Assembly: GCA_051873775.1 (NCBI GenBank)
Contig: JBJEFF010000154.1
Coordinates: 1-29,034, forward strand
Source: Allobaculum sp.
GTDB taxonomy: Bacteria > Bacillota_I > Bacilli_A > Erysipelotrichales > Erysipelotrichaceae
DNA length: 29,034 nt
Direction of reading: 5' to 3'
In this document: positions 1 through 29,034 of the stretch, in pieces
Numbering within the stretch: position 1 is the stretch's first letter
Layout: every line of letters starts with the position of its first letter
Notes under the pieces: generated by a model
What the model was told of the DNA's origin: nothing
Databases searched by the model: none
Seen by the model: the letters and a program-made list of their open reading frames with translations, nothing else
Made by a program: the position numbers and the translations under genes

Positions 1-1
1 T

Positions 2-424
2 CATGCTTACTCATCCCCAAGCGAACGCGCCTGTGATACTCTCGAACTCGTCTGCGATCTACCTTATACCCGTTTAAAAGGATTAAAGGAATGGAACTTC
101 GGAATTCTCGATGGCGAGCCGGAATATCTCAATCCACCGATCGATCAGTATGATGAATTCTTCAGCTCTCATGGCGGTGAAAGTCGTGCCCAGCTAGTCG
201 ACCGGATGAATAGGACCCTGACTGAGATCATGGAAAAAGAAGATCATTTCAATGTCTTTGTCGCTTCCCATGGCGGTGCTATCCGCAACTTTGAAAGATA
301 CTGGACTCCGGATGATTCAAAGTTTATCAAAGGTCACTTAGGAAACTGTGCGGTTCTTGTATTTGATTATGATACTAACACGAAGACCTTTACGTTAGTG
401 GACATCGATAATCCGAATGCCTAA
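2..424 (+). CDS. Histidine phosphatase family protein (phosphoglycerate mutase-like); 5' end lies outside the window
   Basis: The frame is open from the window edge. The translation ...RAQLVDRMNRTLTEIM...VFVASHGGAIRNF... has the characteristic SHGG/HGG motifs of the histidine phosphatase (PGAM-like) superfamily. The stop is at 422-424. Confidence 0.65.
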   Translation, partial: HAYSSPSERACDTLELVCDLPYTRLKGLKEWNFGILDGEPEYLNPPIDQYDEFFSSHGGESRAQLVDRMNRTLTEIMEKEDHFNVFVASHGGAIRNFERYWTPDDSKFIKGHLGNCAVLVFDYDTNTKTFTLVDIDNPNA

Positions 425-443
425 ATACTCCTGATTCCCCTTG

Positions 444-477
444 GGACTGATTCGAAAACAATCAGTCCTTCTTTTCT
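444..477 (+). terminator. Rho-independent terminator after the phosphatase gene
   Basis: A 9-bp stem ggactgatt / aatcagtcc (444-452 / 460-468) with a 7-nt loop is followed by ttcttttct. Confidence 0.6.
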
Positions 478-492
478 AAAAGGAGCTCGAAT

Positions 493-1200
493 ATGGAATT
501 TGAAAACAAAATTGTGGTGATTACCGGTGCAGCGTCCGGGATCGGAAAGAACATGGCGGAAGCGTTTGAAAGAGAAGGTGCCCATGTCTATACGATCGAT
601 ATCAATCAGCCCTGTACGTTTCAGGGAAACCTTGCCAGCAAAAAGAAAATTAAGGAATTTGTGAACATGGTCATTGAAAAAGAAGGCAGAATCCATGTTC
701 TAATCAATAATGCCCTGCCAGTCTTTAAAGGAATTCATGAAGCAAGCTACGAAGACATGGTTTATGCATTATCCGTCGGTGCCATTGCACCGTTCTATCT
801 GGCCAAACTCTTTGATTCTTACTTTGACAAAGGCGCTTCCATCATTAATATCTCTTCTTCAAGAGACCGCATGTCGATGCCGGAATCGGAAACCTATGCC
901 GCCGCAAAAGGAGCAATCTCAGCTCTGACTCACGCAATGGCAATGTCTTTTGGCAGCCGTGTCCGGGTTAATTCGATTTCTCCCGGATGGATTGAAACAC
1001 GAAATTCCGAACATTCGGATGCGGATCGCAACCAGCATCCAGTCGGACGTGTCGGCGTCCCTGAAGACATCAGCAATGTCGCTCTATTTCTTGCCAGTGA
1101 TAAGGCAAGCTTCATTACTGCGGAAAACATTGTCGTAGACGGCGGGATGACTCATCTGATGATTTACCATGATGACTATGGCTGGAAGTTCAACGATTAA
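493..1200 (+). CDS. SDR-family short-chain dehydrogenase/reductase
   Basis: The N-terminal TGAASGIG Rossmann motif and the catalytic YAAAKGA (YxxxK) motif are present. The protein is 235 aa, the typical classical-SDR size. An RBS aaaaggag lies upstream. Confidence 0.85.
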   Translation: MEFENKIVVITGAASGIGKNMAEAFEREGAHVYTIDINQPCTFQGNLASKKKIKEFVNMVIEKEGRIHVLINNALPVFKGIHEASYEDMVYALSVGAIAPFYLAKLFDSYFDKGASIINISSSRDRMSMPESETYAAAKGAISALTHAMAMSFGSRVRVNSISPGWIETRNSEHSDADRNQHPVGRVGVPEDISNVALFLASDKASFITAENIVVDGGMTHLMIYHDDYGWKFND

Positions 1201-1215
1201 CTTCATTCAACGATT

Positions 1216-1268
1216 AATGCCCTGTAGAGATTACTTATTAAGATCTTTACAGGGCATTATTTTATTTT
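1216..1268 (+). terminator. Terminator hairpin between the convergent SDR and mcrC-like genes
   Basis: An 11-bp stem aatgccctgta / tacagggcatt (1216-1226 / 1248-1258) is followed by attttatttta. Confidence 0.6.
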
Positions 1269-1287
1269 ACTGCAAATAGATTTACGG

Positions 1288-3239
1288 TTACTCACCGCCT
1301 AATTCATAACTTTGCATCGGAGCTTTGACGACATGAATTCTCTGCTGCAGTTCACTTTGCAAAATCAGATCTTCATTGTCATCAAACAGGTGGAGGTCAA
1401 AGCCGGCAGCCCGGTTAACCTGAATCGTCAGCAGCTGACGCAATGCTTCAAACTGTTTGTACTGCATCGTTCCCATATATTCATGCATCGAAATAATCTC
1501 GACCTGTGGAAAATGCTGTTCCGGTTTTTCCAGATAGTCATAGATCGAAATGGATCTGGATTCTAACTGTTTTGCATTCGTCTCCTTACCCTGGAAAATA
1601 TACAGTCCGGTAATTTCATCTTCAGCCGCAATCGGCGAGATCGAAAACAGATAGCGATAGACAAGCGGAATTACTTTATAGTCTTTAACATTCTGATAAG
1701 ACGAATACTTGGCATCTCCGATGATGTAGCGGGCACCTTTCCAGTATCGGCTTTCCAGTTTAAGGATATAGTCCGGCGTGTAGTAGTGGCCTTTAGCAAT
1801 TTCACCCCAACCTCTAGGGAATGAGAGCGAAGTATTGCGGACCAGACCGGTTTTTACACACTCCGGATTCCCCGGTTCATAGATTACCGGTTCATAGTAA
1901 AGTGTAATTTTAACGTCTTTCTTTTCAAATTCGAAGTAGTTGTTCACTTCGGAATTCTGATAGAAATAAGCTTCGTTTTTGTCATATAGAACTTTATGAC
2001 TCGTGAGTAAGGTAAATCCGTTCTCTTTCATAAAATCCCCGAGTTTGGAAAGCACGTAGACTTCATACAGATTCGTGATCTGCAGAAATGCGGTCGCAAA
2101 ACGGATATCCCCTGCCGTGACATTCTTGAGCGCAAACCAGTTCTGAATTTCACTGAATACCTGACGGTACCCGCGGTTTCTCGCAAAGACAGGAGTCATT
2201 TTGGGTGGGGTGCTTAAATACTGCTCACGAGCCGGAATGATTTTTTCAAACATGCCGTGCAGACGATGGAATCCTACCTGAAGGTGTTGAATATCTTCTT
2301 TAAGATGGTTCAGGGTCAGAATTGTGGCCTTTGACATATAGACCGAGGAAGAGACATAACCTTTTTCCACTTCGAGTTTTTTGGGCAGCGTATCAATCAG
2401 CTGTTCAATTTCCACAGTCAGTCCAGCCAGTTCACGATTTATTGTGTTTAAAAACGAAAGAATAACCCGATTTTCATAGGTATCCGTACTGAGTGTTTTT
2501 GTCTGTATCATCCGTGTTGTAGGACTAAATGAATCACCGGCAACACGGGCGACACCCGGATTCGGCAAAGAAAGCGTATTAGGATGTCTTGTCATCTCCT
2601 TCATGCGACTATAGCTTACCATGGAACGGCTCGGAGATTTTTCTTCCTGAAATGCGCGGTTTGCCTGAATTTCACGCAGCGCAGATTCCATCAACACCGT
2701 GCAGCGTTTCAGCAGGCGGACCTTATCTTCAAGGGAATGCTGGGATTCAGCACACTGATCGTCGCACCGCATATAGTCGGCATTCGTTCCGTACAGCAGC
2801 AAGTCGCTATGCAATGCGGTGTATTTGCCGATCGCATTGGCATTGAAATTCTCCGGTCCGGGATGAACCATCACCTGGATATACGGGGTGACGAGACGAC
2901 AGTTTCCTTCTTTGCAGCGAAAGCTCAGCTCGATCTTTGCCAGCCCGAAGGAGTCGGCAAAGATACGGCTGTTGTTGTAAGGGTCGTAAAAGTAGATGCG
3001 GCCGGTATTGCCATGATAGGTGTTATTGACCGCATAGCCATTGACGAAAAATCAATGGAGCTGATATCGGACGTGATCGGAGACAGAAGCTGTCCGATAT
3101 AACTGCTGTTCGCAAAGATTTTCTGATCGGGAAGCTGAATCACTTTACTGATCGGCTGAACCTGTTTTGCGTCAAACAGGTCCAGTTCAATCAGATCCTG
3201 ATTCGCTTCGTCCATCAGACGAAGTCGGAATTCTCTCAT
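1288..3239 (-). pseudogene. McrC-like PD-(D/E)xK nuclease subunit (DUF2357/McrC family), interrupted by a +/-1 frameshift at an A5 run (3047-3051)
   Basis: The main ORF 1288-2874 (GTG start) carries a textbook C-terminal PD-(D/E)xK motif: YTPDYILKL...ARYIIGDAKY. Its frame stays open upstream to 3051 (…FFVNGYAVNNTYHGNTGRIYFYDPYNN…). A second ORF starts at an ATG that overlaps the stop of the upstream mcrB-like gene (ATGA at 3236-3239). It reads MREFRLRLMDEANQDLIELDLFDAKQ…SSIDF up to the same A5 run. Inserting one base in the run joins the two ORFs into one protein of about 650 aa. Confidence 0.65.
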
Positions 3240-5890
3240 TGTTCGAAATACTGGTAGTACTGCATGGATTCGTCTCCGTGTCTGAGTATGGCATCCAGTT
3301 TTGCCTTACTCATAGTTAGGTGATTCGTTTCCAGGCACTGTCCGATTCTGACTAAGACATTGCGGTAGCCGATCGAAGTGCCGTTAATCTGGGTCATCAT
3401 TCTCTGCAGAATCGCAAAGTCTAAGGCGATCAGTGCACTGTTGCGAAGAACATTTCCTTCTTCATCCGTTTCATCATCAAACCATCTAGCCGCATTGAGA
3501 ATATAGCGGCGAATGGCCTGATCGCTTCGGCGGGAGAGATACGTTCCAGCCTGAGCGAAGGCTTCACAAACGTTCTGATAAACAGATTCGAGATCGGAGG
3601 CAAGGTCAATATGAGTTGTATCGATATTGAACGCTCTGGCAAGCTGATCTTCGTTAAAGAGCTCGTCTGTTAAATGCAGCAGTTTTACCTTTTCATGCAG
3701 ATTTTCCTGATGCGGATGATCCGGCATGTTAATGACGAATGCACGGTCAAGCAGTCTTGCGGAAATTGGTTCGAACGACTGATCCGTCTGTATCGTAGCC
3801 GCAAAATGGAGCGCATCCGGAATCTGATAATTATAATTTTCACCGAGTTTGAGCGTACCGCGTATGAATCCGTGCGGCTTATCCCCTTCGTCGAGAACCA
3901 GTTCTGGTGTTTCCTGCATCGCCATAAAATCCGACCAGTAGTATTCCATATGAGAAAGGTTGGCATCATCGAGCATAATGAGTGCCGGAAGCATGCTTTC
4001 CTTCAGATTACGGCTTTGAATATTCAGAATGGAAAGCAGGTCAAATAATTGCGGATTCATTTTTTCAAAACTGTGCGTCAGTGAATTATAGAAGCCGATA
4101 AAGTCACGGGAATTCACCCAGCCCCGTTCCACCTGTACACGCACGAACCGGCTGCAGTTCATCATGCCCTCGTACTGGGATTCGACAGAGCGCGGTTTTT
4201 CAAGATTGAGAACTTCACGGACAATTTCCAGGGTACTCGATTTACCTGAACCAACCGGTCCCGTAAATAGTGTCATAAAGCTCTGATGCAGACAGATGAT
4301 GATATTCAGAATCTCATTGCGTGAGTAATCCGGACGGTATGCCGCAAAATTATGCACCAGCAGATTGACCATGCTTTCCGGATCAAGAACAGAAACGGGT
4401 AAGGCATTTATCAGACGGGCAGCCTGTACGCTGGACTGTTCAAGCAGCAAGCGTGCACGTTTTTCACTCTGTTCGCCGATGCGCTGGCTGATAATATGAT
4501 CGACACTCATCTCGAGTGCCTTATTAGCCGAACGTTCCAGAAGCTGATCCACCTGATTATCCAGATCGCGCAGCTGAGCTTTGAGCACATCACTTTCTTT
4601 CTGCATCCGTTCATTTTCCAGACGGAGCAGTGAGCTCTGCTTTTCAAGCTGTTCAACTTCACTCGCGAGATTGGCGGTTTTCAGTGTTTTCTTCAGCCGG
4701 TCTTCCGCCTGATTCTGCAGGCGCTGCAGTTCGGCGAGCGAGTTGCGGTAATTCTCAATTTTTCTGCTTGCTTCCAGTGTTGCAAGTTCACTGACCTGAG
4801 TTCTCAAATCCTGTTCAAGCTCTTTAAGATCGGCTACCTGTTCTTCCAGCTCCGTTTTCTGTTCATATAACGGCTTGAACGAATCAATCGAATGCAGGAA
4901 GTGATCGTCATGCGCAAGCGCATCGATCATCGTCGCATAGACCGGATCGTCCTTATACTGGACAAATAGCTCTCCGGCAAGTTTAGAAATCATGTCGAGT
5001 GTTTCGTCAAAATCAATTTTGGTTTTCAGCACAGTAAAGAGTTTGTTCTTACGTGCTTCTGCTGCTTCCTGAGAGAAATTATTCGGGGACAGCAGCCAGT
5101 TCTGATACACCTCCACCATATGGCGAGCACTATCTTCATTAAAGCGGTAATTTTTCGACATGCGCTTCTGGGTCAGTGTGCGCAGATCTTCAACTAATTC
5201 AGAGATAGTAATTTCATCGTAAATATAAGGTTCAACATTTTCACCGCCGACCTGCAGATAGGTTCGGGTTACATCTTCCTGTTCAAGCAGAACGGAATGA
5301 CGGAGAAGTCCGTCGGTAAACTGATAGCCGCGGATCACTTTATTCTGCGCATCCGCATTGCACCGTACAAAAATTACATTGTTAATTTCGTCGTAATGAA
5401 CTTTAAACGGTCCGATTACCACGTTTGGAATGTCACAGGCGAGCAATACCTCCATATTTTCATTAATGTTATTGCTGTCGATCTCAATACGGTTATCCGT
5501 GCGCCAGTCGCCGATCTGATACTTGCGATCCACCAGGCAGTAGCAGCCCAGTTCTTCCATGCGTCTTATTTTTCTGCCGTAAAGCTCGGCAATATCCAGT
5601 TTCCATGCACTCGGATATCTCGTACCGTCTATTTTGCAGTTAGGGAGTAAATCTTCCGTATCAAAATCAAGAATAAAATCGTCACCGTCCTGAAATATGT
5701 CCTCTAAAGAAATCAGACTGGAACTCGAAACTAAATTAATGTTCTGGTAAACCGAATTCGGTAAAAGCACTTCTAAATCCTGTCTGGTTAAATAATCAAA
5801 TTCCTGGTCATGATATAAATAGCCGGGATAAAAATTGACATAAAAACCGTTTCGCGTATTGATTTTAATTTCGCCAACATACGCTGCCAT
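3236..5890 (-). CDS. McrB-like AAA+ GTPase (AAA_5) with an N-terminal domain of about 330 aa (unknown function) and a central coiled coil; CoCoNuT/McrBC-like defence component
   Basis: Walker A LFTGPVGSGKSSTLEI. A Walker B block LIMLDDANLSHMEYYW…MQE and a downstream HFAATIQTDQSF…RLLDRAFVINMPD block align with McrB IIDEINRANLSKVFGE… and IIGLMNTADRS…RRRFSFIDI. An E/Q/L-rich heptad-like stretch of about 130 aa (ELEEQVADLKELEQDLRTQVSELATLEASRK…) lies N-terminal to the ATPase. RBS aaggtg. Confidence 0.75.
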   Translation of the reverse strand: MAAYVGEIKINTRNGFYVNFYPGYLYHDQEFDYLTRQDLEVLLPNSVYQNINLVSSSSLISLEDIFQDGDDFILDFDTEDLLPNCKIDGTRYPSAWKLDIAELYGRKIRRMEELGCYCLVDRKYQIGDWRTDNRIEIDSNNINENMEVLLACDIPNVVIGPFKVHYDEINNVIFVRCNADAQNKVIRGYQFTDGLLRHSVLLEQEDVTRTYLQVGGENVEPYIYDEITISELVEDLRTLTQKRMSKNYRFNEDSARHMVEVYQNWLLSPNNFSQEAAEARKNKLFTVLKTKIDFDETLDMISKLAGELFVQYKDDPVYATMIDALAHDDHFLHSIDSFKPLYEQKTELEEQVADLKELEQDLRTQVSELATLEASRKIENYRNSLAELQRLQNQAEDRLKKTLKTANLASEVEQLEKQSSLLRLENERMQKESDVLKAQLRDLDNQVDQLLERSANKALEMSVDHIISQRIGEQSEKRARLLLEQSSVQAARLINALPVSVLDPESMVNLLVHNFAAYRPDYSRNEILNIIICLHQSFMTLFTGPVGSGKSSTLEIVREVLNLEKPRSVESQYEGMMNCSRFVRVQVERGWVNSRDFIGFYNSLTHSFEKMNPQLFDLLSILNIQSRNLKESMLPALIMLDDANLSHMEYYWSDFMAMQETPELVLDEGDKPHGFIRGTLKLGENYNYQIPDALHFAATIQTDQSFEPISARLLDRAFVINMPDHPHQENLHEKVKLLHLTDELFNEDQLARAFNIDTTHIDLASDLESVYQNVCEAFAQAGTYLSRRSDQAIRRYILNAARWFDDETDEEGNVLRNSALIALDFAILQRMMTQINGTSIGYRNVLVRIGQCLETNHLTMSKAKLDAILRHGDESMQYYQYFEQ

Positions 5891-6044
5891 GCGGACACCT
5901 TCTTTCTTCTCAGTAAATATGATATTTATTTCATTATATCCTTATCTCAACATTATAGTTTTTTATTTTGAAGACAAATATTTCGCTCACTATTTGTGAT
6001 ACTCTTTTCGCCCGCAATCGTGGCAGATTTTTTATTTTATCCTC

Positions 6045-6087
6045 TTTGCGAAAACCAAAAAGAAAACCCACTCGCACTGGAGTGGGC
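6045..6087 (-). terminator. Rho-independent terminator downstream of guaB
   Basis: On the - strand, a 7-bp stem cccactc / gagtggg is followed by gttttctttttggtttt. Confidence 0.6.
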
Positions 6088-6128
6088 ATTCAGTTCATGA
6101 AAAATACACAGAATCAGTTCTAATAGGC

Positions 6129-7643
6129 TTAGTGGTTGGAAGAATCGATTTTATCGTCGCGGACTAATACGTCATGAGCGCCGCCTTCGGAAATGGAGAC
6201 AGCGGATACCAGAGTGACTTTGGCGTCTTTCTGGAAATCAGGGATATTGAGGAATCCGCAGTTGCACATTGTATGTTTGATTTTGGAAATTGTGAGGTTA
6301 ACGTTGTCAGCTAAAGCGCCTGCATATGGAACGTAAGAGTCAACACCTTCCACGAAGGACATTTTCTTGTCACCGCCGACATCATAACGCTGCCAGTTGC
6401 GGGCACGGGCAGAACCTTCGCCCCAGTACTCTTTCATATAGGAACCATTGATAGTGACGATTTTGCTTGGAGATTCTTTGAAGCGGGCAAAGTAACGGCC
6501 TAACATCACGAAGTCTGCACCGAAGGCAAGAGCTAAAGTCATGTGATAGTCCTGAACGATACCACCGTCGGAGCATAATGGTACATATACGCCGGTTTCT
6601 TCATAGTAAGCATCACGGGCTTTTGCGACTTCGATCGTTGCAGTAGCCTGACCGCGTCCGATACCTTTCTGTTCACGGGTAATACAGATGGAACCGCCGC
6701 CGATACCGATTTTAACGAAGTCAGCACCTGCATCCGCAAGGAAACGGAAGCCGTCTGCATCAACAACATTACCTGCACCGACTTTTACTGTGTCACCGTA
6801 TTTTTCACGGATCCATGCGATGGTGTCAGCCTGCCAGCAGGAGTAACCTTCGGAAGAGTCAATAACAAGAATATCGGCGCCTGCTTCTACAAGAGCCGGT
6901 ACACGGTCTTTATAGTCACGGGAGTTGATTCCCGCACCAACTAAATAGCGTTTGTGGGAGTCGAGGACTTCATTCGGGTTTTCTTTATGTTGTTCGTAGT
7001 CTTTACGGAAGACGAATGCTTTTAAGTGACGTTCCTCATCAACGATTGGCAGCTGGTTCAGTTTGTTGTCCCAGATGATATCGTTGGCTTCGCTTAAAGA
7101 GATTCCTTCTTTGCCGACAATCAGCTTGTCATATGGAGTCATGACATCCTTGACATAAGTGTTGTCGAGATCCACGCGGGATTCACGGAAATCCCGGGAT
7201 GTGATCAGTCCGACCAGGACACCATCCTGTTGTCCGTTGTCAGTAACAGCCATTGTGGAATGACCAGTTTCCTGACGCAGTTTAATGACTTCGCGTAAAC
7301 TTGCTTCCGGGGAAACGTTGGAGTCGCTTCCGGTAAAACCAGCTTTCGTTGCTTTAACCTGACGGATCATTGCAGCTTCGCTTTCAATGGACTGGCTGCC
7401 GTAGATGAAGGAGATACCGCCTTCGCGTGCAAGTGCTACCGCAAGATCCGGTCCGGATACGGCCTGCATAACCGCAGAAGTGAGTGGGATATTTAGTTCA
7501 AGTGCCGGCTTTTCGCCTTTTTTGAATTTAACCAGTGGTGTCTTCAGACTTACTTTATCTGGAGTATCTTCCGGTCCGGTGTAGCCCGGAACTAACAGAT
7601 ATTCCGCGAACGTTCTAGATGGTTCCTGAAAAAATTTAGCCAT
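6129..7643 (-). CDS. guaB: IMP dehydrogenase (IMPDH/GuaB family, with an inserted CBS pair)
   Basis: N-terminal EYLLVPGY…[12 protein letters not shown]…AREGGISFI block. CBS-pair region (AVTDNG…LITSRDF…). Catalytic-loop [12 protein letters not shown], equivalent to the IMPDH GIGPGSICTTR. Protein is 504 aa. Strong RBS aggagg. Confidence 0.8.
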
Positions 7644-8000
7644 TTCATTCCTCCATAAATTTGTACGTATTTTTTTCGATTTTTACTTATTTTAACCACG
7701 ACAAATGAAGTGTCAAATAGGAAAATCGCACCTTGAAAAAGAAACAGTTTTCAACACTCGAAGTATCGAAAAATCCATGCCGAAACGGGAATAAAGTATC
7801 GCAAATACACAAAATGATCGAACTTGAAAAAGCTCGATCATTTCAGGTTGTTTGTTTCATTTTTTTACATTTTTAAATGACAGTTCGTCATTTCCGCTTC
7901 GAATATAGTTAACTCTAATTCAGAAAATCCATATTCTTTACTGAATTTCCTCTTTTAGAGCAGATTCGAAAGAAAGAGTCAATCCGTATCGATCCCCCGT

Positions 8001-10100
8001 CTATGCAAGCTGAACAACAATTACGCTAAGCGGCGGAATCGTGATGGAGTTTGTGATCGGCAGGTTGATCAGTTCGGAATCAAACAGAATCGTTCCGTCC
8101 TGATGCAGATTGTAGTGGAAACTGGAATCGGTCGGATTGAAGAAGGAAATGAGTTCTTCGTTTTCATCCTTGGTCCGGTAGACGAGTACCCGGTCGTCAA
8201 TCGTTTCAGTATGAACGTGTTCGATAATTTTCTCTTTTGTGTTCAGACGGAATGATGAATGTTCACGGCGCAGTCTGGCGAGTGCCTTGAACTGTTCAAC
8301 TACCAGTTCAAAATCGTTACGGCGGTGGTAGTCGATCATGTTGTAATTGTCCGAACGGTTATAGGTATTCCCTAGATTCTGTTTGGTGCGTCCGAATTCC
8401 TGACCGCAGTGAATAAACGGAGTTCCCTGAGCGAGGAGAACCATCGCCAGCGAAAGAACCTGTTTTTTCATACGTACAGAGCGTGGTTCATGGAAACATA
8501 CGGCACGGTTTTTATCCCACATCGTATGGTTGTCATGACATTCAACATAGTTAACCGCTTTAAACGGCTGATCATAGCGGTTTTCCGGAATCGATGCCTG
8601 CATGACAATTGCGGCATCATGAATACGGCCGACATTGCCGTTAGAGTAACCCGCCTGTTCAAGCTGGTCATTGCTGCCGCGGATCACTTCGCGGAAACGG
8701 TCGGAGAACTGGCCTACTAAAGGCATTTTGGCCTGATTGTTTTGGGAAGCACGCAGGTCGGATGGCACAAAGCTTGGCATATCCCATCCTTCCCCGTAGA
8801 TCATGAAATCCGGTTTGACAGATTTGGCATATTCGGCAATCGCATTGAGCAAAGTGTAATCGAGAACCCCCATCAGGTCAAAGCGGAAGCCGTCGACATC
8901 AAAGACGTTGATATACATCTTGATGCAGTCAAGCAGATAGCGACGGCACATTTCCGGACGGGTATCAATATCGTTTCCGCAGAAAGAGCCGTTGGAATAG
9001 TGACCCTGGGAATCCATCAGGAAGAAATAGTCCGGAACAAGCTGATCAAGGGCATAGTCTTCCCTTTTCCAGACGTGGTTGAAGACTAAATCAAGATTCA
9101 CTTTCATCCCTGCGGCATGGAGATCCTGAATCATTTTCGCAAATTCGACAATCCGTTTTTCCGGTTCATAAGGATCAGTGGAATAGGATCCTTCCAGAGA
9201 GCGGTAATGCATCGGATCGTAGCCCCAGTTATAGTAGAAATCCGGATAATCTTCATCGATGGACCCGAAGTCAAAAACCGGCATCAGCTGCACATGGGTA
9301 ATTCCGAGTGTCTTGATATACGTCAGCCCGGTGTTGAGAATCCGAGTGGTTTCATTTTCTTCGGTAAACGCTTCGAAAGTACGCGGATGGGTAAATCCGT
9401 TATTTTTCTGGGAAGTCATATCGCGGATTGAGCATTCATAGATGATTGCATCCGTATCCTGTTTCATTGGTTCGGTCGGCACTTTCTGGGCCAGTTTGAG
9501 CAGGTCGAATGAGTTGACCTGAGAGAAACGGGTATTGATACCGGTAAACGGATTGTACGGATCGATGCATTCCTGCACTTTGCCATTCACTTTTAAACGG
9601 TAGGTATAGAGGGTACGAAGAAGATCTTCATTCAGACTTGCCGTCCAGACACCTTTTTCACCGCGTTCCATCGGAACAACACGGTCGCCCTCTTCTTCAT
9701 GAAGAATGACTTCCATCCATACAGCAACCGGAGACCAGATCGTCCAGGTGGTCTTTTCCGGGGTGTACGTGCAGCCGAGTTCAATATCTTCATCGGGGAT
9801 GAAGCTGTCCGCAAATTCCTTCGTTTTAACGATATGCGAATACTGAGCCGGACAGAACTGAGCATGTTCTTCATACATTAAATAATCATGGCCAATTTCG
9901 ATTTCGCCGTCCACCATGCAGGTGTACTGGATGTAATCGCCATAATCATCTTTTGATTGTATCGATAAAGGGACAATCTCCCCGTTTTCATCTTTTAGAT
10001 GGAAACTCTGGGACTGGCCCTGGTAAAAATCCTTGATCATGTAAATGTTCACGATGGAATAGCCATCGATGTAACATTCGAGACGTTCTTTCATGCGCAT
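8001..10100 (-). CDS. pulA: Type I pullulanase (GH13 family)
   Basis: Pullulanase signature YNWGYDP. GH13 catalytic regions (GFRFDLMG, EGWD) are present. Protein is 699 aa. Confidence 0.85.
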   Translation of the reverse strand: MRMKERLECYIDGYSIVNIYMIKDFYQGQSQSFHLKDENGEIVPLSIQSKDDYGDYIQYTCMVDGEIEIGHDYLMYEEHAQFCPAQYSHIVKTKEFADSFIPDEDIELGCTYTPEKTTWTIWSPVAVWMEVILHEEEGDRVVPMERGEKGVWTASLNEDLLRTLYTYRLKVNGKVQECIDPYNPFTGINTRFSQVNSFDLLKLAQKVPTEPMKQDTDAIIYECSIRDMTSQKNNGFTHPRTFEAFTEENETTRILNTGLTYIKTLGITHVQLMPVFDFGSIDEDYPDFYYNWGYDPMHYRSLEGSYSTDPYEPEKRIVEFAKMIQDLHAAGMKVNLDLVFNHVWKREDYALDQLVPDYFFLMDSQGHYSNGSFCGNDIDTRPEMCRRYLLDCIKMYINVFDVDGFRFDLMGVLDYTLLNAIAEYAKSVKPDFMIYGEGWDMPSFVPSDLRASQNNQAKMPLVGQFSDRFREVIRGSNDQLEQAGYSNGNVGRIHDAAIVMQASIPENRYDQPFKAVNYVECHDNHTMWDKNRAVCFHEPRSVRMKKQVLSLAMVLLAQGTPFIHCGQEFGRTKQNLGNTYNRSDNYNMIDYHRRNDFELVVEQFKALARLRREHSSFRLNTKEKIIEHVHTETIDDRVLVYRTKDENEELISFFNPTDSSFHYNLHQDGTILFDSELINLPITNSITIPPLSVIVVQLA

Positions 10101-10983
10101 AATGCTATCTCCTTAGTCAAGAATATCTTGGATGGGGATTCTTGAAATGATATATGTGGAATCAGGGTGTGATACCTGATGTTTACTGTTGGGGTTTCTC
10201 AGGAAAAACGGACTGCTGCTAGCGGGCTTAGCCGCTCTTTGTTCATGTTCCTGTCACATTCTTTCGGACATGAGTCTGCAGCTTTCACTGCGATTTTTGG
10301 GGGAAAAATCAGCTGATCACACTGTATGCAGACAGCCAGTAAAAGATAAAAATTTAAATAGCCAACAGTTGAAAATGTTAAACGAATTTCTTGTTCTCTG
10401 CAACAAATTTATCCCGATACTTACGTGCGATTCTGTCTTTGAAAAAGATTCATAAAACTCTGGACTGAAACCTTTCATTCCTTAAAACCATTCAGAATCC
10501 GCAACCGGTCATTTCATCAGGCTATTCGGTCTGCGGGACAATCTGTGTACGGTATAGCTGGTTATGAACTAAAAATGAAAATGTTCATATTAGGTAAACA
10601 GTTTAATGCCTATCTTCTTTTATTCTAAATCAATTCGAATTGAATACTGACTATTTTTTTGAAATTATCCGAGAACCTTTCCACTGCTTTGTCCGTTTTC
10701 TTCTTCTGCATTCATCTTCTGCCTGCTCATGCAGTTCTGAAACCGGCAAATCGGAACATGACCTTCGATCTTCCTGTTTTGCTTCATGGGGGACACACAT
10801 GATGAAATCGGGGATGAATCGATAGAATACGAAGGATTTTTTAAACGGATTGGGGAGAAAACGATTTTACATTTGATCTTTTACCGGTGATTTATAGATA
10901 CTAGTTCTAGAAATACACCCGAACGGATAAAGCATAACGATGCTTTCCAGACTAAAACAAGAAACTACAGAAAGAGGATCACT

Positions 10984-12360
10984 ATGGAATATCGTATTGA
11001 ACATGATGTATTAGGTGAGGTGAAAGTTCCGGCGGACGCCTGCTGGATGTCCCAGACCCAGCGTTCCTTGGAGAACTTTCAGATCGGTGTTGAAAAGATG
11101 CCGCCGGTTCTGATTGATGCCTTCGCCTATCTGAAAATGGCATGCGCCATCGTCAACGAAGACAAAGGCAAGATTACATGCGAACAGAAAGATGCCATCC
11201 TGGAAGTCGGTCATATGATTCTCGAGGGCAAACTTTCCGACCAGTTCCCGCTTGCGATATGGCAGACCGGAAGCGGTACGCAGACCAACATGAATGTCAA
11301 CGAAGTCATCACCCATGTGGCGAACGAAAAAGCGGGTAAAGCTCTGCTGCACCCGAATGATACGGTCAACTGCTCCCAGTCTTCCAATGACACTTTCCCT
11401 TCTGCCCTGCATATTATGACGGCGCTTGAAGCCGTTCACATTCTTCTTCCTGCTGTCGACGAAGTTATTCAGACCTTAAAGGATCTTGAAGAAGAAAGTC
11501 GCGGCATTATTAAGATCGGCCGTACCCACCTTCAGGATGCAACTCCGTTATATGTCAGCGATGAAATCAGCGGCTGGCGCTCCATGCTGGAACACTCCTC
11601 AAAACAGATTGAGAATGCGCTTGGTTTCATCCGTGAGCTCGCCATCGGTGCAACAGCGGTCGGTTCCGGCCTCAACGCTCCAGAAAATTATGGACCTGTC
11701 GTGTGCAGTGTGCTGGCTGAGATGACCGGAATTCTGTTTCACTCAGACCCGAACTTCTTCCATGCCCTCACATCCAAAGATGCATGCACCTATTTCTCTG
11801 GTGCTTTAAAAGGTTTAGCTGCCAATGCGATGAAAATCGCCAATGACATTCGCTGGCTGGCTTCCGGACCTCGATGCGGCATCGGTGAAATGGAAATTCC
11901 GGCAAATGAACCAGGTTCTTCCATCATGCCGGGTAAAGTGAATCCGACTCAGTGCGAAGCTTTAACAATGGTAGCTGTTCAGGTTATGGGAAATGATGCG
12001 GCGATCGGTTTTGCGGCAAGCCAGGGTAACTTCGAGCTGAATGTCTTCATGCCGTTGATTGCCTACAATCTCGATCAGTCCATCCATTTACTTGCGGATG
12101 CTCTGCGCTCCTTTAACAAGAACTGCCTCAAAGGACTCAAAGTTAATAAACAGCGCACCAGAGAAAACCTTGAACATTCTCTGATGCTCGTAACCTGCCT
12201 CAATCCTGTGATCGGCTATGAGAATGCCGGTAAAGCTGCCCGCTTTGCGTTTGAAAATAACCTTTCCTTAAAAGAAGCAGTCTTAAGTCTCAACCTGCTG
12301 TCTTCCGAACAGTTTGAGGAACTCGTTGTTCCGGAAAAAATGGTTAAACCGCTTAAGTAG
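10984..12360 (+). CDS. fumC: Class II fumarate hydratase (fumarase C; aspartase/fumarase superfamily)
   Basis: The N-terminus YRIEHDVLGEVKVPADACW…QTQRSLENF, plus SQSSNDTFPSALHI and the signature GSSIMPGKVNPTQCEA, are present. Protein is 458 aa. RBS agaaagaggatcact ATG. Confidence 0.85.
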   Translation: MEYRIEHDVLGEVKVPADACWMSQTQRSLENFQIGVEKMPPVLIDAFAYLKMACAIVNEDKGKITCEQKDAILEVGHMILEGKLSDQFPLAIWQTGSGTQTNMNVNEVITHVANEKAGKALLHPNDTVNCSQSSNDTFPSALHIMTALEAVHILLPAVDEVIQTLKDLEEESRGIIKIGRTHLQDATPLYVSDEISGWRSMLEHSSKQIENALGFIRELAIGATAVGSGLNAPENYGPVVCSVLAEMTGILFHSDPNFFHALTSKDACTYFSGALKGLAANAMKIANDIRWLASGPRCGIGEMEIPANEPGSSIMPGKVNPTQCEALTMVAVQVMGNDAAIGFAASQGNFELNVFMPLIAYNLDQSIHLLADALRSFNKNCLKGLKVNKQRTRENLEHSLMLVTCLNPVIGYENAGKAARFAFENNLSLKEAVLSLNLLSSEQFEELVVPEKMVKPLK

Positions 12361-12412
12361 TTCCCTGCTGACGAGATCGTTCTTTTCGATCAATCAGAGA
12401 ATATCTGCCAGT

Positions 12413-12460
12413 AAAAAAATGACCTCCGCGGATCGTTAGATCGGGAGGTCATTTTATTTT
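12413..12460. terminator. Bidirectional terminator between convergent fumC and cls
   Basis: A 9-bp stem atgacctcc / ggaggtcat is flanked by an A7 run upstream and tttatttt downstream. Confidence 0.65.
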
Positions 12461-12488
12461 GGTCTGAATGTTTTCTTCTCTGTCTGTT

Positions 12489-14024
12489 TTACATCAACGG
12501 GGAGAAGACTTTAAGGAATTTACGGAATTCACGGAGGCCCGGATTCGTCTTTTCAATTTCCATCAGGGTCACGAGATGGGACTGTTCAAAAATATGTTCA
12601 AAGTCTTTTTTGATCTCCGGAATTGCGGGAGTCTTATAAATCCACGTACCGCATTCATAGTTGGAATAATACGAACGGAAATCCATATTCACCGTTCCGC
12701 ATAATGCCTGTTTTTCATCAACTAAGGTCACTTTGCCATGAATGAAGCCCGGAGTGTATTCATACACTTTGACCCCTTTTCGGGTCAGAATTTCTTCATT
12801 GGCTTTGGTAACTTCATAGACAAGTTTCTTATCCGGAATCGCCGGAACGACTATTCGTACATCAACACCATTTTCAACCGCAAGTTCGAGTGCCGACAAC
12901 ATTTCGTCTTCAAGAATCAGATACGGAGTTGTAATCCAGAATGTATGGTCTGCAAGCGAAATCATGTTCTGGTGGAATCGCTTGCCGATATTCTTGTCAT
13001 CGGTCGGTGAATCGAAGAATGGTAGTACATAACCTTCCTTACCGTCCTGATGGTAACTGCTGTAGTCACGAATATACGGTTCATACGGAGTATTGACATT
13101 GGACGAGTAGTTCCAGATCTGCAGGAAGGCGATCACAAACGGTTCAACAGCCTGTCCGCGGATCTCAATTCCCATGTCTTTCCAGTAACCGAAACGTTCG
13201 ATCCGGTTAACATATTCATCAGCGAGGTTAGAACCGCCGGTGAAGGCAACCTTGCCGTCGACAATAATCGTCTTACGGTGGTCACGGTTATTCATCTGTA
13301 TCGCAAGCTGGGGATGAACCGGGTTAAACGGATGAACCTGAATGCCTTTAGCGCGCAGCCTGTCATCGAATCCTTCCGGAAGATTGAGAATGCATCCGAA
13401 GTCATCGTACATTAAGCGCACATCAACACCTTCAGCTGCTTTCTGTTCGAGCACTTCAATCATTTCATCGAGCACAGTCCCCTGGTCGATGATGTAAGTT
13501 TCAATAAAAATGTAATCCTTTGCCTGACGTATGGCTTCAAGCTGAGCCGCAAACTGTTCTTCTCCGGTTGGATAGTACTTGCATCCCATGTTGTAGTACA
13601 CCGGAAAGAAACCGTTGTTCCAGCCAAGCGAAGTCATTCTCAGTAATGTGGAATCCTCTATGCCGCTCTGTGAGAGTGTTTCAAGATTCTGTTCGGCATA
13701 TGCGGTGTAGTCGGCATATGCCTGACGGTCCTGAATCATCAGGGCTTTCGGGATCTTACGTCCGCCAAAAAGCAGGTACAGAATACCGCCGAAGAACGGC
13801 AAGGCCATAATCATGAACACCCACAGTATTTTGGATGAAGAATCCGAATCACGGTTAATCACAAACATCGAGACCACAACACTCAAAACGAGCATCGCAT
13901 AATAGATCGGCATGAATTCTGTGCCGAAGTAGGACATTAAGATCACCAGAATGATTAACTGAATGAAGAGCGAAATGCCGATATACAGTGCCTTAGACTT
14001 GATGATTTTCTTCAGTGTTTTCAA
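12489..14024 (-). CDS. cls: Cardiolipin synthase (phospholipase-D superfamily, two HKD motifs)
   Basis: Two N-terminal TM helices. Two HxKxxxxD motifs: HRKTIIVDGKVAFTGGSN and HGKVTLVDEKQALCGTVN. Protein is 511 aa. The start is TTG, with RBS aaggag 7 nt upstream. Confidence 0.85.
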   Translation of the reverse strand: MKTLKKIIKSKALYIGISLFIQLIILVILMSYFGTEFMPIYYAMLVLSVVVSMFVINRDSDSSSKILWVFMIMALPFFGGILYLLFGGRKIPKALMIQDRQAYADYTAYAEQNLETLSQSGIEDSTLLRMTSLGWNNGFFPVYYNMGCKYYPTGEEQFAAQLEAIRQAKDYIFIETYIIDQGTVLDEMIEVLEQKAAEGVDVRLMYDDFGCILNLPEGFDDRLRAKGIQVHPFNPVHPQLAIQMNNRDHRKTIIVDGKVAFTGGSNLADEYVNRIERFGYWKDMGIEIRGQAVEPFVIAFLQIWNYSSNVNTPYEPYIRDYSSYHQDGKEGYVLPFFDSPTDDKNIGKRFHQNMISLADHTFWITTPYLILEDEMLSALELAVENGVDVRIVVPAIPDKKLVYEVTKANEEILTRKGVKVYEYTPGFIHGKVTLVDEKQALCGTVNMDFRSYYSNYECGTWIYKTPAIPEIKKDFEHIFEQSHLVTLMEIEKTNPGLREFRKFLKVFSPLM

Positions 14025-14651
14025 CAGATCTCACTCCTTTCTGACCTGTTTTGGTTCATTCTATTTCTGAAGTATTCCGATGAAATAAACTGACCGCACA
14101 TAAGCCAACCACAGCTTATGGACAGAGCAATTTCCTGATCACTGTGAGTGATCAGAATTCTGTTTTGTTGTTACAGTCAAAAAATTACTTTTTATCGAAA
14201 TACGATTTATTTTTATTCTTATTCAATAAAATCCATATATCCAACAGTGTAACAGATTTTCACCGGATTCAACCTTTCATTACCTGAGAAATCCGCGGTT
14301 TATGAATGAACAGGTTTTCAAATTCATTCTGTGTTATACCGTTCTTTTGTTAAGCAAATCGCAAAGATAGATAAAGAATTAGGAAACTTTCAAAGTAAGG
14401 AAAAGTTGAAGAAATAATGTATACAATAAAAACGGGATTTTCAAAATGGAGTTTCTCCATATTCATGATTTCCACGGAAATATTTAAAAGATATGAATAG
14501 AGCTTAATTTCAAATCAGACTGCTGTTTTGGAAAATCGGAAAGCTTTATAATTCAGAAGAAACACACAGAAAACGGACGAGTAAAATCAACCATACATAT
14601 ATAATGAAATCACTGAAAAGGCCTACGTCCGAAACATAACAGGTACGAAAG

Positions 14652-17366
14652 ATGAAAACGAAAAAATACCCCTTTACTCAGAACCGCGAACTCTCGTGGC
14701 TTAAATTCAACCAGCGTGTTCTCGAAGAAGCGGCGGATCCGCGCGTAGCCCTGCTCGAGCGCCTGAAATTCGTTGCGATTTTTACATCAAACCTCGATGA
14801 ATTTTTCATGGTGCGCTGCGGCAGTCTGCTTGATATGTCCTTAGTCGACAATAAAAAAACGGATAATAAATCCGGGATGACATCGACCCAGCAGCTCGAG
14901 GCTATTTACAGCGAAACCTCCAAGCTTTATAAAATGCGCGATACGGTTGTGCGCAATTTAACCAACACCCTGCGTGAAGTGCAGATTGAACCGCTCAGTT
15001 TCAAAAATCTCAACAAGAAACAGACGAAATTTATCACGTCATATTTTGAAAAAGAACTTTCCCCGCTCCTGGCTCCTCAGATTATGGATGTCCATCATCC
15101 CTTCCCTTTTCTAATCAACAAGGAGTGCTATATCTTTTTCCGCATAGTTGAAGAAGGCAAGACCCGTTACGGAATTGTCCCCATTCCTTCCTACCTGCCT
15201 TCCATTATTTATCTCAATGAGGAAAAGACCCAGTACATCCGGACCAGTCAGGTGATTCTTGCCCTGCTCGACCGCATGTTTGAAAAATCGCATATTACAT
15301 TCAAGACAATTATCCGTGTTACCCGTAATGCCGATATTAACCTGAATGCGGCGGATATCGAGGATGATGAAGATTACCGCTCCTATATGAAGACGATTCT
15401 CAAAAAGAGAAACCGTCTGACTCCGATCCGCCTTGAAGTTGCCCGCAATATCGATAATGAGGCCCTTAATTATCTGTGCAAGCAGCTGCATCTGCATAAA
15501 GCTCAGGTCTTCATTTCCAAGCACTGTCCGCTCGATCCGTCCTACCTCTTCAGTATGATTGACAAGCTGCCGATTCATCTCAATAAAGCGATGAGCTATA
15601 AAGCGATGACTCCGCAGACGAATTATCGTCTTAATCCGGATGAGTCGATCATGAATCAGGTTCTCGATCATGATGTGATGCTTTACTATCCGTATCAGGA
15701 TATCGACTTCTTCATTCGTCTTCTTAAGGAAGCGGCGAGCGATCCGCGTGTACTGTCCATTTCGATTACCATCTACCGTCTTGCCAAGAATTCCAAAGTT
15801 GTCAAGTATCTGTGCCGGGCAGCGGAAAACGGCAAGAATGTCACAGTTTTAATGGAACTGCGTGCCCGCTTTGACGAACAGAACAACATTCAGGCAGCTG
15901 AACGGCTTGAAGAGGCGGGTGTCAATGTCTTCTATGGTTTTGATGACTACAAAGTGCATTCCAAACTGATGCTCATGACGCTGAAAGACCACGATCATAT
16001 CCGGACCATCACTCAGATCGGAACCGGAAACTATAACGAAAAGACCAGCCATCAGTACACCGATTTTTCACTGATGACCCCGAATCCCGAAATCGGAATG
16101 GATGCGACCGCATTCTTCCAGAATATGAATGTCTCCAACCTGCATGGCGATTATAAAAAACTGATTGTTTCTCCAAATCAGCTTAAAGAAGCGGTCATCA
16201 ATATGCTTGATGAACAGATTGCCTTAGCTCAGGAAGGAAAGAAAGCCCGTGCCTGGTTTAAGATGAACTCTTTAACCGACCTTGAACTGATCGCTAAACT
16301 TACCGAAGCTTCTCAGGCGGGTGTTGAGATCCGCATGATCATCCGCGGCATCTGCTGCATTCTGCCGGGATTGAAGAATTATACCGAGAACATCGAAATT
16401 CATTCGATTGTCGGCCGTTTCCTGGAACATGGTCGTATGTATCTGTTCGGTGAAGGAGAAAATGAGAAAATTTATATTTCTTCAGCCGATTTCATGACCC
16501 GAAATACCGAACGCCGTGTTGAAGTGGGTGTTCCGGTCGAAGACGAACAGTTACGCAATGAGCTGCATGAATACTTTGAACTGCAGTTCAAAGACAACAT
16601 CAAAGGAAGAAAACTGCTTCCTTCCGGTTATTACACCAAACTCGATTCTGACAGTGAAGAACTGATTGATTCACAGGATAAATTTATCGAGATCGCCCGG
16701 GACCGCCGGTTCAGACCGATTGCCGATGTCAAGAAGATGGTTTCCTTCACCACAAAGGCTAGAACGCTCTATCCGTACAGCACTCCGGCTAAAAACCTCT
16801 TTACTTTCGCTCAGAATCAGAATCCGTTTAACCAGAACCCTCTAAACGAAGGTATCGACAATATGATGCTGCCGCTCGATACTCCCGCCTTACAGGTCGT
16901 GGAAAACACCCGTACAGTCGAAAAAATCATTTCTGCTCCCCAAGACCCGCTGCCAGTTCTACTACAGACCCAGACAATTGAAACTCCTGTTCAACCGGAT
17001 CAGCCCATTCTGATTCAGACAGAACCAGAACCAGTCGTAACTGAAGATATGCCTGATCCAGTCACTCTCTCCGACCCAGTGGAAAAAGAGACTGAAAACA
17101 CAATTGAAGAAATCACTGAAACCAAACCAGATCCCCGGATTGACACTGAAGTAATTGCTACAACCGTGCCAACAGAAAGCGAAGTAACAAAAAATACAGA
17201 AGAACCGGTTCATGAACCATCTAAACCTCAGACAGATCATCCGGAACCAGCCACTGTTGTCAGCGAGAAAACGGACCCGGACACTGAGCCGCAGCACGAC
17301 AAAACAAAATCTGCTTCTCCAGAGCCTTCTTCATGGTTCAAAAAATTCTTGGACTTCTTCCGCTAA
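14652..17366 (+). CDS. ppk: Polyphosphate kinase 1 with a C-terminal low-complexity extension of about 200-230 aa
   Basis: Canonical PPK1 N-terminus NRELSWLKFNQRVLEEAADPRVALLERLKFVAIFTSNLDEFFMVR and a PLD-like C-domain. The protein is 904 aa, against about 700 for typical PPK1. The last ~225 residues are P/E/T/Q/D-rich and non-globular. Confidence 0.85.
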   Translation: MKTKKYPFTQNRELSWLKFNQRVLEEAADPRVALLERLKFVAIFTSNLDEFFMVRCGSLLDMSLVDNKKTDNKSGMTSTQQLEAIYSETSKLYKMRDTVVRNLTNTLREVQIEPLSFKNLNKKQTKFITSYFEKELSPLLAPQIMDVHHPFPFLINKECYIFFRIVEEGKTRYGIVPIPSYLPSIIYLNEEKTQYIRTSQVILALLDRMFEKSHITFKTIIRVTRNADINLNAADIEDDEDYRSYMKTILKKRNRLTPIRLEVARNIDNEALNYLCKQLHLHKAQVFISKHCPLDPSYLFSMIDKLPIHLNKAMSYKAMTPQTNYRLNPDESIMNQVLDHDVMLYYPYQDIDFFIRLLKEAASDPRVLSISITIYRLAKNSKVVKYLCRAAENGKNVTVLMELRARFDEQNNIQAAERLEEAGVNVFYGFDDYKVHSKLMLMTLKDHDHIRTITQIGTGNYNEKTSHQYTDFSLMTPNPEIGMDATAFFQNMNVSNLHGDYKKLIVSPNQLKEAVINMLDEQIALAQEGKKARAWFKMNSLTDLELIAKLTEASQAGVEIRMIIRGICCILPGLKNYTENIEIHSIVGRFLEHGRMYLFGEGENEKIYISSADFMTRNTERRVEVGVPVEDEQLRNELHEYFELQFKDNIKGRKLLPSGYYTKLDSDSEELIDSQDKFIEIARDRRFRPIADVKKMVSFTTKARTLYPYSTPAKNLFTFAQNQNPFNQNPLNEGIDNMMLPLDTPALQVVENTRTVEKIISAPQDPLPVLLQTQTIETPVQPDQPILIQTEPEPVVTEDMPDPVTLSDPVEKETENTIEEITETKPDPRIDTEVIATTVPTESEVTKNTEEPVHEPSKPQTDHPEPATVVSEKTDPDTEPQHDKTKSASPEPSSWFKKFLDFFR

Positions 17367-17420
17367 ACTGGATTATTTTCTGAATCCATATAGGTAATAA
17401 GGATTCCGCCATTTCGAATC

Positions 17421-17450
17421 GGGCACTGATATTTCATCAGTGCTCTTTTG
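17421..17450 (+). terminator. Rho-independent terminator after ppk
   Basis: Stem gcactgat / atcagtgc, loop atttc, then tctttt. Confidence 0.6.
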
Positions 17451-17475
17451 GTATTGTGCAAAAAATTGGTACAAT
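17448..17475 (+). promoter_or_regulatory. Putative sigma-A type promoter for the downstream hypothetical gene
   Basis: -35 TTGGTA (17448-17453), 16-nt spacer, then an extended -10 TGgTACAAT (17467-17475). It lies about 70 nt upstream of the RBS-supported ATG at 17544. Confidence 0.4.
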
Positions 17476-17543
17476 CAAAACCGATCCTTAATAAGACCGG
17501 AGTCCAAAACAGACTCCAATGGCATAAGAAGGGAGAACAGATT

Positions 17544-18779
17544 ATGAATAAAAAAGAACTTGGCGAACTGAAAAAACAGTTAAAGTACGATAACGATAAA
17601 CTCTACCTGAAAGGCATTCAGGAAGGCTACGGCCGCTGTAATGACGGCGAGCCGGTTGTCCGCTTTACCCGCCTGATCAACGGCGAAACACTCGAAAAAG
17701 AAGAAGGCGAACTTTATTTTGACATTTTTAAAAAGAGTCTGTCCGGAACCTATGGCAAGAACCTGATCGAATACGGATTTGACAATGGCGATCCCCAGGC
17801 CAAAAAGCTGCAGGAAACTTTCTTTGACTACAAGAACGGTTCTCTTTTAAAAGAAGAAGAATTCCAGGCACTTGTTCAGGAATTACTGGTGAAAGGCGAC
17901 TACCGCAATCCGGTTTATATTACCGCCGGCATTTTCGAATATGCCGCACCGGGCTTAAATGCGAATAATGAGATCCTTGAAGAAAACTCGGTTTTCCGCT
18001 TCATGATCGTTGCGGTATCCGAAGCAAAACTCACTGAAATTGGTCTCTACTATAACCATCAGACCAATGAAGTCCAGCGCAAGGTCAACGATGAAATGCA
18101 GATCGTGCCACAGCCATTAGATGCATTCCTCTATCCGTCTTTCAGCGGACGTGCAAGTGATGTCAACCATTTCCTCTATCACTCCAAAACCGCAAAGAAA
18201 CCGAATATTGAATTAATCGAAGAATATTTCCATATTCCGTTTATCAGTTCTGCTCCGGAACAGACCGAGGGATTTGCGAAAGTCATTGCCGATGTCTTCC
18301 CGAAAGGAATGGAAACAAAAACAGCTCTCAAATTCCATGAAAACCTCTCTGACTACATTGCCGAGAACAGCGAAGAAGACTCTATGGTCATGATGGACAA
18401 GTCCCGCATTAAAGACCTGCTCGTAGCATCCGGTGCCCGTGAAGAAAATATGCGCTTCTTTGATTCTTCCTTTACGAAGATTCTCGAAGATCAGGAAGTT
18501 GCCGCAATCAACCTGATGGAGAAAGGTAAAGTTTCTCTGAAGGCTCCTTCTATATCGATCTCGATTAAAGATGATGCCCTTGAACATGTCAAAACCAGAA
18601 ACATCGATGGCCACAACTGCCTCGTGATTGAAATGGACGACGGTCTGGAAATTTCCGGTTTACCGGCTAACCTTCTGCAGCCGGCAAAATCTGTTCACGT
18701 CATTCAGCCAGCTTCTCAGATCCCGGCAGCAGAACCTGCAAGTACAGAAACGCCTGACCTGACACAGTCTTTGGAATAA
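17544..18779 (+). CDS. Conserved hypothetical protein (about 411 aa; possibly DUF4317-like, unverified)
   Basis: The long ORF has uniform coding character. An internal ATG at 17544 is preceded by a GGGAG RBS (aagggagaacagatt ATG). The ORF-track start at 17448 lies inside the ppk terminator/promoter and is rejected. No motif I can name. Confidence 0.55.
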   Translation: MNKKELGELKKQLKYDNDKLYLKGIQEGYGRCNDGEPVVRFTRLINGETLEKEEGELYFDIFKKSLSGTYGKNLIEYGFDNGDPQAKKLQETFFDYKNGSLLKEEEFQALVQELLVKGDYRNPVYITAGIFEYAAPGLNANNEILEENSVFRFMIVAVSEAKLTEIGLYYNHQTNEVQRKVNDEMQIVPQPLDAFLYPSFSGRASDVNHFLYHSKTAKKPNIELIEEYFHIPFISSAPEQTEGFAKVIADVFPKGMETKTALKFHENLSDYIAENSEEDSMVMMDKSRIKDLLVASGAREENMRFFDSSFTKILEDQEVAAINLMEKGKVSLKAPSISISIKDDALEHVKTRNIDGHNCLVIEMDDGLEISGLPANLLQPAKSVHVIQPASQIPAAEPASTETPDLTQSLE

Positions 18780-18878
18780 AGATTTTTCAGGTTTATCCAA
18801 AATATTTTTTAATCGAAAACGGACGGTTCTCAAGGAGAGAAATTTAGTCAGCTGCGTGACTTCAAGGTCATTTTCATT

Positions 18879-19376
18879 ATGAACGGCGACATCGTTAAGG
18901 ACGGACAGCCGATTCATCACATCGATCTTACAGCTCATAATAGCCTTGAAGCTCGTAATATTCCTGATGGCATCCAGATTGTCAACGGTGCCTATCGGGG
19001 AGATGATGATCTTGGCAGACTGATGCATGATTTTCATTGCGTAAAAGTCGATGACATGTTTCTCGAACCAATGGCCGAGGAAATGAGATTTCTGAAAGAA
19101 AAAAAGGAAGGACGAAATTTTGTGCGTGAAAATATTCGTAATCTGATCAAAGAGGAATTCAAAGACGAGATCGCCCGGGAACGTGCGATCGCAGAACAAA
19201 TAGAAGCTGAAAAGGCAAAAGCCGAAATTGAAAAGGCAAAAGCTGAAGCTGAAAACGCAAAGACTGACATTGCTCTAAAACTGCTAGCTGATAATAAGTA
19301 TTCTTCTGAAGATATCTGCAGACTGACCGGCTTATCGATAGATGAAATTCTCGATCTTAAGAAGAAACTGAATTAA
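18879..19376 (+). CDS. Rpn/YhgA-family (TIGR01784, DUF4351-like) C-terminal-domain protein; likely a truncated remnant of a PD-(D/E)xK putative transposase/recombination-promoting nuclease
   Basis: It ends with an E/K/A-rich helix (ERAIAEQIEAEKAKAEIEKAKAEAENAK) followed by DIALKLLADNKYSSEDICRLTGLSIDEILDL. This is the hallmark C-terminus of TIGR01784/Rpn proteins. The N-terminal PD-(D/E)xK domain of about 150 aa is missing. Confidence 0.45.
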   Translation: MNGDIVKDGQPIHHIDLTAHNSLEARNIPDGIQIVNGAYRGDDDLGRLMHDFHCVKVDDMFLEPMAEEMRFLKEKKEGRNFVRENIRNLIKEEFKDEIARERAIAEQIEAEKAKAEIEKAKAEAENAKTDIALKLLADNKYSSEDICRLTGLSIDEILDLKKKLN

Positions 19377-19407
19377 ACAAAACCTACATCAGACTCTACT
19401 TGAACTG

Positions 19408-19446
19408 AGGACGGGATCAGTTTTTTTTCCGCTCCCGTCTTTTTCT
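19408..19446 (+). terminator. Rho-independent terminator after the Rpn-like ORF
   Basis: Stem gacggga / tcccgtc with a loop containing T8, followed by ttttt. Confidence 0.6.
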
Positions 19447-19470
19447 GTTCTTCACGGATCAGTATTAAAA

Positions 19471-19523
19471 ATCAGCTAATAGGAAGATAAAGTCTGTACT
19501 CAGTTGTCTTCCTATTAGCTGAT
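19471..19523 (-). terminator. Perfect 17-bp inverted repeat (atcagctaataggaaga / tcttcctattagctgat, 19-nt loop); probable terminator of the - strand HAD gene
   Basis: The perfect 17-bp palindromic arms are at 19471-19487 and 19507-19523. On the - strand the hairpin is followed by ttttaatact. Confidence 0.5.
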
Positions 19524-19577
19524 CTAGTTTGTTACAACTTTTTGATGAATTGAAAAATTAATTTCCGCATCTACTGG

Positions 19578-20342
19578 TCATTTGGAAGGATAAGTGAAAT
19601 GCGTTTCCAGCAGTTCGAGTACTTCAGGCCACTGATGAGCTTCAAGAACCCGTTCATCTTTAGGAGCGGTAAACGGATCAAAACCGCGGTTGCGTCTGAA
19701 CCAGATACTCGGACATCCGAATGCAAGTGCACAGCTGATATCCGCTTTCCATGAATCTCCGATCACCAGAATTTCGGAGGGCAGAATAGTCGGGTCATTC
19801 TGATCTAAACGGACCTGATCGAGTGCTTTTTCAAAAAAACGGGGATCCGGTTTGGCACATCCGAGTTCTTCACTTGTAAACACACCTGTAAATAAATCGA
19901 GCATCCCGGCAATTCTCAGACGGTTTCGCTGGCCTAAAGCAGGTCCGTTGGACACGATATATAAAGGATATTGTGCATCGACCATCCAGGCTACTGCATC
20001 GTTAGCTCCTTCCATAGGATGAGCATTGGAATGAAGTGTTGTGGAAAAGCGTTCTTCAAATTCGACAGGCTTTTCTAAAGGAAGATTCCATTTATTGAAC
20101 ATTATCCCAAACCGGATTTTGCGAAGTTCGGGTCTTGTTAGCTTCCCTTCTTCGATCCGATCCCAGAGCTTGCCGTTTTCGACGAGAAAACTGTAAAAGT
20201 ATTCTTCCTTCCAGTCGAGTCCCGCCCATGCGAACGTATCGATCAGTGCGTCTTTGGCACATAGATCAAAATCAAGCAAAGTCTGATCCACATCAATCCA
20301 GATGGCACGAATTGGTTGTTTGTATTTCTTATCCATTGTCAT
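19578..20342 (-). CDS. HAD-superfamily hydrolase (subfamily IA-like)
   Basis: Motif I IWIDVDQTLLDF (DxDxT), motif II YIVSNG, motif IV VIGDSWKADI. Confidence 0.8.
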   Translation of the reverse strand: MTMDKKYKQPIRAIWIDVDQTLLDFDLCAKDALIDTFAWAGLDWKEEYFYSFLVENGKLWDRIEEGKLTRPELRKIRFGIMFNKWNLPLEKPVEFEERFSTTLHSNAHPMEGANDAVAWMVDAQYPLYIVSNGPALGQRNRLRIAGMLDLFTGVFTSEELGCAKPDPRFFEKALDQVRLDQNDPTILPSEILVIGDSWKADISCALAFGCPSIWFRRNRGFDPFTAPKDERVLEAHQWPEVLELLETHFTYPSK

Positions 20343-20370
20343 AAAGGCAGTCTAGCATTTCTGACCGATT

Positions 20371-20404
20371 AAAAAAAAGCCATTTCCCAAAATCAGGAAA
20401 TGAC
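20371..20404 (-). terminator. Terminator after the TPM-domain gene
   Basis: On the - strand, stem gtcatttcc / ggaaatgg is followed by a T8 run. Confidence 0.5.
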
Positions 20405-20419
20405 TTAACGTTGAATATT

Positions 20420-21223
20420 TTAGAATTTTCCACTGCGTCCGCTTCCGCCGCCTCCGCTTTCACGAGAAGAGCTGGATTTTTTCTCAATCGTCCGCCTAGT
20501 TACGGTAGTATGCGTAAACTGATCTGACTGAGCAGTAAGCTGAACACCAGCTATGGCATAGGATTTTGCTTCTTCTTTAGCATGCACAGACTCCATTTTT
20601 TCTTTCTGTTGCCAGCAGATTATAAAGGCAACCGCCATTGATATTCCAATGGAGCCGAGAATGTAAAGCACAGGACTCTTTTTAACCGGTTTGCCTTCTG
20701 CCGCCTGAATAATACACTTTTCGGCTGTATCGAGATAGTCATTCAAACCGGCATTCCAGTCATTATCTCCGAAGTCATCCAGGAATGCGTCTTCCAGCAG
20801 ATCGCGGGCATAATCATTAAATGCATATTCTGCTTTCTCGCCGTGAACAAATAAGGCATAATCACGATCTTCCATACTCAGAAGCAGGAGAATGCCGTCC
20901 CGGTTCTCACCGAAGCCATATTCATTCGCTTCATTATTATATATCTCAGTTGCTACATTGTAGACACTCGATCCGGAACCATATAACTCGTAGTCATCAA
21001 GGATCACAACATACACCCCGCAGCCCTGGTCAACCGAAATATTTGTTGCTTTCACTTCCAGCTCTTCCCATTCATCTTCATTTAGAATTTCTTCCATATC
21101 AATGACGTGCACTTTACCATTTTCCAGCTGGTAGTAATCTTCCTCAGAAGTGGCAAAAACCGGAAAGCTAAAAGACAGCATCAGAAGCAAGGCAGAAAGG
21201 AAGCTCATTATTTTATTTTTCAT
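20420..21223 (-). CDS. TPM-domain protein (TLP18.3/Psb32/MOLO-1 fold; YdjH/UPF0603-like): signal peptide, TPM domain, TM helix, Gly-rich tail
   Basis: N-terminal signal peptide (MKNKIMSFLSALLLMLSFSFPVFA). TPM motifs (VIDMEEILNEDEWEELE…VYVVIL…NRDGILLLLSMEDRDYALFVHGEKAE). One TM helix (VLYILGSIGISMAVAFIICW). C-terminal SSSSRESGGGGSGRSGKF. Confidence 0.7.
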   Translation of the reverse strand: MKNKIMSFLSALLLMLSFSFPVFATSEEDYYQLENGKVHVIDMEEILNEDEWEELEVKATNISVDQGCGVYVVILDDYELYGSGSSVYNVATEIYNNEANEYGFGENRDGILLLLSMEDRDYALFVHGEKAEYAFNDYARDLLEDAFLDDFGDNDWNAGLNDYLDTAEKCIIQAAEGKPVKKSPVLYILGSIGISMAVAFIICWQQKEKMESVHAKEEAKSYAIAGVQLTAQSDQFTHTTVTRRTIEKKSSSSRESGGGGSGRSGKF

Positions 21224-21235
21224 TGTCTTACTCCT

Positions 21236-22351
21236 TTACACGATCGCAATCGAAATCAGCGATCCGATTATGCTGAGCGGAATCGAAATTGCCGCAAAGA
21301 GCGCCCAGAAGCGTGGCCAGCTCATCGGCAGATCCCCGACCAGACGTCCGGTCTGACCGTTCATCGCAAATAGATAGTCTTTTCCTTCATATTTCGTATT
21401 GAGCATCCAGACAGGCATCAGTGCGTAATGAACCTTCCCGCGAGCCAGACTGGTCGAGTCAGATAAGCGGATACAGCTCATATAACCCTGAACTGTCTCC
21501 TGGAGTGAATCGAGACAGGTATTCTTACAGCGCAAGTCTGCACGCTCTGTACTCTCATCGACAGAAACATCGTATTTATCGGCCAAAAAGCCCGGTAAAT
21601 AAGCCATTGAAAATGGTTTTAATTCGTCGTAGTCATACGGTTCAATGGAATCCATCAGGTCATCCGGCATTTTGCTTGAAGCATCTACTGGCACTTTTTC
21701 AAAAGGCAGCATTCCGGCACGGTATACCTGGAAATGATCTGTTTCAGTGACTTCTTCATCCCCTACCCGATAAATACGCGAACGCGTTGCCTCAAACTGC
21801 GCCTGTCCGCTTGCAGTACCATCAAACAACCAGAACGGCACATAGACACCCTGAATTTCTTCAATATGGTTGTGGTCTGTAAATGCTTTAGGCAGGAATA
21901 GTTTTCCTTTGTAATGATTCTTCAGTGCCGCAATCGCATCTTCCTTGCTCAGTTTAAACGGAATGACAAAGTCCGGTTTGAGAGTTCCGCCAAACTGTCC
22001 GGGAACAATTGTCGGATTTCCGCAGTACGGGCAGGAAGTTGCAGCAGTGCTCTCATCACAGATCAGCTCTGCACCACATGCCGGACAACTGTAGGATTTC
22101 ATCTTTCCCGCATCACTGCCCCAGTCATCACCCATTGCGGATGCATCCCAGCTCATATCTGTACCATTTTCAGGTGGTGTAGGAGGAACACTACCTGTTT
22201 CTGGCTGATCTTTCGCCGGATAAAGCGCTTCAATCTCTTCGACATCGTATTGCGCGCCACAGTAATCACATTCCAGTTTGCCGGTTGCTCCCACGAAATG
22301 CAGAGGTCCGGTACAAGCCGGGCACTGGTAGTTTGTTACCTGTTCAGGCAT
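21236..22351 (-). CDS. Double zinc-ribbon protein with a C-terminal transmembrane anchor (YdjG-like?)
   Basis: Two CxxC…CxxC ribbons: YQCPACTGPLHF…LECDYCGAQY and YSCPACGAELICDE…TSCPYCGNPT. The C-terminal hydrophobic helix is FWALFAAISIPLSIIGSLISIAIV. I place the start at ATG 22351 (MPEQV…), which is preceded by ggagaaagaggtgatttt. The ORF-track start at 22393 has no RBS. Confidence 0.6.
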   Translation of the reverse strand: MPEQVTNYQCPACTGPLHFVGATGKLECDYCGAQYDVEEIEALYPAKDQPETGSVPPTPPENGTDMSWDASAMGDDWGSDAGKMKSYSCPACGAELICDESTAATSCPYCGNPTIVPGQFGGTLKPDFVIPFKLSKEDAIAALKNHYKGKLFLPKAFTDHNHIEEIQGVYVPFWLFDGTASGQAQFEATRSRIYRVGDEEVTETDHFQVYRAGMLPFEKVPVDASSKMPDDLMDSIEPYDYDELKPFSMAYLPGFLADKYDVSVDESTERADLRCKNTCLDSLQETVQGYMSCIRLSDSTSLARGKVHYALMPVWMLNTKYEGKDYLFAMNGQTGRLVGDLPMSWPRFWALFAAISIPLSIIGSLISIAIV

Positions 22352-22398
22352 AAAATCACCTCTTTCTCCTTCTTTTTCTGTTTTCATTTTCATTTTTC

Positions 22399-22435
22399 TG
22401 AAAAAAGACAGCCCGTCAGTTTCCGGACGGGCTGT
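22399..22435 (-). terminator. Intra-cluster terminator/attenuator hairpin between the lipoprotein and double-ribbon genes
   Basis: A 10-bp stem acagcccgtc / gacgggctgt is followed on the - strand by cttttttcag. Confidence 0.55.
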
Positions 22436-22583
22436 TTAAAGCTTCTTGTTATAGATTGAAATAATACTGTTGCGCCCTCAATGAGTTATTGATCGGTTAC
22501 GGGCTACCCGTTACCGTAAGATTTTTCCTCTTTTAGATTCTGTTGCTGAATTCTGATCTGCTGACCAAACTCTGATTGCCCGC

Positions 22584-23075
22584 TTATTCAGATTCAGATT
22601 CAGACTCGTAATCCAGTAATTCGCTGTCGTCAAACCATGTCGAAGAAGGAATATCGTCTTTGCTTCCCTTCTTGAAAGACAGAGAATCTCCTTCAAATTC
22701 CATGGTCATTACGTCATCTTTTACGGTGTAATCCATGGTGTCTCCATCGGCTGTAATTTTACCCGGTGTCCAGGTCAGGTCATATTCCTGATCAATACTG
22801 ATTGTGCCTGTTCCATCTTCTTTTAATTCGATCCAGAACATACCGACTAAACCGATACTGTCGAGGAATTCTTCATCCATCGTTTCGCCATCTGCTGTCA
22901 TCGAGGACAAAAGCCATACGCCGGCATCTTTTGATGTATCAGCTTTGTTTCCACCGTTTCCACTACATGCGACCAGGACTAGAGACATGGTCATCGCAAG
23001 AAACATCGTGATTAGTTTGTTTAGTTTTTTCATGATCCTTTTTCTCCTTTTAGTTTCATTGATTTTCTTCAACAA
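22584..23075 (-). CDS. Lipoprotein (lipobox LVAC), acidic C-terminal SESESE tail
   Basis: MKKLNKLITMFLAMTMSLVLVAC|SGNGG shows a signal peptide and lipobox. The 3' (tcagat)x3 microsatellite encodes ESESESE. Confidence 0.65.
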   Translation of the reverse strand: MLKKINETKRRKRIMKKLNKLITMFLAMTMSLVLVACSGNGGNKADTSKDAGVWLLSSMTADGETMDEEFLDSIGLVGMFWIELKEDGTGTISIDQEYDLTWTPGKITADGDTMDYTVKDDVMTMEFEGDSLSFKKGSKDDIPSSTWFDDSELLDYESESESE

Positions 23076-23078
23076 AAA

Positions 23079-24233
23079 CTAGCGCGGACGAGGTGTGCCG
23101 CAGCAGTCACAGAAATTTCCTGTGTTTGTTGAATTGCAGTTCGGGCAGATCCATGAACCGCTGTTCATGGCAGTATTATTGAAAGAAGCATTGTTATTCA
23201 TCTGCGGATTATTCGGCTGACCATATCCCGTCTGGGAATTGTTCATCATTCCGTTATTCGGCTGACCGTATCCCATCTGAGAATTATTCATCATGCCGTT
23301 ATTCGGCTGACTGTATCCCATCTGAGAATTGTTCATCATTCCGTTATTCGGCTGACCGTATCCCATCTGAGAATTGTTCATCATTCCGTTATTCGGCTGA
23401 CCGTATCCCATCTGAGAGTTATTCATCATACCGTTATTCGGCTGACCATATCCCATTTGCGGATTGTTCATCATGCCGTTATTCATCTGACCATTATTCA
23501 TCATTCCGGCACCATAGCCTTGTGCCATCTGAGTTCCATAACCGTTCTGACCTGCCGACATGCCATAAGCTAAACCGTTTAATGTTTGACAGATTTCATC
23601 AGCCAACCGTTTATACTGCTGGTATTCCAGGTTGTAAGAAGGATCGAAACCCATAGGTCTTCCAAAGGATGAACTTCCCATGCCGTGGTTCATGAATCCT
23701 GAACCTTCAGAGATGATTTCGACACTGCTCGGATTAATCTGGAATTTCATTTCATCAAAGAATTCGTTTTTGACCGTTACGACGATATCGAAATCATAAC
23801 TGTATCTGAAACGAGGCGGATTATAGCTGACTTTGTTGCCATCCTTGTCTTCTCGTTTCAGTTCTGTGTGTCTTTCATCAATGGATAAGTTGCAGCTCGT
23901 CAGATCAGTAAAGTTGAGAATATCCGGATTCGCTTCTGCGAGGTTTCTTGCCCGTGTTACAGTGAACCAGCGATGATTGTCATCGATCAGAACACGCCAG
24001 TTTTCACCGAGCTGACGGGTAATCTGAAACTGAGCCACTTTCTTCTTGTTTTCTTCACGGTAGTCCAGCTGCTTTTTAATATCAGCAACGGTCGAATGGC
24101 GGCGTTCATTAAACCAGATTGAAAGCTTTCCTGCACAGTTTTTACAGAGATTGCCATCTTCCAATTTGCGGTTGCCGAGCATTCCAATTTTGTCGCCGCA
24201 GATATCGCAGTATTTTTTATCAAAAAAGCCCAT
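23079..24233 (-). CDS. Zinc-ribbon protein: N-terminal CxxC…CxxC ribbon, central domain, (GYGQPNNGMMNNSQM)x6 low-complexity repeats, C-terminal ribbon
   Basis: N-terminal YCDICGDK…CKNCAGK. C-terminal WICPNCNSTNTGNFCDCCGTPRP. The repeats span aa 255-335. Confidence 0.6.
   Translation of the reverse strand: MGFFDKKYCDICGDKIGMLGNRKLEDGNLCKNCAGKLSIWFNERRHSTVADIKKQLDYREENKKKVAQFQITRQLGENWRVLIDDNHRWFTVTRARNLAEANPDILNFTDLTSCNLSIDERHTELKREDKDGNKVSYNPPRFRYSYDFDIVVTVKNEFFDEMKFQINPSSVEIISEGSGFMNHGMGSSSFGRPMGFDPSYNLEYQQYKRLADEICQTLNGLAYGMSAGQNGYGTQMAQGYGAGMMNNGQMNNGMMNNPQMGYGQPNNGMMNNSQMGYGQPNNGMMNNSQMGYGQPNNGMMNNSQMGYSQPNNGMMNNSQMGYGQPNNGMMNNSQTGYGQPNNPQMNNNASFNNTAMNSGSWICPNCNSTNTGNFCDCCGTPRPR
23206..23505 (-). 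repeat. 45-bp direct tandem repeat, about 6.5 near-identical copies, in-frame coding (15-aa G/N/M/Q-rich unit)
   Basis: The unit ccgttattcggctgaccgtatcccatctgagaattgttcatcatt is read at 23206-23250, 23251-23295 and onward to about 23505, with 1-4 mismatches per copy. Confidence 0.9.
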
Positions 24234-24389
24234 TTGTTTCCTCCTTTTCCATGACGGACAGGATCGCGGGCAGGCTGGGCGGGAATGTCTTTAGAAAGGA
24301 TAGTTTTAGAACACAACGGTTTGCTTCCAACCTGCCAGGACCCTTTTTACTGTTTAATGAATAAATGACTGAATGTTCAGAATGTGAAA

Positions 24390-25901
24390 CTATACAGCAC
24401 CGTTGTCATCAAACGGGTCGCCGCATTCCGGACAGAATTTAGGCGGATGAGTCGGATCTGCCGGTTCCCAGCCGCATTTATTACACTTGTATTTCTTTAT
24501 AGCTTCCGGTTTTTTCGTTCCGCACTCAGAGCAGAATTTTCCCTGGTTTACGGCACCGCAGGTCGGGCATGTCCATCCTGCCGGTTTATCTTCCGGTTTC
24601 TTTGTTCCGCATTCCGGGCAGAATTTTCCGGTTGCATTTGCTCCGCAGGTCGGACAGATCCATCCTGCCGGTTTTGGTTCCGGTTTTTTCGTTCCGCATT
24701 CCGGGCAGAATTTTCCGGTTGCGGTTGCTCCGCAGGTCGGGCACGTCCAGCCATCAGCCGGTGCAGGTGCCGGAGTCGGTGCCTGCGCAGCCTGCTGCAT
24801 CTGCTGTTTTTGCTGTTCTAACTGCTGCTGCTGAAGCTGCAGCTGTCTTTGCTGTTCTTCAAGCTGCTTTTGCTGTTCCTGCTGCTGACCCATCGCATAC
24901 ATATTCTGGGCAGCACCGAATCCGCCGTTGCCCATCATGCCATTCGCCATGCCCATGCCCATGAAACCAGTCATTGCACCAGCTGTATTACCAGCTGCGG
25001 TCTGCATCGCATTTGCGGTTGCATCGGTCATACGACCTGCCATCATCTGAGCGCTGGAACCAAAAGTAGCTGCATCTTCGATTTCCTGAACTTTCTTCAT
25101 ATCTTCGTCGGTCAGACGGATCGGGTTCAGAGAAATGGTCTGGATGGTTACACCGCGTTCGCCCCAGCTTTCCTGAAGCTCGGCGTTCATTGCTTTTTTC
25201 AGATCTTTTACTTTTGACGGAATCTGAGCCGGACGGAGTTCCTCTTCAGCCAGCACACCGACTGCAGGCTGGAGAGCGTCCATGAAGTCTGCCTTGAGCT
25301 GTCCGTCAATATTGTCACGGGTATATTCCTCAGCTACGTTGCCGCAAATTCGTGTATAGAACAGCAGCGGATCGGAAATGGTATAGGTATAGACACCGTT
25401 GAAACGGAGATTTACCGTACGGCGCATATTGATCGCTTTATTAACGACTTCGAAAATAATCGGTGCCGGAGTTCCGAATTTGTTGTCGAGAATTTCCTTG
25501 GTATTGAAGTAGTAAACTCTCTGATCCATCGGTGCTTCTCCACCGAAAGTGAATCGTTTACCGACGGTCGCAAAGCTCTGTTTTAAGCTTTCACCGAAAC
25601 TTCCGGCAAAAATTGAAGGTGATGTCGTCGAATCGTAGGTATATTCGCCTGGTTCTGCGCAGACTTCCACGACTTTTCCCTGTTCGACGATCATCATGCA
25701 CTGACCATCTGCAACGGCGATGACAGAACCATTCGAAATAATGTTGTCATTGCCTTTTGTATTGCTCGAACGTTTGGATGTCCGTTTCTTGCCTTTTGTT
25801 GCTAATACATTTGGCGGCAGCGATTCACAGTAGAAGTACTCCTTCCACTGATCGGCTAAAACTCCGCCACCGGCTCCCATTGCCGCTTTAATGAGTCCCA
25901 T
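24390..25901 (-). CDS. SPFH (band-7-like)/COG4260 YdjI-like protein with a Q-rich coiled coil and four C-terminal zinc ribbons
   Basis: The N-terminus MGLIKAAMGAGGGVLADQWKEYFY and about 300 aa are typical of the COG4260 'virion core protein'/SPFH family. Next come QQQEQQKQLEEQQRQLQLQQQQLEQQKQQ, then 3x GW(T/I)CPTCGAxATGKFCPECGTKKPE and KCNKCGW…FCPECG. RBS gggagg. Confidence 0.6.
   Translation of the reverse strand: MGLIKAAMGAGGGVLADQWKEYFYCESLPPNVLATKGKKRTSKRSSNTKGNDNIISNGSVIAVADGQCMMIVEQGKVVEVCAEPGEYTYDSTTSPSIFAGSFGESLKQSFATVGKRFTFGGEAPMDQRVYYFNTKEILDNKFGTPAPIIFEVVNKAINMRRTVNLRFNGVYTYTISDPLLFYTRICGNVAEEYTRDNIDGQLKADFMDALQPAVGVLAEEELRPAQIPSKVKDLKKAMNAELQESWGERGVTIQTISLNPIRLTDEDMKKVQEIEDAATFGSSAQMMAGRMTDATANAMQTAAGNTAGAMTGFMGMGMANGMMGNGGFGAAQNMYAMGQQQEQQKQLEEQQRQLQLQQQQLEQQKQQMQQAAQAPTPAPAPADGWTCPTCGATATGKFCPECGTKKPEPKPAGWICPTCGANATGKFCPECGTKKPEDKPAGWTCPTCGAVNQGKFCSECGTKKPEAIKKYKCNKCGWEPADPTHPPKFCPECGDPFDDNGAV
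24503..24755 (-). repeat. 87-bp tandem repeat x3, each unit encoding a zinc-ribbon motif
   Basis: The units are about 24503-24589, 24590-24677 and 24678-24755 (…ttccgcattccgggcagaattttccggttgc…gctccgcaggtcgg…). They account for the spurious + strand ORFs here. Confidence 0.85.
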
Positions 25902-25951
25902 AATTATTCCTCCCAGTCTTTTTCTTCAATAAATCTTTTCGATTAAACATT

Positions 25952-26335
25952 TCACAGCGAATCAATCACTGCGGACAGATAAGTCGCAGAAACTGAGCCA
26001 TAGAAGAACTGATCGATCTCTCCGTCTTTTTTCGCCTGACGGACCTGATCAGCCAGTTTCCAGTCTGTGTTTTCATCTACCACGAGCGCGATTCTGCAAT
26101 CCGGTCGTTCTGCTTTTAATGCATCTTTCAGCTGCAGGCGCTCCTCTAATTTCCAGGGGCTATGTGAAGTCGTTTCCATGAGCAGAATATCTGCCGAAAC
26201 CGATTCACACAGAGGCAGAGTTCCTTGCGGATGTTCACTCTGATAAACCTGAAAATCTGGAGAAAAGTTTCCCAGCGCCCGAGATATGGCATCCGAAAAT
26301 AATGTGTTCTGCATATCTACTACGACTACGCGCAT
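25952..26335 (-). CDS. Stand-alone receiver-like (CheY-fold) protein with a non-canonical phospho-acceptor site (Glu in place of Asp): pseudo-receiver
   Basis: MRVVVVDMQ (beta-1, DM instead of DD) and ADILLMETT (beta-3, the usual LLDI Asp replaced by Glu). The start is at ATG 26335, preceded by aggaggccatgga. Overall the protein is of REC size, about 127 aa. Confidence 0.4.
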   Translation of the reverse strand: MRVVVVDMQNTLFSDAISRALGNFSPDFQVYQSEHPQGTLPLCESVSADILLMETTSHSPWKLEERLQLKDALKAERPDCRIALVVDENTDWKLADQVRQAKKDGEIDQFFYGSVSATYLSAVIDSL

Positions 26336-26424
26336 TCCATGGCCTCCTACAAAATTTGCTTTATCCTTCTTCACTTTCAGTATAGAAATCATCTCTTCTG
26401 CTCACACCGTCCATAAGTGCAGGT

Positions 26425-26463
26425 AAAAAAAAATCCCAGCCTGCCAATGGCTAAGCTGGGATT
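26425..26463 (-). terminator. Terminator after the response-regulator gene
   Basis: A 9-bp stem aatcccagc / gctgggatt is followed on the - strand by a T9 run. Confidence 0.65.
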
Positions 26464-26500
26464 ACGATCCTTTCTTACATGGAGATTTGATTCGATTTGT

Positions 26501-27157
26501 TTATGAAGGTTCACCGGACATTTCCGCGTCTTCCGGCAGATTGGGGATAATGAATTTTTTATTGGTTACCGCAATCGCCAGACGGGTCTTGTTGGCATAA
26601 CCTGTTTTCATCAGGATATTTGAAATATGGTATTTTACTGTCCGCTCGGCGATTCCAAGTGTCTGGGCAATTTCGCTGTATTCCAGTCCGTAACAGACCA
26701 GACGGAGCACCCGGATTTCTTTAGGGGTCAGATCCGTACTGTCTGCCATGCCCAGTTTAACTTTAGGAGTTGCATCCGGAAAAAGATGCTCGCCTGCCAT
26801 GGTCCGGTCAATTACATCAATCAGTTTTTCGGGGCTGATGTCCTTGTACCAGAAACTATCCACGTTGGCAGCTCTTGCCCGGTCGAGGAAACTAACCTCC
26901 ACCATTGAGGTAACAATGACAATTTTAATTTTGGGATAAGCGGCTTTAATCTCAGCGGCAACTTCAATGCCATCACGGGTTCCCGTCGTACACACATCCA
27001 TTAAAATCAGGTCAATCTGCTGCTGTCTGCAGATAACCGGCGCAATGTCTGCCCCGTTAATACTTGCCGCAACGGAATACCGCCCTGTATCTATCAGAAG
27101 ATGTTCCATATGTTCACGCGGCATCCGCTGATCTTCTACAATCAGGACATAATTCAT
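26501..27157 (-). CDS. NarL/FixJ-family response regulator (REC + LuxR-type HTH)
   Basis: REC with LIVEDQ…LILMDV…KIVIVTS. The C-terminal LuxR HTH is LTPKEIRVLRLVCYGLEYSEIAQTLGIAERTVKYHISNILMK. Confidence 0.85.
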   Translation of the reverse strand: MNYVLIVEDQRMPREHMEHLLIDTGRYSVAASINGADIAPVICRQQQIDLILMDVCTTGTRDGIEVAAEIKAAYPKIKIVIVTSMVEVSFLDRARAANVDSFWYKDISPEKLIDVIDRTMAGEHLFPDATPKVKLGMADSTDLTPKEIRVLRLVCYGLEYSEIAQTLGIAERTVKYHISNILMKTGYANKTRLAIAVTNKKFIIPNLPEDAEMSGEPS

Positions 27158-28440
27158 ATTTTTCTCTCCTGTTCCTTCGGCAGTTCAAGTTCCAGTGCAA
27201 AAACCGGAAAAGACTGGATTTTCATCGTTCCCCCTAAGTTTTGAACATTGCGGGAAAGGTTCTGCAGACCGCCTTTCGGTACAATCTCCTCTTTAGGAGC
27301 AAGTCCGTTATTCGTAATGTGGATTCCAACATGGTCTGGTGTGTCTGTCATTTCAATGAACAGCTGATCAGCCTGGGCATGGCGGACCCCGTTAATCAGG
27401 CATTCTCTCATCGCCATGATCCGCAGATCATAAAGCTGTTCATCTTCAGGAAGATGACCGGTAAGATGAACGGTTACACCGATAGTTCCGGCATCCTGAA
27501 TGAATTTCTGCAGCTCGGTCTTTTCAGGAAGGTACTTATTATCATTTTTTATGGCACTGACTGCGTGACGGAGCAGATCCGCCACATTCGTGGTTTCATG
27601 ATTATGGTCTAAAAGTAAAGACTGACGCAGTACCGTCAGGCATCCGCCCATCTGATCGTGTAATCTGGTTTTAGCCGAGAGAATTTCCTTTTCACGGGTG
27701 AGAAGGAGTGCGTTATCGGAGAGAGCTTTCAGCTCCTCGGCAATCGTCTGCAACTGTTCGGTCTGCTTTATTAATTCCAGATTTTTTTCGTACTGGTCTG
27801 TAACATCGGAAAAGACCGCTTCAGTATAAGAAGTCCCATCTTTGCCCGTCAGATGACTTTCTGAATAGTGCCACGCTTTACCATCCGGGAAGAGATAGTT
27901 CTTTCTTTCTCTCGACAGACAGAGAATTCCAGTATGTGAATCACAGTCTTCTAATGCCTGACGAAGTTCATCAATCGTCTGCAGATCGGTCTGCATGATG
28001 GAGTGATACAGATGATGCATCTGCCGGTTGCAGAGTTTCACAGTCCCCTGTTCGGTAAAGTAGCACACTCCGCTAGGCAGCTGATCGATGGCTTCCTTGA
28101 TGGAATTATTGCTTAGCTGCATGCGGTAAAACTTACGGACCTGTCCTAACGACCATAAAAGATACACCGTCAGGACCATTTCGATCAGCCAGATGCACCC
28201 CATCGGAACGACCATCCCCTGAGTAAGCAGCAGTCCTTCATCGATCAGATACACCAAATAGGAGCACCATGAAAGCGCAGCAAACTGAATCAGAAAGAGG
28301 AGCAGACAGACTCCTTTTTTTCCGGGTCCGTCTTTAGTGAAACTGATCAGACAAAGAAACAGAATGATAATCAGATTGAGCAGCATATACAGCATCAGCA
28401 GAAACTGACTGCCTGCCGAACTCAGCGCAAAAGGTCTCAT
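27154..28440 (-). CDS. Sensor histidine kinase, HisKA_3/NarX-LiaS type, with multi-TM N-terminus and a PAS-like cytoplasmic domain
   Basis: About four N-terminal TM helices. H-box LHDQMGGCLTVLRQ. HATPase_c motifs (LINGVRHAQADQ…, GGLQNLSRNVQNLGG). It overlaps the RR start by 4 bp (ATGA), consistent with translational coupling. Confidence 0.8.
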   Translation of the reverse strand: MRPFALSSAGSQFLLMLYMLLNLIIILFLCLISFTKDGPGKKGVCLLLFLIQFAALSWCSYLVYLIDEGLLLTQGMVVPMGCIWLIEMVLTVYLLWSLGQVRKFYRMQLSNNSIKEAIDQLPSGVCYFTEQGTVKLCNRQMHHLYHSIMQTDLQTIDELRQALEDCDSHTGILCLSRERKNYLFPDGKAWHYSESHLTGKDGTSYTEAVFSDVTDQYEKNLELIKQTEQLQTIAEELKALSDNALLLTREKEILSAKTRLHDQMGGCLTVLRQSLLLDHNHETTNVADLLRHAVSAIKNDNKYLPEKTELQKFIQDAGTIGVTVHLTGHLPEDEQLYDLRIMAMRECLINGVRHAQADQLFIEMTDTPDHVGIHITNNGLAPKEEIVPKGGLQNLSRNVQNLGGTMKIQSFPVFALELELPKEQERKI

Positions 28441-28444
28441 AAAT

Positions 28445-29034
28445 TCACCTCCGCTTTTTACAGGAATAAGTAAACCGCCATACTCCGTCTTCGCAGTCAG
28501 TCATATCTCCCTCTTTTACAAAGTCGGTAAGATCTTCACTCGTTTCGACTTCAAGAGTAAAGAGGATAGAATCTTCAAGATTGCGTGCTTTGAGCCATAC
28601 CGAATAAAGGTGTCCAAGACTCTTTTCAATTACACCTTCAAAAAAATCGTAGACCTGATTGACCTGTACGACAGATATCTTTTCCCCGACCGGAATATCG
28701 ATTGCACAATCGACATCCATCAGACGAAGGCTCATAAACGATTCTTCAAGACATGCCGCAAGTTCAGCCGTATCCGTCATTACCGTTTTTTCACCGATAA
28801 AAACAAGATTGCCTCTGCGCTTAAGATAAGTGCCGATTACACCGATTCGCGCAAGAAGGCTGCGCTGAAGAACAGGATCATCAGCTGCTTCATAACGGGT
28901 CAGCAGGTCATCAAGCAAATCAATCTGACTCGATGTCTGCTCCTGAAGCTGTTCATACAGACGCGTTTTTTCACGGAGGGTATGAATCCTTATTTTCGTA
29001 CGGTAGTTCTTTTCTTCCACATCGTTATTTCTCG
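28445..29034 (-). CDS. Hypothetical protein, 5'-partial (the frame continues past the window edge); possibly a degenerate GHKL/kinase-like C-terminal domain
   Basis: The frame is open to 29034. The listed GTG at 29020 is not necessarily the start. It ends 4 nt before the HK start, so it is probably the same operon. No confident motif. Confidence 0.35.
   Translation of the reverse strand, partial: RNNDVEEKNYRTKIRIHTLREKTRLYEQLQEQTSSQIDLLDDLLTRYEAADDPVLQRSLLARIGVIGTYLKRRGNLVFIGEKTVMTDTAELAACLEESFMSLRLMDVDCAIDIPVGEKISVVQVNQVYDFFEGVIEKSLGHLYSVWLKARNLEDSILFTLEVETSEDLTDFVKEGDMTDCEDGVWRFTYSCKKRR

What the first reader, a model, noticed from the sequence alone, without database searches (positions are those of the whole stretch)
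1288..5890. McrBC-like two-gene defence module with a coiled-coil McrB (CoCoNuT-like), flanked by housekeeping genes
Seen in the sequence:
- An 884-aa protein whose C-terminal half is an unmistakable McrB-type AAA+ GTPase. Its Walker A is GPVGSGKS. Its Walker B/sensor blocks LDDANLSHMEYYW and HFAATIQTDQSF…RLLDRAFVINMP parallel McrB DEINRANLSKVFGE and IIGLMNTADRS…RRRF.
- It is followed, with an ATGA start/stop overlap, by a protein of about 650 aa with a C-terminal PD-(D/E)xK nuclease motif (PDYILKL…IIGDAKY), the McrC arrangement.

Unlike canonical McrB (short N-terminal DNA reader, then the GTPase), this protein has an unknown N-terminal region of about 330 aa, then a coiled coil of about 130 aa, and only then the GTPase. 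From established knowledge, coiled-coil-fused McrB homologues paired with McrC homologues were recently grouped as CoCoNuTs (coiled-coil nuclease tandems) and are thought to be defence systems. I cannot assign a CoCoNuT type by eye.

No methyltransferase is nearby. That fits a type IV or abortive-type system rather than a restriction-modification system. The pair is inserted between an SDR gene and guaB, so it is an accessory insertion.
Basis: partly seen in the sequence, partly recalled or inferred. Interest (0 to 1): 0.8.

Follow-up and report, generated by a model that had tools for sequence, protein, structure and literature searches.

The report
Coiled-coil McrBC-like gene pair, nuclease frameshifted
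Next to guaB in a mouse-gut Allobaculum genome sits a rare two-gene restriction-like module (a coiled-coil AAA+ NTPase plus a nuclease) of the recently described CoCoNuT/McrBC kind. It is real but not a new kind of system, and in this copy a one-base deletion breaks the nuclease gene.

Summary

**Downstream gene (C).** It is not one ORF here. A 1-nt deletion at window 3050/3051 splits it into 104-aa and 528-aa pieces. Twelve other contigs of the same species (99.7-99.9% identical) have an intact 650-aa gene.

**B is McrB-like.**
- Its own Pfam hits are weak, with no AAA_5 hit.
- A family profile aligns with CoCoNuT Type I-A CnuB (hhalign 99.4-99.5%, E 1e-21 to 5e-23) and with E. coli McrB (94.7%, E 6e-8).
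- The family has the NxD signature of the CoCoNuT clade. The window's small clade has QxD, and DD instead of DE in Walker B.

**C is McrC-like.** It has DUF2357 plus a PD-DxK nuclease with intact catalytic residues.

**Pairing.** B-C adjacency holds in 11 of 13 genome loci from diverse bacteria.

**Unresolved.** The N-terminal ~200 aa of B is family-specific and its fold could not be determined.

**Not a recent insertion.** The pair is present in all 10 same-species contexts examined. It is also syntenic beside guaB in two further genome lineages with 89%-identical GuaB.

**Verdict.** A new variant of a known kind, of moderate-to-low interest.

The parts
3236..5890 (-). Gene B: 884-aa coiled-coil McrB-like AAA+ NTPase (CnuB-like), intact
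   Evidence: ORF. Family profile aligns with Type I-A CnuB and E. coli McrB. PADLOC PDC-M26A hit.
5246..5890 (-). B aa 1-215: family-specific N-terminal domain of unknown fold, beta-rich in a low-confidence model; presumed target sensor
   Evidence: Exhaustive HMM search found 114 clusters, and every one checked is a B-family protein. No Pfam hit. hhalign against CspA/CspB and Type I-A CnuB N-termini found nothing. The AF2 model has pLDDT 46.8 and is unusable.
4871..5245 (-). B aa 216-340: helical linker region shared with more distant family members
   Evidence: phmmer hits to P0061, P0068 and P0074 over aa 208-338. Helices in the low-confidence AF2 model.
4475..4870 (-). B aa 341-472: predicted coiled coil
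   Evidence: No Pro or Gly across aa 341-471 and about half of residues are E/K/R/Q/D. Profile hits to the ClpB M-domain, tropomyosin and keratin. JetC/MukB-like PADLOC hits over aa 330-487.
3239..4408 (-). B aa 495-884: AAA+ NTPase domain with lid and C-terminal helical region
4238..4261 (-). Walker A GPVGSGKS (family consensus GEPGTGKTS)
3965..3970 (-). Walker B D641-D642. The family has DE in 183 of 188 members; DD occurs only in the window's small clade.
3782..3790 (-). Q701-T702-D703 at the position of the family's NxD (sensor-1) signature. NxD is found in 184 of 188 members.
1288..3239 (-). Gene C: McrC-like (CnuC-like) gene, disrupted here. The pieces are 2925-3239 (104 aa) and 1288-2874 (528 aa, different frame). 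The intact form is 650 aa.
3047..3051 (-). Frameshift site: one base missing (window 3050/3051) relative to 12 of 12 other contigs of the species
2155..2616 (-). C aa 209-362 (intact numbering): DUF2357 (McrC N-terminal domain) match
   Evidence: Pfam E 0.0026, below cut-off for this protein. 22 of 32 homologues match, best E 5.6e-8. hhalign against Type I-A CnuC gives 93.8%.
1687..2070 (-). C aa 391-518: PD-(D/E)xK nuclease. E393, P489-D490 and D509-A510-K511 are invariant across the family.
   Evidence: PDDEXK_7 scores 21.9 bits against a cut-off of 22.1. 20 of 32 homologues match. Invariant columns. Coordinates.
6066..6087 (-). Terminator-like hairpin after guaB, upstream of B, suggesting that B-C is its own transcription unit
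   Evidence: consensus scan only

Best explanation
This is a two-gene McrBC-family module of the NxD, coiled-coil branch (CoCoNuT Type I-like: CnuB plus CnuC).

**Shown here**
- B has an AAA+ NTPase domain of the McrB/MoxR/dynein clade, preceded by a ~130-aa predicted coiled coil and a ~200-aa family-specific N-terminal domain.
- C has a DUF2357 (McrC N-terminal) domain and a PD-DxK nuclease with intact catalytic residues.
- The two genes overlap (ATGA) and travel together in unrelated bacteria.

**Inferred from solved E. coli and Thermococcus McrBC complexes and from Bell et al. 2024**
- B forms a hexameric ring.
- The DUF2357 domain of C inserts into the ring and stimulates NTP hydrolysis.
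- The N-terminal domain of B recognises the target nucleic acid (modified DNA or RNA).
- The coiled coil positions or couples these sensors or rings.
- The PD-DxK domain of C cleaves the target, giving methylase-independent (type IV or abortive-type) defence.

**In this genome**
- The C gene carries a 1-nt deletion at codon 63/64, so the nuclease is probably not made here unless the deletion is an assembly error.
- In this clade, B has conservative replacements of two catalytic residues (Walker B E to D, sensor-1 N to Q). These may slow or retune hydrolysis.
For: **B**
- hhalign of the family ATPase profile against Type I-A CnuB TBC54486.1 gives 99.4% (E 1e-21). Against RGK31155.1 it gives 99.5% (E 5e-23). 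Against E. coli McrB it gives 94.7% (E 6e-8), aligning Walker A, Walker B and the Nx(x)D region.
- Family motifs are GEPGTGKTS, ILLDEANLSP and ATINxDHTTExLSPRxxDRA. NxD is present in 184 of 188 members.
- PADLOC PDC-M26A hits 6 of 6 B proteins, best E 1.4e-29.

**C**
- DUF2357 matches 22 of 32 homologues and PDDEXK_7 matches 20 of 32.
- E393, PD490 and D509xK511 are invariant.
- hhalign against Type I-A CnuC gives 93.8%.

**Linkage and selection**
- C directly follows B in 11 of 13 loci from Lachnospiraceae, Blautia, Sutterella, Hathewaya, Hallella, Coriobacteriaceae, Clostridia, Fibrobacter and others.
- One locus lies beside a Dcm/NgoMIV restriction-modification system.
- Within the species, B shows 15 synonymous and 5 nonsynonymous segregating sites.
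- B and C are 40-48% identical between lineages whose GuaB is 89% identical. Fast evolution of this kind is typical of defence genes.

**Experimental precedent**
- A type II CoCoNuT-like locus protected Pseudomonas against RNA phages and one DNA phage (bioRxiv 10.64898/2026.04.06.716636).
Against: - No experiment exists for any Type I CoCoNuT or for this family. Defence is inferred.
- The window protein itself hits no McrB/AAA_5 Pfam model.
- The window protein has QxD, not the 'strictly conserved' NxD of the clade, and DD instead of DE.
- The CSD/YTH domains that typify Type I CnuB and the Ig-like domain of CnuC were not demonstrated.
- Neighbours of family members are mostly housekeeping genes, so defence-island enrichment is weak.
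- The pair is fixed at one chromosomal site across related lineages rather than variably present.
- The C profile against E. coli McrC reaches only 20% probability.
Confidence: 0.7

Rival explanations
1. Domesticated, non-defence chromosomal function. The B-C pair in Allobaculum and relatives is a long-resident NTPase-nuclease with a cellular role, such as RNA or DNA quality control or a stress response. Its hydrolysis chemistry has been retuned (DD/QxD) so that it acts as a slow switch.
For: - The pair is present in all 10 same-species contexts of the identical GuaB.
- It occupies the same position beside pulA-guaB in three lineages with 89%-identical GuaB.
- G+C content is not deviant.
- B shows within-species purifying selection, 15 synonymous versus 5 nonsynonymous sites.
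- The catalytic E to D and N to Q changes are confined to this clade.
- Flanks elsewhere are mostly housekeeping genes.
- Bell et al. proposed a non-defence stress role for Pseudo-Type I-B CoCoNuTs.
Against: - B and C diverge far faster than their neighbours (40-48% versus 89% for GuaB).
- The family has a sporadic, cross-phylum distribution typical of mobile defence genes.
- Disruptive alleles recur in the population: the window frameshift, an IS insertion in B, and an indel at C codon 9. That argues the genes are dispensable.
- The nuclease catalytic residues are intact.
Confidence: 0.15
2. The frameshift in C is an assembly or consensus error of this MAG, so the system is intact in the organism.
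For: - All 12 other contigs of the species have the base.
- The window comes from a metagenome-assembled genome.
- The indel lies next to a short T/A run.
Against: - It is the only indel unique to the window in 16.6 kb, and the only one inside a gene. The other indels are intergenic and shared among contigs.
- Independent disruptive alleles exist in other samples: an IS in B in L023 and a 1-nt indel at C codon 9 in L030/L032. Real loss-of-function alleles are therefore plausible.
- The reads were not available.
Confidence: 0.4
3. B is a MoxR-type AAA+ chaperone-like ATPase unrelated to restriction, and C is an unrelated nuclease that merely happens to be adjacent.
For: - Some homologues are labelled 'MoxR-like ATPase' by JGI.
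Against: - The B-C pairing is conserved in 11 of 13 loci across phyla.
- C carries DUF2357, the McrB-ring-binding domain.
- B has the McrB-type DEANLS Walker B and NxD signature and aligns with CnuB at E 1e-21 to 5e-23.
- No VWA partner typical of MoxR lies next to the pair in the window.
Confidence: 0.03

Closest known systems
CoCoNuT Type I-C (Bell et al. 2024, eLife 13:RP94800): CnuB = CSD-YTH-coiled coil-McrB(NxD); CnuC = Ig-McrC_N-PD-DxK; two genes only
   Same: - Two-gene operon.
- N-terminal ~200-aa extension, then a coiled coil, then an NxD-type McrB-like NTPase in B.
- DUF2357 plus an apparently active PD-DxK nuclease in C.
- No helical insert between Walker B and NxD (spacing 28-57 aa).
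- No zinc ribbon in C.
   Different: - CSD and YTH folds in the B N-terminus were not demonstrated; the AF2 model was unusable.
- The Ig-like N-terminal domain of C was not tested.
- The window protein has QxD and DD.
- No Type I-C reference sequence was available, so direct similarity and phylogenetic placement are untested.
[quoted passage not shown]
   Same: - Strong profile similarity of the NTPase domain (E 1e-21 and 5e-23).
- Similarity of the DUF2357 region (93.8%).
- Coiled coil N-terminal to the NTPase.
- Two genes.
   Different: - No ~120-aa helical insert between Walker B and NxD.
- The N-terminal domains show no profile similarity.
- C is short (650 aa), without the CoCo-CSD-CoCo insert, and has no cysteines in its C-terminal tail, so no zinc ribbon.
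E. coli K-12 McrBC (type IV restriction; NxxD McrB GTPase plus McrC)
   Same: - Overlapping B-then-C gene order.
- PD-DxK motif in C.
- No cognate methylase.
   Different: - McrB has a small N-terminal 5mC-reading DNA-binding domain and no coiled coil.
- McrB has an NxxD signature rather than NxD.
- McrC is 348 aa, and only its nuclease motif region aligns weakly (20%).
PADLOC candidate system PDC-M26 (model PDC-M26A)
   Same: The A-gene HMM hits all six B proteins tested (best E 1.4e-29; window protein 1.2e-8 over aa 345-661).
   Different: - No PADLOC model hits any of 32 C homologues.
- No literature on PDC-M26 was found. Whether this is the same system is unknown.
MoxR/RavA AAA+ ATPases
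   Different: MoxR proteins lack the NxD/DEANLS signatures, are partnered with VWA proteins rather than DUF2357 nucleases, and have no coiled-coil N-terminal extension.

Membership tests
McrBC family (McrB-like GTPase + McrC) | AAA+ fold of the McrB/MoxR/dynein (AAA_5) clade | tested here: met
   [not shown]
McrBC family (McrB-like GTPase + McrC) | Sequence homology to a characterised McrB across Walker A, Walker B and the signature motif | tested here: met
   hhalign of the family profile against E. coli K-12 McrB: 94.7%, E 6.3e-8, 236 columns.
McrBC family (McrB-like GTPase + McrC) | [quoted passage not shown] | tested here: not met
   The window protein has Q701-T702-D703. The family has NxD in 184 of 188 members. 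QxD occurs only in 4 proteins of the window's clade.
McrBC family (McrB-like GTPase + McrC) | Walker B hhhhDE | tested here: not met
   The window has LIMLDD. DE is found in 183 of 188 family members and DD only in the 5-member clade. The change is conservative and its effect is unknown.
McrBC family (McrB-like GTPase + McrC) | Adjacent partner with a DUF2357 (McrC N-terminal) domain | tested here: met
   DUF2357 matches 22 of 32 C homologues, best E 5.6e-8. The window protein is below cut-off (17.5 versus 23.3 bits). hhalign against Type I-A CnuC gives 93.8%. Adjacency holds in 11 of 13 loci.
McrBC family (McrB-like GTPase + McrC) | PD-(D/E)xK nuclease with catalytic residues in the partner | tested here: met
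   PDDEXK_7 scores 21.9 bits against a cut-off of 22.1. 20 of 32 homologues match. E393, P489-D490 and D509-A-K511 are invariant. In this window the gene is frameshifted upstream of the domain.
McrBC family (McrB-like GTPase + McrC) | Hexameric ring, with NTP hydrolysis stimulated by the C subunit | not testable with these tools
   Needs biochemistry or a multimer structure prediction.
CoCoNuT (Bell et al. 2024) | GTPase belongs to the NxD branch | tested here: inconclusive
   The family-level NxD motif and the strong hhalign match to Type I-A CnuB support it. The window protein itself has QxD. No phylogeny with reference clades could be built, because only truncated Type I-A sequences were available.
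CoCoNuT (Bell et al. 2024) | Long coiled coil fused N-terminal to the GTPase domain | tested here: met
   aa 341-471 contain no Pro or Gly and are rich in charged residues. The region gives coiled-coil profile hits. This is a prediction only; no dedicated coiled-coil predictor or confident structure was used.
CoCoNuT Type I-A | Helical insert in CnuB between Walker B and NxD; CnuC with a CoCo-CSD-CoCo insert and a zinc ribbon | tested here: not met
   Walker B to NxD spacing is 56 aa in the window protein and a median of 44 in the family. In Type I-A the hhalign alignment shows large gaps there. C is 650 aa with a Cys-free C-terminus.
CoCoNuT Type I-C | CSD-like OB fold and YTH-like domain at the CnuB N-terminus | tested here: inconclusive
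   [not shown]
CoCoNuT Type I-C | Ig-like beta-sandwich at the CnuC N-terminus | not tested
The N-terminal 130 aa of C did not align with Type I-A CnuC.
PADLOC PDC-M26 | Hit to the A-gene model and to its partner gene(s) | tested here: inconclusive
   The A model hits 6 of 6 B proteins. No PADLOC model hits C. The composition of PDC-M26 is not documented in the searchable literature.

The most novel reading that the evidence does not exclude
The Allobaculum-clade B proteins may be a retuned McrB-like NTPase. The Walker B Glu is replaced by Asp and the sensor-1 Asn of the NxD signature by Gln.

The gene shows mostly synonymous variation within the species and stays at one chromosomal site beside guaB across related lineages. 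Together with its ~200-aa N-terminal domain of unknown and possibly new reader fold, it could act as a slow-hydrolysing switch with a domesticated or self-directed (abortive or stress) role. That would differ from a classical mobile restriction system.
Probability: 0.12. Interest if true: 0.6.

Novelty: new variant of a known kind. Interest (0 to 1): 0.33.

Why it matters
- No Type I CoCoNuT or NxD-type McrB has been characterised biochemically.
- This family is compact (two genes) and has an apparently active nuclease.
- It offers natural variants at the two residues thought to position the catalytic water (DE/NxD versus DD/QxD). That makes it a convenient system for testing how the signature motif tunes McrB-type hydrolysis.
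- The ~200-aa N-terminal domain may be a further nucleic-acid reader.
- The population data show an intact allele, a frameshift, an IS insertion and a 5' indel. They illustrate the turnover of such a system in a gut commensal.
- None of this changes the picture of what such systems are.

Tried and rejected
1. **Direct Pfam, NCBIfam and PDB sequence searches of B** gave only P-loop and coiled-coil noise. They were not used for assignment.
Repeating it with an ATPase-only profile found 154.
4. **hhalign of the N-terminal profile** against CspA/CspB and Type I-A CnuB N-termini found nothing.
5. **Programmed -1 frameshifting at the T5 run** was considered and rejected. All other strains have an uninterrupted gene with an extra base.
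6. **The empty-site search** found none among 10 contexts of the identical GuaB.
7. **The genome-collection scan** used motif patterns that do not match the window's own clade (QxD, GKS). It therefore found only 9 distant loci and none of the closest relatives.
8. **Type I-B, I-C, II and III reference sequences** were not retrievable, because the supplement is truncated.
9. **A literature search for PDC-M26** returned nothing.
10. **The defence-island test of neighbours** found only a few restriction-modification or candidate defence genes among 51 flanking proteins.

Full report
**What is in the window**

On the minus strand, an 884-aa ORF (B) runs from 5890 to 3236. Its stop overlaps, as ATGA, the start of a second reading frame at 3239.

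That second frame stops after 104 aa at 2925. The remainder of the expected gene (1288-2874, 528 aa from a GTG) is in another frame. The two frames meet at a T5 run at window 3047-3051, and inserting one base restores a 650-aa protein.

Two metagenome contigs that encode the identical B protein (L007, L008; 99.8% identical DNA) have an intact 650-aa gene. They read GATATTTTC where the window reads GAT-TTTTC. Ten more contigs of the same species, found through the identical GuaB protein, also carry the extra base.

**Source and context**

The flanking GuaB, pullulanase and SDR proteins are recorded at NCBI as 'MAG: Allobaculum sp.' on a 29,034-bp contig.

- All 10 contexts of the identical GuaB show pulA-guaB-B-C-SDR, so no empty site was found.
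- Two further genome lineages keep the pair in the same place after pulA-guaB: loci L001-L006, and L009/L010 from GCA_029782595.1.
- Between the three lineages GuaB is 89% identical and PulA 62-74%, but B is only 41-48% and C 40-45%. The order of relatedness is the same for all four proteins.
- G+C content across the pair is like that of the flanks.

The pair is therefore an old resident that evolves fast, not a recent insertion. A terminator-like hairpin follows guaB at 6066-6087, so B-C is probably its own transcription unit (consensus scan only).

**Is B a McrB?**

The window protein alone gives no AAA_5/McrB hit in Pfam or NCBIfam, only weak P-loop matches. The full-length search found two clusters, probably because coiled-coil word matches filled the candidate cap. 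A profile of the ATPase part found 154 clusters.

The family consensus is GEPGTGKTS, VERGWTSKRDFIGYYNPLT, ILLDEANLSPxEYYWADF and RFLATINxDHTTExLSPRLxDRAWVI. This is a McrB-like Walker B (DEANLS versus DEINRANLS) with an NxD signature.

Bell et al. 2024 (PMC11090510) define a major McrB branch by exactly this shortening of NxxD to NxD. Within that branch they define the coiled-coil-fused CoCoNuT clade.

- hhalign of the family profile against two Type I-A CnuB sequences from their Supplementary file 3 gives 99.4% (E 1e-21) and 99.5% (E 5.4e-23).
- Against E. coli K-12 McrB it gives 94.7% (E 6.3e-8), with Walker A, Walker B and the signature motif in register.
- An AF2 model of aa 495-884 is confident (pLDDT 90.8, pTM 0.91).
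- Foldseek puts McrB at rank 4, among dynein and MCM.

The fold alone does not separate MoxR from McrB. The motifs, the CnuB alignment and the partner gene do.

**Catalytic residues**

Of 188 family members in which both motifs could be read, 183 have Walker B DE and 184 have NxD. Only a five-member clade (the window protein, P0002, P0190-P0192) has DD, and four of those five have QxD. The window protein has D641-D642 and Q701-T702-D703.

[quoted passage not shown] Within the species, B shows 15 synonymous and 5 nonsynonymous segregating sites (small numbers). The protein is therefore probably functional, though perhaps with altered kinetics.

**Other parts of B**

- aa 341-471 lack Pro and Gly and are about half charged or polar. 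They hit the ClpB M-domain, tropomyosin, keratin and JetC/MukB-like models. This is a predicted coiled coil of about 130 aa.
- aa 216-340 are helical and shared with more distant members.
- aa 1-215 form a family-specific domain. An exhaustive HMM search of 1.84 billion representatives found 114 clusters. All 39 that were aligned have the family ATPase, and the domain sits either at the N-terminus or after 50-580 extra residues.
- This domain has no Pfam match and no profile similarity to CspA/CspB or to Type I-A CnuB N-termini.

Bell et al. detected the CSD and YTH domains of Type I CnuB only by structure comparison. The question of CSD-YTH versus another fold therefore stays open.

**Is C a McrC?**

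The repaired or intact protein scores just below threshold for PDDEXK_7 (21.9 versus 22.1 bits) and DUF2357 (17.5 versus 23.3).

- Forty-seven homologue clusters were found. Of 32 aligned, 22 match DUF2357 (best E 5.6e-8) and 20 match PDDEXK_7 (best E 1.2e-6).
- E393, P489-D490 and D509-A510-K511 are invariant, so the nuclease looks active.
- The profile aligns with a Type I-A CnuC over the DUF2357 region (93.8%, E 1.7e-7). It aligns only weakly with E. coli McrC (20%).
- The C-terminus has no cysteines, so there is no zinc ribbon. Longer homologues carry acidic low-complexity tails.

**Linkage and distribution**

Every C homologue examined is preceded by a B-like gene. A genome scan found the family in Lachnospiraceae, Blautia, Sutterella, Hathewaya, Hallella, Coriobacteriaceae, Xenorhabdus, Clostridia and Thiotrichaceae. 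That count is a lower bound, because the search patterns did not fit the window's own clade.

C immediately follows B in 11 of 13 loci. Neighbours are mostly housekeeping genes. One locus sits beside a Dcm/NgoMIV restriction-modification system, and a few PADLOC candidate genes occur nearby.

PADLOC's PDC-M26A model hits 6 of 6 B proteins (best E 1.4e-29; window protein 1.2e-8). No PADLOC model hits C, and I found no literature on PDC-M26.

**Classification**

The organisation matches the two-gene Type I CoCoNuTs: N-terminal domain, coiled coil and NxD-type NTPase in B, with DUF2357 and an active PD-DxK nuclease in C.

Type I-A is excluded. There is no helical insert (Walker B to NxD is 56 aa here, with a family median of 44), and C lacks the CoCo-CSD-CoCo insert and the zinc ribbon.

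Type I-C is the closest description, but its CSD-YTH and Ig-like domains were not verified. No Type I-C reference sequence was available. The window protein itself departs from the 'strictly conserved' NxD.

I therefore call it a new variant of a known kind rather than a member of a named subtype.

**Mechanism**

The shown and inferred steps are listed under Best explanation. Shown here are the domain content, the homologies, the gene linkage and the intact nuclease motif.

The rest is inferred from the solved McrBC complexes and from Bell et al.:
- B forms a hexameric ring.
- The DUF2357 domain of C inserts into the ring and stimulates NTP hydrolysis.
- The N-terminal domain of B recognises the target.
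- C carries out the cleavage.

A type II CoCoNuT-like locus has been reported to protect against RNA phages and one DNA phage. No Type I system has been tested, to my knowledge.

**State of this copy**

The 1-nt deletion at codon 63/64 of C is unique to the window among 13 sequences. It is the only window-specific indel in 16.6 kb.

Other samples carry other perturbing alleles. L023 has a 1.87-kb IS insertion with a 6-bp duplication in B codon ~25. L030 and L032 have a 1-nt indel at C codon 9. A real null allele is therefore plausible, but an assembly error cannot be excluded without the reads.

Noticed in passing
L023:10832-12702 (equivalent to window 5813-5818): In sample SRR14721810 a 1.87-kb IS (DDE_Tnp_1 transposase, 516 aa) is inserted in B at about codon 25, with a 6-bp target duplication. 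The gene caller then reports an 873-aa B starting in the IS end.
   Followed up: partly
window 3212 (L030, L032): Two samples (SRR6338738, SRR6338730) lack one base at C codon 9. The called C gene then starts inside the 3' end of B and is 668 aa. This is a second independent perturbation of C in the population.
   Followed up: partly
L001:7188-9729: In the lineage of loci L001-L006, a Zip transporter gene and a 404-aa gene with no Pfam match lie between guaB and B. Whether the 404-aa protein belongs to the system is unknown.
   Followed up: no
P0004, P0005, P0008, P0010, P0013 (C homologues); P0023, P0030: Closest C homologues are 770-1136 aa because of long acidic, low-complexity C-terminal tails that the window's C lacks. 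Two more distant homologues hit RNA_pol_A_CTD (helix-hairpin-helix-like) at the C-terminus.
   Followed up: partly
P0211, P0215, P0220, P0223, P0228, P0257, P0275 and others: About a third of proteins sharing the B N-terminal domain carry a further 170-580 residues in front of it. No Pfam match was reported in the summary scan.
   Followed up: no
L012:1204-4731: In one metagenome locus the B-C pair follows directly after an HTH regulator, a Dcm-type methylase, an NgoMIV-type restriction enzyme and a 475-aa unknown gene. This is a small defence island.
   Followed up: partly
window 1288-5890 versus flanks (within-species alleles): Segregating sites among up to 12 sequences (window plus up to 11 contigs): B has 15 synonymous and 5 nonsynonymous; C has 4 synonymous and 9 nonsynonymous. 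C may be under relaxed or diversifying selection, but the numbers are small.
   Followed up: partly
L009:2075-5091 versus L010:3574-5091: Two contigs of assembly GCA_029782595.1 carry the same B-C pair. One of them has two tandem IMPDH genes (532 and 447 aa) where the other has one (505 aa). This is either a duplication or an assembly artefact.
   Followed up: no
window 23079-25901 (-) and 17448-18779 (+): Adjacent genes encode a DUF4428 protein and an SPFH/Band-7 protein with a double zinc ribbon. Further along is a DUF4317 protein. They are unrelated to the finding as far as seen.
   Followed up: no

Follow-up and report, generated by a model that had tools for sequence, protein, structure and literature searches.

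The closest described relatives of the gene pair considered here include the McrBC systems of E. coli and Thermococcus gammatolerans, which are Type IV restriction systems (PDB 6hz4, 6ut5). In the CoCoNuT systems and a related branch of McrBC, an NxD McrB-like GTPase is fused to long coiled coils (PMC11090510), and the asparagine of its signature motif is described as strictly conserved (Bell et al. 2024, PMC11090510). The McrC homologues that are paired with these GTPases carry an N-terminal Ig-like beta-sandwich, both in CoCoNuT and in non-CoCoNuT NxD systems (PMC11090510). The combination of a DUF2357 domain with a PD-(D/E)xK nuclease constitutes the McrC architecture, and both corresponding Pfam families are aliases of McrC (Bell et al. 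2024, PMC11090510). In CoCoNuT Types I-A and I-C, CnuB and CnuC are the sole components (PMC11090510). A search of the literature for Allobaculum together with McrBC found nothing.

The window, by which we mean the whole analysed stretch of 29,034 nucleotides from a public MAG (NCBI Allobaculum sp.; locus tags ACI32F_07335, ACI32F_07340 and ACI32F_07345), contains a module of this kind, composed of two genes that are flanked by housekeeping genes. The nuclease gene is located directly downstream of a gene for a McrB-type NTPase and is coupled to it by an ATGA overlap (3239-3236), in which the stop of the ATPase gene and the start of the nuclease gene coincide. The nuclease gene is disrupted (Table 1). 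With a probability of about 0.75, we interpret its disruption as a recent, strain-specific knock-out, caused by the deletion of one A, of the nuclease in a CoCoNuT-like two-gene module.

Table 1 Features of the nuclease-ATPase module in the window. Positions refer to the window, residues to the intact proteins.
Feature	Position	Strand	Remarks
Partner ATPase gene, intact, 884 aa	3236..5890	-	N-terminal region, coiled coil ~330-490, C-terminal AAA+
ATPase motifs	4238-4261; 3953-3973; 3782-3796	-	Walker A GPVGSGKS; Walker B LDDANLS; TIQTD
Whole disrupted cnuC/mcrC-like nuclease gene	1288..3239	-	1952 nt; intact allele 1953 nt, 650 aa
ORF A	2925..3239	-	104 codons, 64 native and 40 out of frame; ACI32F_07340
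ORF B from GTG 2874	1288..2874	-	Frame open up to 3051; ATG 2871 is the start of the annotated 527-aa ACI32F_07335
Frameshift junction	3047..3051	-	Ancestral GAT-ATT-TTC (Asp63-Ile64-Phe65) minus A gives T5
N-terminal Ig-like beta-sandwich (residues 1-125)	2866..3239	-	Predicted (AF2); junction bisects it inside strand 61-66
DUF2357-like helical region (residues ~129-385)	2086..2856	-	Sub-threshold PF09823; AF2; long helices
PD-(D/E)xK domain (residues ~388-585)	1486..2079	-	D490 1771-1773, D509 1714-1716, K511 1708-1710
A-rich tract by TATAAT box	5952..5971	-	~60-80 nt upstream of ATPase ATG 5890; A4TA6 in the window

An ORF scan of the window showed that the minus-strand ORF starting with the ATG at 3239 comprises 104 codons and ends at the TGA at 2925-2927. 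Its native part covers 64 codons (...ITSDISSID) and is followed by F-S-S-M, so that the ORF reads ...SSIDFSSM and, meeting no immediate stop, continues past the junction for 40 aberrant codons. The second frame opens past the TGA at 3054-3052, reads FFVNGYAVNNTYHG... and stops at 1288. Its first start codon is the GTG at 2874 (528 aa), and the next is the ATG at 2871 (527 aa). Both frames meet at TTTTT on the coding strand (3051-3047), and the computed insertion of one T at this run results in a single ORF of 650 aa. The initial annotation had described this layout and had predicted that a one-base insertion would fuse both ORFs into a nuclease of about 650 aa; every one of its coordinates, including the internal GTG at 2874, was found again, and the fusion was obtained as predicted. 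T5 runs as such are unremarkable in the window, which contains 47 of them and 44 A5 runs.

The pairing of the two ORFs is not due to chance, since a 650-aa protein (P0001) that is present on many contigs matches the fused translation along its entire length at approximately 99% identity. Intact 650-aa orthologues are found within a cluster of 35 members, the 13 listed members of this length being encoded on 73 contigs, and 47 further homologues, mostly 600-830 aa long, cover 82-98% of the fused query. Two of the contigs encoding P0001 (L001 and L002) match the window at 99.8% identity over 12.0-12.4 kb, and their genes (His_Phos_1, SDR, nuclease, ATPase, IMPDH, pullulanase, fumarase) are arranged as in the window. 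Overall, syntenic relatives share 99.6-99.85% nucleotide identity with the window over up to 13.2 kb, and both genes are intact in at least 12 other runs.

At the junction, P0001 reads ...SSID-I-FVNGY and the T-inserted fusion from the window ...SSID-F-FVNGY. All 16 Allobaculum contigs that cover the site, namely L001, L002, ten contigs from other SRA runs and the partial contigs L004-L007, carry GATATTTTC (Asp-Ile-Phe) at this position, and the window carries GATTTTTC. Based on this comparison, the lesion is the loss of an A from the codon for Ile64, and the T5 run is the product of the deletion rather than its substrate. This differs from the mechanism suggested at first, a change in homopolymer length for which reads with T6 were to reveal an intact gene: the intact allele is T-A-TTTT in 16/16 relatives, and neither a T6 allele nor variation in the length of the T run was observed among these relatives at the junction. 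A contraction or sequencing slip from T6 to T5 is ruled out by the TATTTT of every relative. The comparison of the orthologous locus did recover an intact 650-aa gene and supports a split by a one-base frameshift. Relative to L001, the nuclease gene shows 4 substitutions in 1.95 kb, which matches the flanks, carries no second lesion and is colinear with P0001 up to the stop. Since the gene has no lesion besides the deletion and substitutions are not in excess over the flanks, the event is recent. It is also strain-specific, and besides the MAG the frameshift allele was detected in only one Logan sample.

The continuity of the gene across the junction extends to distant members of the family. 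In an alignment of 27 sequences including P0001, the 26 homologues (23-46% identity to P0001) share the start methionine and run unbroken through the junction. Y47 upstream and N67 downstream of the junction are invariant, and position 64 is mostly hydrophobic. The merged 650-aa translation is colinear with these homologues. Because of this colinearity, the N-terminal 64 aa do not normally form a separate protein, an alternative that is ruled out by the alignment.

Pfam searches with the nuclease yielded matches close to the thresholds, with PF04411 (PDDEXK_7) at residues 391-518 scoring 21.9 bits at a cut-off of 22.1, and PF09823 (DUF2357) at residues 209-362 having an E-value of 2.6e-3, which is under the gathering cut-off in the window protein. 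Many of the homologues carry PF09823 or PF04411 in their precomputed annotation. The C-terminal domain is a PD-(D/E)xK nuclease with the catalytic D...(D/E)xK residues, and P489-D490 as well as D509-A510-K511 are invariant in the 27 sequences. An AF2 model of P0001, calculated with the 27-sequence alignment (pLDDT 81, pTM 0.81), comprises an all-beta sandwich (residues 1-125), a helical part with very long helices (~129-385), an alpha/beta nuclease (~388-585) and a helical C-terminal tail. The beta-sandwich was modelled with pLDDT values of 81-93 and gave weak Ig-like matches in Foldseek. M124, which NCBI chose as the start of the 527-aa protein, is located in the last strand of this sandwich in the model. 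Structure comparison matched the nuclease fold to McrC and type II restriction enzymes, and a PDB sequence search with the nuclease profile returned nothing useful. The McrC-like identity proposed in the initial annotation is supported by fold and architecture. The same gene pair was also found in Fibrobacter (L008) and in a relative with ~45% identity (L009/L010).

By its fold, the partner ATPase is an AAA+ protein of the MoxR/dynein/McrB group. It contains both a Walker A and a Walker B motif, and in profile searches its residues ~330-490 matched the coiled-coil models DUF7491, JetC, DndD and TrlF. Ordinary homologue searches gave few matches (two for the full ATPase and five for the C-terminal domain), probably because coiled-coil words swamped the index. 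An exhaustive search of representatives with the C-terminal 392 residues gave 3398 cluster representatives at E <= 1e-3. The family consensus of GxPGxGKTS, LLDEANLS and ATINNDHTT corresponds to the NxD signature. The strictly conserved asparagine is absent from the ATPase in the window, which shows Q-T-D (residues 699-703, TIQTD) and not N-N-D. A Q-x-D motif is also present in the close relatives P0079, P0085, P0086, P0088 and P0089, and P0087 retains N-T-D. Furthermore, Walker B (residues 640-646) reads D-D or D-N instead of D-E in the window and all six closest relatives. The family therefore appears to belong to the NxD clade, with most of the lineage of the window lacking the asparagine. 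The replacement of the sensor-1 Asn and of the Walker B Glu in full-length proteins suggests that NTP hydrolysis may be altered or lost. PDB sequence searches with the full ATPase and with its N-terminus returned nothing useful, and a PDB search with the ATPase-domain profile retrieved only midasin and other generic AAA+ proteins. Pfam searches with nine ATPase homologues resulted in matches to AAA and AAA_5, all of them sub-threshold. Hence, the description of the partner as 'mcrB-like' holds loosely; it is more precisely a member of the coiled-coil NxD clade (CoCoNuT-like) whose catalytic motifs are altered in this lineage.

We consider it likely that the frameshift is a genuine allele, and we infer that the reads carry the deletion. 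The independent Logan assembly of SRR30616849 contains a contig of 2197 bp (L003) that is 100% identical to positions 1785-3981 of the window with 0 mismatches. It carries the same GATTTTTC at the junction, and the deletion is positioned in the interior of the contig and not at a contig break. This agreement excludes an artefact of one assembler. L003 belongs to the strain of the window itself, and its reads may be those of the MAG, which would leave room for a systematic read error.

An error of sequencing or consensus is unlikely. It would mean that the true allele of the strain is GATATTTTC in an intact 650-aa gene, from which sequencing or polishing had removed one base. The frameshift allele was seen only in the MAG and one Logan contig of the same strain, which possibly go back to common raw reads, but two assembly pipelines arrived at the same base call, at a site inside the Logan contig. 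Although the deletion of one base beside a run of T is the kind of error that long reads typically contain, it is an A that was lost here, and not the length of an existing homopolymer that was changed. The gene is free of any other defect, as would be expected of an error. However, the deletion at 3051 is the sole indel over ~13 kb that is common to every comparison and separates the window from all of its relatives. Since the remaining indels are located in a variable AT tract (5957-5965), in single relatives (10299 or 10788) or in one group (3212 in L004-L007), the contig is not riddled with indels and does not look error-prone. Finally, sister strains carry real knock-outs of this module, and such recurrent loss adds to the plausibility of a genuine knock-out in the window. 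An authentic inactivating mutation is the best supported of the options listed in the initial annotation, and a genuine, recent loss-of-function allele is most likely.

The lesions of the sister populations are of different kinds. In four Logan assemblies (L004-L007; SRR6338729, SRR6338730, SRR6338732 and SRR6338739), the nuclease gene carries a 1-bp deletion equivalent to position 3212 (codon 9/10). In the same contigs, homology ends at the equivalent of position 2637 (codon ~201), where foreign sequence starts. This foreign end is the terminal inverted repeat of an ISL3-family IS of ~1.5 kb with a 459-aa DDE_Tnp_ISL3 transposase (L026, 1953-3492). Four other assemblies (L011-L014; SRR19221405, SRR19221408, SRR19221419 and SRR19221428) have an ATPase gene that is interrupted directly behind Walker A, at the equivalent of position 4198, by the terminal repeat of an IS of ~2.2 kb with a 639-aa DDE_Tnp_1 transposase (L025, 2632-4807). 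The latter IS has imperfect inverted repeats of 39 nt and is also present in the Allobaculum MAG CAJTLE010000005.1. The foreign breakpoint tags of these strains were absent from the window, and the identity of the IS ends was derived from collection scans. Near-identical Allobaculum populations have knocked out the module independently, and the lesion in the window fits this pattern. The recurrent loss hints that the module may be dispensable or costly.

At 6066-6087 on the minus strand, just past the stop of the IMPDH gene, a hairpin resembling a terminator (GCCCACTCCAGTGCGAGTGGGT, with a T run behind it) suggests that the ATPase-nuclease pair may be transcribed from its own promoter. Directly upstream of the TATAAT box, the window as well as L018, L019, L021 and L023 read TCAAAATAAAAAAC-TATAAT, and other near-identical strains have TCA(8, 9 or 10)C-AATAAT at 5952-5971. 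No other tract of the locus shows length variation, which makes this one a better candidate than the T5 run for slippage-driven changes in expression. In the relative represented by L009/L010 (GCA_029782595.1; genes 5395-8001 and 8001-10325), an ATPase-nuclease pair with only ~45% protein identity is found at the chromosomal position known from the window, downstream of the genes for pullulanase and IMPDH. The module is therefore a long-standing resident of the locus and not an island acquired recently. L009 additionally has a duplicated or split IMPDH gene (532 and 447 aa).

It may be speculated, and we consider this quite unlikely, that the module is subject to recurrent on/off selection in gut Allobaculum, or that the frameshift allele gives rise to an N-truncated nuclease that is freed from a regulatory beta-sandwich. 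The idea of on/off selection is based on the independent knock-outs at less than 0.4% divergence (two 1-bp deletions, the ISL3 element and the DDE_Tnp_1 IS) together with the variable A tract. If true, it would characterise this McrBC/CoCoNuT relative, with an NTPase that lacks the canonical Asn and Glu, as costly or conditionally harmful.

The deletion of one A in codon 64 changed GAT ATT TTC to GAT TTT TC. Translation from the coupled ATG at 3239 would then lead to a dead-end peptide of 104 aa, consisting of half the beta-sandwich and 40 nonsense residues. Ribosomes would terminate at 2925, and the DUF2357 and nuclease domains would no longer be made from the native start. The effector would be lost and the ATPase gene left intact. 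Most probably, the module of this strain retains its ATPase, is devoid of its effector and yields no functional nuclease.

A downstream start could still rescue the nuclease. According to this explanation, which we regard as very unlikely, the mutation is real but reinitiation at ATG 2871 or GTG 2874 produces a nuclease of 527 or 528 aa that lacks the beta-sandwich and is perhaps deregulated. Such a product would begin almost exactly at the predicted boundary between the beta-sandwich and the helical region (M124), and NCBI annotated the 527-aa protein. ATG 2871 follows the stop of ORF A by only 54 nt, and sequence inspection showed that the native start of the nuclease gene has no Shine-Dalgarno sequence either and depends on the coupling to the ATPase stop. 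Furthermore, the Ig-like domain has been proposed as a possible regulator of the GTPase (Bell et al., PMC11090510). However, the AGGTG at ATG 2871, which is the sole element there that resembles a Shine-Dalgarno sequence, abuts the start codon with zero spacer, and GTG 2874 has no Shine-Dalgarno sequence. The beta-sandwich is kept with invariant residues in all 27 homologues, which argues for its necessity, and the destructive IS insertions in the sister strains fit loss rather than remodelling. Thus, the N-truncated protein of 528 aa that had been put forward is conceivable, but it would have no usable Shine-Dalgarno sequence and would lose the whole N-terminal beta-sandwich.

Phase variation is known from some restriction genes. 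Control of the nuclease at the T5 run, be it by a programmed -1 ribosomal frameshift or by a homopolymer switch with phase variation, is nevertheless so improbable that we reject it, together with the slippage-prone switch considered in the initial annotation: a slip of tRNA-Phe from TTT (3050-3048) to TTT (3051-3049) would restore the frame, but nothing at the site speaks for such a switch, which is neither conserved nor tract-polymorphic, as 16/16 relatives have the same non-homopolymeric GATATTTTC in frame with no change in the length of the T run, the distant homologues are all in frame, a T5 run is too short for efficient slippage and common in the window (47 runs), and the site does not conform to the canonical X XXY YYZ heptamer.

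In the public MAG, the two halves are annotated as separate hypothetical proteins (MGM9961100.1, 527 aa; MGM9961101.1, 104 aa) and not as one pseudogene. ACI32F_07335 and ACI32F_07340 represent one disrupted McrC/CnuC-like gene of 650 aa, for which a pseudogene label or a re-check of the reads is due, and the site should be counted neither as a homopolymer error nor as a phase-variation locus. The relatives together form a natural allele series in one gut species, composed of intact alleles and four knock-out lesions of an NxD-clade McrBC/CoCoNuT-like module. With this series, one could address the question of whether the module imposes a fitness cost or confers protection against phages. The frameshift itself reveals no new mechanism; the gene is an ordinary pseudogene, specific to one strain, in a kind of McrBC relative that was described recently. 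A modest upside lies in the population pattern of repeated knock-outs and in the variable A tract close to the promoter.

In comparison to known systems, the module resembles CoCoNuT and related NxD McrBC systems in the NxD signature of its family consensus and the Walker A and B motifs of the NTPase domain. As in CoCoNuT, a long coiled coil is predicted N-terminal to the NTPase domain, and as in CnuC and other McrC homologues of the NxD clade, the nuclease model has an Ig-like beta-sandwich at its N-terminus. The module comprises two genes only, as do Types I-A and I-C. As differences, the PD-(D/E)xK residues are intact and a second (tandem) nuclease is absent, and in the lineage of the window the strictly conserved Asn is replaced by Gln and the Walker B Glu by Asp or Asn. 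Searches with Pfam, NCBIfam, PADLOC and PDB sequences detected no HEPN, CSD, YTH, SmpB-like or zinc-ribbon domains. Because no RNA-linked accessory domain was found, we refer to the module as CoCoNuT-like and not as a typed CoCoNuT, a designation that is based on motifs and architecture. PADLOC also pointed to the candidate system PDC-M26, with the ATPase matching PDLC04547 (PDC-M26A; E = 1.2e-8) at residues 345-661. This match is partial, the candidate system is uncharacterised, and the nuclease matches no PDC-M26 model. Presumably, the module acts as a defence or restriction system. The split gene in turn is similar to ordinary restriction or defence pseudogenes inactivated by frameshifts or IS elements, as it shows a 1-nt deletion and a premature stop, with other lesions in sister strains, and it is set apart from these only by its public annotation as two hypothetical proteins.

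Follow-up and report, generated by a model that had tools for sequence, protein, structure and literature searches.

A 29,034-nucleotide stretch of DNA from Allobaculum sp. (GCA_051873775.1 JBJEFF010000154.1:1-29034; hereafter, the window) holds a five-gene cluster of a known kind, YdjGHI/SamGHI, in a layout that has no PspA gene nearby and includes a putative DUF4428/PH-like adaptor and a small lipoprotein. The corresponding Bacillus subtilis operon, pspA-ydjGHI, has been renamed pspA-samGHI. Three of the five genes encode an SPFH protein, a zinc-ribbon protein that we call G4 and a TPM-domain protein, and these share homology and architecture with YdjI, YdjG and YdjH, respectively. We consider it fairly probable that the cluster specifies a membrane-anchored SPFH scaffold or stress-sensor complex of the SamGHI/YdjGHI type, working without an operon-encoded PspA.

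The cluster spans positions 20420 to 25901 of the minus strand in the order SPFH, DUF4428, lipoprotein, G4 and TPM (Table 1), and our check of the ORFs in the window found the five co-directional genes where a first-pass annotation had placed them. The same annotation gave the gaps between genes as 3 to 156 bp, which is too narrow a range: the lipoprotein-G4 gap measures 190 bp to the longest G4 ORF (21236-22393) and 232 bp to the likely true start at 22351, supported by a ribosome-binding site and by agreement with a 371-aa database protein. For the lipoprotein the longest ORF begins at 23075, and the start at 23033 is more probable. The strong terminator-like hairpin in this gap, some 55 nt 5' of where G4 starts and with an RNAfold energy of -20 kcal/mol, means that the five genes may be more than one transcript, the cluster being perhaps split or attenuated into an SPFH-DUF4428-lipoprotein unit and a G4-TPM unit. 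This hairpin is not conserved, with a comparable one in 7 of 72 loci, the window counted. Another, 3' of the TPM gene, likely marks the end of the cluster. Housekeeping genes flank the cluster on the window.

Table 1. Features of the cluster and of its upstream region, in window coordinates.
Feature	Coordinates	Strand	Basis or description
Terminator-like hairpin 3' of TPM gene	20377..20406	-	13 bp stem, then T-run
TPM-domain protein, 267 aa	20420..21223	-	Pfam TPM_phosphatase, E 8.4e-18
G4, 371 aa	21236..22351	-	Two N-terminal zinc ribbons, PepSY/NTF2-like domain, C-terminal TM anchor
Terminator-like hairpin, lipoprotein-G4 gap	22408..22435	-	10 bp stem, 7 GC pairs, then T-run
Small lipoprotein, ~149 aa	22584..23033	-	Lipobox LVAC read in sequence
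DUF4428 protein, 384 aa	23079..24233	-	Pfam DUF4428, E 1.3e-15
Tandem repeat, 45-bp x6.3	23209..23492	.	Tandem Repeats Finder, 91% matches; encodes DUF4428-protein linker
SPFH (Band_7_1) protein, 503 aa	24390..25901	-	Pfam Band_7_1, E 7.4e-18, and DZR zinc ribbons
Tandem repeat, 87-bp x2.9	24500..24749	.	Tandem Repeats Finder, 83% matches
Small receiver-like (REC-like) protein, ~127 aa	25952..26335	-	Sequence and start site; no Pfam match
Terminator-like hairpin, response-regulator gene/REC-like gene interval	26435..26455	-	
Two-component system	26501..28440	-	Membrane histidine kinase 27154-28440, NarL/LuxR-type response regulator 26501-27157
C-terminal fragment, HisKA_7TM-type multi-TM sensor-like protein	28445..29034	-	Cut by contig end; accompanies two-component system

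The homology of the trio is carried by pairwise and profile comparisons. HMM searches supported the SPFH (Band_7_1) and TPM assignments proposed earlier. The SPFH protein has no TM helix; its SPFH domain is followed by G/M-rich and Q-rich stretches and, at the C terminus, by four zinc ribbons, the number first described and the one that we obtain by counting CxxC...CxxC motifs (the count gives two for G4 and one for the DUF4428 protein). It matches YdjI by BLASTP at 24% identity over 361 aa (E 5e-10), collinearly through to the ribbon, and the family profile finds YdjI with 99.3% probability in hhalign (E 1.6e-20). Most of its relatives score one ribbon by CxxC motif count; in some there are three, of a variant with CxC spacing. 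Ribbons 1 to 3 of the window protein are encoded by the 87-bp repeat, indicating a recent amplification of ribbons within this gene. G4 was described as a double zinc-ribbon protein with a C-terminal TM helix, and both ribbons and helix are present, the latter as read in the sequence. Pfam gives just weak zinc-ribbon matches for its longest ORF, and its structure was modeled with low confidence (pLDDT 58). G4 matches YdjG over its full length (36% identity, E 4e-77), in agreement with hhalign. The TPM protein has, as expected, a signal peptide and a Gly-rich end; between them lie the TPM domain, a TM helix and a cytoplasmic tail with a TTVTR motif. Pairwise BLASTP against YdjH matched the tail motif alone, and the wider similarity is seen only with profiles, which align 223 columns, TM helix and tail motif among them, at 97.2% probability (E 3.9e-11).

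A pspA-ydjGHI locus of the B. subtilis type was compared directly with the window. [quoted passage not shown] The trio is clustered and co-directional in both loci. The resemblance to YdjGHI claimed in the first-pass annotation is thus one of homologous proteins with alike architectures, and its description of the trio as rearranged and expanded also holds: the order is G-H-I in B. subtilis and I...G-H in the window, where DUF4428/PH-like and lipoprotein genes are inserted and the SPFH protein carries four ribbons against the single one of YdjI. The loci also differ in their surroundings. In B. subtilis, pspA is linked, a sigma-W promoter precedes the operon and a terminator-like hairpin follows pspA, whereas the window cluster has no pspA, has a NarL-type two-component system and a REC-like gene upstream, and carries its hairpin before G4.

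The arrangement of SPFH, G4 and TPM is far beyond chance; its order is common to dozens of species. Across 82 related loci, mostly from gut Oscillospiraceae, the SPFH gene is followed by 0 to 7 variable genes, then G4, then TPM. The TPM gene lies directly 3' of G4 in 62 of 75 loci, and an SPFH gene is present in every locus having more than 8 kb of upstream sequence. G4 itself is very strongly conserved (mean column identity 78%), with 62-71% identity across orders and about 70% between Erysipelotrichaceae and Oscillospiraceae; close relatives occur in at least 574 species genomes. The invariant core is made of three of the five genes, and since these are conserved together, the neighborhood analysis, like the HMM searches, does not refute the earlier proposal. 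The DUF4428 gene occurs in about half of the 82 loci, and the lipoprotein family is rare.

PspA was not found near any of these clusters. A PspA HMM, checked and with its seed sequences verified against PDB 4WHE and Bacillus PspA, had no match among 5982 six-frame ORFs from 88 loci (the window and 87 others) of up to about 21 kb each, in keeping with the early remark that the window has no PspA/LiaH gene. None of the 82 related loci has a PspA gene within about 10 kb, and the SPFH-YdjG(-TPM) groups of Enterococcus, Comamonas and Paracoccus have no PspA gene annotated in the 6-7 kb displayed on each flank. Hence, having no nearby PspA is the common state of the module in gut Firmicutes and no peculiarity of the window. 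The complex could nonetheless serve as the receptor at the membrane for a PspA/IM30 (ESCRT-III-like) protein whose gene lies in another part of the genome, much as B. subtilis YdjI recruits PspA to damaged membrane. PspA membrane foci require YdjI in that species (PMC8581546), PspA-free partner operons have been suggested by Ravi et al. to recruit PspA from elsewhere in the genome, and the PspA_IM30 family is reported from most bacterial lineages (PMC11237479). However, the absence of PspA from all 88 loci and from the three distant annotated ones suggests that pspA linkage is specific to the Bacillus lineage, and the SamGHI phenotypes of B. subtilis are independent of PspA (bioRxiv 10.64898/2026.02.06.704340). 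We therefore regard dependence on a distant PspA as unlikely.

The genes inserted between SPFH and G4 vary from locus to locus and are mostly unrelated lipoproteins. The lipoprotein of the window bears the lipobox expected of a gene first annotated as such; it has no Pfam match and a weak, sub-threshold one to TIGR03067. Its family was found, beyond the window and six sister contigs, only in two loci (L043 and L085) and at other positions, and the slot recurs elsewhere with unrelated lipoproteins. Clusters from gut Oscillospiraceae and Lachnospiraceae (for example, Dysosmobacter sp. Phy, locus L001; Flintibacter; Flavonifractor; and Agathobaculum) have the core and the order of the window, with a DUF4428/PH-like gene after SPFH and lipoprotein genes between DUF4428 and G4. 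They are larger, with 8-13 genes against the minimal five of the window and its one small, rare lipoprotein, and their extra genes encode DUF5067 lipoproteins, AIM24, TM2, DUF6935 and lipoproteins of 350-500 aa before and after G4-TPM. At mostly about 440 aa, their TPM proteins are longer than the 267-aa one of the window. Our search of the literature found no publication on these expanded gut SPFH...G4-TPM clusters. Such cargo could mean that an SPFH cage organizes a membrane patch for maturing, retaining or turning over the co-encoded lipoproteins, an explanation that would fit with the unrelated mature domains of the inserted lipoproteins, with the caging of membrane clients such as FtsH by other SPFH proteins and with the block in BslA secretion that follows SamI loss in B. 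subtilis (both in bioRxiv 10.64898/2026.02.06.704340). We find it improbable, because about 17 loci are bare SPFH-G4-TPM, so that the core function does not need lipoproteins, and because genes for a protease, a signal peptidase or an Lgt/Lsp-like enzyme are missing from the cluster.

The DUF4428 protein is the other addition. It was described as having zinc ribbons at both ends and a 15-aa repeat in six copies, and it does: the N-terminal ribbon is the DUF4428 domain itself, as recognized by sequence and alignment (the motif count scores just one ribbon in this protein), and is followed by a helix, a PH-like domain, a second helix, the Q/N/G/M-rich repeat, which forms a low-complexity linker, and a C-terminal ribbon of the same type as SPFH ribbons 1 to 3. 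The copy number of the 45-bp repeat varies between strains, since in three sister contigs (L002-L004) the protein is one unit shorter (369 aa). A PH-like fold appears in the structure model. SNIPE defense nucleases that lack a TM helix have either a PH domain or DUF4428 at their N terminus (10.1101/2025.11.03.685801), which suggests a membrane-targeting role for DUF4428. Together with the modeled fold, this suggests that the protein could be a membrane-peripheral adaptor.

A LiaSR-like system had been placed immediately upstream of the cluster. There is a two-component system, but it is not Lia-specific and a REC-like gene intervenes, 50 bp upstream of the SPFH gene, of whose transcription unit it is probably the first gene. 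The system matches Pfam Response_reg and GerE, with weak HATPase and PAS matches in addition, and the kinase has an H-box of the HisKA_3 type (LHDQMGG) legible in its sequence. The best NCBIfam matches are generic (UhpB, NarL and MadR), LiaS scores 22.9 bits against a cut-off of 450, and the four upstream ORFs scanned gave no LiaF, Toastrack or PspA-like match; we thus class the system as NarL/HisKA_3-type in general. The fragment at the contig end is 35% identical to the C terminus of a protein of locus L045 (3200-4909) that carries Pfam HisKA_7TM. At least 10 loci have homologues of the REC-like protein beside the cluster (families f33 and f21; hhalign 97.3%, E 2.6e-11), and in L043, L045, L051 and L085 the genes preceding SPFH include homologues of the kinase, the regulator and the REC-like protein. 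Yet only about 5 of 63 loci show linkage to the two-component system, which indicates that regulatory coupling is not general.

Other known systems share some of this logic. LiaFSR-LiaIH and the E. coli PspABCF system pair a membrane sensor with a cytoplasmic restraining or scaffold protein, as proposed for SamGHI (bioRxiv 10.64898/2026.02.06.704340), and a NarL-family two-component system adjoins the window cluster. Pfam scans of the cluster and the upstream ORFs found no PspB, PspC, LiaF, LiaI or Toastrack domain. The cluster was not recognized as a PspA/IM30-based Psp system, with no PspA_IM30 (ESCRT-III-like) protein detected in the window or in 87 other loci, nor as a LiaFSR-type system, with no LiaF or PspA-like match in the four upstream ORFs scanned and a regulator of the NarL/LuxR type. 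In SPFH-NfeD operons (for example, QmcA-YbbJ, and HflK/C with FtsH), the gene of an SPFH scaffold also adjoins that of a membrane partner thought to be organized by it. The window differs in that its SPFH protein is of the Band_7_1 type without a TM helix and its partners are YdjG-like and TPM proteins; no NfeD match was found in any window ORF scanned, and we rejected membership in this group.

The variability of the accessory genes also raises the question of phage defense, in which the SPFH/G4/TPM core would sense membrane damage caused by phage, in defense or abortive infection, and the accessory genes would diversify under phage pressure. The distribution is patchy across orders though G4 is 62-71% identical, large serine recombinases lie near the cluster in 7 loci, some records deposited as phage contain G4 homologues, DUF4428 is shared with the SNIPE nucleases, and the B. 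subtilis sigma-W regulon, which includes pspA-ydjGHI, responds to phage infection. Against this, PADLOC 2.0 gave no significant match for the core (only ribbon- or coiled-coil-driven ones at E >= 5e-4) and none for the accessory families, the core has no nuclease, protease, NTPase or other obvious effector, housekeeping genes surround the window cluster, and the conservation of G4 is unlike that of typical defense genes. A defense role thus seems improbable to us.

For the SamGHI-type complex we infer the following contacts between proteins, membrane topology, role in sensing stress and link to regulation. The tail-anchored G4 and the bitopic TPM protein would form a membrane-integral platform, with the TPM domain outside and the short tail of the TPM protein in the cytoplasm. 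This platform would recruit the soluble SPFH protein to the inner face of the membrane, as B. subtilis YdjI requires YdjG and YdjH for its membrane localization (PMC8581546). There, the SPFH protein could oligomerize into a scaffold that organizes or restrains the G4/TPM complex, a putative sensor of envelope or membrane perturbation; in B. subtilis, SamGH signaling is restrained by SamI, and PspA is dispensable for the phenotype (bioRxiv 10.64898/2026.02.06.704340). On the cytoplasmic side, the DUF4428 protein, with a disordered linker between its PH-like domain and its second ribbon, would act as an additional adaptor at the membrane periphery. The lipoprotein would be an extracytoplasmic partner or client; relatives can have up to several unrelated ones in its place. 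The neighboring NarL-type two-component system and the small receiver-like protein probably have a part in expression or signaling. A function in envelope stress would hold by analogy with B. subtilis.

Work on SamGHI/YdjGHI has been confined to B. subtilis, and there the module is usually regarded as an accessory of PspA. The occurrence of G4 in at least 574 species genomes, with 82 loci having no nearby PspA, the strong YdjG-like conservation and the acquired DUF4428 and lipoprotein cassettes lead us to argue the reverse: the SPFH/YdjG/TPM trio is the primary unit and PspA a lineage-specific addition. One could go further, to a reading that we hold as speculative and rather unlikely, in which the core is an ancient PspA-independent platform that in gut Clostridia and Erysipelotrichaceae serves as a docking site for fast-changing lipoproteins and zinc-ribbon/PH-tagged adaptors, such as the DUF4428 protein, and the whole is a dedicated system linking conditions at the cell surface (lipoprotein cargo, phage or host attack) with signaling in the cytoplasm. 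If so, it would be a distinct envelope-surveillance machine rather than an accessory of the Psp response. The clusters described here provide comparative targets for working out what a SamGHI-type complex senses and, for abundant gut anaerobes, a pointer to an unstudied envelope system.

The genes described here belong to a kind of system that is already known, the YdjGHI (SamGHI) proteins of Bacillus subtilis, where YdjI is an SPFH protein, YdjG carries zinc ribbons and YdjH is a TPM protein. We recovered a B. subtilis-type locus by going from a PspA query to the database protein P0288 and on to its contig (L088), which carries pspA together with ydjG (Zn_Ribbon_TF protein, 341 aa), ydjH (TPM protein, 254 aa) and ydjI (Band_7_1 protein, 323 aa). 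G4, the window's protein with two zinc ribbons and a C-terminal TM helix, aligns with YdjG over its full length (36% identity, E 4e-77). The SPFH protein matches YdjI at 24% identity (E 5e-10), and this match is collinear, running from the SPFH domain through a G/M-rich stretch to the terminal ribbon. The BLASTP match between the TPM protein and YdjH is limited to the cytoplasmic tail motif. Profiles of the relatives found here were also scored against the B. subtilis proteins: the G4 family matched YdjG (100% probability, E 5.5e-68), the SPFH family YdjI (99.3%, E 1.6e-20) and the TPM family YdjH (97.2%, E 3.9e-11), the latter over 223 columns that run from the signal peptide through the TPM domain and TM helix into the tail. 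The likeness to YdjGHI proposed in the first-pass annotation is thus borne out by BLASTP for G4 and the SPFH protein and by profiles for all three. Therefore, the window's trio is a true YdjGHI/SamGHI homologue, which differs from B. subtilis in its order, I...G-H. The AF2 model of G4 was poor (pLDDT 58, shallow alignment).

Features of the cluster and of the rest of the window
Feature	Position	Strand	Details
SPFH protein	24390-25901	-	Pfam Band_7_1 (E 7.4e-18), double zinc ribbons
DUF4428 protein	23079-24233	-	Pfam DUF4428 (E 1.3e-15)
45-bp repeat	23209-23492		in the DUF4428 gene
Lipoprotein	22584-23075	-	lipobox; no Pfam match
Terminator-like hairpin	22408-22435		strong; between lipoprotein gene and G4
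G4	21236-22393	-	longest ORF; weak Pfam zinc-ribbon matches only
TPM protein	20420-21223	-	Pfam TPM_phosphatase (E 8.4e-18)
Terminator-like site	20377-20406		3' of the TPM gene
Small receiver-like protein	25952-26335		~127 aa; no Pfam match
Polyphosphate kinase	14652-17366	+	904 aa
884-aa protein	3236-5890	-	PADLOC candidate model PDC-M26A (E 1.2e-8); JetC weakly
104-aa ORF	2925-3239	-
528-aa protein	1288-2874	-	PD-(D/E)XK_7

The window spans an entire contig (29,034 bp) from a metagenome-assembled genome of Allobaculum sp. The five minus-strand ORFs claimed by the first-pass annotation are all present at the same positions. By motif count, the SPFH protein has four CxxC...CxxC ribbons, G4 has two and the DUF4428 protein has one, its second, N-terminal ribbon being the DUF4428 domain. 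Three of the SPFH ribbons are encoded by an 87-bp tandem repeat (2.9 copies), and the 15-aa sixfold repeat reported for the DUF4428 protein is indeed encoded by a 45-bp tandem repeat of 6.3 copies. A ribosome-binding site and agreement with a database protein make 22351 the most likely start of G4 (371 aa); an exact look-up of the 385-aa ORF came back empty, the protein beginning at M15. For the lipoprotein, the most likely start is 23033. Therefore, these two genes are separated by 190-232 bp, and the short gaps of 3-156 bp described previously do not hold for this pair. The hairpin in this gap was rejected as a conserved feature, with comparable ones in 7 of 72 loci. Another terminator-like site lies between the response-regulator gene and the small gene upstream of the cluster, and no Rfam families were found in the window.

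The reported absence of PspA from the window stands, and it extends well beyond it. We seeded a PspA HMM with E. coli PspA (checked against PDB 4WHE), Synechocystis Vipp1 and B. subtilis PspA (checked). It recovered its own seed sequences and gave no match among 5982 six-frame ORFs from 88 loci. Distant annotated relatives have SPFH-G4-TPM (Enterococcus gallinarum) or SPFH-G4 (Comamonas and Paracoccus), and no annotated PspA gene occurs in the 6-7 kb shown on each side of these clusters. With no PspA match in the 88 loci and no PspA annotation near these three, the unlinked state is thus the usual one, and PspA linkage in Bacillus looks lineage-specific. The complex could still serve as the receptor of a PspA whose gene lies elsewhere in the genome, which we regard as unlikely; in B. 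subtilis, the restraint of SamGH signalling by SamI does not depend on PspA (bioRxiv 10.64898/2026.02.06.704340). In Paracoccus ferrooxidans pFER4 (L091), genes for a TelA-like "toxic anion resistance protein" and a DUF2927 protein lie directly upstream of the SPFH-G4 pair, which is another stress-related context for it.

Relatives of G4 number in the thousands, with 7080 clusters at 50% identity (E <= 0.001). Scanning one genome for each species gave at least 599 matching stretches, with 574 confirmed relatives. The best 80 of these 574 are all 62-71% identical to the window's G4 and come mostly from Oscillospiraceae and other gut Clostridia, with one Erysipelotrichaceae genome among them. 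A few of these 80 belong to bins whose labels are improbable (Bacteroidaceae, Alistipes, Hallerella, Anaerovibrio). G4 is 62-68% identical to the window's in L028, L045, L068, L075 and L084, loci from such bins, and its presence there is due either to mis-binning of Firmicutes contigs or to horizontal transfer. We called genes in the related loci by a codon-usage score and then clustered their products; a family from length-based calling (F1) was discarded as spurious antisense ORFs in GC-rich loci. Across 82 loci, G4 occurs in 75, TPM in 70 and SPFH in 63, and the SPFH gene is present in every locus that has over 8 kb of sequence upstream. TPM directly follows G4 in 62 of them, and the DUF4428 protein, present in 41, invariably comes after the SPFH gene. 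The number of genes between SPFH and G4 ranges from 0 (17 loci) to 7 (12 loci). Homology, architecture and synteny of the cluster are matters of observation. Conservation is much stronger in G4 than in its partners: identity to Oscillospiraceae homologues is ~70% for G4 versus 43-51% for TPM and 53-65% for SPFH. Large serine recombinases lie within ~5-8 kb of the cluster, downstream in L001, L022, L026, L027, L041 and L046 and upstream in L063, and L001 additionally has an IS110 transposase nearby. This hints that in some species the cluster lies at the edge of integrated elements or travels on them.

A single architecture is kept across the DUF4428 family: the N-terminal ribbon is followed by a conserved ~160-aa globular domain, a helix and a low-complexity linker differing from lineage to lineage, with another ribbon at the C-terminus. 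In the window, this C-terminal ribbon matches SPFH ribbons 1-3 in type. The copy number of the 45-bp repeat varies among near-identical strains, the protein having 384 aa in the window and 369 aa in its sister contigs L002-L004, a difference of one 15-aa unit; the disordered linker is therefore polymorphic in length. Against the PDB, the family profile gave insignificant zinc-finger matches only. According to a preprint on the SNIPE nuclease, its homologues without a TM helix have a PH or DUF4428 domain at the N-terminus instead (10.1101/2025.11.03.685801), a pattern that would fit a membrane-targeting role for DUF4428.

Most inserted genes encode lipoproteins whose mature domains are unrelated to one another (DUF5067 and several families that Pfam does not match); AIM24, TM2, DUF6935 and DHH/DHHA1 proteins are found as well. 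Apart from A3-A11, similarity among the accessory lipoprotein families is confined to their signal peptides. The window's own family occurs, beyond sister strains, in two other lineages only and at different positions. The window therefore contains a compact version of a widespread cluster whose middle varies. That the cluster is a scaffold for lipoprotein biogenesis or quality control seems quite improbable. A DHH/DHHA1 phosphoesterase sits between the lipoprotein genes and G4 in L008, L010-L014 and L050, and an AIM24-family protein follows the DUF4428 gene in many other expanded clusters. A "GKFC-x2-CG" ribbon, considered as a tag of many accessory proteins, showed no enrichment once the SPFH and DUF4428 families were excluded (8/303 versus 9/574, p = 0.31). 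PADLOC gave no meaningful match for any core or accessory protein, and we give little credence to an anti-phage function; as with the other two alternatives, there is specific evidence against it. Elsewhere in the window, the 884-aa protein and the two ORFs after it (1288-5890, minus strand) may form a defence-type trio unrelated to the SPFH cluster. The polyphosphate kinase ends in a Pro-, Glu- and Thr-rich C-terminal tail of ~200 aa, a feature atypical of PPK1.

Upstream of the cluster are a HisKA_7TM-type sensor-like fragment, a kinase with a HisKA_3-type H-box, a NarL/LuxR-type regulator and, 50 bp from the SPFH gene, the small receiver-like protein. The "LiaSR-like" label was only loosely right: a two-component system is present, but of the NarL/LuxR type. 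The same set precedes the SPFH gene in L043, L045, L051 and L085, and the small receiver-like family lies beside the cluster in at least 10 loci. This family (~125 aa, no Pfam model) flanks SPFH...G4-TPM in L039, L041, L043, L045, L048, L054, L067 and L085, sometimes at both ends. Other loci have a membrane LuxR-type regulator and a solute-binding protein instead. The two-component link is therefore recurrent, not general.

In B. subtilis, YdjG and YdjH recruit YdjI to the membrane (PMC8581546). By homology, the cluster most likely encodes a membrane-anchored SPFH scaffold or stress-sensor complex without an operon-encoded PspA, whose contacts, topology, signal and output we infer. The DUF4428 protein, as a PH-like/zinc-ribbon adaptor, and the extracytoplasmic lipoprotein would extend this SPFH complex. 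In the library searched, no description of the clostridial cluster turned up under DUF4428, Band_7_1, or TFIIB-type ribbon combined with TPM and SPFH. Its form is an expanded one, with a DUF4428/PH-like protein and with no PspA gene nearby.
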